Shown here piece by piece: positions 1 through 64,000 of a stretch of DNA of 64,000 nucleotides. Every line of letters begins with the position of its first letter. The stretch's first letter is position 1. Source of the stretch: Flectonema sp. DT1601 (lineage: Eukaryota). The stretch is taken from assembly GCA_964019425.1 (NCBI GenBank), contig OZ025806.1, forward strand, positions 372,001 through 436,000. Reading direction: 5' to 3'. The position numbers were made by a program, and so were the translations under genes. The notes beneath the pieces are model-generated. The model did no database searches. It worked only from the letters and a program-made list of their open reading frames with translations, and had not been told where the DNA came from.

Positions 1-66
1 TCTTGACGGAAAACTGGAAGTAATCGACATAGTCGATCGATAAAAAAAACAATGATAACATTGTTT
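1..66 (+). repeat. Partial copy of the AT-rich hairpin satellite unit
   Basis: taatcgacatagtcgatcgataaaaaaaacaatgataacattgttt matches the units at 3575-4830. Confidence 0.85.
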
Positions 67-755
67 CATCTTTTATATTTTTTAATTTTTTTTTTATATT
101 TGAAGAAAAGAAAGAAGAAAAAAAAAAAATAATAACAAGCGGAATTGATCATAATGGGTGGCAGGGGTTGATATAACTTCATTTGAAAATTCTTCTTTTT
201 TAATTTCTTTTTTTTTGAAAATTTTTTTTTTTTATTTAACAGGAGTTGAGATCACTTACATGAGTTAACACAACACAGATACGAGAGTAGCAAACTGAGG
301 TAACACTACCAATTCAACAAAAAATAATCAGGATCGGACACAAGGAGGAGAGTTCATTCTACCTCTCACTGTCCTTGCTGGTATCTTAAGTGTCTTGGTA
401 TCTCTTTTGTGTCGGTATCTCGGAAGTGCTGGTATCTCGTATGTGCGTTGGTATCTCTTGCGTGTTGGTATCTCTTGAACATAAGAAAAAATATTGAGTT
501 AACATGATCAGTTTTATTTAAAATTAAAGACAGACCGGAACTATTTGAAAATAAAATGTAGATGGGAAACAGTGAAAATTAAAATGAATGATAAAATTAA
601 ATGAGATTTATGACATAACAGACCAGATAGAGAGTAATAAAGGGAAAAGGAAAACGGAAAGGGTTCATTCACTTAGTTAAAGTTAAGACCGATTAGTCAG
701 TTTAAGGTCTTGACTAGGACCAAAAAAAAAAAAAAAAAATAAATAAATAAATAAA

Positions 756-950
756 TAACGATCAAGCTGAGCTGATCTTGTTTTTATTAAAATAAGGGGA
801 GCGGGAGGGATGGAAGGAATAAAGGAAAAAAAAAGAAAAGGTCGATCAATTGGATCTGGTCGTCGAGAAGAAGAAGACAATTATCTTAAAGGTCGATCGG
901 CATAGCCGATCGTTGAGAAAAATAACCAGATATAAATACAATCAGTTTAA

Positions 951-983
<33 letters not shown>

Positions 984-1178
984 TTAACGATCAAGCTGAG
1001 CTGATCTTGTTTTTATTAAAATAAGGGGAGCGGGAGGGATGGAAAGAATAAAGGAAAAAAAAAAAAAAAAAGTCGATCAATTAGATCTGATCGTCGAGAA
1101 GAAGAAAACAATTATTTAAAAAAAATATGATCGGTATAGCCGATCGTTGAGAAAAGAACAGATATAAATACAATCGGT
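756..1178 (+). repeat. Two-copy direct repeat, about 230-bp period
   Basis: taacgatcaagctgagctgatcttg...gatataaatacaatc occurs at about 756 and about 985, separated by an A-run. Confidence 0.85.
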
Positions 1179-1411
1179 TTTGGTGATCAACGAGTGGAGC
1201 GATCACTTGACAAGAAGGAAAAAGAGAAAGGACCGATTAATTGGGGCTTTGGTTGTATTCCCAAGGCATGTTTTTTTTTATTTTTTTTTATTATTCATTT
1301 ACATTATTTTTTTTTTTTTTTAAAATTAATAATCACATTTTGTTCAAAAATATTTCATATTAGAGTAAAAGAAAAAGAAAAAAAGAAATAAGAGAAAAAA
1401 AAAAAAAAAAA

Positions 1412-2298
1412 CCATTGCTGGCCCCCTCACCTCCTCCAGGAAGGAGGCGGACAGGTTCGTAGAGAGGTGGCAGCCGGAGACCAGGGAACCGACCCGGGCC
1501 ACGGAGGGAGTCAGCCCACGCAAGTGGTACGCAGTGGCGAGGGGCAGGGCGGTAGGCCTGTTCCAATGCTGGAACGAGGCGAACTCGATGGTGTCAGGCT
1601 ACGCGGCGGCGAGACACAAGAGTTTCGCAAGCAAGGGGGAGGCGGAGGGATACCTCCGAACCCACCTGCTGGGGGAGGTGGTGGGGGAAGTAGGGACAAG
1701 GTACACCTTGGTGTACGCGTGCGAGGTAGACCCGGTAACGGGCCGTCTGGGGGCGGCGGCGAGCTGGCTGGACACACACCGGTTCGAGGTGTTGGGCACA
1801 TGGTCAGCTGGCCTGCCAGCGGGAGACACACACGGGGGGCGATACTTCGCAGCCCTGGTGGGGCTGGTAGCGGCCAAGGCGTGTGGAGGCCTCGTCCCAG
1901 CGGAGGCATCACACTGGTCGACGGACCAGAGAGAGGTGCTGGAGGAGGCGGATTTGATGGGGAGGCGTACGACGCTGGTGGAGATGCCAGAGGGGATGAG
2001 AACACACGCGACGGAGGAGGCGGAAAAAGCGGCGAAAGAGGGCTCGACCTCAGTGACGGAAGCCGTGATGAAGGTTTTCACAGAGGGGGCAACGAACTGC
2101 CTGGGACACGGGACACGGACGGGGAGTCCCTTCACGGTGCGGTGGGAGGGAAGACAACTGCGTCTGGAACCCCGGTACACGGAAGGGGGGACGGGATCGT
2201 CAGGCGGCCGAGAGTCGGTGGAAGGAGAAGACGCGAGGGTGGAGGCCCGAGACGAGCAGAGCCCGGTCCCAACCCCGAAGGGGCCGTACAAAGGGTAG
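1412..2298 (+). pseudogene. RNase H1-like ORF (hybrid-binding/Cauli_VI domain plus degenerate RNase H domain), probably from a decayed retroelement
   Basis: From 1522: KWYAVARGRAVGLFQCWNEANSMVSGYAAARHKSFASKGEAEGYL, the RNase H1 N-terminal pattern. Later EEAEKAAKEG resembles the NEEADRLAREG terminal helix. No upstream ATG; the GC-rich block continues to about 3100 with stops. Confidence 0.6.
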
Positions 2299-3574
2299 AG
2301 GCGGGAGTCCTGGAGTTGAGCTCGGAAGGGTCGGAGGATAGATCATCCTCCCCAGCGACAGGCGGAAATGGGAGAGTCCACCCCGAGCTCAGGTGAACGG
2401 CAGGCGAGGAGGAGGTACAGGAAGGGAGAAGAAAGGGAGAGGATAGAAGTTCTCTCCCCAGACCCGGGCAGGAAAGCGAAGAGGAAGAGACGCAAGCAGA
2501 AGGAACCGGAGCCAGTGGAGGGCACCACGAGGGAACAGGCGCCGCGGAGTTACAACAGGAAACCCACACTGCGTCGGGTAGGTAAGGGAGACTCACCCGA
2601 CACAATGGGGTACGCACACGGGCCCCTGGGCTCCCTGACCTCGTTCACGGATGCGGGCGTACGCTCGGAGCCGGCGGAGCGAGACGGACAAGGTGTGGCA
2701 GGAGTAGAGTTGGTCACAAGGTCGTCGACACAGAGTGAGAAAAGCACCCAAGGAGAGATGAGGGAGAGAGAAGGGGATCCAACACGAAGGGTCCTGGACT
2801 TCTCGTCGAAAGGGGGAAGGCGCTAGGGACTCCACGAAGGAGGTCTCAAGAGTCGAGGAAAAGACAGAGCCAAGACCCCAGAGCCAACCCAAAACACATG
2901 GTAGAGGACGAGGGAGAACAAGAGCGGGAGCGAGGTTAGAAACGTGACCAAAGCCCCCGCGAAGCAGGAGACACAACCTGCAACCAGACCCCCCCAAAAA
3001 AAAAAAAAAAACCCCGGTCAACGAGGCTAACTCGGACCAGAACATGCTTTTCACTCCCCCCCCAGGAAACACCGACCAGTGGAGCCAAAGGCCGCACACA
3101 TATTATAAAAATCAAAGGCCGCCCCCCAACCCAAGAAAAGGATGAAAAACCTTCAAGCGAAAAAACTTGACGTCCGTACGCCCCAGAGATCAAAGGACGG
3201 ACGACTCACACCCCCTTCTTTCGCCCCATTTTATTTACTGGTACAGCGACAAATGTAAAGCTGGGTAGACGACGAATTATTCTTTGTGCACGGAGACAAG
3301 GGATCCATGAGAACAAAGGATCAAGAAAAGAAGTGCACATTCCCCATCCCAAACCCAGAAACATGAGAACTCATTAAATTGAAGGGTCATGTCTTTTCAA
3401 GTCGAAAAATGCTTAAATGCTGAAGAAGACTGTCGTCCCCAGCTCGCGGGTTTTCCCTGTCGCTGTATGTCGAGACAACGATCAGAGTCAGTAGAAAGAG
3501 TATACAAATTTACTGTGTATTTTTGAGTGACGAAGAAAGAAGTTTCCATTTTATCTTCCCGAAAAAAAAAAAAA

Positions 3575-4931
3575 AAATAGAAATTAGTCAACAAAGTCGA
3601 ACGATAAAAAAAAAACAATGATAACATTGTTTATTCTTTTTTTTTTATTTTTTTATATTCTTTTTTATTAATTTTGAAAAAAAAACAATCAGTTTAGCGT
3701 CTTGACCAGGACGGAAAATAGAAAGTAATCGACATAGTCGATCGATAAAAAAAAACAATGATAACATTGTTTATTCCTTTTTTTTTTTTTTTTTATTCTT
3801 TTTATTTATTTTTAAAGAAAAAACAATCAGTTTAGCGTCCTGACCAGGACGGAAAATAGAAAGTAATCGACATAGTCGATCGATAAAAAAAAACAATGAT
3901 AACATTGTTTATTCTTGTTTCTTTTTTTTAATTCTTTTTATTTATTTTTAAAAAGAAAAAAAATGGAAAATAGAAATTAGTCGACAAAGTCGAACGATAA
4001 AAAAAAAACAATGATAACATTGTTTATTCTTTTTATTTTATTTTTTTTATATTCTTTTTTATTAATTTTGAAAAAAAAACAATCAGTTTAGCGTCTTGAC
4101 CAGGACGTAAAATAGAAAGTGATCGACATAGTCGATCGATAAAAAAAAACAATGATAACATTGTTTATTCCTTTTTTTTTTTTTTTTATTCTTTTTATTT
4201 ATTTTTAAAGAAAAAACAATCAGTTTAGCGTCCTGACCAGGACGGAAAATAGAAAGTAATCGACATAGTCGATCGATAAAAAAAAACAATGATAACATTG
4301 TTTATTCTTTTTTTTTTTTTTTAATTCTTTTTATTTATTTTTAAAAAGAAAAAAAATGGAAAATAGAAATTAGTCAACAAAGTCGAACGATAAAAAAAAA
4401 ACAATGATAACATTGTTTATTCTTTTTTTTTTATTTTTTTATATTCTTTTTTATTAATTTTGAAAAAAAAACAATCAGTTTAGCGTCTTGACCAGGACGG
4501 AAAATAGAAAGTGATCGACATAGTCGATCGATAAAAAAACAATGATAACATTGTTTATTCTTTTTTTTATTTTAAATTCTTTTTATTTATTTTTTAAAGA
4601 AAAAAAACGGAAAATAGAAATTAGTCGACAAAGTCGAACGATAAAAAAAAACAATGATAACATTGTTTATTCTTTTTTTTTATTTTTTTTTTTAATATTT
4701 TTTTTATTAATTTTGAAAAAAAAACAATCAGTTTAGCGTCTTGACCAGGACGAAAAATAGAAAGTAATCGACATAGTCGATCGATAAAAAAACAATGATA
4801 ACATTGTTTATTCTTTTTTTTATTTTAAATTCTTTTAACAATGTTATCAATGTTTTTTTTTTTTTTTATCGTTCGACTTTGTCGATTAATTTCTATTTTC
4901 CGTCCTGATCGAGACGCTAAACTGATTGTTT
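3575..4931. repeat. Tandem satellite of about 110-145 bp A/B units with internal hairpins, ending in an inverted unit
   Basis: About 10 units in the order A-B-B-A-B-B-A-B-A-B, then a reverse-complement unit at about 4836-4931. Confidence 0.92.
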
Positions 4932-4949
4932 CCTTTTTTTAAATAATAA

Positions 4950-4985
<36 letters not shown>

Positions 4986-5163
4986 ATCTACCTGCTATCC
5001 CTCATATCCCCACAATAATATTATACCTTTTCATTTTCTCTTTCCTTTTCTGGTCTTTTTTTTTTTTTCCTTTTTTTTCCTTTTTCATACAACGTTTTTT
5101 TATTTATATATTTTTTTTTTTTTTTTTTTTTTCATGTTTGATTATTTCCTCTTCATTTTTTTT

Positions 5164-5196
<33 letters not shown>

Positions 5197-5391
5197 TTTT
5201 TTCTCTGCCTCTCTCTTAATTCTGTTCGTTTCTCTGAAACGAAAATTCATTTGAATATTATTCCTTGGTCAGCAACCATCATTGTCGCCCTTTGGGCCTG
5301 TTAAAAAAAATAAAAAATAAAAAGAAAGTTTACATCGGGAATAGGGCAGGAGCCAAAAGCTCCCAGTCCGTTACTTCCCACTTTATCGAAA

Positions 5392-5590
5392 TTCTTATTT
5401 ATTTTTTAAAAAAAAAAAACGGAAAATAGAAATTAGTCGACAAAGTCGAACGATAAAAAAAAAAAAAAACATTGATAACATTGTTTATTCTTTTTTTTAT
5501 TTTTATTTTTATATTCTTTTTTATTAATTTTCAGTTTAGCATCTTGACCAGGACGGAAAATAGAAAGTAATCGACATAGTCGATCGATAA
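5392..5590 (+). repeat. Further A+B units of the hairpin satellite
   Basis: Same gtcgacaaagtcgaacg and atcgacatagtcgat motifs; truncated at 5590. Confidence 0.88.
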
Positions 5591-6253
5591 AGTGAGTTGA
5601 ATTTACCAGGTGAGATTTGGACTGTTAGCTTTTGGCTAAGGCCCTCCCTGAAGAGCAAGAACAAAAAAACTACTCACACCTGAAGAAAACATACACAAAG
5701 AACACACTGTAAGCTGTGTGTGTATTTTGTGTTTGTCACAACAGGAGAGAAAAGAAAGAATGTCAAGGTTGGTCACCTTGCCTATCAACGCACAACATTG
5801 GTGGTCTCTACTAGACCCTGAGTGATCCCACTGGATCTCTCATCGTTGTGTGAAGTTATAAAATCAAAGGTAAACTATGAACTTCAAATGACTTAGCTTG
5901 TTATTATAATGCCACAGGCAAACCCTGCATTCAGCAACTATCCAGCAGTGCTTGGAAGTCCTGATCTTCTTCTAAAAAAAAGAAAGAAAAACAAAACTGT
6001 AGCTGGGATCACTCAGGATCAACAGACTACCAATGCTACCTGTTGTACTTGCTCACTATGGGGGGTGATGCCAAACACCCAGAAGTACTAAACTGCTTTC
6101 CTTCTTGCTGCTTGCAGTTGAGTTCCAGCAGTTACGACGCTGTACGAATGTGTGCAACTACCGTCTCATCGACAAGAATCCATGAAAGAAGCTTGCCTGT
6201 CCGGCATCTTCAGTATTCGCCACATGTATCTGTGATGTTGACAGACGTAATGG

Positions 6254-6950
6254 GTGGATCCCTGGGGCCTTCAATATCATCGTAACTTCCTTCTGGCGCT
6301 CATAAAGTCCGAAGCTGAGAAGCGAACAACAATGAGAGGAATTATTGAAATAGATTCTCACATTGGAGATAAGAGACATGTCAGGTGTATTGAGAAGATA
6401 CATCTAATCCATCCTGGTGACTATATCATGACTCTGGATTATAAAGAAAAGGACTTCTAATGACAGAAGGGCCAAATTCCCCTTTCTATCAACAGGGGAA
6501 ATAGTCTGCTTGGATGTGTACTACATGAGCAGTTTGGAACTGAGGTTCAGTGTGGCCATAACAACTTCCTACTCTCACACATCAACCAGAATGCGATAGT
6601 AACGTATCCGGTTATGAATAAGTTCTTCTTGATGTCTGAGAATGATAAGATGATTCACTATTGGGCTGATGCTGGTAGGCACCTTGAGAACACAACCGTC
6701 ATCAGCCTGTTCTGTAAAATGGGTTAATCAGCTTGGGTTAACTTTTTCCCTAGTCGGCATGGCAAGTCCGAATGTGATCAACACTTTGGCAATATCACAT
6801 CTGTGCTGACACTCGAATCTAAATCGCAGGAAATCTGGGCCTTCAAGAAAAGCAAAATTTCAAACATAATTTCTACCAGTGCTACACAGCTTACAAGGCA
6901 AATGTTACTAGAAACAGTCAAAAAAGTGAAATTTTTAAACTGGTGGACAG
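6254..6950 (+). pseudogene. Decayed DDD transposase, Sola2-like
   Basis: Motifs LDYKE (near 6435), IHYWADAGRHLEN (6653-6691) and NFFPSRHGKSECDQHFG (6740-6790); in-frame stops such as TAA at 6725. The start boundary is uncertain. Confidence 0.6.
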
Positions 6951-7077
6951 TAAAAGGGTGCCCCAGTACCGGATTTGAGTTTTTTGGATACTATTTTCGT
7001 GGGGTGGTGGGCTCGGATTGGGTGTTAGGTGCCCACGGGATAGCCTGGTAAAAATTGGGGGGGGGGGGGGGGGGGTA

Positions 7078-9026
7078 GGGGGGGGTACAAGCATCGATTT
7101 TACGGAGATTTTGGGCACTTTCGGTTTTTTTCCGGAGAACAAGTTTTTTGTGCACCCAAATTATGAAAACTGCAACATATACCCCAAAAATGGGGATTGC
7201 GATCCAAAGAAACAGTTCTTCGGCACTTTAGAGCAAGTCTTTGAAAAATCTCAAAAAGTGTGGACCGTGTGGTACCTGAGGGGGGTGAAAACAAGGGGTG
7301 TGTTAGGAGGGCTCACAAAAATTACAAGTAATTCCGTGCATTGAGCAATCCATAACCAGGGTTTCCCTCCGAGTTGAGTGGGGGATGAAAAGGGAACCCA
7401 GTTTTTATTTTTATCGACCTGATTTGAACCTTAATAATATGCTACACGAGACCCGGCGTGTTAATTCCCCCTTGTCCGATGTTTAGGCTACTGGCCTTCT
7501 CTTGAGCATCTCATGTGCTCAGCTTTCGAAATTCGTCCCGAAGCTGTGCTTCTTTCTGTACAAGATAGACAGAGGACCAATCCTTGGATGCAGACGGCAG
7601 ATTAGCATTAGACCTTGCTGTCTAGAGGTCTTCCCTGTGAGGACGGGGTGGTACGTTCAGCCCCTGTAGCGCCTCCTGTTGTGCTTGTTCTTGCCAATCT
7701 GAAGAGGGTCGGTGGTCCTACGTTGATGTGGTAGCCTTTGGAAGTCCGTGTGCCTCTGGAATATGTTGTACGTTATCAGTAGGGCAACATTCACGCCACT
7801 GGTTCCATCAGTTGACCAAGAACTATCAACAACACTGAATAACCTCCCCATCCCTTGAGGGGTGCAGGATGACAACGAACACAACGGTTGTTAGCTTCAT
7901 CCCACGAGCACGACAGGCACTAGAGGAAGTATCATGCTGCAGCAATGTGACGGAGGGTGAGGAGGAAGCTGCTGCTTCAAGAAGTCAGGTCACCGACAGA
8001 TCACCTGAATCCATCAACAAGTCGGACTGTCCTTCGAGATATAGTTGGTGACTTCGACCCGCTTCCCTTCTGTCTGCGCACCTGCGACAGCTTCAACTAT
8101 GTCACTCACTCAGGACTTTGTTGGATGTCTCTGCGGCGATCCCTTCTTGCCGCAATATCTGCAGTGTTGTTACGACTCCAAGACTCCAGGAGTATATCTC
8201 CCTCGTTTGGGTACAGTTGCAAGCGGGTGTGTCTTTCGTACTTCTCCTTATGCTGCATATACTAGAGTGTCTTGTATGCCCTGCTGGTGAGTATGGTTGG
8301 GTCTTAAGTGATGCCTTGAACGGCTTTTTGGATAGGGCATGTTGCCCTATGTCGCTGCTGCTTATCTATGGCACTGCTATTTGACGCACTACCACTACAG
8401 CTGTCTTCAGGATTATCCCTGTTTGGGGTACTGACGTGGCGCTTTCTCCATTCTGTGAGCCTTCTGTGATCACGATTCAGATACTGGACGTTTCTTGACC
8501 CCTTTCTCACGCGTATCTTACTTCTGACTGTCCAAGTGTTGTTGCGTGACTTCAGAGATGCCTCGGGTGGTGTTTTCATGCACTCTGGGATCAATGCTCT
8601 CCTCCGCAGAATGACTTTGTGAGCTGCCCTGCAGAACGTTGTTTTCCGCTGCGTTATCCTGCCCATGAGCCTCGTGGCCTCAAGCATGGCCGAGCGAGAG
8701 CGCTGTTCTTTTTCGTGGCGTGTTCTTGAGGCGGAAACTGATACGTAAATGGTATATTAGCAAACTGCGCATACAGGGGCACACCAAGACTCGCCTCTTC
8801 TCATTGTAAAAAAAAATTATTTGAAGGTGCATTTCACAGGCCTCAAAATTGGACCCCCAGGTACCACACGGTCCACACTTTTTGAGATTTTTCATTCCTT
8901 TGCCGAAATCAGCCAAATCGAGGTTTTTTCGGCCCCGAAATCACATTTTTGGGGGTTCTGATGGGGTCCTGGGTATTTTTTGCCCCCGGGAAGGTTATAT
9001 TTACCAAAATTCGGAAAAAGTACCCC
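7078..9026. mobile_element. Non-autonomous TIR DNA element, copy 1 (inner TIR partly deleted)
   Basis: Starts GGGGGGGGTACAAGC after TA (7076-7077) and ends ...gtacccc before TA (9027-9028). It is the reverse complement of 9029-11002. Confidence 0.8.
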
Positions 9027-9028
9027 TA

Positions 9029-11002
9029 GGGGGGGGTACAAGCTGTCGATAAAGTACTTTTTCCGAATTTTGGTAAATATAACCTTCCCGGGGGCAAAAA
9101 ATACCCAGGACCCCATCAGAACCCCCAAAAATGTGATTTCGGGGCCGAAAAAACCTCGATTTGGCTGATTTCGGCAAAGGAATGAAAAATCTCAAAAAGT
9201 GTGGACCGTGTGGTACCTGGGGGTCCAATTTTGAGGCCTGTGAAATGCACCTTCAAATAATTTTTTTTTACAATGAGAAGAGGTGAGTCTTGGTGTGTCC
9301 CTGTGCACGCAGTGTGCTAATATACCATTTCCGTATCAGTTTCCGCTTCAAGAACACGCCACGAAAAAGAGTAGCACTCTCGAGCGGCCATGCTTGAGGC
9401 CACGAGGCTCACGGGCAGGATAACGCAGCGGAAAACGACGTTCTGCAGGGCAGCTCACAAAGTCATTCTGCGGAGGAGAGCATTGATCCCGGAGTGCATG
9501 AAAACACCTCCCGAGGCATCCCTGAAGTCACTCAACAGCACTTGGACAGTCAGAAACAGGATACGCGTGAGAAAGGGGTTCAAAAAACGTCCAGTATCTG
9601 CATCGTGATCACAGAAGGCTCAGAGAATAGAGAAAGCGCCACGTCTGTACCCCAAACAGGGATAAGCCTCAAGACAGCTGTAGTGGTAGTGCCTCAAATA
9701 GTAGTGCCATAGATAAGCAGCAGCGACATAGGGCAACATGCTCCATCCAAAAAGCCGTTCAAGGTATCACTTAAGACCCAACCATGCTCACTAGCAGGGC
9801 ATACAAGACACTCCAGTACATGCAGCATACGAAGAAGTACGGAAGACACATCCGCTTGCAACTGTACCCAAACGAGGGGGATATACTCCTGGAGTCTTGG
9901 AGTCGTAACAACACTGCAGATATTGCGGCAAGAAGGGATCGGCGCAGAGACATCCAACTAAGTCCTGAGTGAGTGACATAGTTGAAGCTGTCGCAGGTGC
10001 GCAGACAGAAGGGAAGCGGGTCGAAGTCACCAATTATATCTCGAAGGACAGTCCGACTTGTTAATGGATTCACAGGTGATCTGTCGGTGACCTGACTTCT
10101 TGAAGCAGCAGCTTCCTCCTCACCCTCCGTCACATCGCTGCAGCATGATACTTCCTCTAGTGCCCGTCGTGCTCGTGGGATGAAGCTAACAACCGTTGTG
10201 TTCGTTGTCATCCTGCACCCCTCAAGGGATGGGGAGGTTATTCAGTGTTGTTGATAGTTCTTGGTCAACTGACAGAACCGGTGGCGTGAATGCTGCCCTA
10301 CTGATAATGTACAACATATTCCAGAGGCACATGGGCTTCCAAAGGCTACCACATCAACGCAGGACCACCGACCCTCTTCAGATTGGCAAGAACAAGCACA
10401 ACAGGAGGCGCTACAGGGGCTGAACGTACCACCCCGTCCTCACGGGGAAGACCTCTAGACAGCAAGGTCTAATGCAAATCTGCCATCTGCATCCAAGAAT
10501 TGGTCCTCCGTCTATCTTGTACAGAAAGAAGCACAGCTTGGGGCCAAATTTCGAAAGCTGAGCACATGGGATGTTCAAGAGAAGGCCAGTAGCCTAAGCA
10601 TCGAAGATGGGGGAATTAACAAGCCCGGTCTGGTGGAGCATATTATTAAGGTTCAAATCAGGCCGATAAAAATAAAAATTGGGTTCCCATTTCATTCCCC
10701 ACTCAACTCAGAGGGAAACCCTGGTTATGGATTGCTCAATGCACGGAATTACTTGTAATTTTTGTGAGCCCTCCTAACACACCCCTTGTTTTCACCCCCC
10801 TCAGGTACCACACGGTCCACACTTTTTGAGATTTTTCAAAGACTTGTTCTAAAGTGCCGAAGAACTGTTTCTTTGGATCGCAATCCCCATTTTTGGGGTA
10901 TATGTTGCAGTTTTCATAATTTGGGTGCCCAAAAAACTTGTTCTCCGGAAAAAAACCGAAAGTGCCCAAAATCTCCGTAAAATCGATGCTTGTACCCCCC
11001 CC
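9029..11002. mobile_element. Non-autonomous TIR DNA element, copy 2 (inverted, both TIRs intact)
   Basis: 15-bp TIR GGGGGGGGTACAAGC / GCTTGTACCCCCCCC, with TA on both sides (9027-9028, 11003-11004). A shared subterminal motif aaaaatctcaaaaagtgtggaccgtgtggtacctg lies near both ends. Confidence 0.85.
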
Positions 11003-11035
11003 TAGGGGGGGGGGGGGGTTTCTGCACATCCTCAT

Positions 11036-11116
11036 ATTCTTTTTTATTTATTTATTTTTAAAAAAGAAAACAATCAGTTTAGCGTCTTGACCAGGACGGA
11101 AAATAGAAATTAATCA
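11036..11116 (+). repeat. Partial hairpin-satellite unit truncating the retroelement RNase H
   Basis: aacaatcagtttagcgtcttgaccaggacggaaaatagaaa is identical to the B units. Confidence 0.85.
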
Positions 11117-12500
11117 CTGCTATCTCTTGCATTGTCGCGGCATGTATGTCGAGGAGTTGATGATTCAATTCAATGACCTTGAGAACTCCATAGCACAGAG
11201 CATACATTTCCTTCACGTAAATATCGTATCTCTGAGGATTCACAAAGGAACCCCAAAATTCCTCTAAAGAAGCCAACAAGACAACTCCCCAACCAGAACC
11301 ACTAGCATCGGTGGCGATTCTTATCACCTTGCGTTCTAGATCGATCACCCATGATGCCCATTCGTTTTTGAAGAGCGCAGAGAACTGCACTTCAATGTAC
11401 TTCGCGATTGGTTCAACAGATGTCAATTCAGTCCACGGACGTCCCAGGGCTGCAGTACGTGACATCCAAGTAAGAATGGGGCGCAGAAATCTCATCGGAC
11501 CGCCAAGAGCATAGAAACTCCACACCAAAATCCCACAAATCTTCCATGCGACACGAATCGGAATAGGCTTTTCCAACAATGAAGTAATTGCAATCAGCTT
11601 CTGAGTCCACTCGGAACGACAACGTATATGTTTACGTTCGAGGTCCCATTCAATCCCAAACGCAGTCAGTTTCGTACCCACAGGATCAACATCCCCAAGT
11701 ACAACTCGATACCTCTGGCAGAGTAATCTAAATTTAAGTCCAACTTCTTCAAGCTGACCCTTTTCATCAGACACAAAGACAACATTATCCATCCAAACCA
11801 GAAACCGAACAGACAGACCCGAAGTTGCAACTTCTGCGAGTTTCTCAGCAAACCTTTGACTGCGGGGTGCACTTGAATCCCATAGGCGCTCGTTTCATAC
11901 GTAACAGACGATTACCAACTTGAAATCCAAAGATGTTTCTTATCTCCGTAGGAAGTAGAAATTGAAAGTAAAACGATTTAAAATCAAACTGTGAAATCCA
12001 CTCAGAGCTCATTATCGTGTTGCGAATAGTCTGATATGAAGGCAAAGCACACTTGGGAATGACGACACCGTCCAGTGCTTTATTGACCCCTTTTGGGTTC
12101 AAAATAAAACGAAGAGCTCCAGGTTGTTTCTTTTTGACACAGAAGGCACCACTCAGAATACGGCTTTTACACGAATGTGGAATCAATTCAGCAATGTCAA
12201 GGTCAATTAAGCGTTGAACATGAGGCTCTAGTAGTTTGTTCGGAGGACCCATTGCACCTTTTTTTAAGGATGTGATGTGCCCACCAACGTCTAAAATCCA
12301 TTTAAAATTGTCTTTGCACTCTGGATAGTCGTGCAGAAATGAATCTAAATCAATATGAGTCAGAGGTGATGAAGCGATCTCACCTTCATAACAAGCCCTC
12401 CTTGCACGCGGAACGCCTGCTTCATCCAGCCATTCGGAAAAAGAGTCTGCATATCCGTAATCATCCATCGCACATTCGAGTGAAGACATCCCTCTAGGCC
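11117..12500 (-). pseudogene. Reverse transcriptase-RNase H of a tyrosine-recombinase (DIRS-order, VIPER/TATE-like) retroelement; frameshifted and 3'-truncated
   Basis: AFCVKKK..GALRFILNP, QFDFKSFYFQF, APMGF; frameshift near 11860; then RFLVWMDNVVF, FGIEWD, and RNase H IATDASGSGWGV...IYVKEMYA. Confidence 0.85.
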
Positions 12501-12512
12501 AGATATCCACGT

Positions 12513-13031
12513 TCAAATCTTCTGCAGCAGGTCTGTCGGCTGTAGGGAGTTCTTCGTGCCCTTCCTGGTCTCGTGAGGAATGTATTTGAGCGTAGACACG
12601 TCGGACTTGTGCCGAGCCAAGGTCTGAGCTGCGTCCTGTCCTATCTTTGTCGCAACAAAACCTAGTGCGGAATGTCTGACATAATGTGAGGTCGTCGCGA
12701 TACGCCTCTTCAAAAACGCGTTGTAGTTGGATAGTGTCAAACCTGGAAAGATTTGGCTGTCGCCCTGCAGTGTAGTCAGCCAACGTCTCAGAATCTGGAA
12801 AAATGGACCGGTCGTATTGATCAATAGACCCTGTCCTTGGGCCCTGATGTCCGTCTTTCCCGCTATAAGAGTGATCAACGTCTGATTCCCTTTGATTGTA
12901 CGAATGTGATGAACGCAAAGAAGTTCGAGATCCCGAAACCGACAAGCAAGCATCCACTGACACGCTAATGTAACTTTTAGCCTCACCAGGGTAGTCGAGT
13001 TGTCGAAAACCACACTTGTCGTCTCTCCCAC
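12513..13031 (-). CDS. Tyrosine recombinase catalytic domain of the same retroelement (5'-truncated)
   Basis: Complete catalytic set: R (ACRFRD), K (GKTD), HxxR (HYVR), H (ARHKS), Y (TLKY). Confidence 0.88.
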   Translation of the reverse strand: MGETTSVVFDNSTTLVRLKVTLACQWMLACRFRDLELLCVHHIRTIKGNQTLITLIAGKTDIRAQGQGLLINTTGPFFQILRRWLTTLQGDSQIFPGLTLSNYNAFLKRRIATTSHYVRHSALGFVATKIGQDAAQTLARHKSDVSTLKYIPHETRKGTKNSLQPTDLLQKI

Positions 13032-13091
13032 TCGCGTGACTCGCGAAGCAGAAATCGTCGGTACGCATCCTGCTCTGCAAATGCAGACCAG

Positions 13092-13358
13092 TTATGCGTG
13101 CTCTGCGGAAGGGTAAACCCCACCTTGAGGCATGTTCTGACCGGATGCCCTGTTGCACTCAACCAGGGACGTTATACTTGGAGACATGACAGTGTCCTCA
13201 AGAGAATTATACTCTTCTTGGAAGAGTTACTAAAAAAGTACAACCAGAGGAAGTTGTACTTACCTCCACCATCAAAGGCTTTTTTGAAACCAGGAGAAGA
13301 AAAGGCCACAGCAAGACAACCACGCGAGATGATCTGGAGATCAAATCGTCTAATGTGA
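13092..13358 (+). pseudogene. Fragment of an RLE-type non-LTR retrotransposon (zinc-knuckle region, HERO/NeSL-like)
   Basis: CVLCGRVNPTLRHVLTGCPVALNQGRYTWRHDSVL: a CCHC knuckle plus the RHD motif that precedes the restriction-like endonuclease. Confidence 0.8.
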
Positions 13359-13651
13359 ACGCTGACGTTCGAATTGCCCCGACCTTCGATTAAATTTCCT
13401 TTCCAAAAGGGGCTATTGCCCTTTACCCTTTATTTGCCCTTTATTTACATTAAATCCCCTTTATTTCCCTTTTAAAAGGATGAAGACATGATTATTTGTT
13501 TGTGTGTGATATCTGTCGCTATTTATAGCTATTACCAACTAAAGGGTGAAGAGAAAGCACTACCTTTTGATACTAATTAAGCGATAAATTACTTTTATGT
13601 TTGAACCATTATAACAAACAGGGAGCGAACAACAAAAAAAAAAAAAAATAA

Positions 13652-16600
13652 ATGGAAGTAGATGGTCAGGAAGGGTTTGATGAGCAGCTGTACAATAGGC
13701 AAACGTATGCAATCGGGGCTGATGCACAGAAGCGATTGGGGAAAACGGATGTTCTCTTATGTGGAATGACTGGACTTGGATTAGAGATAGCAAAGAACAT
13801 CATTCTAACAGGAGTTCGATCTGTTACTTTATTTGATCCAGATAATGTTAAGTGGAATGACTTGTCATCTGCATTCTACTTTACAGAAGACGATGTGGGT
13901 TCGAACAGAGTTGACAGTTGTGTTTCAAAACTACAAGAATTAAATAAATACGTAAGAGTATCAAAATTAGACAAATCGACCCTCACACATGACGATATCC
14001 GAGACTGGAAGGGTGCATCTGTTGCCCAAGACAGTGAATCTCAGCAGGTAATAGTCTATATTGATCACCCAACAAGTCAATTGAAGGAAGTAAACAGTTT
14101 TTGCAGAGAAAATGGAGTTAAATTTATTTCATCAGAATCAAGAGGTTTGGCTGGTTGTATATTCGTTGATGACGGACCAGAACACACAGTCTTTGATGTT
14201 GATGGTGAAGAGGTAAAGTCATTATTAGTAACTGGAATCACTTCGGATTCTTCAACACCAACTGTTACCATTCAAGATAATGCACGACATGACTTATCTG
14301 ATGGTGACGCCGTGATGTTCACAGACCTGCCTGATCTGCCTGCACTTCACAATGATACTGTTGAAGTTTCTAACCCAATCGTGTTTCGTGTTAAGGTAAA
14401 AAGTCCAATCTGCTTTATTCTGTACACTGAAGGTTCTGATGGAAATCTCATCCCATTCGACACCTCATCGATGCGCTACAGCAGAGGTGGATACGTCACG
14501 CAGGTTAAACTACCAAAGAAGATGAAGTTCGACCCCTTAGAACAATCTCTCTGTCATCCAGAATTTCTTATTACTGATTTTGCGAAGATGGACGCACCAG
14601 GAACGTTGCACTTGCTGTTCTTGGCATTGCATGAGTTTGAAAAATTACACGGACACCTACCTGCGGCTCACAACTCTACTCACGCTGACGAGGTATTACA
14701 ACTTGCTAAGACATTTCACAGCGGGTTATCATCGTTGTCTTTTGACGATGACTTGATTGTGAAATTGGCAGCAGTTTCAAGTGGAAACATCAATCCAATG
14801 GCTGCTATCTTAGGAGGGTTTACAGCACACGAAGTGCTGAAGGCTGCTTCCGGTAAGTTCACTCCGATTCATCAGTGGTTTTATTTCGATGCGAGGGAAT
14901 TGTTGATGAGCCCATCCCCAGCACCAGAGACTTGTCAACCACAATGCAATCGCTATGATGGATCAGTCGCAATTTTCGGAAGTGAATTTCAAAAACGAAT
15001 TTCGACATCAAAATTATTTGTTGTTGGTAGTGGAGCTTTAGGATGTGAATTTCTGAAAAATTTTTCCATGATGGGAGTAGGAACCGACAGCGGTGGTGTA
15101 GTGGTAACTGACATGGACGGCATAGAGAAAAGTAATCTCTCAAGGCAATTCTTATTCAGAACCAAAGATATTGGGAGCTTGAAGTCTGAGGTCGCAGCGG
15201 CAGCAGCAAATGCTATGAACCCAGACATGAAAATCAAGCACTTAACTGAGAAAGTTGCTCCAGAAACTGAGCACATCTTCAACGATGATTTCTGGGAATC
15301 GTTAGATGTCGTTGTAAACGCTCTTGATAACGTAATTGCGAGGCTTTTCGTAGATGCACAGTGTGTCCATTACAGAAAACCTCTTTTAGAATCAGGTACC
15401 TTAGGAAGTAAAGGAAATGTTCAGGTAGTTGTCCCACACATAACTGAGTCATACGGAACTAAAAGAGATCCTCCAGAACAATCTATTCCACACTGTACGT
15501 TGAAGAATTTCCCAAACGCTATTGAACACACCATTCAGTGGGCACGTGATTCTTTTGAGGGATTATTTACAAATGTTCCAAGGGATGTGAATTGCTACAT
15601 CAACGATCAAAACTTTCTTAACCAATTAGAAGCAGAAGCAAACACTAGACAAGCGACTCTCAATGGAATCCGACATGCGATGATTGTTGAGCGTCCTAAG
15701 TCTTTCCAAGATTGTATTGGATGGGCTCGTAGAAAGTTCGATGCTTTCTTTACAAATGAAATCCTTCAGTTGCTCCACAACTTCCCTCTTGATAGAAGAA
15801 GTAATGAAGGTGAATTGTTTTGGAGTGGTCCGAAGCGTCCCCCACAGGCTATTATGGTATGACTTTTTATAATTGTTAAGTGGGGGTGAATGACCTACAA
15901 CAACAATAATACACAGTTCGACCCTAACGACCAAGTGCACGCATCATTCGTTGCATCCTGCGCCAACTTGCAGGCTGCTATTTACAGCATTGACGGATCC
16001 AGAGACATTGCCTCGGTATGATATTTTATAAAAAACCCATAGTGTTGAGGAAAAAAAAAGAAAAAAGAAAAAGAGAAATAAAAAACCTCAATAACAACAA
16101 CAGATTGCTGACTATGCTGCTAAGGTGCAGGTTGACCCATTTATGCCAAAGAAAGTACATATCCAAACGGAAGAGAATGAGAAGGTACAGGAAGATACCG
16201 CAGCTGAGATGACTGCTGAGGAGATCATCGCTCTACTTCCTCAGAGGGAGGGTCAGCAGGTGTTGAATGAAGTTGAATTTGAGAAAGATGATGACTCAAA
16301 TCACCACATCGACTTCATCACCGCATGTTCTAATTTGAGAGCTAGGAATTTCAAAATTCCTGAAGCGAACAGAAGCAAAACCAAGCAAATTGCAGGCAAA
16401 ATCATACCAGCCATGGTCACCACAACTGCTCTTGTAACTGGACTCGTTGGCATCGAATTGCTAAAGGTTTTGAGAGGCGATAAGACGATTGAAGCCTACA
16501 AAAGTGCATTTCTTAACCTGGCTATTCCGTTTCTTACTCTAAGCGAACCTGGTGAGGTTCCGAAAAATAAGTATGGGCCGGAATCGAACCCAAGACATTG

Positions 16601-17031
16601 GACGCTTTGGGACCGTTTTGACATTGATGTTGGCAGAGACATAACACTGAAGGAACTTATCCAGTGGTTCGAAGACAACCATCAGCTTGAGATCAATATG
16701 GTTTGTTTTACTTTTTTGTTTATTTTATGATAAAACTGGAATAATGAAGTAGTTGTCAGTTATCTGTTTTAAAATTTTCAATTCCACTGCCGTTGCAAGC
16801 AAAAAAATAAAATAAAACCAGATGTCAGCGGGCACTAGTATGATATACAGCTTTTTCAGTAAGAAAGCTGAGGTAAGAAGAAGGATGGCTATGAAAATGT
16901 CTGAATTAGTACGTGAGATTTCAAAACAAGAATTCACTGACAGTCAAAAGTACATCCCCATGGAGGTTTCAGCAGAGTACGAAGGGGAAGATGCGGAGGT
17001 TCCTTCCGTTAGATATCGATTTCGTTTTTAA
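13652..17031 (+). CDS. UBA1: Ubiquitin-activating enzyme E1 (4 exons, about 1036 aa)
   Basis: LYNRQTY, GSGALGCE, DMDGIEKSNLSRQFLF, catalytic SIPHCTLKNFP, FEKDDDSNHHIDF. Exons 13652-15856, 15917-16015, 16104-16700 and 16822-17031 join in frame via GT-AG. Confidence 0.97.
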
Positions 17032-18107
17032 ATAAAAAGGTGCAATTTCCACCCCACCCTCCCCTCTGCTTTTTCTTTTTCCTGCTTCCCTTTCCTTTTT
17101 GACGTTTGTTTCATAAAACTAAGAGGTGACAATATAGAACAGTCTTGTCGTGCTATTTTCAACAGCACCAGCGAAATGATTCGTACCGTTAAAAAAATAA
17201 AGAGTAAACCCTAATCCATTCCCCTCCCTTTTCTCTTAAGTGTAATTTGTTATCTAGCATTTTAACTACTATTTTGAGATGAAACTAAATCTTCTGTCAC
17301 ACTTTAACTTTGTTACTTTTCTTTGCATTGTCAAAATATCCCCCCCCCCACAATCACCATGGTAGTCTAATTACATTCTTTGGCTAGCTCGCTCTTGACT
17401 ACACAGGTGAACTGTAATGCATTCAAAAAAAAAAAAGAAAAAAGAGAGAAAACCCAGTGTTTTTTCCCTCTTCTACGGTTTGTGCAAGCTAACCTACAAA
17501 CTGTTTATATCGTGAGTGCGTTATTACTTACAACACGGAAAAAAAAAAAAAAAAAAAAACAAATAGTGCGGAAGTCCATACAGGTTTGATCAGTGGTTAC
17601 CTGTACACAAATATTTCCTTTCACACATGTGTTGAAGAGAGAACTTTTTTCTTTTTTTTCAAGCTCGCAATTAAAAAAAAAAAAAAAAGAAAAGCACCTC
17701 CTTGTTGTCCCTTCTCTTTTCCCCCCTCTTTCACATTAGAAGTCTTTTATTAAAAAAACAAAAAAACAAAACAAAAAAAAATGAATTAAAATATATTTCT
17801 ATTATTGTTATTATTGGCATCGTAGGGTCTTCTCTGTCGTACTTGTTTTAATATTTGTTAACTGTTTGTTACAGGATTACTTTGATAAGTTGCATTTTTT
17901 AGCACATGGAAAGCTCGTAAGCTGACCTTTATGGAAGCCACTGATAGTTTCCTTTTGAGGTTTGTTAAAAAGTACTGTAAAAAAGAAAGGGGAATACTTA
18001 TCGTGAGGGGGAAAAAAAAAAAAAAAATTGTGAATTTAATTCATTCTATTCCAACTTTTGTTTTTTATTTCAGGAAATTTTTAACTGGAGGAGCAAATGA
18101 TATCAAA

Positions 18108-19418
18108 ATGACCGAAAATGATGGAATTCGAGGATGTGGTGGAGCACTAAGCGGAAATAGAGTTTTCTGGCTACCAGTAATAATAATACTGCTGCTGTGC
18201 TTCGGTAGTTTTATTCATCTTGAGGACAATAGTGATCCTGCGGTGGCAGTGGTTCCAACTAACGCTGTGGTTTTGAAAGTACCTGTGAAAACTCCTCCTC
18301 CGATCACCCCTTCATTCTCATACAATGAGTATCCTATAGACACACAGGAAGGTTGTGAGAAGGTCATTCGAGAGGGGATCGAAAACACAGCTACGATAAA
18401 GCTCCAGAATATTGATAAGCTCAGAACTCATTTTGAAGAATCGATGAGAGCTGGGGAACACCTCCGAACCTGCCACATTTCTGAAAAAAATCGTCAAAAA
18501 AAAAGAAAAGGTTCCCTTGGAATCTCAGCTAAAAAACGATATTGGATAGACTTGGGCGCAAGGGCGATGGATGTTACGAAAAATTTTAATTTACAATATC
18601 CGGGTGCTTCAGGGTTTATAAAGCATACCTTTGAACCAAATCCTTCATTCAGTCACCTATACAAAACCCATAGTGATATTTCCCACCACCAAGTCGCTGT
18701 AAGTATAGTGAACGATTCGTTACAGCTAAGTAATGCTGATGTTGGCTCCTCGATTGTAAAAAAAGCATCAAAATCTGTAGCAGGACCCTCGATGTCTGTT
18801 CAAAGTATCAACTGGGTTGATTGGTTGGCTCGTACCGTTACTTCAGATGATTTTGTTGTTGTAAAAATGGATGTCGAGTTTTGTGAGTTCGGAATCATTA
18901 ATTTGTTGTTGCAATCATCAGCAATCACATTGATTGATGAACTACTACTTGAGTGTCATTATAAAACAAGAAAATCTAGAAAATACATACCAGCAGAGGG
19001 AGAAGAGGAACCAATTTCCAGAACTGATTGTAAGAATTTTGTTCACCTCATTGAGCTTTCTGGAGTTGTGGCTATTAATTGGTCAAAAGTATGTTTTTTT
19101 TTCCTTTCAATCTTGGGAAGAAAACGTTGGTAGTTTCTTTTGCTTTCTTTGTCCCGTCTTCCCCATCCGCCTCCCCATCCGCCTCCCCAGCGTCATCCGT
19201 CGTGATCGTTTTGTTGGGGCTGTTGAAAACAGTATGGGAAAAAAAAAAAAAAAAATAGAAAAATTTTCACGCTGATCAATATGCCGCATCACATGGAGGT
19301 TTTCAGGTTTGTGTTGTTTTTTGTAATTAACTTCCATCTAACCTTTGAATGAGAGAAGAAACCTTTACGGTAAAGTCTCCTGAAATATTAAAAAAACAAC
19401 TTCCGACAGGCTACGTGA
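18108..19418 (+). CDS. Type II membrane SAM-dependent methyltransferase, FkbM-like (about 345 aa)
   Basis: N-terminal TM helix; YWIDLGAR, HTFEPNP, DFVVVKMDVE. Exons 18108-19088, 19259-19306, 19410-19418; the last exon is tentative. Confidence 0.75.
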
Positions 19419-19626
19419 CAACCCTGAAGATTACTAGACTTACACAGAGCCAATGAGTTGGTGTGGACCCCCAACTCTCTATTAGTACTTTCAATGGTAA
19501 ATCGTAACTGAAAAACTTGACCGTTGATATGAAAACTGATTACTTCACTTCGTCTCACAAGATCCAACACCAGAAGTCTGGGGCTTGTCATTATGCCGCC
19601 CTTGCACGTTGAACAACGATACACTC

Positions 19627-19662
<36 letters not shown>

Positions 19663-20119
19663 ACCGACATAGTCGGGGAAGAAACTATTCAGATTGAAAG
19701 CCGGTATTTCTTACGGTCATGAATTACTTTCCCCCGTGCGACAGGATTTTGTCTGCGTTTCAACGAAAAAAAATAAAAAAACGGTACGTTCAACGAAATA
19801 TAAGGCTAATCTGAATGGTTTTTTTTTTTTTTTTTTTTTTTTGTACTATTGCAAAACTAACACTTCAAATGCTGAATGGATAGATAATTATTAAAAAAAT
19901 TTAACTCTTTGTTGTAATTTTTTTTTACATTTTTAATCTTTTAATTTTTTTTTAATTATTAATTATTGTTATTCACATTCTCCCCCTCAGGTGCTCAACT
20001 ATGTTCACGTCTGTGTAGTGGAATCAGTTTTTTTTTTGGATTTCCTTCTTTTAGTAAAAAAAAGAATCAAAAAAAAAAAAAAAAAAAAAAACTTAATTTT
20101 CTCTTCCTCCTCGTCAGGT

Positions 20120-20892
20120 ATGTTAACTACGGTAGTTATACTGCTTGCTACAGTTGGACAGATACAATCAACTTTGCAAAGATGTGGAACATCTTATTTA
20201 GATGCCGTGCCTTGTCACTTCATGAAACCTGGTGACACCTGCAATGTTGATAGATGGTTGTTAAGGTTACGAGAACAGGTATCAAATTACCCTCTTCGAG
20301 CCAAACTGACGTGTTTTTCTTCAATTAAAAACATCAGCAACAACAACAACAACAACAGGCAATCACAATTGAAAATGTTGAGCTTCCCAATCAAGATGTT
20401 CAGCTTCATAGAAAATTGCTAACATCTTTATTCGAAGCTGAAAAACAGATATGCGAATGCAAGTTCGGAACTGTCTCGGACGCTGATGAAGTTTGTAGCG
20501 TGTCTACGAATTGTTTTTTAAGACCTGATTCATGCTATGCCGATAGTTATCCAAAACAATCAAATGCTGATTACAATAAAACAGACGTCTGTCAAGACCA
20601 ACACATATGTGCGATGATTGTTAGTTCTGCTAGAGCTTTGTTTCTTGAAATCGTTCTTGAACTGAATCCCTTTCCCAATGATCCGGATTTCTCTGTTTTA
20701 GAATGTATTGAAGTGTGGCAGACTTGTATCTTCAATGTTCGCTCTTGTCACGAACATCTCTGCTCTTTAGGATTTACCAATAACGGTACCTGTCCATCGA
20801 TTACGTTTTGCGACTTGGTATCTGCAAGTGCTTCCGGTTTTGGTATTTCTTTACTACTGTTTGTCGTTGCTGTTACAGTTGTTTTGATGTGA
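20120..20892 (+). CDS. Cysteine-rich secreted or surface protein with signal peptide and C-terminal hydrophobic anchor (about 230 aa)
   Basis: Exons 20120-20278 and 20359-20892 join in frame; hydrophobic N- and C-termini; many Cys. Confidence 0.8.
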
Positions 20893-21228
20893 AGGGAAAA
20901 AAAAAAAAAAATGTGTGAGCATTGGCATTGTTTTTTTCCCTGTTAAAATGCGTTACTGAGCTGGGTGCTATAACCATGATTTACACTTTTTTATAACTGT
21001 AGTACATACTTGTACCACTTTAAATGGTAGTAGGGATTATTTCTCGTGAGGAAAATCCACACAATTTTATTTAAAGAAATTATTCCTTTTTTTTTTACAA
21101 TATTATTATTATTATTATTATTATTTGTTTAAGTTTTGTTACCTACTGAACTCCCTTACGGGATGTCATGATGAGTGATTGAATTCCTTCTTCCCTAATA
21201 TTTATTATTTTGAAAGGAGTACTTCAAC

Positions 21229-22849
21229 ATGTCTATGGGAGTCGTAACCCCCCTCCGGAGGGAGGGAATCCCTGGAGAAGGCAGTGGTAACAATCAACTG
21301 GCTGAGGTGATGACTGAAATGTTTGACGCACATTTAGATAACAGAAATGGAATTGATTCTCTGATGAAAAGTTTAAGAGAAGCAGAAGGTCAGTTGCAAG
21401 ATGCCATTCAACAAGAAGCGGATTGCAGAGCTGATGTTAAAGTCAGACAGATGGAAGCTGATAAGATGACTGGTGCTCAAGATAAAAAGATTACCACTCT
21501 AGACAGAGAGTTACAAGCATTAGTTATCCAACGTGATGAAAAAGATCGAACTCTACACAAACTAGAAGCAGACCTCCAAGGAGCTTTAGCGAGAGTATCA
21601 CAGACTGGACACACGACTCATGATGCTGAGCAACTACTTCAGCAATTGCAAGAACTTGAAGAACGTGAAAAACATCTTCGCAAGTTAGAAAATCGATTAA
21701 TATGTTGTGAAGAATTACGACTAGAGGGATCAAAGACATTAGACGCCTTACGAAATGAACACGAACACCTTAGTCAAGTTCAAGGAACTTACTACCAAAG
21801 TGTACGTGGGCAGATGGAAGATAATCAAAGAATAGCTGACCAACTTACTTTACAATTAAAGGATCTCTCTGATAAAAGAGAACATCTGTCTTCAACATCT
21901 CGTGAGACTGCAGCTTCAAAAAAACAAACCGAAGATTTATACCAGCAATTAACCAACGTAAAAGGTGTCTTGGAAACAGATTTGAAGAAAAGTCAATCAG
22001 CGATGGCTCGTGGAGAGCAGGAGCTCAACTTATTCATGTCAGAGTTGCTAGGACAACACACACCACCATATAAGTTATTTTGTAAGATGGAGGAGACGAT
22101 GATGCTTTTAAAGGCTGCAGCCATCAATCTGGATTCTGATCATTCTTTCATCGGAGAGATAAATGACAAGGCTGGTTTCATGTCTAGCGATGTTGATTTC
22201 CGTGGACTTCAATCTTTTTGCGATGCCTTTAGATACATCAGAGGACAAGTAGAATGTCATTACGGAGTTCAACCTGATCATGAGCGTTGGCTTCTAAGTG
22301 GGGACGAGATCGTTTTTGAAGAAGTCGAACCCCTCTTGTCTGCTCTCAAGCAGCTTGTTACCTGTTATGATATGGTCTGTTTCTTTTTGGTTTTGTTTTT
22401 GTGCTTTTAGTCAAAATGGAATAGGAATGGAAAAAAAAAAACAAAAAACAAAACAGATGGCTGACGATGCTAAACTCGAGATTCCATTTACAAAAGAAAT
22501 CATTCGCAACAGCAGCCATTTGTTGAACCTAATCCAAGAAACAGCCTTGAAGTATCAGGAAATTGAAAACGCTCGTGAGGAAGAACTCAGAAACGTCCAA
22601 CGTGCAAAGTATGAAATTCTTTTTTAGGCTGTCGAATTTTCACCAGATTTGGTAATAAAAAACAATAAAAACAGAGATATGAAAAAGCGAGAGCGCCTAG
22701 CTAAAAAATACGCTCCTAGACAACGAGATCCTTACAGTCGAGCGCCGGCAATGCAACAAGTTCGAAGCGGTAGCGTTGGCACTGCACACAGAGGGATTTC
22801 ATATGCAGGAAACACAGAAAGAAATGTGTCTCCAAGTAGAGCGCACTAG
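21229..22849 (+). CDS. Coiled-coil hypothetical protein (3 exons, about 490 aa)
   Basis: Heptad-like Q/E/L-rich ORF; exons 21229-22374, 22457-22608, 22675-22849 join in frame. Confidence 0.85.
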
Positions 22850-23518
22850 TGCTTTATATGTGTTTTTTTCTCCTCTTTTTTTTCTTTTTTCCCCTTTCTA
22901 AATAACTGTACTCACAAGCCGACCATTGCGACTGGTCGGATCCATAGATTTTCCTTTTTTACAATTGTTATTAACTACGCTGTGCCTTTTCTTCTTTTTT
23001 TTTTTTTCAATCTTATTTTTTTTAGATAGCCTTGTTTGTTGTTATTTGAGCTTGTATATAAAAAACGAAAATTGAAAACGAAAAAAAAAAAAAGATTTTT
23101 ATAAAAGAAAATAAAAAAAGAAGAAAACAAGAAATGAAAAAAAACACACTCTCCAACCCAATGTTGTTTGCATGAGGAAAAAAAAAAAAAAAAAAAAAAA
23201 AATAGCAATCGGTAAAAACCTACTTACTAAAAAAAAGGTGTTTGACACTCCGCTGCCCACAATTATATTTTTCCACTCGTTAAACGTGTCTTCGGGAGCA
23301 AAATAACATATCTTTTGGGGGGAATGAGATAGTCACCGTAATTGCTACTTACGGGAAAAAAAAAAAAAAATTCTTTGTCTGTATTCTCTTGTTATGTCGA
23401 AAAGTTCTGCAGTATATTCCTGTGCGTTTTTCTTTAAAAAAAAAAATGCAACTGAAGTTCTATTTTACCCTCACATCTCTCTTAGTAGGAGGTACTGAGG
23501 TCTGATGTACCGAGTGAA

Positions 23519-26206
23519 ATGGCTGCCGTACCTGCTGAACGAGGAGCTTCCTGTCAAACATGTGAGTTAGGCCTTCAGGCTATCCGAAGAGACGTAGCTG
23601 TCAAGCAGACTAGTAGTGTACTTAGTCATTCCTTGTTGGCAAAGGTGGTTAGGACCAAATTGACTTGCCCAGAGTTAATTAATGCCTTGCTCTTACACGA
23701 TGACAAGAAGAATGATTTCTTTCCGAAAGTAAACTCATCGAAACTGGTGTCTTTGATAAAGAAATCTACCGTCGACACCAAAACGGCTCTCATTGATGCC
23801 TTGTTGTTTCATAGTAATCCGACATTACGAATTCAAGATCCAGTGAGAAGAATATCTATACCCGGAATTGAACTTAATAGAATATTTTCGAAAAATAAAA
23901 TTATTGTGTGTCCTCAGCATTCAGTTATTAATGGATTGAGTGACGTCAATGTTGTTATTTCTTCAAAGGTTAATCATCTTGACAGAGAAGGACCTGCGAA
24001 TTCAGCAAACAACACCACCGACACCAACACCAACACCAACAGCAACAGCAACAGCAGCAACGACAGTACGGAATCTGATCCAGAAGAGAAAAAAGGAATT
24101 TCATACATACAGCTAAGCAGTGACAGCATCACTAATAACACTTTAGTACGAAGTATTGATACTCTCATGTTAGACCTCAATAGTAATGATGCAGCAGAGG
24201 TCACTGTACCTCCATACAGGGATGACAATACTAACGCAATTCTCGTTTCAAAAGAGACTGACGAAGATGGTAAAGGAATGTTTCAGTATTCTACTCCTAT
24301 GTATGAAAAAAAAGTAAAATTTATAGGAAAATCATTCGACAGCAGAACAGCTGAAGATATCCATGAGTGGACCGAGTTATTCGCATCTGGGATAGAATCA
24401 CCGACATTCACAAGGCCGGGTGCTGTTCATTTCTTTAAAATGGCATCGTACCTCTTATCGGAATTAAAAATTGATAAATTTAGACTTGTAAGCTCTATGA
24501 GTTTGATGATGATGAGCAAGGTTATATCTGCACAAGTTCCCGAGTACTTGAGAGCAGCTGTCAACACTCTGAAGGTTAAAAATAACGATCCAATGGTTAA
24601 AACAGAACTAACAAAACACTTAGGACAATATTGTATTCTCCAAGCTGCTCAGATAGTGACAGCGGAATTGCAGTCAACTTTATTTACTGAGTTGGGTGAG
24701 AAGACACGAAGAGCTTTAATGAGAAAAGTTTTTTCACATTTACATAATTTAGATTTCCTGTTCCATTCTGGAAGAAGTTCTGGATGCGTCTGTCGTATAA
24801 TAGAAAGAGGATCATCTGCCATTCAATTGACAATATCTGCTTTGGTATTTGAGTTTATTCCAAATGTCTTGGAGTTGGCGTTAATGGAAAGAATGCTAAG
24901 ACGAAACTTAGGACCCGTCATTGCAAAAACATCTACTGCGACGCTGGTTCTATACACAGCATGGACTCTTCGATTAAACCACTACTCATCTAGAGAAAAG
25001 CAAAATGTGAACAGATACGACAACATCGCAAGTGGACGGCTGTATGACTCGCTTTCTAATCATCAAATAGTCAAACTTTATAACGGCACAGATACAGAAA
25101 TAAAACGATTAGACAGAGCACAACAGGCACTCGGTAACGCTTCTATCTCATACAGGAAAGCTATCTCTCTGACAAACATTGGACAGCGGTTAATCCTAAC
25201 TGGTGGAATCTCATTGATGCTTCATCAGCTAGCTTCTGGAGTATTACGAGGACAACTTACATTTGGTGATTTGTTCTTATTCAAAGCCTACATACTACAA
25301 GTTAGAAAACCAATTGAAGCGATGGGATTTATGTATAGAAAGACCCGCCAAGGAATGACTGATTTATCAAATTTATTTCAACTGCTAACGGAAGTCAAGC
25401 CTTATATAACTGACCCAAAGAATCCTCAAAAACTACCGATTCGAGTGACTCAAACAAAGGGTGGAAAAGGAAAGAATGGAAGGATAGAGATTAAGGGAGT
25501 TGATTACAACTATTCAAGAAGTTCTAAGATGGCCTTGAAATCATTAAACTTAGCGATCAGAGCAGGTGAAAGTGTTGGGATTGTTGGTGAGTCTGGATCA
25601 GGGAAGTCAACGTTATCGAAACTCCTTAGCCGATTACTTGAACCCACGAGCGGATCAATTTTTATCGACGGAGTAGACATAACAAAAATATCATTAAAAT
25701 CACTGAGAGATGAATTAGTCGTCGTACCTCAGGAACCTCTTTTGTTTAACGACACGATTGCTTATAATATTGGGTATGGACGACCTAAGGTTGGACGATA
25801 CGAAATTGAGGACGCCGCCATCAAAGCAAGAATCCACGACACAATCAGATCACGTCCTGAAGGATACCACACAATAGTAGGACAGTCGGGTGTTAAACTT
25901 AGTGGAGGAGAACGACAGAGATTATCATTAGCAAGAGCTCTATTAAAGAATCCTAGAATACTTATATACGATGAAGCAACAGCAGCACTAGACCCTGCTA
26001 CTGAGTTGGGGGTAGTTAGTAGTATTTTATGTTTACCTCATAACCCCACTTCTATTATTATTACTCATAGATTATCATCTATAAGGAACGTTGATCGTAT
26101 CGTTGTATTATCTGGAGGACGGATATCAGAATCGGGAACACACGAACAGTTACTGAGAAGCAATGGGAGGTACGCGGCTATGTGGAACCAACAACAAGGT
26201 TTCTAA
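23519..26206 (+). CDS. ABCB half-transporter, ATM1/ABCB7-like, with long N-terminal extension
   Basis: VFSHLHNLDFLFH..RSSG, GESGSGKST (Walker A), LSGGERQR, LIYDEAT, ITHRLS. Confidence 0.92.
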   Translation: MAAVPAERGASCQTCELGLQAIRRDVAVKQTSSVLSHSLLAKVVRTKLTCPELINALLLHDDKKNDFFPKVNSSKLVSLIKKSTVDTKTALIDALLFHSNPTLRIQDPVRRISIPGIELNRIFSKNKIIVCPQHSVINGLSDVNVVISSKVNHLDREGPANSANNTTDTNTNTNSNSNSSNDSTESDPEEKKGISYIQLSSDSITNNTLVRSIDTLMLDLNSNDAAEVTVPPYRDDNTNAILVSKETDEDGKGMFQYSTPMYEKKVKFIGKSFDSRTAEDIHEWTELFASGIESPTFTRPGAVHFFKMASYLLSELKIDKFRLVSSMSLMMMSKVISAQVPEYLRAAVNTLKVKNNDPMVKTELTKHLGQYCILQAAQIVTAELQSTLFTELGEKTRRALMRKVFSHLHNLDFLFHSGRSSGCVCRIIERGSSAIQLTISALVFEFIPNVLELALMERMLRRNLGPVIAKTSTATLVLYTAWTLRLNHYSSREKQNVNRYDNIASGRLYDSLSNHQIVKLYNGTDTEIKRLDRAQQALGNASISYRKAISLTNIGQRLILTGGISLMLHQLASGVLRGQLTFGDLFLFKAYILQVRKPIEAMGFMYRKTRQGMTDLSNLFQLLTEVKPYITDPKNPQKLPIRVTQTKGGKGKNGRIEIKGVDYNYSRSSKMALKSLNLAIRAGESVGIVGESGSGKSTLSKLLSRLLEPTSGSIFIDGVDITKISLKSLRDELVVVPQEPLLFNDTIAYNIGYGRPKVGRYEIEDAAIKARIHDTIRSRPEGYHTIVGQSGVKLSGGERQRLSLARALLKNPRILIYDEATAALDPATELGVVSSILCLPHNPTSIIITHRLSSIRNVDRIVVLSGGRISESGTHEQLLRSNGRYAAMWNQQQGF

Positions 26207-26608
26207 AGTTTTTTTTTTTTAAACGCGCGCTAACCAAAGAAGGAGCCTTCACCCTTCTCGCTAAATACGAAAGTCAGACGGAGGTTTAATATGTAGTTAT
26301 GTTAACCATCGCTTGTGACAGCAAAAATTATTTAAAAAAAAAAAAAAAAAAATCACCTTCGATTCAAAGGAGGAATGTCGGACAGAGAGCTGTTTGTCGT
26401 CGGTCGAATTTATTTTTTTTTGCCTTTTTTTTTTTTCTTCTTCTTTTTGGATTCTGATATTCTTTAACTAGGTTAGAAAATTTCAAAAATCGAATGCTTT
26501 TCCAAAATTAGAAAAGAACCGTCTCTCTGGTTCTGTGTATTGTTTTGTTTAGTTTATTTGATTGTTTATATATCTTTCCTTTAAAATAAATAGTACCTCC
26601 CCTTAGAG

Positions 26609-29600
26609 ATGTCGTTGCCTGGTATTCAAAGCCCATCACCAATACCTGTAAAGCTCCCCTCAGCTGATGGTAAGATATCGCTCGACGTTGTTAAATATTT
26701 AATTGGTGGAAATGATATTTCACACAGAACTGATAGAAGAATAAAAACACAACACCAAAGCACTGAAGTTGAAAAGAGCGATGAAAAGGATATTATGAAA
26801 AGATTATTGAGTGAAGCTAGAGACCCAGATTCATTCGTGGCAAGCGTTCTAAAAGTCAGTCAGGTAGGAACAGAAGCTACGCCTCCGGCAATGATCCCGA
26901 GAGAGTATTGGATCTACAGTGAAAATCCTTTATCTCACGCATTTGGGTCTTCTAATACAGCTTTCTTTGATCAAAAATTGAGTATTTGGAAAAAAAAAAT
27001 TTTTCCCTCTGAAAAGCCATCATCCAGAACAGAAGTTATACTTTTAGCAAAAACACTTGATATGATGTTATCCAAAGTAGATATAAGTGTGGTGAGCGAT
27101 ACAGAAAAGTGTTACTCGGCAGAAAGTTCTGACTACAACACGACTTTTAAAAAACTGTTGGAAATATACAACGTTGGTTTTGGTGAACTCATACGTCAGG
27201 TTTACGTTCAGTGCGCTGAGAGAGGAGTAGTGTTGGATGGTATTCGAAATTTGTACGCAGATTATTCGAGTAATTGTCTTGAAATTATTGCGTTTTTAAA
27301 ATCTCAAGTTAGATCTTCGAAGTCTAAGTTAAAACAAGCAGCTGATCAAGTGACCAAGGCAACCTCAGCAGCTAAAGCAGCCAGATATGAGTCAATGTTG
27401 ATCGGGATCGAACTGAAACAACTAACTGCAAATAATGAATCTTTATTATTGAAAATAAAAAATCAATCAGCCTTGGAAAGAAGAGCATCGTTAATGAAGT
27501 CATTCTTAACAAATCAACAATCAAGAAACGCTATGCTACTTCAACTAGGAAATGATAATAGTAGGGAATTACACGGAAATTCTCTTCAGGAATGTGTTGA
27601 GGAAGATGAATCTAGCGATGGTCATTCTACGCAACCAACGAAAGGAAATGAAAGGATGAATTCTGAAAAGGAAATAAAAAAAATGAATTCAATGCATCGT
27701 AACGACGCAAGTAATCGATCTCTTAAAAAAAAAAAGTTAACATCTCAATCCACACAAACGCTAACAGATGACGTGTGGGATCAGCCGCTCTACAATTCCT
27801 TAGTCTCATTCTGTGACATGGTAAGGAAGACGGTAACTGCAACTGAAGAGGTGACTCCATTGTATTCTTGTTTAGTATTTAACAATCCTTTAGAAAGTGC
27901 TAAATGGGCTCAGAAGAAGATGAAAAAAATTATTGAGGAATACGTCTCCACAGCTGATGGACAGACGAATGAAAATACTGAGTCTGATGAGGGAGTGATT
28001 GGGTCATTTACGATAACGAAAAAAGTGCTTTCGGAGACTCTGGAAGATGTCACCGTTACCTTAAAGGAGATAGTCACTCGGTTGACATCGTTTTACTCAT
28101 CGGCACAGTTTAAAGCAAAAATTCAAGGACTACTAAGACAAGATACGAATAGAATTCAAAAAGTACTGACAGTTGAGGATCTGGTCCCCACCACTGAGAC
28201 GGGAACCGTATCTTCACTTCAACCTCCTCGTTCATCAGAAGTTTGTCCTCTCTGTGTCAGACCTCCAGAGAAAGAATTCACTACCTCACTTGTTGATTCA
28301 AAAAAAGTTCATTCAGAAGGATCCATGAAGCCTCAAAAAGAGTTAGGAAAACAAACTCCAAACCAAGCTGCTGTTGATGAGCTGTTGGAAAAACTTCGAC
28401 TGTCGGAAGAAAAATCAAAACAACTCGAGAATGACATGACTGATACATTAGCTAAAGTCGAACATGCGGAAAGAAATGCGACAGCAATGGAGAAGCAGAT
28501 GAATGCGAGTATTGAAACACTGAGAGAAACAGTATCAGATCAAAGAAGAATGTTAGACTCTCAAGCAAGTGATCTCCAACATCGAAAACTAGAGAACATC
28601 GTTAATAAAAAAGTTCAGGAAATGAAAGCTGAAAAAAAAGCTTTGCAGCAGATTCCGAGAAGTCCGACACCACCAACTACAGCACCTCCAAATCGAGTGT
28701 CCGTTGAACATGTGATTGATAAGGTTAAGCCTTCAGTGAACACGTCACCACCACCAGAACCAATTACTGAACATAAAAAACCTCCTTCTACTGTCTCACC
28801 TGATCCAGTTGTTAAAAAGCCTCGTACAAAAATTACTTCTCAACCTTCGAAAATTAGAAATAGAAAACCACAACCAACACCAACCCAAACTCCCGCTGTA
28901 AAAAAACCAAAAATCAATCAAAAAGAAATACCAAAGATCTCTGAAGCTAATCAAGATGAATTCGAAAAAGATGACATTCTGATTGAGGATGATAACCAAA
29001 GTCAAGCTAGAGATGAGGACACAGTCGATGAAGACGAACGTTCTAACTACAGTTCAGAGCCTGCTCCCTCCTCAATGGCATCTAAAGAGGCTGAGATTGA
29101 TCCTCCGCAAAAAGATATGTTTATTGACATTGGACAGGTGGTACCTAACACTGGAGTCCTCCCCCGTCGTAGAGGAACTCTCAATAGAGAAACGACTCAT
29201 CGACTGGCTAAAAAATTATCTCCTCAGGAACGCGCTGCCGAACTAGCTGTTCACAAAGAACGTCGAAGAAGAGAATTAGTCGCTGCTAAGAATGTTCAAA
29301 TGTCTCATATTCTTGAGAATGCCGGAAATACAAAACCAAAAACTCAACTTTGGCTCCTTCGTCAGGTGAACTCATTTTACAGAGCAAAGGCTATTGCGGA
29401 TATGGTATGGATTTCTATTTTAAATTCTTCCTCCTTCTGTCCGACTTCACTTTAAATGATGACAACGTTTACAAAACACTCTCGTTCTTCTGACTCATGT
29501 TTGATGAGCCATTGTAAATCATGCTTCTGCAATTCTGAGGATCTGTTTTTCTTCTTCTTCTGTCTTTGAGAATCCCACTCAGTAATTGAGTACAGTCACC

Positions 29601-32600
29601 CTTCCAGTTTCGATCTACGAGAATGATTAAAAAAGAATTTGGCATTTGGCTTGAAGGTTCTCCCTGTTGATACTAAACAATTAACTACCTTAATCTAATT
29701 TGATGATTTGTGAAAAGAGAATGAATTCCCTCCTTCCTCCTTCTGTCCGACTTCACTTTAAATGATGACAACGTTTACAAAACACTCTCGTTCTTCTGAC
29801 TCATGTTTGATGAGCCATTGTAAATCATGCTTCTGCAATTCTGAGGATCTGTTTTTCTTCTTCTTCATCTGTCTTTGAGAATCCCACTCGGTAATTGAGT
29901 ACAGTCACCCTTCCAGTTTCGATCTACGAGAATGATTAAAAAAGAATTTGGCATTTGGCTTGAAGGTTCTCCCTGTTGATACTAAACAATTAACTACCTT
30001 AATCTAATTTGATGATTTGTGAAAAGAGAATGAATTCCCTCCTTCCTCCTTCTGTCCGACTTCACTTTAAATGATGACAACGTTTACAAAACACTCTCGT
30101 TCTTCTGACTCATGTTTGATGAGCCATTGTAAATCATGCTTCTGCAATTCTGAGGATCTGTCTTTCTTCTTCTTCATCTGTCTTTGAGAATCCCACTCGG
30201 TAATTGAGTACAGTCACCATTCCAGTTTCGATCTACGAGAATGATTAAAAAAGAATTTGGCATTTGGCTTGAAGGTTCTCCCTGTTGATACTAAACAATT
30301 AACTACCTTAATCTAATTTGATGATTTGTGAAAAGAGAATGAATTCCCTCCTTCCTCCTTCTGTCCGACTTCACTTTAAATGATGACAACGTTTACAAAA
30401 CACTCTCGTTCTTCTGACTCATGTTTGATGAGCCATTGTAAATCATGCTTCTGCAATTCTGAGGATCTGTTTTCTTCTTCTTCTTCATCTGTCTTTGAGA
30501 ATCCCACTCAGTAATTGAGTACAGTCACCATTCCAGTTTCGATCTACGAGAATGATTAAAAAAGAATTTGGCATTTGGCTTGAAGGTTCTCCCTGTTGAT
30601 ACTAAACAATTAACTACCTTAATCTAATTTGATGATTTGTGAAAAGAGAATGGTTTCCCTCCTTCCTCCTTCTGTCCGACTTCACTTTAAATGATGACAA
30701 CGTTTACAAAACACTCTCGTTCTTCTGACTCATGTTTGATGAGCCATTGTAAATCATGCTTCTGCAATTCTGAGGATCTGTTTTTCTTCTTCTTCTTCTG
30801 TCTTTGAGAATCCCACTCGGTAATTGAGTACAGTCACCCTTCCAGTTTCGATCTACGAGAATGATTAAAAAAGAATTTGGCATTTGGCTTGAAGGTTCTC
30901 CCTGTTGATACTAAACAATTAACTACCTTAATCTAATTTGATGATTTGTGAAAAGAGAATGGTTTCCCTCCTTCCTCCTTCTGTCCGACTTCACTTTAAA
31001 TGATGACAACGTTTACAAAACACTCTCGTTCTTCTGACTCATGTTTGATGAGCCATTGTAAATCATGCTTCTGCAATTCTGAGGATCTGTTTTTCTTCTT
31101 CTTCATCTGTCTTTGAGAATCCCACTCAGTAATTGAGTACAGTCACCATTCCAGTTTCGATCTACGAGAATGATTAAAAAAGAATTTGGCATTTGGCTTG
31201 AAGGTTCTCCCTGTTGATACTAAACAATTAACTACCTTAATCTAATTTGATGATTTGTGAAAAGAGAATGGTTTCCCTCCTTCCTCCTTCTGTCCGACTT
31301 CACTTTAAATGATGACAACGTTTACAAAACACTCTCGTTCTTCTGACTCATGTTTGATGAGCCATTGTAAATCATGCTTCTGCAATTCTGAGGATCTGTT
31401 TTTCTTCTTCTTCTGTCTTTGAGAATCCCACTCGGTAATTGAGTACAGTCACCCTTCCAGTTTCGATCTACGAGAATGATTAAAAAAGAATTTGGCATTT
31501 GGCTTGAAGGTTCTCCCTGTTGATACTAAACAATTAACTACCTTAATCTAATTTGATGATTTGTGAAAAGAGAATGGTTTCCCTCCTTCCTCCTTCTGTC
31601 CGACTTCACTTTAAATGATGACAACGTTTACAAAACACTCTCGTTCTTCTGACTCATGTTTGATGAGCCATTGTAAATCATGCTTCTGCAATTCTGAGGA
31701 TCTGTCTTTCTTCTTCTTCATCTGTCTTTGAGAATCCCACTCGGTAATTGAGTACAGTCACCATTCCAGTTTCGATCTACGAGAATGATTAAAAAAGAAT
31801 TTGGCATTTGGCTTGAAGGTTCTCCCTGTTGATACTAAACAATTAACTACCTTAATCTAATTTGATGATTTGTGAAAAGAGAATGGATTCCCTCCTTCCT
31901 CCTTCTGTCCGACTTCACTTTAAATGATGACAACGTTTACAAAACACTCTCGTTCTTCTGACTCATGTTTGATGAGCCATTGTAAATCATGCTTCTGCAA
32001 TTCTGAGGATCTGTTTTTCTTCTTCTTCTTCTGTCTTTGAGAATCCCACCCGGTAATTGAGTACAGTCACTATTCCAGTTTTGATCTACGAGAATGATTA
32101 AAAAAGAATTTGGCATTTGGCTTGAAGGTTCTCCCTGTTGATACTAAACAATTAACTACCTTAATCTAATTTGATGATTTGTGAAAAGCGATACTGTCAG
32201 TTTCTTTTATAGGACTACAATCATAATCTAAGACAAGTAAATAACCAAAAACCCAAACCAGACAATACTGGGAAGTACTGACACCCCACTGACTGAGTTT
32301 ATAATTGACAAAATAAGACAAAAACACGGTTCGAAAAAGTTGTCGGATGCTTCAATTGGAACGCTTCTTGTTACTGTTTCTCATTACAAGTCTGATCCAA
32401 GAATTGAGTTATTTGCAAGTTTTTTAAGCGGAGTGTTCTCAACAAGGGCATTGTCGTTAGTAGTGAGGTATAATAAGATAATTGACGAAACGAGAGCTGG
32501 ACCTGAATATTCAAAAAGCCCGGCTGATGATCGAAGGTGTGTATTAAAACAATATGATAAGAGAGGTTTCCAGTTTGGGCTTTTATAAAAAAAAAAAACG

Positions 32601-32905
32601 ACAACAACACCAACAGCGAACCTACTATCGTATCTTTAATTAGGTGTTTTTTTATACTTGGGCAGTTGGAAGAAAATGAATCTGTTATCATGGCTGTTAC
32701 TAATGCTGCAACTGAAGCATCATTTGCAGTTAATGAAAAAGTTTATCGAGAAGGTATGATCAAGACTGGGTACACACCTAGTGAGATTCCAAAAATAGAA
32801 AAACAATGGCAGTGTGATGAAGAAACCGCAAGACATGCAATTCGAAAAGTTGATTTCTTGTCGTTGGTAGCGGAACACTCTGCGGAAAGTACTTTGAAGA
32901 GCTAA
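26609..32905 (+). CDS. Large coiled-coil protein with an axonemal dynein light chain (p28-like) domain (3 exons, about 1119 aa)
   Basis: FGELIRQVYVQCAERGVVLDGIR motif; exons 26609-29404, 32262-32536, 32617-32905 join in frame via GT-AG. Confidence 0.78.
29428..32188. repeat. Intronic tandem array, 9 near-identical units of 306-311 bp
   Basis: cctccttctgtccgac recurs at 29430, 29736, 30045, 30354, 30665, 30974, 31283, 31589 and 31898. Confidence 0.97.
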
Positions 32906-33235
32906 TCGCTTGTGACGTTTCTGTTTTTTTTTTTACCGAACAATGAGGTAAGAAATAATAAGTTGCCACGTCTTTTTCTTTCTCTCGTGGTCTATCTTAG
33001 ATTATATAAAAATATATTTTTTTATTTTTTATTTGAAACAAATTGTTTCTAATTTTTTATACTCCATTCACTTATGTATGGATCACTTACACGTAAAGTT
33101 CCTTTTTTCTTTTTTTTTTTTAAAATTGGGAAAACCCCTAATTCCACAAAAATAGTTTGCGAAATCGCCAACTCATCACAAAAAAAAAACGTCCCACCCC
33201 GATATGAATAAAAAGAGGGAAAAAACTTTCTGTAC

Positions 33236-33251
33236 TTTCTGTACTTTATTG
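33236..33251 (+). other. Retrocopied 3' part of the euglenozoan spliced leader
   Basis: TTTCTGTACTTTATTG matches my recollection of the last 16 nt of diplonemid and Leishmania spliced leaders; a partial duplicate tttctgtac lies at 33227-33235. Confidence 0.88.
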
Positions 33252-33315
33252 ATTTCCTACCATTACCTGGTGAGAGTCGATTTTGTGCGGGTTTTCTGAC
33301 AGACATAAAACTATA

Positions 33316-34740
33316 ATGAGCAGTTGTAAGGAGCTGCTTTTGGATGTGATGCGGTTAGTACAAGAAGTGGAGAAAGGACTAGCAGGAGAAGAAAAGAGAA
33401 GGAGGGTTTTGACTCTCACGATGAGAGTGCTGGAGCAGCTGACGGAGGACTCCGGAGAGAAACAAGGAGAGTCGTCAAAGAGAAAGACGACAGAGCAAGA
33501 GAGGAAGGGGAAGGAGTCCGGGGGACAACGACAGGAAGCGGCGAGCACGGTGAGGGATGGAAATGATGGAGGCCCGACGCCAACTACCAACAACAAGAAA
33601 CCCACTCTGCCAGAGTGGTACATTCACGCAGCGTGGGCTAAAGCAACACCTACGCTTAAATTCTCAGAAGCAATCGATGCCTCCAAAAACAACGCGGACG
33701 GACTCGTGCTCATCAGCTCAAAGGCTGATTATGAAGCACTGAAGCAAACACGAACGAAGGGCGACTGGACTGCCATCTCAAAGTCTAAACTGTTTAAAAC
33801 AACAGTCCCAGTCGCACTTCCAGTCGTAAAGAAGTGCGGAACCTGCGTCATTCGTAGGGTATTTGTCACCCCGATTTGTGGCAAAGATTTCACTGCCGCA
33901 AGAGAAGACGCCATCGAGCCACCACAGCCGGACCCAGTTCTATTCGTACAAGACTGGAGTAAATCAGCAGAGAGCACTCTCACCACTAAGGTGAAAGAAT
34001 TAATTAAAAAGTGGGAGCTGAAGACATCGCCCTTCGGATTTAAAAAATGCGATATGCACACATCTATGGCGATCCGTGTGCCAAACTTCAGAATTTCTGA
34101 AATTCTGGAATACAACAACAGCGACACCTCCAGTGAGAAGAGAGATCTATTCATCAGAAACCCATCTTGGTCTAATGGCCAAGACTCTTGGAACACAGTT
34201 CAGTTCGTTAAGGACTTGGGCTTCAAAGCGGTGCTGGGCAAACTTTCAGTTCTTTCAGCAATCAAAGGTAGCTTCTACATCACGAAGTTCCGAGAGTGCT
34301 TTGGGCTGAAAGTTCAACCCGGGTTTACTCAAAAAGTGAGAGAATCACTCGGGGATTCTCTGAAACCCGCACTGCCGACTGGTCAGCGTTTTATAATTAA
34401 ATCACTGGCTATTAAGAAGTTCACGACGCAACAGATCAGCGATCACCTGTTGCACGCATACAAGTGGAGTCACACAATTGTGGCTAGTTTTCATAAGGGA
34501 GGCAACAAAACGTTAATTGCAATCTCTGAATCGGTTCCATCACCAAGCTTCGTCGACATGGGTAAAGATGCGTACCTTGTAATCAACATGGAAACTAAAA
34601 GAGAAAAGCCGGTCAAATTGGGGCCGACCTTCAACCCGGGCAAGGGTCCAGTTATATCTGGTGATCTGAAGCGACACTGTGCTGAAGAACCAACCGATAC
34701 TACTGAAACGACTGATGTGGAAATGGATAATTCAAACTGA
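33316..34740 (+). CDS. LINE ORF1 protein (474 aa), no recognised domain
   Basis: ATG 64 nt after the SL remnant; intact ORF ending in TGA at 34738-34740. Confidence 0.85.
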   Translation: MSSCKELLLDVMRLVQEVEKGLAGEEKRRRVLTLTMRVLEQLTEDSGEKQGESSKRKTTEQERKGKESGGQRQEAASTVRDGNDGGPTPTTNNKKPTLPEWYIHAAWAKATPTLKFSEAIDASKNNADGLVLISSKADYEALKQTRTKGDWTAISKSKLFKTTVPVALPVVKKCGTCVIRRVFVTPICGKDFTAAREDAIEPPQPDPVLFVQDWSKSAESTLTTKVKELIKKWELKTSPFGFKKCDMHTSMAIRVPNFRISEILEYNNSDTSSEKRDLFIRNPSWSNGQDSWNTVQFVKDLGFKAVLGKLSVLSAIKGSFYITKFRECFGLKVQPGFTQKVRESLGDSLKPALPTGQRFIIKSLAIKKFTTQQISDHLLHAYKWSHTIVASFHKGGNKTLIAISESVPSPSFVDMGKDAYLVINMETKREKPVKLGPTFNPGKGPVISGDLKRHCAEEPTDTTETTDVEMDNSN

Positions 34741-37700
34741 CTTGACAAACGAACACCGTCAACTTCAAATTCTAAAAATGACTCACATCATAGTAAAGTT
34801 CTGGTGAAGCCGACTACTGTAACAGCACCGACTATCTCTCAAACTGAAAAAGAACTGACCCGAAGTTTATTACTGCTGGCAGGCGACGTTGAACGCAACC
34901 CTGGACCTGAAAATTCGTTACTCTCAGTGTTGAGCTGGAACTGTAGATCGATAAGTCAGAAGGGGTCTTATATTCAAAGACTCCTTTCTCACTACTCGCC
35001 GGATGTACTGTGCTTACAGGAAACCTGGTCGAAGGAACACATTTCGCACCCTGGCTATTATACATATAGGAAGGACAGAAATACAAAAGGTGGTGGCATT
35101 ATAATAATGGCAAAGAGATGCTTCTCACAAGGAATCAGTGATGAAGAATTGTTTTCGAGAACAAGCGGTATCGAAGCTATGATGCTGAATGTTGGTGGTG
35201 TCAATGTTATTAACGTTTACGCTCCCCCTGGGTGTATCATTAGAGAAGATGATCTTCCGATCACAACGAAGTCTATTATTGCGGGCGACTTCAACGCACA
35301 CAACCTCGTCTGGTCTACCAGGACAACCAAATCTGGTAAAGAATTATTTAATTGGGCGGATCGCAATGACGTTCTCGTAGCAAACAGACCTGGTCAAATA
35401 ACTCGGCCCAAACACGACATTCCTGGCGGTGGTACCTCACCTGACGTTATATTCTTTAAAGGATCAATTGTATTAGAAGAATTTTCAATCATAAATGAAG
35501 ACAGTAAACATAACTCGGATCATCGACCTCTACTCGCTATCTTCGACACAATGGCTCACCTCTCTCAAGCAACAGTTGGAGCAAGGAAACGAACTGTCTG
35601 GGATTTCAAATCTACAAACTGGAGTGCTTTCAGACAGCAACTTGATAGAAGAATTGATAGGGCTAAGTTCTCGGATGATGCCACTGGTAATGTTGGATTA
35701 TTAAATAACATAATACATGAAGTAGCTGCGAGGAACGTGCGGAGGAGAATCTTATTTAAGGGCAAGCGCCGACGTAAGTGGAAGACCTCTTCACCTGAAT
35801 CTATAAAATCAAAAGGTAGTCACCTGAAAGACCAACTGAGGAAGGGGAACAACTTTAACTTCGCCTTCAAGAAGATTAAAGAACTCCAACAGGACGCTGG
35901 TAAGGACATCAGCGTATCAAATATATCTGAGAACGATTTACCTGCAGCATTTCTGGACCTCTTTGTGGCCGATGGGGATGCTGCTAAACTCGAAGCCCCT
36001 TCATTGAAGAAAGAAGACTTGGAATTGGACATCTGTTGTGACTTCACAGATACCGAGATATCAGCAGCAATTAAAAACCTGAAGCCTCGCAAAGCAGCAG
36101 GCCCTGACGGTATTCACAACGAAATGCTTAAGAACTTATCTCAGAAGGCAGTTGACTGTTTATTAAAGGTGATCAATTCTTCGTGGAGATCCTCCAATGT
36201 TCCATATCTTTGGAAACAGGGGTTAATCAAACCGATGTTCAAGTCGGGCAAACCGCGGAACGATATTAAAAGCTACAGACCAATCACACTCACTTCGGTT
36301 GTTGGCAAACTGGCTGAGAGGTTGGTGTACGACAGGCTCATGCATTGGCTTACCGAAAACTCAGCACTCAGTCCGATTCAAGCTGGCTTCAGACGGGGCA
36401 GAAATACCTGCGAACAAATCACAATTCTGGTGGACGCCATGGTAAACAACCACACGAAGGGGAGGAGGTCAGTCTTCTTGTCATTCGATTTCACAGCAGC
36501 CTTCGATAGGATTAACCATCGAATTTTACTTTCAAAACTACAAAGAATGGGCATCCCAACCTTCATCGTTCGATGGATAACGGACTTTCTAACCAATAGG
36601 AAGGTCAGAGTTGATGCAAATGGACATTTCAGTAAGTTTCGTACGCTGTCAAAAGGAGTGCCTCAAGGATCAATCTTAGGCCCACTACTCTATTTAATAT
36701 ATGTTGACGATCTGTGTAAGATTCTCTCACAAGAGAAGGAAACGACTTTGACCGCACTGTATGCAGACGACACCGCTTGTGCAGTATTTGGCTCGACCAT
36801 GGACGAAGCAATCTCAAACGCTCAACGAATACTTGACATCGTTGACAAGTGGTGCCGTGATAATGACATGGCACTTTCAGTCTCCAAGACTTGCGCTCTG
36901 AAAATGGATATTCAATCGAAAGAAGTAACCCTGACTGATACTAGCGACCGCGAACTCTTATTCTCAAAATCACTGGAAGTACGTTCGTTAGATATTGACT
37001 ATTTTGATCTAGACAGCGTGATCAACACGACGACGACAAGGCCCACTTTACTGAGTGGTGAAACGATCCTCGAAGTAGAGGGGAAACCCATCAGGACTCA
37101 ACAAGAATTAGAAGATTTACTGATGTTGAACATCCACGACGAGATGAATGTCAAAGCGAAAATTAAAATTGCCTTCCTACTGCCGATCACGGACTCAGTG
37201 AAATATCTGGGTGTTTACATTGATAACAGGCTCAGGTTTGATAAACAGTTAGAGAAAATACACGACGAACTGAAGAAAGGGATCTCCCTTCTGCAGTGCC
37301 TCCAGCCATATGAATTGGACTACAAGACCCTAAAGATGGTTAAAAACTTGTACGTGACAGCGAGGATTTCCTATGCACTGGACAGCTTTGGTTGGTTGCT
37401 CAACCAGCATAAAACGGATGCTATCGACTTCGAGATGAGAAAAATAGCGAGACTCGTAACAGGATGCAGCAGATGTACTCCGAGGGAGTTGCTCCTTTGG
37501 GAAGCCGACATCTTACCGTTTAAAAGACAAATCGAAAAGCAGACTAAAATTGCCTATTTCAGGTACAAAGCCATGACCTGGGTGCCGGACACCAACTCAC
37601 TCGCATCGCCTCGAAGCTTCTGGGGTGGCCTCATTCCCCGTTCTGAAGGTCAACTAGAAAGTGTGGGGATCGTTCAACCTGACTCTATCAAACCTTGGAT

Positions 37701-38721
37701 TGCTTCGGACAATGTTCAAATCAGCAACAGCTGCGGTTTTACAAAATCCCCTGATCCCGCAGTGGACAGGGAGAAATTCCTTACCTACAACGCGACACTT
37801 CCTCCGGTGGACATGGTGATCAACTGTGACGGTTCATACTCTTCGAATGCGTCAGGCGCGGCTCTCATTGCTAGGTCACGAGACGGAAAGAAACGTGCTC
37901 ATGCGACCAGATTAGTGCGTGCGGATTGCAGCTACAGAACTGAGCAACATGCCTTGAAAAATGCGGCAAACTACTTAAACTGGAAGGTACAGAAAGACGG
38001 GCTAACTAAGTCAGTCAGAATCTATACCGACTCAAAATCATTGTTGGACGAGTTGAAGGGTGGCAGGTGTAAACAGAGAAACACCAGATCCCTCGGCATC
38101 CTCGAGAACCTACGGAACTGCGGTATGAAAGTACATCTTCAATTCATCCCTTCTCATATGGGGATAGAAGCACACGACGAAGTTGATGAACTTGCTAAGA
38201 AATCGGCTCACAACAGATACCTCCCTCAAATCCCAATCCGAGGATCCTTCTTCTATCACAAATCCCGAGTGAGGAGGGGGATCACGAAGGACATTTGGAA
38301 CAGAATTGGTTACACTTGCTATAAAAACACCGTCAAAGGTGCCGCGATAAAATATCCTCCCGACATGAAAAGGAGCGATGAAATCAGAATTGCGAATTTT
38401 AGAACGGGGTGTCATCCACTGATGCAAAACTGGCGGAAAGCCATCAAATGTCCATTCTGCCATAGCGCTCCATCCAACCAACTCCACCTACTCGTAGGCT
38501 GTCCATCACAGAAACTCGATGCAGCCAGATATGAAATCCTTGGCTTTTCTACATTGACAGGCAAATGGGACCGATCAAGTGATCTAATCCTCATCAACGG
38601 CATTCCTGCCAGTCTTGGCTCAATCTTTGCCACCAGCTGGCTTCCTTCAGTAGCGATGTTGATCAGGTGGATGGAACAAGCATCCAACCTGAGACTTTGG
38701 AATTGTGTAGGTGACACGTAG
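34741..38721 (+). CDS. LINE ORF2: 2A-like peptide, AP endonuclease, reverse transcriptase, RNase H, C-terminal zinc finger
   Basis: LLLLAGDVERNPGP; SWNCRS, LQETW, GDFNAH, SDH; YRPITLTS, GVPQGSILGP, YADD, KYLG; CDGS, YTDS, PSHMG; CPFC...HLLVGC. The frame is open from 34741. Confidence 0.95.
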   Translation, partial: LDKRTPSTSNSKNDSHHSKVLVKPTTVTAPTISQTEKELTRSLLLLAGDVERNPGPENSLLSVLSWNCRSISQKGSYIQRLLSHYSPDVLCLQETWSKEHISHPGYYTYRKDRNTKGGGIIIMAKRCFSQGISDEELFSRTSGIEAMMLNVGGVNVINVYAPPGCIIREDDLPITTKSIIAGDFNAHNLVWSTRTTKSGKELFNWADRNDVLVANRPGQITRPKHDIPGGGTSPDVIFFKGSIVLEEFSIINEDSKHNSDHRPLLAIFDTMAHLSQATVGARKRTVWDFKSTNWSAFRQQLDRRIDRAKFSDDATGNVGLLNNIIHEVAARNVRRRILFKGKRRRKWKTSSPESIKSKGSHLKDQLRKGNNFNFAFKKIKELQQDAGKDISVSNISENDLPAAFLDLFVADGDAAKLEAPSLKKEDLELDICCDFTDTEISAAIKNLKPRKAAGPDGIHNEMLKNLSQKAVDCLLKVINSSWRSSNVPYLWKQGLIKPMFKSGKPRNDIKSYRPITLTSVVGKLAERLVYDRLMHWLTENSALSPIQAGFRRGRNTCEQITILVDAMVNNHTKGRRSVFLSFDFTAAFDRINHRILLSKLQRMGIPTFIVRWITDFLTNRKVRVDANGHFSKFRTLSKGVPQGSILGPLLYLIYVDDLCKILSQEKETTLTALYADDTACAVFGSTMDEAISNAQRILDIVDKWCRDNDMALSVSKTCALKMDIQSKEVTLTDTSDRELLFSKSLEVRSLDIDYFDLDSVINTTTTRPTLLSGETILEVEGKPIRTQQELEDLLMLNIHDEMNVKAKIKIAFLLPITDSVKYLGVYIDNRLRFDKQLEKIHDELKKGISLLQCLQPYELDYKTLKMVKNLYVTARISYALDSFGWLLNQHKTDAIDFEMRKIARLVTGCSRCTPRELLLWEADILPFKRQIEKQTKIAYFRYKAMTWVPDTNSLASPRSFWGGLIPRSEGQLESVGIVQPDSIKPWIASDNVQISNSCGFTKSPDPAVDREKFLTYNATLPPVDMVINCDGSYSSNASGAALIARSRDGKKRAHATRLVRADCSYRTEQHALKNAANYLNWKVQKDGLTKSVRIYTDSKSLLDELKGGRCKQRNTRSLGILENLRNCGMKVHLQFIPSHMGIEAHDEVDELAKKSAHNRYLPQIPIRGSFFYHKSRVRRGITKDIWNRIGYTCYKNTVKGAAIKYPPDMKRSDEIRIANFRTGCHPLMQNWRKAIKCPFCHSAPSNQLHLLVGCPSQKLDAARYEILGFSTLTGKWDRSSDLILINGIPASLGSIFATSWLPSVAMLIRWMEQASNLRLWNCVGDT

Positions 38722-39217
38722 TCGCCATTTAAGTGTTTTATCAATATTTAGTATTTTCATCATTATCAATCATCTCCTGGTTGGGTAACTGCACATCACC
38801 TTCGGTGTTGTCGCAGTGTCTCTTCCAACACTCCTGTCTCCTTTTTCTCCTATTCTCCTTATAAATTTCTCTTGAGGGCAGGCCTTCGGGCTGTTCAAGT
38901 GGTCTTTGACCACCGCTCTAGTTATATGCTCGATTCTTTGTTTTTCCTTATCGATGGTAGGAATGGTAACCGAATTAGCTTCGTGTGTCCAATTTCAAGG
39001 ACGCGTGACCATTTATTTTTTCCCGTTGCCGCTCTTCTTACGTCCTCAGGCGGAGCCTACCTATGTTTCCCGTGTTTTCCAATTTGTCAGACTTAAACCA
39101 AAAGAAAGTATAAAAGAAAGACAAAACAAAGAAGTGAAAAGAACAAAAACAAAGAGTCTGGAAGCACAGACGAGTGTAACCAAAAAAAAAAAAAAAAAAA
39201 AAACTTTTTTTTACAGC

Positions 39218-39300
39218 GACCCGTTAGTCGAGAGGTAGTACCTCCACCTTATATCCCAGAGGTACCCGGCTCGAATCCCGATACGACCTTTTTTTTTTTT
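39218..39300 (+). promoter_or_regulatory. Degenerate tRNA-like Pol III cassette (A box, B box, T-run) inside the MULE
   Basis: TAGTCGAGAGG (39225-39235), GGCTCGAATCC (39268-39278), T12 at 39289-39300; cloverleaf stems are poor. Confidence 0.5.
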
Positions 39301-39450
39301 ACCCAAAACCTGATGGAAAAAGAGAGCGTGACAAAGGCAATTCAAAATAAGACCAGACGTGGCAAAAGTGTCAAAACACATGCATATGGCAATCAGAGTT
39401 TTCTTTTTAGAGAGGGATAAACATTGTTGAACAAGTCAGTGGCCAGTAAG

Positions 39451-41412
39451 TCAGTCAGAATCTGTCGTTGAAGTTGAGTAAGACTCTGTCGTTGAAGTTG
39501 AGTAAGATGAGTAGGATGACTGTGCACTTAAAGATTGTGAGTCCGAATCAGAGGATTCACATCGCTTTCGCTTCTTCTTGACTGTCTTTGCTGCTGGCTT
39601 TGCTGCTACTTTCTTTGCTGCTGGCTTTGCTGCTGGCTTTGCTGCTGGCTTTGCTGCTGGCTTTGCTGCTGCTTTCTTCGCTGCTGGCTTTGCTGCTGGC
39701 TTTGATGATTGCGAGGTTGGTTTCCGACAACTTCGTTTGTTGTGACCTTTAGCGTCGCAGTTGGAGCACGTCAGGGTCCTTGATTCACCGTTGGAGCGAA
39801 TCCGAACCTTTCTTCTTCTCCCGACACCCTTCTGCACAACAGGGGGTTTCGTGCCGTCGAATTGAAGCTGTCCGGTAGGTATCGCCTGTGGGTACACAGA
39901 GACGCGGTAGAGCTCTCTGTAGCTGCTCATTCTGGTGTAGGGAGGCAAAGAGGTTTCGTGAGTAAAGACATTATTGCGCTGATGTGTCAATACTCTGACT
40001 GTGTGGATGCAAGGTAGGTTGTGGCGGAGGAAATCAGGACAGCCACACACTAATGTTCCATCTTTCAGACACACCAACCACCCGTGTTCTCGTCGTACTT
40101 CCCATTGTCCTTCACCCAGTGGTGTGACAGCATGGTTGTTTGCTGAGGTGGCACTCCCCCGAACGAACAACTCCACTGTCGGAACCGGATAGTTCGCAGG
40201 AACGTCAGCATGCATCTCGCGTCGGCTGGCGTAGGTGTCCGTTGTCCAACAACGGGTGTCCTTTATCACAGATAAAAGACTCCCTTGCCGAGTCTCCTTG
40301 AACACGGCGTTGACGCATTCCGACGCGTTGGAGGTGTAGGTGTTGCATCTGGGGACACCCGAAGGCCAGTAAGCGTCTGACCACCTTTCAAGGTTTGACT
40401 TAAGCAGATAACGATGGGCACGTTTTCCGTACTTGTCCTTTATCCCTTGAAGGCACGTCTCGGCCTCTGTTTCGATGCTTAGCTTGCTAATCTTCCACAC
40501 TAACAACGTCGCATCAACCTTCGGTATCTTCGTCTGGCTGGCCACGTTGCCAACCAAGTGCTGCACGCACAAAGCATGGTGCAACACGACTCCGTGCAGG
40601 GAGGTGTCGGACTCCAGCCCCTTCTGCCTGTCGGAAATCAAGACGAACCTTTTCAGTCGGTCGCCAAAATGGTTCTTCAGGTGGGTGTGGTGGTATGCCC
40701 ATCCCTCGTGGTTTTCGACCACTCCAACCGAGTAGGCTAAAGGCATAACATGCCTTTCGGCGTCGATCCCCACGGTGATGAACAAGCACCCACCAAACGG
40801 ACCCGTCAGACTGCATGCATCGCTGCAGATGACAGGTGCCAGGTGCTCAGCTGTTTCTGGCCTCACAAAAGACCAAAACACCCTCTCAAAAGCACCATCA
40901 TCTCTCTTCTCGATGTTCCAGTACATCTGGCTGTTGCGCTGTTGGAGATCGGTGAGGTACGGTGCTATCAGGCCGTACTGCTCGCCCATCAACCCGTGGA
41001 CCTTCTCCTTGGCCTTCTCCAGACCCCTCTCCACAGTCTTTTTGGGGACCGCAACGTCGCGGAATGACTTTAAGTCAATTGCCGCTTGTTTCGGCCCGTA
41101 GTCAAACTGACTGGCTACCTTCTCTTCCAAAATACTGGAAATCCAGTCCGACGTGCCATCGCAGCCCCGCCTCGCTTCCCCAGGTGCGCAAGTGTGACTC
41201 TCCACCTTCGTCACGCGGCACTCCCCCTCCACCACCTTTGCCTTCACCGTCCATTGGCATTCGTCGTTTGGACAGGCGAGGGTGAGGTACGTGGGGCACC
41301 TTCTCTGCACCCTGCAGCTGTGTCCTAGCACAGTGTTCACCCGAAACACAGTCTGGATCAGTTCTTCCTGTGTGCGGAAGTAGTCTCCAACAGCATAAGT
41401 AGTAGCAGGCAT
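39451..41412 (-). CDS. MULE (MuDR-like) transposase with SWIM finger, CCHC knuckle and KPAA-repeat tail
   Basis: ICSDAC, ISDRQKGL, CVQH, TSNASE; CGC..F...LPCIH; CSNCDAKGHNKRSC; intact 653 aa. Confidence 0.95.
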   Translation of the reverse strand: MPATTYAVGDYFRTQEELIQTVFRVNTVLGHSCRVQRRCPTYLTLACPNDECQWTVKAKVVEGECRVTKVESHTCAPGEARRGCDGTSDWISSILEEKVASQFDYGPKQAAIDLKSFRDVAVPKKTVERGLEKAKEKVHGLMGEQYGLIAPYLTDLQQRNSQMYWNIEKRDDGAFERVFWSFVRPETAEHLAPVICSDACSLTGPFGGCLFITVGIDAERHVMPLAYSVGVVENHEGWAYHHTHLKNHFGDRLKRFVLISDRQKGLESDTSLHGVVLHHALCVQHLVGNVASQTKIPKVDATLLVWKISKLSIETEAETCLQGIKDKYGKRAHRYLLKSNLERWSDAYWPSGVPRCNTYTSNASECVNAVFKETRQGSLLSVIKDTRCWTTDTYASRREMHADVPANYPVPTVELFVRGSATSANNHAVTPLGEGQWEVRREHGWLVCLKDGTLVCGCPDFLRHNLPCIHTVRVLTHQRNNVFTHETSLPPYTRMSSYRELYRVSVYPQAIPTGQLQFDGTKPPVVQKGVGRRRKVRIRSNGESRTLTCSNCDAKGHNKRSCRKPTSQSSKPAAKPAAKKAAAKPAAKPAAKPAAKPAAKKVAAKPAAKTVKKKRKRCESSDSDSQSLSAQSSYSSYSTSTTESYSTSTTDSD

Positions 41413-41817
41413 CTTTTAATTTTTTTTTGTGGAAAGCTGCAACAAAAAAACTTTGTAATAAAAATTAAGAATTTTTTTTTTTTTTAAAATCTGTCAAGTT
41501 CGAGTCCCGGTGCGGTAACTTTTTTCCCTAATATTTCGGCCGATGGTCAATTTTTCGGGTCAAGTTCGAGTCCTGGTGGATAACTTTTTTTTGTAGGGAG
41601 TTGGCGATTTCGCAAACTATTTTTGTTGAATTAGAGGTTTTCCCTTTAAAATTTAAAATATATTTATTTCCTTCGTTCTTCGGTCAGTCTGAGGTATACT
41701 TTGTGGATGTTTTTTTTTTTTTTTTTTTTTTTTTTTTGAAACTTAATTCACCTTAAATCTTCACACAGTTTGATTCTAACGAATGGTAACTTTTCAATAA
41801 AAAAACGACAAATAAAA

Positions 41818-42450
41818 ATGAACATCTCACTGGTTTGCCCTGATTTAGACTTACCTACCGTATCAGTGATAGCAGGTATTGATACGCTGGTCCTGAACGC
41901 CTTGAATGTTGCAGCCAAAGAGTGGGATGTCAATGCGACAGAGTTTGACGTTACATTTGAGGGAGAGCAGCTGCCCATCGCAACTCGATTAACATCTCAT
42001 GGAATTGTTGGTGATTCAATTTTGGTATTTGTTAAAACAAAACTATGAAACCCTTCTCTGTGAATGAATTTAGGGAGATAAACTACCAAAGTATTCGTTT
42101 CGCAATTGCCAATTTTAAAAAATAAGGAGCTAATTAATGTTTCCTAGAGAGATCTCGCAATCGTTGTGACTCCTCCTCTCTGGTGTGACTCCTCCTCTCT
42201 GGTGTGACTCCTCCTCTCTGGTGACAATTAATGTTCCAAGCATGCTATCAGATTGCCTGAAGCTGTATCAAATAGTTGATCCTCTGTAAGTATACTCCGA
42301 TGTACAAATACTTTGACTTCAATAAATAAATATATGCAGGTCATCTCACCACATTAGATTTATCAAATTTCTGTAGCGTCGACAACTATCGGAATCATTG
42401 CAGGCTGTTGATTTGTTAGGTCTGCACAATAATTGAATTACCTTCACCCA
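41818..42450 (+). pseudogene. Decayed ubiquitin-like plus BspA-type leucine-rich-repeat gene
   Basis: Ubl-like 76-aa ORF (FDVTFEGEQL..ATRLTSHGIVGDSIL), followed by broken LRR pieces HLTTLDLSNFCSV/TTIG (near 42342) and VDLLGLHN (near 42406). Confidence 0.5.
42165..42225 (+). repeat. 19-bp minisatellite, about 3 copies
   Basis: tgtgactcctcctctctgg repeated. Confidence 0.9.
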
Positions 42451-42728
42451 GTGATTGTATCGCGTTGCGAGGTTTGATCAGAAGAACTCAACGTCTCTGT
42501 TTGACGAACTTACGTCAATCGAATGCGGGAATTGAACTTGTTGAATCCATCTAATGTTGTTGACGTTTTTGGTTCTATTTGTAACCTCTGATGTAAAGGT
42601 TTTCCAGGAGAGGCGGGTGATCTCATTCTCTTTTCTTATTTTGTACACTTCCTCGACCGACGTCGTTGTTCTTCCTTTTACAATCCAACCGAATGATACT
42701 TCCCTTGACTTAGAGTGCGAAGAATGAT

Positions 42729-42762
<34 letters not shown>

Positions 42763-42805
42763 ATCAATCAGCTACAAAAAAAAAAAAAAAGAAAAATTAA
42801 AAAAA

Positions 42806-45754
42806 ATGGATTTTCTCAACGCGGGAGATGACGGAATGTACATGTCGGAAACATCCTCAGCTGTACTCGATTTGGATAAATGTTTAGCAGTGTGCAGTAA
42901 GTCTGGATCTGATATACTACTTGACAGCACTATCGGTAAGGCAATGCTTCATCATCTAATAAAAACACCTGATAAGGTGGCAGCAGCCATCGTTCCATTA
43001 GTATTTGACATTAAAGTCCGTTCTCAAATTTTAGAAGTGGTGAAATTTTTACACACGGCGGCATCCCAAGACAGCCTGGATACGTATAATAGTTTCATGT
43101 CTGTTTTTTGTAATATTGTGAAATCTGATGGGAATGTTGAAGCTTTATTTTCAACTTGTTTTATAATCATGGAACTGTCGAGTTCACTCAGAAACTTATC
43201 AGAAAAACAAAAAGTATCTCAACAAGACATGATCACATTGTTCTTAAGCTATGCAATCGATCTTTTAAAGATCGCAACCACTACGGGAACTGTATCAAAA
43301 AAAGATAAAAATAGACCTTCAAAGTTGGGACTAAAAGCAGTGCAGTGTGTTGGTTCCATTTTGTCTAACTTACCAGAGATTACGATAAAGAAGTACAAAG
43401 ACAGCTACAATGATGTAATTTGGGGATACTATTCTCATTCAGTTAACCTGTTAAAACTTGTTAAAAAATGGTACGATGGCCATAGACCAATTTTTGTTGT
43501 GATTTCATCGGCATTGCTTGAAAGATTAAATCAAATTTCAGATCAAAAATCAGTTTTAAAATCATCGTTTCACAATAATAGAAGGGTCGGAATTCAAGAA
43601 AGTGATGACCAAATCACATCCGACATCGCTGTGTCGGAAATTCTTTTAATTACTTATGAACAGATTGGTATATTAGTGTCACAGATAGATTTCTCATGTG
43701 AATTGCGAAAATTGATGTCAATTAAAAAGAGTATTTCTGAAAATCAACACACGATGTGGAACTACATAGTAAAACTATCAGTCTGTCTAGGATCACTGTC
43801 ACAGTCAGAACAAAAGGAACTATTCAACAGCAATAACAGAAGCGCTGCGAAGGAAAGGATAGCTCAATTGGTATCTCCTTTGCTGGTGTTGTTGAACACA
43901 AAATCTAATACTGTCCCTCTTGATGATTCCCTCAAACGGATTATTCATTGCATGCTGACAGTGGTAGTGACGAGTGAGGATAATATACTGCCGCAACTTA
44001 ACTTGTCTGAGTTCATTGAAATCGTGAGGGGATGCGGAGATTTGGAAAATTCTTCTCTCTCGTCAATTGCTGTAAAATTATCTGTTGGAAGGATTCGAAC
44101 CGTGGTTTCTGAACTTCTAAATTTGGGTAATAACGTAGCAATTTTTTCTGTTAAAGAAATATTTTTTTATCATAAAAATTCATTCGTGAATACCACAACA
44201 GAAACAGAACTCCTATCAGTCGTGAACACTGTTTTAAAAAGTGAATCCGTTCATTCGTTGGAGTTGATAAAGATTTTACCAACATCGAAATTAGTACTAA
44301 AGTCAATTCTACATCGTTCCTTGTCATCATCACCAACCACCATACCACCACGACTACTTCAAGAAGCATTCATCTGTATGTGCGTATCCACTAATTCGAT
44401 TAAAGTGTCATTTCTGTCCTTGCTGTATGATTGTTTTCAGGAATACAATGAAAGTAGTGGTGAGGCGTTTGATCCAAAAGTTAGAGAAGATGGAGGTGAG
44501 ATTGAGAATAATATGAATGCCCCTTTGAATCCTTCTGACATTGGATTTTGTATGGCAAAGAATCAGACTCCGAAATTTAAAAACATAACGGAATTATCGA
44601 AGGAAGCGATTACCTGTTGGATTGAAGTGGTGTTGGAAGAGGGTGAGATTCCTAGATTGGAAATTTTGGAGGAATTTTTAACATTATTTAGCAAACAGTG
44701 TAAGGAAGAATTCGTAGTCGCGTGTACTACGATTGCTACATCAAAATTGCTTCAAAATTCTGAAGGAAGAAGCTGCCCCGTTCAATCCGCTGCTCTAATA
44801 AAATGGATTTCTTCTTCAGTTGAAAAACTTTTAAACTCAAAACCGGATGATATCTTTTTGTGGTTGTCTCCGATGCTTGTTCTGAGGCCACTTTCGCAAT
44901 CGTTCTTCAATGATTCCGATAACAGTAAGCAAATCATACCTCTTTTAAAAAGCATCTCAGAAAAACACTCAGCTAAAGAAACACAACGTCTGTGTTGGGA
45001 AATTCTCTCTCGATGCAGACCTATCTATGAAGTGGTAGAAGGTGATTGCACGACAGAAGATTCACTCAAATTAAGAATATTTGCGATATGCAATGCGAGT
45101 GCTTCACTTTTAGAAAATCAAAACATATCCCAGAAGGATTGGGAATTAGTTTTGGATTGCCATCGTCTATACAATGACAAAATAATTCCATCATCGAAAA
45201 ATATTAAAGATTCCGTTGCATTGCAAGCTGCAGTGAGTGACTGTGGTAGTTTATCCCTTGCTTCAATAATGAGATGTGTTAAAAACCATTCACAAGAGGT
45301 GATGTTGATATTAAAAAAGATAAAAAAATACTCACCGGAGTTAATCTTATCATCGCTGTCGTATATTAGGAAAAGTAATTTGGGAATACCACCGACACTA
45401 CCTGAGATTATGATCAACGTAATTATTGAAGATGATGGATGCTTGTCTCCAATTATGTTGGAAATACTTTTTAATTTAGTATACTCATCTCCTTCAGGTT
45501 CACTTCATCTCAGAGACGTCACTCAGCTCACTGTCACCGCATTAGATGCCATGAGCGGATCTATTGAAAAGCAATTGGGAGGGTTGAAATTGCTTGGATC
45601 TCTCCTCGCTAAAACAGAACAATTCGCAGCATTATCTCCCGAAACTATCCAAATGGTGATCAGTTCTCTATCAGACATATCCTCACGTGGGAATGGAACA
45701 GAGCAACAGTTGGCTTCCCAACTACTTTCGGTTCTCCTCACGGGAGGGAAATAA
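42806..45754 (+). CDS. Hypothetical 982-aa helical (ARM/HEAT-like) protein
   Basis: Long intact L/S/I-rich ORF with amphipathic helices; no diagnostic motif recognised. Confidence 0.8.
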   Translation: MDFLNAGDDGMYMSETSSAVLDLDKCLAVCSKSGSDILLDSTIGKAMLHHLIKTPDKVAAAIVPLVFDIKVRSQILEVVKFLHTAASQDSLDTYNSFMSVFCNIVKSDGNVEALFSTCFIIMELSSSLRNLSEKQKVSQQDMITLFLSYAIDLLKIATTTGTVSKKDKNRPSKLGLKAVQCVGSILSNLPEITIKKYKDSYNDVIWGYYSHSVNLLKLVKKWYDGHRPIFVVISSALLERLNQISDQKSVLKSSFHNNRRVGIQESDDQITSDIAVSEILLITYEQIGILVSQIDFSCELRKLMSIKKSISENQHTMWNYIVKLSVCLGSLSQSEQKELFNSNNRSAAKERIAQLVSPLLVLLNTKSNTVPLDDSLKRIIHCMLTVVVTSEDNILPQLNLSEFIEIVRGCGDLENSSLSSIAVKLSVGRIRTVVSELLNLGNNVAIFSVKEIFFYHKNSFVNTTTETELLSVVNTVLKSESVHSLELIKILPTSKLVLKSILHRSLSSSPTTIPPRLLQEAFICMCVSTNSIKVSFLSLLYDCFQEYNESSGEAFDPKVREDGGEIENNMNAPLNPSDIGFCMAKNQTPKFKNITELSKEAITCWIEVVLEEGEIPRLEILEEFLTLFSKQCKEEFVVACTTIATSKLLQNSEGRSCPVQSAALIKWISSSVEKLLNSKPDDIFLWLSPMLVLRPLSQSFFNDSDNSKQIIPLLKSISEKHSAKETQRLCWEILSRCRPIYEVVEGDCTTEDSLKLRIFAICNASASLLENQNISQKDWELVLDCHRLYNDKIIPSSKNIKDSVALQAAVSDCGSLSLASIMRCVKNHSQEVMLILKKIKKYSPELILSSLSYIRKSNLGIPPTLPEIMINVIIEDDGCLSPIMLEILFNLVYSSPSGSLHLRDVTQLTVTALDAMSGSIEKQLGGLKLLGSLLAKTEQFAALSPETIQMVISSLSDISSRGNGTEQQLASQLLSVLLTGGK

Positions 45755-45957
45755 AACTACAAAAAAAAAATAAAAAATAGTTTATTTTTTTTGAGCACAA
45801 ACTGCGAAGGACAACATTTATTTGATATATATTTTTTATTTATAAAACAGCTGTAAAAGTACAATAGAGATTTTAACTACTGAACTAACTGTGGTGTGAT
45901 AACGCTATTTCAGATAAACAAAAAACTCATCTCATCCCTCAGAATGAATAACAATAA

Positions 45958-47046
45958 ATGAACTCGGCAGAAAATCCTCTTTTGGTAATTGAAATCGGAG
46001 AGACAATTCGGATAGGAAGGGGAGGTGAGCCATCACCAGATATATGTATCCCAGCACAGTATGATGGAAGAGGACTACTACCAAATTCTCATGGAGGATA
46101 CACCCTCACATCAGAAAATGAAAAGTATTTATCATTGTTGTTATTATCTGCTGTAAAACGCATAGTTGGTTATGAACATGAAGAGTATAGATTAATTCAA
46201 AAGACCCTTTGCATGCTGTTGATCGCAAACTATGCTTCCGAAATATTCCGAGAACAAGTCGCCAGGATAGTATTTCAGTCTCTTATGTGTGAAGGTTTAT
46301 TTATATTATCATGTCCGATTGGCTCAGCCTACTCATTAGGAATGACGTCGGCTATCGTTGTAGACTGTGGATCAAAAGGGACGTGTGTTACCCCGATTTT
46401 CAATGGACTCACAGCACGTCTCGAGAACTGTCATATTAGTCCTGTTGGTGGAGAGTGTTTCACAGACACAGTCAGGGATTATATTTCAGATGAGAGGATG
46501 ATGGGCAACATCGAAGTACCGTATGAAAGTAGAAGTAATTGGATAAAAAATCAAGCTGAAAAAATAAAAGAAAAACACTGCTATGTCCCAATTGGTATTC
46601 CCAATAATGAAAAACAGAATGATGAGGTAATTTATCTTCCTGACGGTCAACAATTTTCATTGCCATACGAAACAGTCACATGTCCTGGTTACTTGACTGA
46701 TGCTACTTTAGAAGGAAGTGTTCCTCATTTAATGAGATCGTTAGTAAACAACGCGATTGATGAACATCAAGACCCAACCCCACTGCTGTCTGATTCTGTA
46801 ATTGTAACTGGTGGTGTTTCTCTTACGAGAGGTTTGCTTCCAACACTTCACAAGTCTTTAGCTGATGCTTTTCCAACTCACCGTATTCAGAAACCAGTAT
46901 CACATTCTAGTAACGAAGAACGTCGATACTCTCCCTGGGTTGGCGGATCAATCACGTCAATGTTTTTACCATCAGAACTTTGGGTAAACAGATCGGAATA
47001 TGGTGAAGAGGGAAGAAGAGTTATTCACAGAAAGTGTCCTCCGTGA
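45958..47046 (+). CDS. Divergent actin-related protein
   Basis: IVVDCGSKGTCVTPIFNG, YLPDGQ, VIVTGGVS, RRYSPWVGGSI, EYGEEG..VIHRKC. Confidence 0.92.
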   Translation: MNSAENPLLVIEIGETIRIGRGGEPSPDICIPAQYDGRGLLPNSHGGYTLTSENEKYLSLLLLSAVKRIVGYEHEEYRLIQKTLCMLLIANYASEIFREQVARIVFQSLMCEGLFILSCPIGSAYSLGMTSAIVVDCGSKGTCVTPIFNGLTARLENCHISPVGGECFTDTVRDYISDERMMGNIEVPYESRSNWIKNQAEKIKEKHCYVPIGIPNNEKQNDEVIYLPDGQQFSLPYETVTCPGYLTDATLEGSVPHLMRSLVNNAIDEHQDPTPLLSDSVIVTGGVSLTRGLLPTLHKSLADAFPTHRIQKPVSHSSNEERRYSPWVGGSITSMFLPSELWVNRSEYGEEGRRVIHRKCPP

Positions 47047-47361
47047 AGAACATTATAATTACCAAGTCGACTGATGAAGCATGTTCAAAATCTCTCATAT
47101 TATTATTAATTTGTGGTTCCTTTTTTTTTCTTTTTTTCCCGACAACATTAGCGAAAACCGCATTAGTTTTTTTTTTCTCAAAAGAAAAGGAAGTGATCCG
47201 GAGTTTGCTATGGTGGGCGTTGTGAGAATGATGTAAATGGTTTTTATTTTATTTCCCCCCCCTTTTCTTTTGCAGTCCTCCCTCTCCCTCTTCTCCCACA
47301 TCTCCAACCAACCCTTTCCTTAAAACACATAATGGAAGGGTAAATAAAGTAAAATATAATA

Positions 47362-50300
47362 ATGACTAACACTGATAACAGTGTCTCACCACAGGAAGGT
47401 TCTGTTCCAGACTCACCACATGTACTGAAGAGAACACTAAAAGGGTTTACAGAAGGTCAACCAGCTGAGTGGTTGTTTAGACCTGATCCTACAACACCAG
47501 CAGGACAACCATCCGGAGGTTGGATGTGGGTAACAAGTGAACATAGTGAGGGAGGAAGAGGTAGTGAAGGCAGCACTTCTCCTACTCTAAAAGGAGAAAG
47601 TAATGTTAGATTTGCAGCAATGCCTGACCCACAAGATCAGGAAGTCAGCGATCAAGAATCAGATCAATCTGACGGTACTTATGAAAAACCCCGGTGGCTA
47701 CTTGGCTACCTTCCGACATTTAGGGAATCATTCCCTGCGGAATGCAATACTTTTGCTGCTAACGTCGCTGTTGGACTTTTAAACGGTCTCGGAATGACGC
47801 TCGCAATGATAGTAACTGCTGCTTGGCTCTTCACCAGCACTCCAGAACTCGAAAATAGTCTCTCTTCAGGTATTAGTGTAATGCTTTTCTCTGCCGCATT
47901 AGGCATCACGTGGACGTCTTTATTTGGTCGTCTTCAATACACAATTTCAACACCTCAAGATGTAGTAGCAGTTCTTTGGGCATCAATGGCATCAAAGATA
48001 AGTGATCACTACAAAGATCAACCTGAGAAAGTTGCTCCAACTGTTTTTATATTAGTTGCGTTATCAACTGTCTTGACTGGTGTGGTGTTACTTTTGTTGG
48101 GATCGATGAAGGTTGGAAAAGTCATGTTAATGTTTCCGGCTCCAGTCACAGGTGGTTTCCTCGGAGCTATTGGGTACTACAGCGTGGTCAGTTCATTTAA
48201 AATAGCATCTGGTGCAGACTGGTCTCCGTATTTCTGGCCAACAAACTGGTCAGCTGATGAGGGAGGATTATTCCACCCTGGATCTGTTGCCAGGGTTGCT
48301 TGCACTGTTGTTTTTGTAATCGTTTTGAGAAACGTTCCTTGGTGGTGCGCAGAAAATGTCAATGTTAATTTTTTAAAAAAACTGTGGGTTACGATATTTA
48401 TGTTAGTACCTTTACCAGTGTTCTACATTGTACTAGTAGTGGCTGAAGTACCCCTGGAGACAATAAGACCGAGTTGGGTTTATGAAGAAGCGAACGCATC
48501 TGCACCATTCTATGAGCTGTGGCTGAACTATGACTTGTCTGCTTTAGATGCGACTAGTCTTGGTCTCGTATGGAGTGACTTATTAGTCGTTGCTTTTATG
48601 TCTACACTCTGTAGTATGTTAGGGTTATTAGGAATAACAGCACATTATCCATCAGGAACTGAGTCTGATCCAAACCCGTGGGAGAGAATTGATTACAATC
48701 ACGAATTACTTTGTATCGGTGCGAACAATCTTTTAATCGGATCAACTGGAGGTGCTGTTGTATTTTATAGAATCGGAGCATCAATTCGACAGCGAGCAGA
48801 TGGAGGTGACTATCGCCTTGGTCTTTATGTAGCCGGAATCTTTGTTATTGTTGTGTTCTGTTCTTCACTTCCTATAGCACCGTATGTTCCAAAATTTTAC
48901 TTAGCGGGATTTCAGCTTCACACCGGAATTGATTTCTTAAAAGGAGCGTTTTCCGGATTTGATAAGTACGGATGGGTTGATCGATTCGTGACAATTGTTT
49001 GTATAATAGTCGCAGCATTCTCTCAGAGTCCTGTTTATGGTATTTTTGCTGGTTTCGGTCTAGCCGTGATTTTATTTTTGTACAGCACCTCAAGAACTAG
49101 TCCAGTAAAGGAAGCATCAACTGGAGTTCATCTATCAAGTACTGAAAAAAGACCAGATTGGGAAAATGATTTTTTGATGGTTAGAAATGGAGTAGCAGAA
49201 CAGGCTTCTTCTGGGATAGTAGTGTTGCAATTACAGGGATTTATGTTCTTTGGAACTGTGCTATCTCTTTCTGATGCTTTGGCGGATACCCTCACCCAAA
49301 ACTCTTTGAATGATAAACTTCGTTATATAATTCTCGACTTTGCATCGGTTCCATACGTCGATCCATCGGCCGCAGATGCATTCTCAAAAGCCCGAGCAGC
49401 AGCAATAAGAAAGAACGTAACTCTTCTCTTCTCTGGTATGGTTCCTAAAGTCGCAAGAGTATTAGCAATGAGTGGTGTTATTCATATCGCAGCAGCCGAT
49501 GCGATAGAGAATGATGCGGTTGGAATGTATTTAGAAGATGAAGTAGCCTTACACAAGTCATACAGCATGGCTGGGATAGAAGGATACATGAGTTATAAAA
49601 GGTCCCAGAGATCGTTTTTAAGAACTATCGTTGACAACAGAGATCGTTTAAACGCGAGTAATAGTGGACAAGACAAGGAAAGGTCTGGTAGTTCGAGCAT
49701 GAGAAGCAAGAGTATGAAAAGTTTATTGTCGTCAAAGAGTCTGTTAAGGAAAGGATCAAAGCAATATATGACTAATTCTCAACTATCTGCGTCAACTCTA
49801 CGAATGGATTCTGACTATCTATCCATATCTAATGTGAGAAGACTTCCCAGTCGAAGAGTTAAAAGGAAAACATCTTCAAATCCTTCAGTCGTTGCAAAAC
49901 CGACAAACAACTGCCCTGATGCTTCTTCTACGAGTAGTAGTCATAGTGATGTTACTGTTCCTGTCGCTGATAATAATGAAAGTGATTCTTCTTCTGAGGA
50001 GGGTGATACTTTTGTTCATTTAGATGAGGCTTTGTATTTCGCAGAACAACAATTGTTGTCATCTTTCTACTACAGCGATCGTCGTCGTCGATCGGATTGG
50101 AAACTCGGAAGTTGCATTGAAAGGCAATACCTTGAAGCAGCAAGACAACACAAATCTGCTCTGTCGAACTACGCACTATCGAAAATGCTTAACATTTCTG
50201 AGGCCGAAATTGCGGAACTCCGACCTCCTCCTGGATCAGACACTGGTCGTTGGACCAAACGGGTAGTTCTTGAACCTGGTGAGATATTGTTTAATGAAGG

Positions 50301-50753
50301 GTCAGATCCTAGTCTTTGTTTTATTATTTCGGTATGAAAAAATTGTTACTCTTTTACAATAATAAAAAAAAAAACACTCTAAAAATAAAACAGGGTGCAC
50401 TACACACTATTCGTCCTCCCCAAGGCAGGATATCAAGTTTGGTTCCAGGGACGCCAGCAAAGCTGTTGGTTCGGCAGTCTGCAGGAAATCTATTTGGGGA
50501 GGTATGTGCATCTTTGTTTATCTGCGTTATAAAAAGAAACAATAGACAAATCAACCCATCACACAAAAAACAGGCTAATTTTGTTCTAAATAAAAAACAC
50601 ACTCTGAAGACTGTTGCGAGTCAGGTTTGCAAGACAGAAGTGTGGCTGTTGCCGAGACCATCATGGGAACGTATGAAGGAAATCAACATCGAGCTGTATC
50701 AAGATTTAACCCAAGTGTTGCTTGAGGAGATGGCTGAAGATTCTGTTGGGTAG
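47362..50753 (+). CDS. SulP/SLC26 family anion transporter with STAS and cyclic-nucleotide-binding domains (3 exons, about 1085 aa)
   Basis: Many TM helices, PAPVTGGFLGAIG, LQLQGFMFFGT, YIILDFASVPYVD, GNLFGE. Exons 47362-50331, 50394-50501, 50574-50753. Confidence 0.9.
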
Positions 50754-51659
50754 GAGAAACATTGCGACGATCTGAAATGTTCGACTATCAGTTTAAAAGA
50801 GTGAAAGACGTTGAGACAGTCTTGACTCGAGTGTTCTTGGGGGAAGATGGCTGTCTTTGTCATTACTTGTCAAACAAACGGACCGAAGGCATCAACAAAC
50901 AAATCCATCAGCCAGTAGTTGTGTCTAAAAAATATTTCGCCAAAAAAAGAAATAAAAATTCTTTTTTTTTGGTTCTTATAAAATTATGATCAGAAAAACA
51001 ACATCATGCCACTGATGAGTGACGTGGATACAGATCTATATTTCACACTGGATTCAAAGGGTACTTTTTAAAATTATTATTATTTTTTTCTTTTCATTTT
51101 GGAACCCTCTCTCACCCCATCTGTAACAATAGTGGTTTTTTTTTTTTCATTTTTTTTTTTTTTTTTTTTTTTCTTCTTCCTCCGACGAAGTCGGAGAGGT
51201 AGCTATTTTTTGATCGAGAGCATCTATTCGCACTACACACGCAATATGAGACTCATCTGAATGGTTTTTTTAGTTGAATAAAAACATTTTTATGTGTGTT
51301 TTTTTTTATAGAAAAAATGAAGTCATTTCTATTTTTAGTAATTGTCTTTTGTCTTGTTTTTTTCCCCCAGCCTCTTATAACTTTTATATCACAGCTTTTT
51401 TTTCCCCTGCCGTCAATTGCAGAGTGTTAGCCTGTATTAACATTTTAGTCACTGTGTCATGAGTTTTTTAATTTTATTATTGAGTTCTGATGCAATACAG
51501 ATATTTATATTCGTATGAACCTAATCAAACAGTCTTCCCCCTGCCACAATAAAAATCTCAAGTACTTGATATTAATTTTGTTTTTAATACCCTAAAGTTG
51601 TTACTGTTTTTACATTGTCAAAGTTTCACCCCTGCCACAATAAAAAAAAAAGTTAATAA

Positions 51660-52432
51660 CATAGATGGAAGTGCCCTACAATTTGGAGGGCGTGTAGGGC
51701 GCTTGTAGGGCGCTTTTAATATAAATATTGTTTTGGAGGGCGCTTTTTTTTACCTTTTTTATTACTATAAGACAGCTAAATTGACGTCGACTTACACTGA
51801 CGCACAAGTATTTTGACGCAGAAGCCAAAAAAAATTTTTGACATGCTTGGCAGTCTTTCGAAAAAGAGAAAAAAGGGTGTCACGGGGTTCGAACCCGAGA
51901 CCTCCAGGTCATGGTTCGGAGGTCAACAATGGCAAAAACAATGGGCTACTCCTTGAGAGCTTCCGGAGCCTGCTACAATCCCTGAAGCTGAAACTCATTT
52001 CAGTGGACGATGCATCCTCCCAGATCTACAAGGAGCTGATTAGCCCGCAGAATGCACCGAGTCGAATATAGAGGGATTCGAGGAGGGAGAGTGCGTTCTT
52101 ACTAACCTGTTAATAGGCCGGTCTTCACGGTACCTTGTGAGAAAAAAAAGAAGTTTACTGGTGGCAAGTAAACTGATATCCCAGAGACGCATTTGATCGG
52201 GCGAACCGGAGAAAAGTCAAATAAGATGCGATTCGACCCTCGCTGAGGGCAGGGGTGTGTCAAAATGAGCTCGGCATTATATTAAATTTAATTAAAAAAG
52301 CGCCCTACGCGCCCTCCAGCGCCCTATTTTGGCCCTATTTTGGCCCTACAATGGCCCTATTTTGGCCCTACAAATTTTTGTGGCTGATTTTCACCAGGCG
52401 CCCTCCAAATTTGGAGGGCACTTCCATCTATG
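51660..52432. mobile_element. MITE-like non-autonomous TIR element
   Basis: About 33-bp TIR catagatggaagtgccct...ttggagggcg and its reverse complement; flanked by TAA on both sides (or AATA if the TIR is read 1 nt wider); mirrored subterminal agggcgc/gccct repeats. Confidence 0.85.
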
Positions 52433-52452
52433 TAATAAGGTGTTATTGATAA

Positions 52453-52491
<39 letters not shown>

Positions 52492-54968
52492 CATTTCTTT
52501 TCTTCATCCCTTTCCCGTTATAAAAAAAAGGCTTTTGCACACAAGTTAAAAAAAAAAAAAAAAAAAAAAAAACTCAATCATAAATTACTAATTGTTTATG
52601 TTAGTTAACTTTGATACAATACACAACACGGATATTTCATATTTCAAATTAAGTCAAGTAATTATCTCATTGACAAATTAAATGTCACCGTATCTTTAAC
52701 ATGTTATGATACGAATATAGTTTATGTTTTTACAAAATCGAAACAACGATCGCTCTCAATGGCAAGTTTCTCAACGAGGGGTTCATTCGCTAGTGGGGGA
52801 GAGGCAAATTATTTTTTTCTACAACGATTTTTGTTGGCGACCTTTGATTATTTATTTAAGCTACTGCCCAAAAAAAAAAAAAATAAAAAAAAAAAATAAA
52901 GAAAACAGTATCAATTTCACCCCCTGGGCGTTCACTGTGCTCACCCTTTACCTTACTTTGATTTTATTTTATTTTCCCTTTCCCTTTTTTCCCTTTCCCT
53001 TTCCCTTTCCCTTTTTTTTTTTTTTTTCTTGCCCTCTCTCATTGTGTTTAAAATAAAATGTCGATCCAGAAAATGCTATGCATGTGCAAAGCAGCACACA
53101 ACGACATTCACGAGAGCATTCAATGGACACTGTTATTTTGTCTGAGCTGCAATTTCTTTTTCTTTCTCATAACGCTTCCCCTGCCAACGTAAAAAAAAAA
53201 AAAAAAAAAAACAAACGGGGAAAACAAAAACAAAAGAAGAATCCAATTTATTGTCGTGAAGCTCCAATAAGGTTTTTGTTATTAGTATTTTTGTTTCGAA
53301 TAGTCGCAATTTGGTCTTTTATCCCTGTAATAGGATGTTCCTGGTATGTGTCTTCATTCCAGTTGTACATTTCCCCCGCTTTACTGCACTGAATGACAAC
53401 ACGGAAAAAGAGATGTGTATGCAGCTAAGTTAGAAACATGTATTATAATGTAAAGTATTTACGTCAATCGCAGAGTGTTTACCTACACTAACATTACCTT
53501 TAGTCAACTGAATCTCAGAACTAATGTTAAATTATCGTTATGTTGTTTATGATGCAATACATTTGTATTTTACGTACAAACTCGAACAGTTAACCCCCCG
53601 TTTTTTTTTTTTATTCTTTTTTTTTTTATCTTGCTATTGCCGAGTTATTTTATCCTCTATGAGTCTGTCCGTCTGTCTGTCTGTCTGTCTGTTTGTTTTT
53701 AAAATCGTTTTTTTTTTTTGTTTTTTTTTGTGTAATTTTTTTTCTAACCAGCTATTAAAAAGAGAAGCCTGGTTATGACGAGGCGAAAGATCCATGAAGA
53801 AATGTTGTGTGATTTTTTTTTTTTTTTTTTTTTTGTATTTCTCTCAAAAATAGTCTTTTGTGTTTTGTATAATACTACGCTGTGCTGTTATTCACTTTTT
53901 CTGTTTATTATTTATCTGTTTGCCAGTAGCGGTGTTTATATTGCTGTTTGTTTGTAAATGATGGTGTCATCAAATTCTTTTTCAAGTTTCAGCGTACAAG
54001 ATTGAGCCTCGTGTTTTGATCGGATCATGTCCCCTTCTCCCTCCTTCCCCCCTTTCCTCTCTCTCAACACCAATAATTGATAACTTGAGAGAATATAGGC
54101 GGTAGGGATTGTTTTTGGTTCTTTCTTTTTTCCCTTCTTTTGTTCTCTCCAAAAAAAAAAAAAAAAAAAAAAATCTCTGCCTCTCTCTCTCATAATGTAT
54201 TTTCTACATCACATTTGGTATTGGGAATAGATCATTTTTTTTTTTTTTTTTTTTCACCTCCCCTCCCTTTTTTTTTTTTAAAAAAAAAGAACAGAAGATG
54301 AATAGGACAAAAGACATGTTATAAGTTGCTTGTCGTCCTTAAAAAACTAAAACACCAAAAAATTGCTCCGAAATAAGTGACAGTCGCAACAGATGTATTT
54401 ACTATGAAGAAAACATTTCTATTTTCTTTTCTTTCATTCAAAACAATCGCCTCATGAAGGCAACAAATACAAAATAAGGAAGAAGTGAATTTGATGTTTT
54501 TTCACTCGAAATGCCTTCCGGCATCCGGTAGTTGGGATCGAAGTATTTTTATTTTAATACTAGTCAAGCTAACATTTAATTTTGTTAACAAGATGTCAGA
54601 CTATGAGAGCAGCAAGTGGAGAAGTGAGAGTCTGATGTGTTCTTCTTATCAATTGGGCAACACGATTCCAATCATATAAATGTCGTGAGTTCATACAGTC
54701 ACAAAGATTACCTGTCTCGTTGGAACTGATAAGTTGGTAGTATAGATAGAAGTCCGTGGTACAGAAGCTGAGATATCTGCCTGCTGTCGTCTTTTGTTGT
54801 ATCTAATAATGTGATATGGTTACAGGTTTACTACGTATCGAAATGATGAGAGAGGGGGAGGGAGAGGGTTGGTTATTAATAATCGCATTATCGTTTTTTT
54901 TTTTTTTTTCCCCTTTATATAAATTTTAGTTTATTAAAAACAACAGCCGCCATATAAGAAATTAACAC

Positions 54969-55307
54969 ATGCCGGTAACACTAAAAAAGATCGTCGAAGG
55001 TGACGGGAAAACATATCCAAAAAAGGGACAAATTGTAACTGTTGACTACACTGGTAGATTAGAGGGAGCAGCTGAACCCTTTGACTCAACAAAAGCACCA
55101 AAGGGAAGGGGGAAGCCATTCAAGTTTAGGCTTTGGGGTGGTGAAGTGATCAGAGGTTGGGATGAAGGGGTGAGTCAGATGACTCTAGGAGAACAATCAG
55201 AAATAACGATGACACCAGATGTGGCATATATGGAAAGAGGATTTCCGGGACTCATCCCTCCACACACTACCATCGTATTCGAAGTACACCTGAAAGCTTT
55301 TTCGTAG
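54969..55307 (+). CDS. FKBP12-type peptidyl-prolyl cis-trans isomerase
   Basis: GDGKTYPKKGQIVTVDYTGRL, FDS, EVIRGWDEGV, PDVAY, GLIPPHTTIVFEV. Confidence 0.96.
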   Translation: MPVTLKKIVEGDGKTYPKKGQIVTVDYTGRLEGAAEPFDSTKAPKGRGKPFKFRLWGGEVIRGWDEGVSQMTLGEQSEITMTPDVAYMERGFPGLIPPHTTIVFEVHLKAFS

Positions 55308-55988
55308 CTTCTGCTCTCTTCAACAAGCAGGTCTAATCGAACTGAAGGTATAATAACGTCTCTTTTTTCTTTTTTTCCCTCAATATTCTTCTGGCTTACA
55401 ATCTGTATAAGATTTCTACTTCTTTATCGAACAGTTGTTGTCTTGATGGTCTTTGTTGTGTTCTCTTTTGCACAGACACCTCATCAACACAATATTCCCT
55501 GTTGAAGACTCAGTTACCAGTAGTGATGTTCTAAGGGAGAAAAAAGAATGGGAAAAAAAAAAAAAAAAAAAACTGCTGCCTTCACAGGAAGTAGGGACGC
55601 TTTTCTTCTTCGTTTCTTTTTTTTTTTTTTTTTTTTTTTGAGGGAGAAGCAAGTCGTCCATGATTGTTTATATATTTAAAGGGTTTTTATACCTCCCCAA
55701 CCCTTTCCTATGTTCATAGAGGTACAGGAACTGTCATCAGTGACGGTATTCTTTCTGTTTAGTAAGTAACAAGTAACCAATACGATTACTACCTGATAAG
55801 GTTTTATGTTAATTAATTTTAGTTATTATTTTCTTCTTTTTTTTTAAATCCTCTCCCCTCATCCTGAGACAGGTATTGGGTTCAATGTTCGTAAGAGGTA
55901 AGTTATCAAGTTTTCTTTTTTCCCCATTTTTTGTCTTGAAATAATAATTATTTCCCCTCACCCAACAAAGTCGGTGTAGGCTCATCTA

Positions 55989-58018
55989 ATGAGCGTACCT
56001 CACCCGTCGAACAGGGGCGAGGCAGACCTCGTCCCAAACGAAGAAATGGAAATGGGAGGAAAGGGGATGGGTAACGACACCTGTAGACATTGGATTAGAG
56101 GAACATGCAGGTTGGGAGTAAGTTGTAATTTTAGACATCCGGACTCATCCGTGTTGCCAATGAGTGAACCAAAGAGAAAACCAAAGAAGTGGTGTCGTTT
56201 TGCATTCAGGGGAAAGTGTCCTTTTGGACCAAATGGAGGAGCGTGTGTTTACACGCACGTTGAAGAATGGTGTGCACAAACACCCAAAGATAGAGAAGCA
56301 ATGGCTATGCCATCGATGTTGTCAGCGTGTACTTCAAACATGAGAAGGGAATTACATAGCGCGATAGTAGAGGCCTGGGCTGCAGGGTCACTTGATTACG
56401 CTGAGGCATTCCAATATATGGTTGACTGTGGGTTTGATTGTGTAGATAGCAGAGCACCTCATCTTGCTGTTCATCAAGTGGCTGAAAACATTGTTACCCT
56501 CGCCCATGATGATCTCTCTCTCCTAGCTAAAACAGAACCAGCTATTCACACCCTACAGTGGATTCTTGACCGGGCCCATCACTGCTTCGTTCCATCCCAA
56601 GTCGGTGGAGCCGCTAGTGGTGGCGGTGGTGGTGGCGCTCCAAACCAAGCTTCTCCCCCTCGCCAAAGCTGGAATCTCGCTGAAAAAGATGATTGGGCGG
56701 TATGTTTTTCTATTCCCTTTCTTGTTTTTAAGCCTGGCATGAGTGAAAATACGTAACAAAAAAAACAAATAGCACTCACGACTTCCAAGGAAGGAACCCA
56801 ACGAAGCGATATTGGCAGACCTTCAGGAACATGGATATATTGAATCACCTGGTAGTCAGGGATGGTACGAAGACCGGGGTCAGTATGATGATTGGCACAG
56901 TGATTACAGCTTTAAGAAGCATGGTGGATGGATGAACCACCGGTATCACGGAGATGTATGTGGTTTTTTCTTCTTTTTTGAGTTATGCTTTCATCCCTAA
57001 TAGAATGGAACCACAAGACATAAAATAAAATAGATGCATCCACACCACCATCATCACCACCACCATCATCCACATCACCATCACCATCACCATCACCACC
57101 ATCGAGGATACCATCCTAGAAGTAACTCTCATTATGACTATGATGAAAGGGAAAGAGAGGAGATGATGCATTGGGGGCATGCAAGTGGACAGGTATGAAT
57201 ATTCTTTTGTTAAAACTGGCAGGTGTTGGGTTCACTTTCTTCGGTAGGGTTAAATAACAAAATCAGGGTCCTCCACCACTTGTTCCGGCACCACATCCTG
57301 GTCATATGCACCACCATGGACATCATCATTATCATCACCAACATCATCAGAGTCACTTATACATGAATCACCATCATTCTCATCATCATCCTCATCATCA
57401 CCATCACCATCATGGTTTACCTCATCACCATCATCATCATAGTCATGGTCAGTATCATCACTTTCATCATAGGCATCACCATCACCATCATCACCACCAC
57501 CACCATAGTGGTCCTCACCATCACCATTCACATCACAGCCACCACCATCACCACCATCATCACAGCCACCACCACCACTCTAGAGATTCATTTTTCAATG
57601 TCGGGTTCAAACAAAGAATGCGTAAGAATCCAACGATTGAGTCCTCTCCTCAGCCACAACAACAGCCAAGCAGATCGACTCCGAGCAATAAGCCGTCGGC
57701 TACTAAAAGAGAGGTTCTTGAAGAGGGTGGTGACACGGAGGAGATTAACTTCATTGAAGACTTGCTGAGGAATACTCAGGAAGCGTGGAACAGAGGGAGG
57801 ACCTCACCCCAAGAGGAAAGAGATCCAACCCCAGCTGATGAAGAAAGGAAAGAAGACGGTGTGTATTCATGTATTTTAAAGATACAGTTTTTTCCTTCTT
57901 CAAAAAGCTAAAAAAACAAAAACAAAAAACAGAAGGAGAACAGTCAGGAGGTGACATTCCGTCTCAGTTTCTCAAAGACTTACAATCGTTAACTGTCGAT
58001 AAAGCGGAGAGTTCGTGA
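55989..58018 (+). CDS. Tandem CCCH zinc-finger protein with very long poly-His tracts (5 exons, about 576 aa)
   Basis: CRHWIRGTCRLGVSCNFRH and CRFAFRGKCPFG....CVYTH. Exons 55989-56699, 56773-56955, 57034-57192, 57267-57858, 57933-58018 join in frame. Confidence 0.85.
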
Positions 58019-58045
58019 AGCGCGCTTATTTTTCTTTTTCGAACG

Positions 58046-58077
<32 letters not shown>

Positions 58078-59313
58078 CTATATTCTTGCTCCCCTTTTCC
58101 CCTCCCGATCCTTTGTGTTAAAAAAAAAATATAAAAAAAAATACTGAATAGTGTTGTTGTTGGTACTTGTTGTTTTTCGAACGTCTTACGGGATAGTTAG
58201 TGTCCGTTTTTTTTTTTTTTTTTTTTCAAACTATCCTCTTATGAAAAAAAAAAAAACTAAAAAAGGAAACAGGAGAGGGAAGGAGAATGGCACTATTAAA
58301 AGCTACAAAACTTACAAGGTTAACAAAAAAAAAAAAAAAAAAAAAGTATACAAACACATCGTGATAGTGTAAAGGGCTCAAGTGTGAGTGATAGTGGGAG
58401 GCCCATTTTATTGTCTTTTCCAAACATACCTTTGGTTTTCTCGCCTTGTTTTATTGCAAAAATGTCACCAAGTCTTTCAGAAAAAAAAAAAAAAAAAAAA
58501 CAATAAAATCTTGGTGATATTACCTGTGCATAATTTTCATTTTCCATCCCTTCTCCCCCTGCCCTAGTGTAGTGATGAATTCTAAAAAAAAAAAAAAAAA
58601 AAAAAATAAGAAAATGAAAAATGAAAATTTTTTTTTGTTAGTGTTGTTTTTTTTTTTTTAAAATCCTTTTTTTATTTTTTTTTTTATTACACTCAACTTG
58701 TTCTCACATTTCATTAGTTTTCAAGGTAACAAAACTGCAGTTGGTTCGGTTCAATATTTTTTATTTTTTTAATTTTTTTAGTTAGTGAAAGTTGCCTGAA
58801 GTTAATAATTTATCGGTGAAGAAACTATTCAGATTGCGAACCGATATGCTGCGCTCAACGAAATAAAAGTTAATCTGAACACGAGTTTCTTTCTTTGTAC
58901 CTACAAACCTATTGTTTTGGTACACAAACCATTTTTATGTGTAGTTGATATATGTCCGTATGGTATGAACATTTTGTAACATTGCTTTTCCCTGTTGCTC
59001 GTGGTAGAAAGAAGAAACCCCCGGGCATTGCATTTCTCTCCTGGGCGAGGCATCTCCTGAGGAGGACAATTCCTTTTTGCTTGCAAAAAAAAACTAAAGA
59101 AGAATATGCCTGTAACCCTTCATTAAAAAATACTGGGTGATTGAAGCAGTTGCTTCCTTACCTAATGTGCGATTTTTGTGGTTTTCTTCTTCTTTTTTTT
59201 TCTTGCATTCATTTATTTTTTTTTTCCCCTTTCAAATATTCAGTGAAAATGTCGTCTATCCAGAAAAAAAAAAAAAAAACGTTGCTTCAGGCAAAAGCAT
59301 TTTTTCCCCTCTT

Positions 59314-59348
<35 letters not shown>

Positions 59349-59725
59349 TTGTGTTTCTTAACCAAACAACACACACACATGATTATTATATATCTCTGAC
59401 AGAAATTAAATAAACGCTATGCGAGATTGTCGCCTTTTCGTTTGATGATAAAGTTGTGAAGATTATCCTTCGGAGGGGAATTCCAATTATTTGATTTGTC
59501 TTCTGCAGTTAGTACTATCGAATATTTGATTTAAAAAATAAAATAAAAGTGGAACTTGTCAATCGGATCACTACTATTCACAGTTCACGGTTGGTTAACA
59601 TGAATGAATATTTTAATTGGAGGGAACTCGCATCCACTCTAAGGTTCTCTAAATTAAATAAAATTATCACTACCTCTTCTTTTCAAATTAAACAGTAGAA
59701 CAAATGTAATCGTAATAAAGAAGGA

Positions 59726-60838
59726 ATGCCTTTGAAGAAGAGTGCTCTTCCCGAAATAAGAAAATGCATTCTGGACATTCAACGGAGAGAGCGTCGCTTT
59801 CCTTTTGAAAGAAGACTTGAAATAGCAAGGTGGTTAATGGCTTATCCCTTACGTTTAGAAAAAAGAAATCAAGAAATCTGTTCAAGTGGATACGCAATGT
59901 TGATATTCGGACTAGGAACTCTTAGGTTCACTGTTTTTGCTGAAGAGATGAAAAAAAATTGTGAAAATGAAAAAAAAATTTCTTCAGATGTATACGATTC
60001 TTTGATAGCTGTCTTGTCTAACAAGTCGAATCTATTGGCAATTGGTAAAGTCATTCGTGAAATGGAGTCAAAGGGAATACAAAAAAAATCAAAACACGAC
60101 ATTGCCTTCATTCGATGTATGTCTAACGGTAATAATCCAAACACATCAGTTGCATCGGAAAGACTACTCACAACTTTATCAAATAGGGAATTGAATGCTC
60201 TCTCTGTTAGAGACAGAGATACAGTATTAGGGTTAGCTTTAAGTCGTAATCTATTACTTAAAAATAACGATGTCCGATTACACGTTGTAATGAAAACTAT
60301 TGCGAAGAGTGGTTCGTTTGAGGATCTAAAAAAACTGTCTGATCAAATAACAAAATCAAACAAGTGGTGCATCAAAACACTCTCAGCAGCGGCACACGCA
60401 GTAAGGAAGTGTGAGTCTAAGCCGTTGGATCGTGTTAATTTTGTTTTAAAAATTTGGGAAAAATATATCTTTGAAGGGTACGAAATAACTTTGTACATTG
60501 TTTCCAGTTGTCTTTTGGTTCATAGGAATGCTGTTAGGGACACTGAGAGCGATGATTTGATTCAGTTTATCGTCGATGAGGGTCTCAAAGTTTATAAACG
60601 CGCTACTCGCTACCTCGACAACCATTTCAAAATTCATCAAATTTGCATAGAAATGCTAATCTCATCAAAAGAAGAGCGATTTCGGAACATTGCGAAGACA
60701 ATCATAAATAAGATGATTAAAAATGATCTTCACATCCCACTCTCACTCAGAGATGATATCTTCAAACTTGGAATTGACTTAAGACCCGAGTGGAGTCTAA
60801 GTATGAAATACTTAGACAACAAACTGTTAAGGATGTGA
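59726..60838 (+). CDS. PPR-like helical repeat protein (370 aa)
   Basis: VYDSLIAVLSNKSNLLAIGKVIREMESKGI resembles a PPR motif; basic N-terminus. Confidence 0.65.
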   Translation: MPLKKSALPEIRKCILDIQRRERRFPFERRLEIARWLMAYPLRLEKRNQEICSSGYAMLIFGLGTLRFTVFAEEMKKNCENEKKISSDVYDSLIAVLSNKSNLLAIGKVIREMESKGIQKKSKHDIAFIRCMSNGNNPNTSVASERLLTTLSNRELNALSVRDRDTVLGLALSRNLLLKNNDVRLHVVMKTIAKSGSFEDLKKLSDQITKSNKWCIKTLSAAAHAVRKCESKPLDRVNFVLKIWEKYIFEGYEITLYIVSSCLLVHRNAVRDTESDDLIQFIVDEGLKVYKRATRYLDNHFKIHQICIEMLISSKEERFRNIAKTIINKMIKNDLHIPLSLRDDIFKLGIDLRPEWSLSMKYLDNKLLRM

Positions 60839-60935
60839 ATCCAGGGGAGGGGAAGGGATATTAATTTACTACCAGTTTGAAGCTCTTATTCGCCTGATCA
60901 CTTTTTTTCCCCCTCCGTCTCTTATAGAATAATTA

Positions 60936-62399
60936 ATGTTAGAATATGCGGAGTCTACGAATGCTTACGATGATCCAGGTGAAGAACCAACAGCAGCAGA
61001 ACAACTGGTACAAGAGGCAATGAAGATTGCCAGGAGGAATACTCTTGATAGATACCTCGGTCTTAGTGGACGGGTTCGAACTGGATCGATCCCTGAGCAG
61101 CCTTCAGTTATTAAACTGATGTTGCAACACCAAATGCGAAAGGGGAAGAGAAACGAACACCCAATGGGAGTTGACCTGCAGTTAGGTAAGTTGTTCATGG
61201 TCAACAGAGAAGAAAAATTATCAACAGCAATAGCAGAAGAAAGAAATGAATACAACAACACTTTCCTAGATAAACACGATTTGAAACACAGACTCACATC
61301 GGAATCTCCTTTTAATGGAAATCCTAATGCGATCGTTGGTAGTATTGTGTCTTTTATGAAATCATCAGTGAAGAGTAAAAACTTTTTTGTATATCTTCTT
61401 CGAAAATGGAGAAACAGTGTCATTACAATTCAACGAGCAATACGACGACACTTATCGTACAGACACAGTGTCATAAACGAAATGCTTTTAGTCTGGCAAG
61501 CAACTCAAACTCGAACACGAAAAAAACTCCATTCATCAATGCAAAGACAACTTTTATCGTTGAGGGATGAAAAAGTTAAAATAACCGCCAAAGGATATGC
61601 TGAGCAATACTTAGTTCCGGATAATTTAAAAAAACCAACTATTGAATATTTATATAAACAGAAATGGGATGACCTACGAAGAAGAGTCAGAGCCTGGATG
61701 AAAAACTTCAGCACTAGAGAACGAAAATTAACAATTTTAAGACAAAAATTATGTTCCAGTCTTCGAAACAACGCGGTAGTACACAGTGAAAAGATTATGA
61801 ACTCATTAAATAAAGTAATGTGGGACATAAGAGCGTTGAGGCTAACTTCTCCAAAATGGGTTTTTGAAGCAAGTCCGTTGCCATTTAAAGAACTATTAGA
61901 GGCGTCTACCCATGTCAGGGTTTCAGTTGGTGCAAGTTCGTTGAGAATAATACGATCTACAAGTGAGAAAGATGGGTCAGAGGCATCGTCTGGTTTCTCA
62001 CCGTCACCTCCGTCGTCAAATGGAAGCCCAGTCATGTCTTCACCAGTGAGAAGGAAGAATAGATCATTTTGTGAGGAAGGACAACTCCATGGTTGTGATA
62101 ACTGTTTATATTGTATTGCGAACAACAAGACTCTGCCTGTAGTTGAACGAGAACCTCTCTCATTTCGACGTCGGTTTAACTCTGCTCTTCCTGTCATCAT
62201 CGCTGACCCAGCTACTCGACCGAAATCAAGTAGATCGAAGTCTCTTTGTACTCCTGTCGTTGCATCTCCATCTCCATCTCCATCTCCATTATCATCAGAT
62301 TCATGGAAACCTCATCCGCCAGCCTTCCCACGCAATAAGAATTCTCTGAATGAGGCGATGGTGAGAGTTCAGATGCTGGCTGACGATGATTCGGAGTAA
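60936..62399 (+). CDS. Hypothetical protein with an IQ-like motif (487 aa)
   Basis: SVITIQRAIRRHLSYR; S/P-rich C-terminus; pyrimidine tract plus AG just upstream of the ATG. Confidence 0.8.
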   Translation: MLEYAESTNAYDDPGEEPTAAEQLVQEAMKIARRNTLDRYLGLSGRVRTGSIPEQPSVIKLMLQHQMRKGKRNEHPMGVDLQLGKLFMVNREEKLSTAIAEERNEYNNTFLDKHDLKHRLTSESPFNGNPNAIVGSIVSFMKSSVKSKNFFVYLLRKWRNSVITIQRAIRRHLSYRHSVINEMLLVWQATQTRTRKKLHSSMQRQLLSLRDEKVKITAKGYAEQYLVPDNLKKPTIEYLYKQKWDDLRRRVRAWMKNFSTRERKLTILRQKLCSSLRNNAVVHSEKIMNSLNKVMWDIRALRLTSPKWVFEASPLPFKELLEASTHVRVSVGASSLRIIRSTSEKDGSEASSGFSPSPPSSNGSPVMSSPVRRKNRSFCEEGQLHGCDNCLYCIANNKTLPVVEREPLSFRRRFNSALPVIIADPATRPKSSRSKSLCTPVVASPSPSPSPLSSDSWKPHPPAFPRNKNSLNEAMVRVQMLADDDSE

Positions 62400-63634
62400 A
62401 TATCAAAGTAAACTGTTTCAGTTGTTTCTTTTGATTACTAAAACTCCATTCTTGTTTGTTTCAATTAATTAGTTCAAAAAACAAAAAAAAAAAAGAAAGA
62501 TGTTGAGTGCAACTAGAGTTGCTTCTCATTCAATAATAAAAAAGATGAATTCTTGCTTCCCCAATACGTAGATCGTGTGTCATTTTCTGTGTGGAGGAAG
62601 TTCCCAACTAAAACGAACAAAAACAAAAAAAACAATAGCAGAAGATGAAGCAGTTCAAAAGTACCCTACTTGTTCTCGCTTGGTGATCCTTCTTTGAAGA
62701 AATTAGAGGGCAAGAAATGCTCTCTTATTGAGTAGCGACGTGACGTTGATTGTTGTTTTATATATATATTTTTTTTGTCCCCCCACTTCAAAAAAAAAAA
62801 AATAAAAAAAAATAGTAGTCTGTACTTGTTGATATCACTGACGTTGACAATCTGTTGACCTGTTGGTCTTTTTCTTCTTTTCTTAAAGACAAAGTATTAA
62901 TGCGTGCTTGTGATGATTGAAATCATATTTTTATTATCTGTTAAACTTATTTATTTATTATTAGTTTCTGGAAATTATTGATTATACACATGCGGTGTAC
63001 ACGATCAAAAAAAAAAAAAAAAAAACGTTTTTATCTTTTTTTTTTTTTTTTTTTTTTTTTTTATATTATGAGACTGTGTCAGCAAAACGAATGAAAAAAA
63101 GAAAATTTGTATTTTGCTTCACCGAATAAAACCAAACAAAACTCAAAGTGATTAATATTATAGTAAGCAACAAGGGGAACGTGGCATCCCATGTGAAGTA
63201 AGAAAGAAAAAAAGAAATTGGGAAAAGCCCTCAGTTTTTTTCGTTTTCAAACCAAGGAAAAGAACAAAGAAAACAAAAGAAAAAAATAAAAGAACAGCTT
63301 CCCTCCTTAAAGTATAGTGTTTACCTAGTCGTTGTATCATATAGCTAATGTTTTATTTTAGTTTACTCTGGTACAATACAGATGTTTATTTCTTCATCTG
63401 TCGTTTTCTTTTTTTCAGTTTCAACTTATTACTTATGTTAGTAATAAAAAGTTTATTACTGTTTCTACATAGTCAAACAATCACCACCCTAAAGTAGCTT
63501 TTTAATTTAAGCCATTTTTCTGTCTGTCTGTCTTTTTTTTTCCCTTTTTTTTTTTCTGTATTGAACAAATTCATAATTTATAAAAGAAAAAAGTTTTTGC
63601 AAACAACGTGGAGGGGGAAGTTCGAACCCAGTCG

Positions 63635-63666
<32 letters not shown>

Positions 63667-64000
63667 CTTATTTTTATATAATTAATTACACGGTTCAAAA
63701 TAAACCCTAGCCGCACAATAAGCTCAAGAAAAAAAAAAAAAAAAAAAACTGACCCTTTTTTTTTAATTATTTTTTTTTTATTATCTCATTTTATGTTTTG
63801 CTTTAAAATACGTCCAGCAAGTTACTTGTCAGGATGTAATAGGAATCTGATTGTACTCTCTCTCCCTCTCTCTCCACCAACTACAGCTTCATCAAATACA
63901 ATAAATACAAGGCTGTTATTCCCGTTGCGATTCGATCACAGACAGTACAAAACCTTTTTTTTTTTTTTTTTTTTTTGTTTCCTTATCATTTCGAATTCAT

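Follow-up and report, generated by a model that had tools for sequence, protein, structure and literature searches.

A diplonemid LINE begins with the 3' end of the spliced leader and may renew its 5' end by trans-splicing

The DNA analysed here is a single stretch of 64,000 nucleotides, which we call the window. Between positions 33220 and 39207 it holds a LINE with its TSD copies, inserted about 100 nt inside one end of a MULE that has itself remained intact. The features of the two elements, including the head of the LINE, where sequence of the spliced leader (SL) is found, are as follows:

33128..41644, minus strand: host MULE, with TIRs at 33128-33187 and 41585-41644 and a 9-bp TSD
33220..33229, plus strand: left TSD copy of the LINE, 10 nt, AAAAAACTTT, identical to 39198-39207; its terminal TTT overlaps the SL-like head
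33227..33235, plus strand: outer 9-nt SL partial (SL nt 24-32), from comparison with the published SL
33236..33251, plus strand: 16-nt SL tail TTTCTGTACTTTATTG (SL exon nt 24-39, after the internal CAG)
33238..33291, plus strand: predicted hairpin between SL tail and leader (33238-44 with 33285-91; 33248-55 with 33274-81), found post hoc
33252..33315, plus strand: leader, 64 nt, with AGs at 33273, 33275 and 33301
33316..34740, plus strand: ORF1, 474 aa, ATG at 33316, without a Pfam family; start and stop identical in other copies
34741..38721, plus strand: ORF2, in the same frame as ORF1 past one TGA, with 2A-like, APE, RT and RNase H motifs and a C-terminal CCHC
34885-34908, plus strand: 2A-like DVERNPGP, before the APE
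38722..39197, plus strand: 3' UTR with poly(A) tail, the A run starting at 39182
39198..39207, plus strand: right TSD copy of the LINE, AAAAAACTTT, directly after the A tail
39451-41412, minus strand: MULE transposase, 653 aa

ORF2 occupies a stretch of 1326 codons in the ORF1 frame, behind a single TGA (34738), and carries its APE and RT domains in one frame (Pfam Exo_endo_phos and RVT_1), with L1 ORF2p as its best PDB match. Acidic RNase H motifs follow the RT at ORF2 residues 1030-1140; the Pfam RNase H family was not called in the window ORF2, and it was called in the Flectonema relatives and in Atlas look-alikes. The first in-frame methionine of ORF2 (35107) lies downstream of both the first APE motifs and the 2A-like peptide. 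Having APE motifs before this methionine and after the 2A-like peptide suggests that the enzymes are made by TGA read-through and ribosome skipping. An ORF1 of 473-474 aa is present in 15 of 18 members listed, spread over at least 14 contigs. The position of the ORF1 stop is common to all 15 cluster members listed, and the last ORF1 residue is Asn in each of three related families; judged from these protein comparisons, the TGA between ORF1 and ORF2 is a trait of the LINE family. The 2A-like motif also occurs in a sister family, with a variant in Flectonema. The family is young: compared to the window copy, six full-length proteins show 0-6 changes in the 474 aa of ORF1, and four ORF2 proteins show 0-11 in 1304 residues. 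The closest named relatives of both proteins come from the diplonemid Flectonema neradi (41-49% and 44%). ORF1 gave no usable Atlas match, and the Rfam search of the LINE 3' UTR gave only five weak, unrelated matches. Another copy is represented by the protein P0227, which has only the last six leader codons in common with the window copy and then diverges; this suggests that the copy was cut about 20 nt before the ATG by ordinary 5' truncation and has no SL.

Several smaller observations concern the same elements. P0237, an ORF1 protein of the sister family, starts with a match to the translation of the window LINE 3' UTR (38926-38990), suggesting either a nested insertion or a common 3' UTR. 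The MULE has Pol III B-box-like motifs near both ends (39269, 41498 and 41564, three of the four in the window), and the LINE insertion point lies about 60 nt upstream of one of them. ARAGORN returned no tRNAs, and the MULE protein had no exact-sequence match in the protein cluster collection.

By protein similarity, the host belongs to the diplonemids: among species-named matches of its E1 enzyme, the best seven are all diplonemids, at 60-65%, compared to 52% for a euglenid and 48% for a kinetoplastid. In D. papillatum, the genome paper describes an SL on essentially all mRNAs and genes arranged in one-strand clusters (PMC10161547). The long host ORFs that flank the insertion on both sides are on the plus strand, which is the strand of the LINE in this one copy.

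The preliminary description of this locus had claimed an SL 16-mer at the 5' junction of the LINE, 64 nt before the ORF1 ATG, and we confirm it with one refinement: the outer partial opens with the TTT that ends the TSD, which leaves the first base of the element ambiguous between 33227 and 33230. The 16-mer TTTCTGTACTTTATTG at 33236-33251 (plus strand) is the sole match in the window at up to 2 mismatches (shuffle mean 0.10 at the same tolerance). Base composition predicts about 1e-4 exact 16-mers in a window of this size, and about 3e-8 no farther than 30 nt from the junction. It ends 64 nt upstream of the ATG at 33316, and the 9-nt partial adjoins it on the 5' side. The same description had identified the 16-mer as the 3' end of the euglenozoan SL after an internal CAG; the published SL of Diplonema sp. 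agrees, as its 3' end in the supplement of PMC3795323 is the window 16-mer directly behind CAG. The match at the head is therefore to the exact 3' end of the Diplonema sp. SL, situated between the TSD copies and ending where the exon ends. An SL RNA gene with its intron was ruled out, as no G-T follows the 16-mer. Since the TSD stands at 33220-33229 and again at 39198-39207, everything from 33230 on came with the insertion; and since the 16-mer lies between these copies, it was brought in by the LINE, not by the MULE, as had also been claimed and is shown by this reconstruction.

The lack of a Pr77/HDV signature, likewise part of the first account, was upheld by Rfam, an HDV descriptor and the L1Tc start motif, all negative at the head. 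The Rfam ribozyme search at E<=10 returned nothing at the LINE head and five weak, unrelated matches. Between 33100 and 33700 the HDV descriptor had 0 strict matches and four loose ones, all of them within ORF1, and loose matches also arose in 4 of 30 shuffles; the descriptor recognised 50 of 50 positives, a control that consisted of synthetic sequences and not real Pr77. The L1Tc start motif matched the window 19 times, with 0 matches in 33200-33330. The LINE is without a detectable Pr77/HDV signature and may possess some other promoter. The anatomy of the LINE, the identity of the SL for the genus Diplonema, the host group and the absence of a ribozyme match are established.

The window copy was almost certainly made from an SL-bearing RNA, and the LINE was likely copied from a host-processed message. 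Its head, 9 nt followed by 16 nt, is either a two-layer stack shortened by a 7-nt deletion between two TTTs, or a single SL copied with a slip of 9 nt; in both cases the template carried the SL joined at the last base of the exon. The relic starts at SL nt 24, as re-splicing predicts, while the outer layer is only 9 nt long, neither a second 16-mer nor a clipped full SL. Both borders of the head fall on TTT microhomologies, one of which is common to the target. The window copy has no SL-derived AG and therefore is not itself the self-renewing form. The nearest AGs upstream of its head are at 33214 and 33216 in purine-rich DNA, with another in the MULE at 33154, and the copy could be re-spliced at these MULE AGs or at those of the leader (33273, 33275, 33301). 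The separate idea that the leader is itself a chain of old relics, for which one copy was available, was set aside.

Splicing again at the SL's own AG would leave a DNA signature, which we looked for by searching JGI metagenome contigs for pairs of SL tails no more than 7 nt apart. This gave 38 loci. Seven contain a clipped SL followed by an exact 16-nt relic (L043, L048, L059, L071, L036, L047, L057), with three layers in L071; two have a variant SL and relic at contig starts, before host-like genes; and most of the remaining 29 are microsatellites or chance matches, near-duplicates included. A sense RT lies downstream of three of the seven stacks (L043, L048 and L059), or three of the four with at least 2 kb, compared to neither of the two variants and none of the 29 others (Fisher p ~0.005, indicative only, with the microsatellites and near-duplicates among the 29 making them a weak control). 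Five of the stacks have upstream flanking sequence, and in these the SL, preceded by non-SL DNA, begins at nt 6, 7, 8, 11 and 12. By analogy, these starts fit cDNA stops near the cap, which are placed at +5 to +21 on SL-capped mRNA in PMC1874656.

The stack loci have kinetoplastid-type DNA and SLs, and the three headed by an RT carry RLE-type motifs and do not belong to the window LINE family. By our own reading of the motifs, made without a tree, two of them look CRE-like and one HERO/NeSL-like. CRE elements target SL genes, as stated in PMC12278014, and the outer SL of the CRE-like stacks could therefore reflect co-transcription from an SL gene; their inner 16-mer still needs the AG rule. 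The first account had proposed that re-splicing leaves exactly a 16-nt relic. These seven euglenozoan-type loci, three of them retroelements, lend that rule outside support at the sequence level. In the window copy, re-splicing is a possible rather than an established origin of the relic border, because this border also falls on a TTT microhomology and the piece outside it measures 9 nt. A prokinetoplastid assembly is described as having about 80 contigs with a partial SL versus one with the full length (PMC7859406), which would fit scattered relics, although its authors, in the portion of the paper that we cite, do not read it so.

Some of these loci have features of their own. In L048 a UCH protease domain is encoded along with the RT, and L059 is inserted just past a 43% identical sister element, with no convincing TSD (best 8 nt). 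In L047 and L057 the stacks head long ORFs without a Pfam family. In L052 and L061 a variant SL that ends in a T-run is followed by a degenerate relic; the genes behind it are for an LRR protein and a P-type ATPase, and these loci are possible euglenozoan host retrogenes. In viral contigs the stacked-SL pattern was found at 0 loci, and of 55 candidate stretches that nine aligned diplonemid ORF2 proteins picked out in viral contigs, none was confirmed.

The SL tail and the leader are predicted to pair with one another, and the outer partial can lengthen this hairpin (33229-33 with 33299-303). The predicted pairing gain is -9.7 kcal/mol compared to -2.1 in shuffled leaders. With the relic fixed and the leader shuffled, the gain was reached in 0 of 500 shuffles for leaders of 50 and 67 nt and in 2 of 500 for 80 and 100 nt, and, among 732 natural segments of the window with similar GC, 8 matched or beat it. 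The fold z was +0.2 for the leader alone and -2.5 to -3.7 with the relic, with -1.9 for the longer segment that was folded first. Compared to a perfect inverted copy, the outer helix has only three A-to-G changes, each of which keeps its pairing as G-U; the hairpin as a whole is rich in G-U pairs and its leader arm is wobble-rich. Comparable pairing is absent from all seven metagenome stacks. Since three AGs inside ORF1 are also predicted to be paired and the A of the AG at 33273 is unpaired, any masking of AGs is not specific. The pairing, found post hoc and predicted by a folding model, hints at a family-level trait.

We favour, with modest confidence, a family-level cycle in which SL trans-splicing, instead of a Pr77-type promoter-ribozyme, renews the 5' end of the LINE at the SL's AG. 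A LINE copy would be transcribed along with host DNA on the strand of the gene cluster, and the spliceosome would add the capped 39-nt SL, which would free the 5' end and make the RNA translatable. The LINE RT would then prime at the poly(A) on an A-rich target and copy into the SL. Copies that keep the internal AG of the SL would be re-spliced there, leaving a 16-nt relic at no loss of element sequence, and a leader folded on the SL tail may mask the three downstream AGs that would shorten it. In the window copy, joining to the target at the common TTT would have lost the AG.

This cycle is supported by the exact SL 3' end between the TSDs, the diplonemid host, the lack of Pr77/HDV, the metagenome stacks, the pairing and the youth of the family. 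On the other hand, one 5' junction is known at the DNA level, and it shows a 9+16 head instead of a clean SL followed by a 16-mer, which a single round of retroposition with slippage explains equally well; the window copy also has no AG from the SL. The RT-headed stacks are RLE-type with kinetoplastid-type SLs, and two are CRE-like. The modelled hairpin is post hoc, G-U rich and missing from 7 of 7 stacks, and its masking would not be specific. The P0227 copy appears to be 5'-cut without an SL, and the nearest studied relatives make unspliced RNA, according to PMC1874656.

The strongest alternative, which we consider unlikely but to be taken seriously, is that the family relies on a promoter or 5' processing of its own that has escaped recognition, and that only the window copy stems from a read-through RNA which happened to be trans-spliced once, the 9-nt piece being TTT slippage. 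Having one copy, with both borders on TTT, agrees with such a one-off event, as does the report that nearly every diplonemid mRNA receives the SL (PMC10161547) and that L1Tc and ingi use an internal promoter (PMC1874656). However, a one-off junction would not predict a leader whose pairing with the SL beats all 500 shuffles and 724 of the 732 natural segments. Exact multi-round stacks are also present on other euglenozoan-type retroelements.

We find it improbable that the SL tail was captured once and is now fixed 5' UTR DNA, serving as an aid to structure or translation and perhaps as part of a promoter, and copied without new trans-splicing. The predicted hairpin would suggest such a lasting partnership, and giant-virus records do contain complete SL exons, encoded in DNA downstream of promoter-like motifs. 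Nevertheless, the 16-mer is perfect against the SL as published, while the leader arm is wobble-rich, and a second piece of SL lies upstream of the 16-mer. Somewhat less probable still is a template switch, in which the RT, on reaching the end of an unspliced LINE RNA, switched to SL RNA or to the SL of another mRNA. U6-L1 chimeras are a precedent for template switching, SL-bearing RNA is abundant, and the junction already has a microhomology event, but the join falls exactly on the last base of the exon, free of intron letters and of any recognisable foreign UTR. A chance match or assembly error is highly improbable given the ~3e-8 expected at the junction, the clean TSD, the intact ORFs and the intact MULE.

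More tentatively, the trans-splicing cycle may extend beyond this family. Several unrelated euglenozoan non-LTR clades would have dropped promoters and ribozymes and would renew their 5' ends at the SL's AG; the leader of the diplonemid LINE would have evolved pairing with the SL tail that steers trans-splicing off its own acceptors; and one SL-capped RNA would yield ORF1 and the enzymes through TGA read-through and 2A. We regard this wider reading as doubtful.

A close parallel in mechanism is offered by the relict-SL retrogenes of dinoflagellates, described as 'mRNA recycling' (Slamovits and Keeling 2008, as cited in PMC3229502 and PMC6050394). As these sources present them, they too have a DNA copy of the SL at the retroposed 5' end, cut at an internal AG, with layers that stack per round. 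The retroposed unit in the window is headed by a DNA-encoded SL 3' end without the SL intron, the mark by which a relict SL is recognised. In dinoflagellates, however, the passengers are host genes and the organisms alveolates, whereas the window has an autonomous LINE in a euglenozoan, a 39-nt SL and a 9+16 head. The mechanism itself is known from dinoflagellate retrogenes. Our literature search found no SL-headed euglenozoan LINE; Additional file 1 of the D. papillatum genome paper (repeats, SL, UTRs; PMC10161547) fell outside its scope and may mention SL relics.

Among euglenozoan elements, the trypanosomatid INGI clade (L1Tc, ingi) is similar in its APE-RT-RNase H order, 2A-like peptide before the enzymes, poly(A), short TSD and euglenozoan host (PMC1874656, PMC4035085, PMC12278014); for the TSD, 7-11 nt is used in PMC4035085, and that of the window LINE is 10. 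Unlike these elements, the window LINE has no detected Pr77/HDV, has an extra 474-aa ORF1 and is headed by the SL. We did not file it as a trypanosomatid INGI because the Pr77 test failed and because of the extra ORF1, and no named Ingi reference sequences were among the relatives found in the protein searches. According to PMC1874656, L1Tc and ingi RNAs are unspliced, with the mini-exon in 0 of 19 RIME/ingi cDNAs; unspliced RNA is proposed there as general for trypanosomatid LINEs, which are said to avoid trans-splicing as it would remove their 5' end. CRE/SLACS/CZAR and the nematode NeSL are also non-LTR elements with SL sequence at their junctions (PMC12278014, PMC4640811), but as described there their endonuclease is an RLE and their insertion sites are SL RNA genes, which makes the SL target DNA. 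The window LINE is not a CRE/SLACS element: it has an APE, lies within a MULE, has a TSD that is not SL and no SL at its 3' end, and a single 16-mer is present in the window.

A LINE must preserve its 5' end through every RNA round. The internal AG of the SL removes the cost of trans-splicing, because the integrated SL is the next acceptor. If the cycle is true, it would be a second solution next to Pr77/HDV within Euglenozoa, and the number of SL layers would give a tally of retroposition rounds, while their presence would flag full-length copies and retrogenes in the genomes of diplonemids and bodonids.

SL exons were also seen in virus records. A 20-nt SL tail has six exact matches in IMG/VR, and every one belongs to a whole 39-nt SL exon on one of three virus records (L030, L031, L032, L033, L034, L035). 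Each exon stands shortly behind an AAAA(T)TGA motif, which we take to be mimivirus early-promoter-like, and before an ORF. Five are Diplonema-type and one (L034) kinetoplastid-type. Four exons on the 238-kb record IMGVR_UViG_3300046534_001516 (L030, L031, L033, L035) fit the Diplonema SL consensus as given in PMC3795323. The Diplonema-type exons point to giant viruses of diplonemids, judging by their sequence, and our literature search found nothing on SL exons in virus records.

Elsewhere in the window, a near-perfect palindrome of 3.9 kb lies within 7076-13355. A TATE/DIRS-like RT-RNase H element lies at 11079-13068 on the minus strand, near which the SL tail had no match at up to 3 mismatches, and the fragment at 12981-13355 resembles an RLE-type LINE. 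At 29546-32316, a nine-copy tandem array of a 309-nt unit lies between two parts of a plus-strand host gene region.

Follow-up and report, generated by a model that had tools for sequence, protein, structure and literature searches.

It is not yet settled how LINEs translate their second open reading frame (PMC3894237). To judge from its sequence, the element described here is an intact LINE encoding APE, RT and RNase H; it has been active recently, its host is a probable diplonemid, and it lies on the forward strand of the window (the whole stretch of Flectonema DNA analysed, 64,000 nucleotides). The initial annotation had placed ORF1 and ORF2 in a single frame split by one TGA, with 55 open codons up to a G/P skip site, APE next, and the first in-frame ATG after the ORF1 stop, at 35107, inside APE, past the SWN and QET motifs. 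Translation confirmed each of these points, the ORF1 frame continuing open past the stop from 34741 to 38721. The features of the element are as follows.

33220–33229, + strand: weak, low-complexity candidate for the left target-site duplication, AAAAAACTTT (identical 10-mer at 39198–39207)
33230–33315, + strand: short region ahead of ORF1, its 5′ limit not fixed
33316–34740, + strand: ORF1, 474 aa (ATG 33316, TGA 34738–34740)
34735–34743, + strand: stop context AAC-TGA-CTT (UGACUU, type II-like hexamer), its position fixed within the family
34741–34905, + strand: Met-free in-frame leader of 55 codons, ending in the 2A peptide (...ELTRSLLLLAGDVERNPG)
34778–34807, + strand: mini-ORF of 9 codons in the +1 frame, starting with ATG, its TGA overlapping the in-frame GTG (GUGA)
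34885–34908, + strand: 2A core DVERNPG/P, with Leu at −13 to −10 and −17
34906–38721, + strand: predicted mature ORF2p, 1271 aa from PENSLL, with APE, RT, RNase H and a C-terminal CCHC-type finger
38722–39203, + strand: 3′ UTR, more stably folded than its shuffled versions (z −2.35), and poly(A) tail

The A-run at the 3′ end terminates at 39203. At the other end, a pyrimidine run followed by CAG ends at 33302, 13 nt upstream of the ORF1 ATG; it is acceptor-like and marks a possible spliced-leader site. An Rfam search of the element, the 5′ end of which is not fixed, gave no match to a 5′ HDV-like ribozyme (Pr77). The ORF2 enzymes are intact, with Pfam matches to Exo_endo_phos (E 1.9e-12), RVT_1 (E 4.4e-36) and RNase_H (E 6.7e-08, on 37801–38250), and the C-terminal CCHC-type finger is read from the sequence; the best solved structural relative is L1 ORF2p. 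ORF1, for which a Pfam search returned zero matches, begins with a helical hairpin, continues with three domains of predicted beta-alpha-beta fold (RRM-like) and closes with a low-complexity tail whose last residue is Asn. The top structural matches of its model (pLDDT 61) are RRM domains, at a Z of 6.9 (rmsd 4.3, 79 aligned) that lies below the level of 8 taken to stand out.

The ORF2 cluster of the family has 37 members and the ORF1 cluster 18, spread over many contigs; the long ones that were compared differ by 0–13 amino acids. The closest named relatives of the family are diplonemid LINEs. Of the 18 ORF1 members (22 contig occurrences), 15 are listed, and every one of these terminates at one and the same position, in DVEMD(N)SN, which shows that the stop is no peculiarity of a single copy. 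The alternative that the initial annotation had set as a check, a single polyprotein interrupted by a private nonsense codon, is thereby ruled out. Six of the 15 listed ORF2 members (37 in total) retain the leader; all six are called from the region of the in-frame GTG and none from further upstream. The junction reads TCA AAC TGA CTT GAC, its frame and +4 C being read in the DNA of one intact copy. In a second, decayed copy (P0216) the +1 frame reads IIQTDL, so a TGA followed by C or T stands there. UGACUU matches the UGA + CUD/CGV rule of type II stop-codon readthrough; the same hexamer occurs at an alphavirus readthrough site (Caaingua virus; consensus UGACUD), and for motifs of the UGACUD type a downstream structure is needed only conditionally (PMC13517186). 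Reassignment of TGA in the host is ruled out, since host ORFs end in TGA (two of the five apparently complete ones checked, with a +4 C in none of the five).

On balance, we think it probable that ORF2p is made by occasional readthrough of UGA-CUU followed by a predicted StopGo event at the 2A 55 codons further on. Readthrough appears likely because the two ORFs share one frame, the stop is kept, ORF2 lacks a start codon and a 2A stands before the enzymes. Most ribosomes would terminate at the UGA to give ORF1p (474 aa), while a small share would insert an amino acid there and continue through the leader. The NPG/P step would then release an extended ORF1p of 530 aa, ending ...VERNPG, and free an ORF2p of 1271 aa starting PENSLL. 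In the manner of gag-pol, the leaky stop would fix the proportion of ORF1p to ORF2p; the 2A would act in the role of the retroviral protease, which LINEs lack.

The sequence GDVERNPGP is a full canonical 2A core, GD(V/I)ExNPG/P, with the Pro codon of the G/P site at 34906–34908, and NPGP occurs only once across the six frames of the window. The tract upstream has five Leu in −19 to −10, four of them (LLLL) at −13 to −10, the pattern linked to active skipping or reduction classes (10.64898/2026.06.17.732966). A 2A was found in all five diplonemid families whose called proteins extend that far.

No single feature among frame, open leader and stop context goes beyond chance. In 20,000 shuffles, the leader was free of stops in 4% over 55 codons, 13% over 35 codons and 24% over the 21 codons up to GTG 34804; the last figure counts against readthrough, since 21 open codons suffice if that GTG is the start. 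By composition, the stop would be TGA-C in ~7% and TGA-CTD/CGV in 2.2–2.7% of cases. The joint chance (1/3 for frame × open leader × stop context) is ~0.002–0.005, a post hoc figure. Among 47 non-diplonemid 2A-APE leaders taken as a control set, 39 have a Met within the leader, one has an in-frame ORF of at least 150 codons before the stop, and one has TGA-C.

Downstream of the stop, no local structure that could stimulate readthrough was found (z +1.27, no window below z −1.6). The best duplex between leader and 3′ UTR was not significant, being equalled in 4 of 60 shuffles and ranking 5th of 33 blocks; a −27 kcal/mol pairing of 34811–34835 with 38790–38829, striking against 8 shuffles, lost its standing against 60. 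The reading proposed in the initial annotation, readthrough plus 2A, thus gains from the fixed stop, the canonical 2A and its Leu tract; it is weakened by the missing stimulatory structure, and a CTG/GTG start remains its rival.

In that rival account, which we hold to be possible though somewhat unlikely, a few ribosomes restart at CTG 34801 or GTG 34804 after translating ORF1, by AUG-independent termination-reinitiation as in human L1, possibly through a relay via the 9-codon +1-frame ORF, the UGA of which overlaps the GUG. These two candidate non-AUG starts are adjacent and in frame, the GTG has a purine at +4, the mini-ORF supplies a GUGA stop-start overlap, and structure of the readthrough type is absent. 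In human L1, ORF2 translation is AUG-independent and requires the upstream ORF (PMC4091050). The start called in one copy (P0133) is shifted one codon later. Starts before the 2A also vary among relatives: Flectonema P0004 and P0150 have a Met 23–34 residues upstream of the skip site, P0003 has one at the start of APE, and the sister subfamily P0135 was called from a start 22 residues ahead of that site; the clade therefore has a start-codon route, which counts against readthrough. Under reinitiation the 2A would trim off any N-terminus, and the start codon would therefore be irrelevant. Reinitiation does not, however, explain the shared frame, the open first 21 codons and the UGACUU together (~0.002–0.005), unless frame and openness were inherited from a fused ancestor. 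The ORF1 stop itself has no stop-start overlap of the UAAUG (SART1) type, the TGA being followed by CTT. An out-of-frame ATG in strong context (34778), between the stop and the CTG/GTG, also lies in the scanning path, where it would be expected to intercept scanning subunits and spare elongating ribosomes.

Readthrough could also be combined with a weak or inactive 2A, in which case ORF2p would function within an ORF1-ORF2 fusion of 1801 aa, or the main effect of the 2A would be to cut ORF2p output. This is improbable given the perfect core, the Leu at −13 to −10 typical of the skipping/reduction classes and the retention of the motif in five diplonemid families; in its favour, several LINE 2As with a conserved core were inactive, as are many of canonical appearance (PMC3708506), and most of the retrotransposon 2As tested lowered protein abundance (10.64898/2026.06.17.732966).

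We give very little credence to a separate, shorter ORF2 mRNA, arising by trans-splicing in the leader or from an internal promoter and translated from a non-AUG start, or to an mRNA from which the stop has been spliced out. In favour of such an mRNA, diplonemids generally trans-splice, and the junction of Candida Tca2 contains a minor promoter (PMC2194720). Against it, none of the four YAG sites in 34600–34905 has a pyrimidine tract (8–11 of 20 nt), no donor-like hexamer follows 34336, and a shorter mRNA would still have no in-frame AUG before APE. With neither donor nor acceptor signals found, splicing out of the stop was set aside.

Two further readings are highly improbable: that a natural ORF1-2A-ORF2 polyprotein has acquired a nonsense mutation here, with copies mobilised in trans, or that the UGA encodes selenocysteine. 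An annotated pseudoscorpion protein does carry a 2A between ORF1p and ORF2p (10.64898/2026.06.17.732966), and the decayed sister-family copy P0188 admits an in-frame alignment that puts Arg at the stop (score 23; best local in-frame score no better than shuffles, p 0.62), but the 15 listed ORF1 copies all stop, the ORF1s of six families are separate proteins, no fusion of ~1800 aa was found among the relatives recovered by search (a weak negative), both ORFs are intact, and the selenocysteine reading was dropped after a search of the element against Rfam, SECIS included, gave nothing above chance.

In P0188, ORF1 runs into 2A-APE without a stop, and the composition of the join favours an off-frame over an in-frame reading by 8–9.5 bits; if the off-frame layout were the family's own, the ORF2 of that family would be out of frame. 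As proof of an out-of-frame sister ORF2 this copy was dropped, since three readings are possible (in frame with Arg at the stop, +1 and −1), none of them backed by alignment statistics (p 0.62–0.94). Linker indels create such ORF1-2A-APE joins in decayed copies, as P0216 illustrates.

Each half of the favoured reading, readthrough followed by StopGo, has published counterparts. Group 3 non-LTR elements of Paramecium tetraurelia (Guerin et al. 2017, PMC5405496) likewise have ORF1 and an APE-RT ORF2 in one frame with an in-frame stop, and readthrough was proposed for them from consensus sequences. The passages concerned mention neither a 2A nor RNase H, so readthrough there would yield a fusion; unlike the element here, Group 3 belongs to a ciliate clade with a ciliate genetic code. 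L1Tc/ingi, CR1, L2, Crack and Rex1 likewise have GD(V/I)ExNPGP directly before APE, 40–80 aa from the ORF2 start, and CR1-26_BF, CR1-53_BF and CR1-1_LG resemble the present element in also having an ORF1 (PMC3708506, PMC3894237). Most 2A LINEs, and all those of the ingi clade, lack ORF1, whereas here the AUG-less leader follows a 474-aa ORF1 in frame; nor do the relevant parts of these papers describe an in-frame stop or readthrough in 2A-bearing APE LINEs (PMC3708506, PMC3894237). Ingi/L1Tc membership calls for a single ORF and a 2A directly before APE, and the element has the second feature but not the first. In retrotransposon proteins of Cordylochernes scorpioides a 2A lies between the ORF1 and ORF2 domains, as here, but within one annotated protein for which the passage cited mentions no intervening stop (10.64898/2026.06.17.732966).

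Type II readthrough at alphavirus nsP3/nsP4 (UGACUD/UGACGV) shares the UGA-CUU and the placing of the stop before the polymerase (PMC13517186), and in the gag-UGA-pol of Candida Tca2 a stop likewise separates an abundant product from the polymerase (PMC2194720). In contrast to both, no downstream stem-loop was found in this element, and release would be by 2A rather than by protease. The Tca2 junction alone gave no readthrough in yeast (PMC2194720). Human L1 and silkworm SART1 are bicistronic LINE RNAs with ORF2 translated by termination-reinitiation (PMC4091050, PMC5972666). The 63-nt spacer of L1 equals the distance from stop to GTG here; the AUG of L1 and the two in-frame stops in its spacer (PMC5860796) are both absent, as is the UAAUG overlap of SART1 (PMC5972666). 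The initial annotation knew of no such two-step recoding in a LINE. Each step alone is already in the literature for LINEs (readthrough as a proposal, PMC5405496; the 2A, PMC3708506), an ORF1 together with a 2A in ORF2 is known too (PMC3894237), and the combination, readthrough then 2A in that order, is unreported in the literature searched.

If the reading is correct, readthrough plus StopGo would be a third, initiation-free answer to how ORF2 is translated. The leaky stop would hold ORF2p low and the 2A would replace the protease absent from LINEs; the enzyme would therefore leave, as a free protein, the very ribosome that had read its RNA. The scheme would also explain why some LINEs retain both ORF1 and a 2A, a state earlier taken as a passing stage towards ORF1 loss. 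Should reinitiation hold instead, the 2A would be a device by which the choice of start codon ceases to matter, a lesser finding but still one of interest.

Searches for relatives gave no diplonemid-relative DNA in viral contigs (0 loci, plus 6 stand-alone exonuclease III-like loci without a 2A; 30 further loci of the viral collection were left out of the analysis) and none in prokaryote genome contigs (4 loci, two of them resembling stray 2A LINE pieces). ORF1 had no match in metagenome contigs outside the window, and the relatives recovered for it are all from diplonemids or unnamed records. In a quick RT tree, built without named ingi or L1Tc, the five diplonemid-type rows form one group (support 100), placed with weak support (81, 87) close to unnamed elements that have a 2A and RNase H. 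It is possible, though less likely than not, that a whole clade of diplonemid LINEs combines readthrough of an Asn-UGA at the end of ORF1 with StopGo, which would yield a gag-pol-like ratio and a free ORF2p and require neither an initiation event nor a protease. Four of the six ORF1 families end in Asn, a residue that makes up 3% of their otherwise unalignable tails (a post hoc comparison among related families), hinting at a constraint on the codon that precedes the stop.

The window holds an intact LINE in which ORF1 and ORF2 share a frame, interrupted by one TGA in the context TGA-CTT, and every coordinate checked in the layout described by the initial annotation proved correct.

About 33230-39203, forward strand: intact LINE, one copy in the window (sequence)
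33316 (ATG) to 34740 (TGA), forward strand: ORF1, 474 aa (translation)
Beyond the TGA to 38721, forward strand: ORF1 frame open for a further 1326 codons (translation)

The translated leader (34741-34905) comprises 55 codons without a single Met and ends in ...ELTRSLLLLAGDVERNPG|P, the 2A (StopGo) skip site, whose NPGP motif is the only one in the window by six-frame translation. APE, RT, and RNase H domains (Pfam) immediately follow the 2A, and then a CCHC-type finger recognized by eye from the sequence. The earliest in-frame ATG of ORF2 (35107) lies within the APE domain. Downstream of ORF2 come the 3′ UTR and poly(A) tail. Right behind the tail lies a tRNA-like segment some 75 nt long (39214-39290), flanked by T-runs and possibly a SINE, with no call by ARAGORN or Rfam.

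TGA is an ordinary stop in this host, ending 2 of the 5 host ORFs checked. Clustering grouped 37 ORF2 and 18 ORF1 proteins with the window LINE, and the long members compared are 0-13 residues apart, suggesting a young family. ORF1 terminates in DVEMDNSN or DVEMDSN in all 15 members listed (of 18; 22 contig occurrences). Six leader-retaining ORF2 proteins, found among the 15 listed of the 37, have starts called in the GTG region of the leader and not in ORF1. No ORF1-ORF2 fusion of about 1800 aa was seen with the ORF2 query (matches of 729-2321 aa; best 120 of 162) or the ORF1 profile (1018-2905 aa), weak negatives in that fused proteins could sit outside the matches listed. The private nonsense mutation that the initial annotation had named as one refuting case is unlikely, given the uniform ORF1 ends, with a stop position common to all 15, the ORF2 starts called in the GTG region, and the lack of any fusion among these matches. 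In a decayed copy (P0216), the +1 frame reads IIQTDL, which requires TGA followed by C or T. The stop is a real, family-fixed feature.

Among named sequences, ORF2 comes closest to transcripts of Flectonema neradi (48% and 42%), and ORF1 has relatives in F. neradi and Diplonema papillatum, which points to a probable diplonemid host. The elements of D. papillatum are left uncharacterized in the available text of its genome paper (PMC10161547). At least two further ORF2 families exist (67%, 101 members; 43%, 42 members). In a quick tree containing no named ingi sequence, their RT domains form a single group with that of the window LINE (support 100), placed with weak support near other elements that carry a 2A and RNase H. 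The predicted ORF1 structure (pLDDT 61) contains repeated beta-alpha-beta domains, with RRM domains as best matches at middling Z.

The layout, fixed stop, absence of an AUG, canonical 2A, and intact enzymes are established for this LINE. On balance, we favor readthrough of UGA-CUU followed by 2A release as the route to ORF2p. Most ribosomes would terminate at the end of ORF1 and a minority would read through, releasing at NPG|P an extended ORF1p (530 aa) and ORF2p (1271 aa). UGACUU matches the alphaviral type II consensus UGACUD, and the accessible portion of PMC13517186 gives this very hexamer for Caaingua virus. By composition, such a hexamer is expected at 2.2-2.7% of stops and UGA-C at about 7%. 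In 24% of shuffles no stop arises in the 21 codons leading up to the GTG, and the product of context, open codons, and 1/3 for frame is 0.002-0.005, a post hoc figure. Asn is the final ORF1 residue in 4 of 6 families (P0166, P0184, P0207, and P0181, of diplonemid type), against 9/270 Asn in the tails overall; these tails are otherwise unalignable, and three of the four have a Met 2-5 residues from the terminus. The count, which is post hoc and drawn from kindred families, hints that the codon before the stop may be under constraint.

The 2A has a canonical core and Leu at -13 to -10, a feature linked to skipping and lowered output in a screen of 3,271 peptides, according to the part of the preprint available (10.64898/2026.06.17.732966). 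A 2A is present in all five diplonemid families whose called proteins extend that far, one having NSGP in a decayed copy. Skipping is likely active, and is graded no higher because some LINE 2As with good cores are inactive (PMC3708506, available text).

Against readthrough, no stem-loop was found 3′ of the ORF1 stop, and a leader-3′ UTR duplex failed significance against 60 shuffles. Reinitiation or a non-AUG start, with the N-terminus then trimmed by the 2A, is the main, though less likely, alternative, for which the in-frame CTG-GTG at 34801-34806 offers a potential start. A 9-codon +1-frame ORF begins at a strong ATG (34778) and its TGA overlaps the GTG; it could relay ribosomes or else intercept them. 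Human L1 produces ORF2p without its AUG (PMC4091050, in the text available). Compared as protein records, which reveal neither frame nor codon (junction DNA is that of the window copy), the F. neradi relatives carry a Met either 23-34 residues upstream of the skip site or where APE begins, one sister subfamily has its start called 22 residues before the skip site, and most listed members of the two big sister families have starts called inside APE. In a decayed sister copy (P0188), ORF1 continues into 2A-APE with no stop between; its linker favors an off-frame reading by 8-9.5 bits, and an in-frame alignment that puts Arg where the stop would be can also be made, no alignment being significant. 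Readthrough with a weak 2A is doubtful, production of ORF2 from a separate mRNA slightly more so, and a nonsense codon or selenocysteine at this family-fixed stop highly improbable.

As a control, metagenome contigs were scanned for a 2A motif upstream of a W-N motif, giving 109 stretches, of which 79 had the motif in one frame, 59 were distinct, 53 were APE-like, and 47 had a visible upstream stop. Leaders contained Met in 39/47 (median leader, 101 codons), TGA-C was the upstream stop in one, an in-frame ORF of at least 150 codons preceded the stop in one (L078), and none matched the window LINE ORF1, many loci being decayed or too short for ORF1 to show. The layout of the window LINE is therefore unusual among 2A LINEs. 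L078 has a 239-codon, zinc-finger-like in-frame upstream ORF, one TGA-A, and a Met-free 22-codon leader, then a 2A before APE. Together with L124, a contig differing at 2/624 nt, it is possibly a second example of this layout, or the two may be a single locus carrying a nonsense codon. In 11 of the 47 distinct leaders (L031-L139), from animal-type LINEs, the upstream in-frame stop directly abuts an ATG (TAG ATG or TAA ATG).

Each signal has precedents in the available text of earlier work: Paramecium Group 3 LINEs were suggested to read through their ORF1 stop (PMC5405496), 2As before APE, occasionally alongside ORF1, were described in LINEs (PMC3708506, PMC3894237), and a 2A between ORF1p and ORF2p lies within one protein (10.64898/2026.06.17.732966). 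Neither the literature searched, with most subscription papers and Repbase notes outside it, nor the accessible parts of PMC5009743, PMC5972666, PMC12338488, and PMC12846837 yielded an element arranged as ORF1, leaky stop, leader, 2A, and ORF2. Judged from sequence, the LINE combines two known recoding signals in a new way, and the proposed mechanism is likely.

Other repeats and mobile elements surround the LINE. Its 3′ end adjoins a MULE transposase ORF with a SWIM finger and PAAK repeat (39451-41415, reverse strand). Some nine tandem copies of a 309-bp unit, 98% alike, occupy 29427-32191. At 7076-11004 and 11079-13158 (reverse strand), a 3.9-kb inverted repeat (95%) adjoins a pair of overlapping ORFs that match RT and RT-RNase H weakly, possibly a tyrosine-recombinase-type retroelement. 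Two overlapping long ORFs at 1369-2396 (forward strand), one of which encodes an RNase H1 N-terminal (Cauli_VI) domain, are probably a retroelement remnant.
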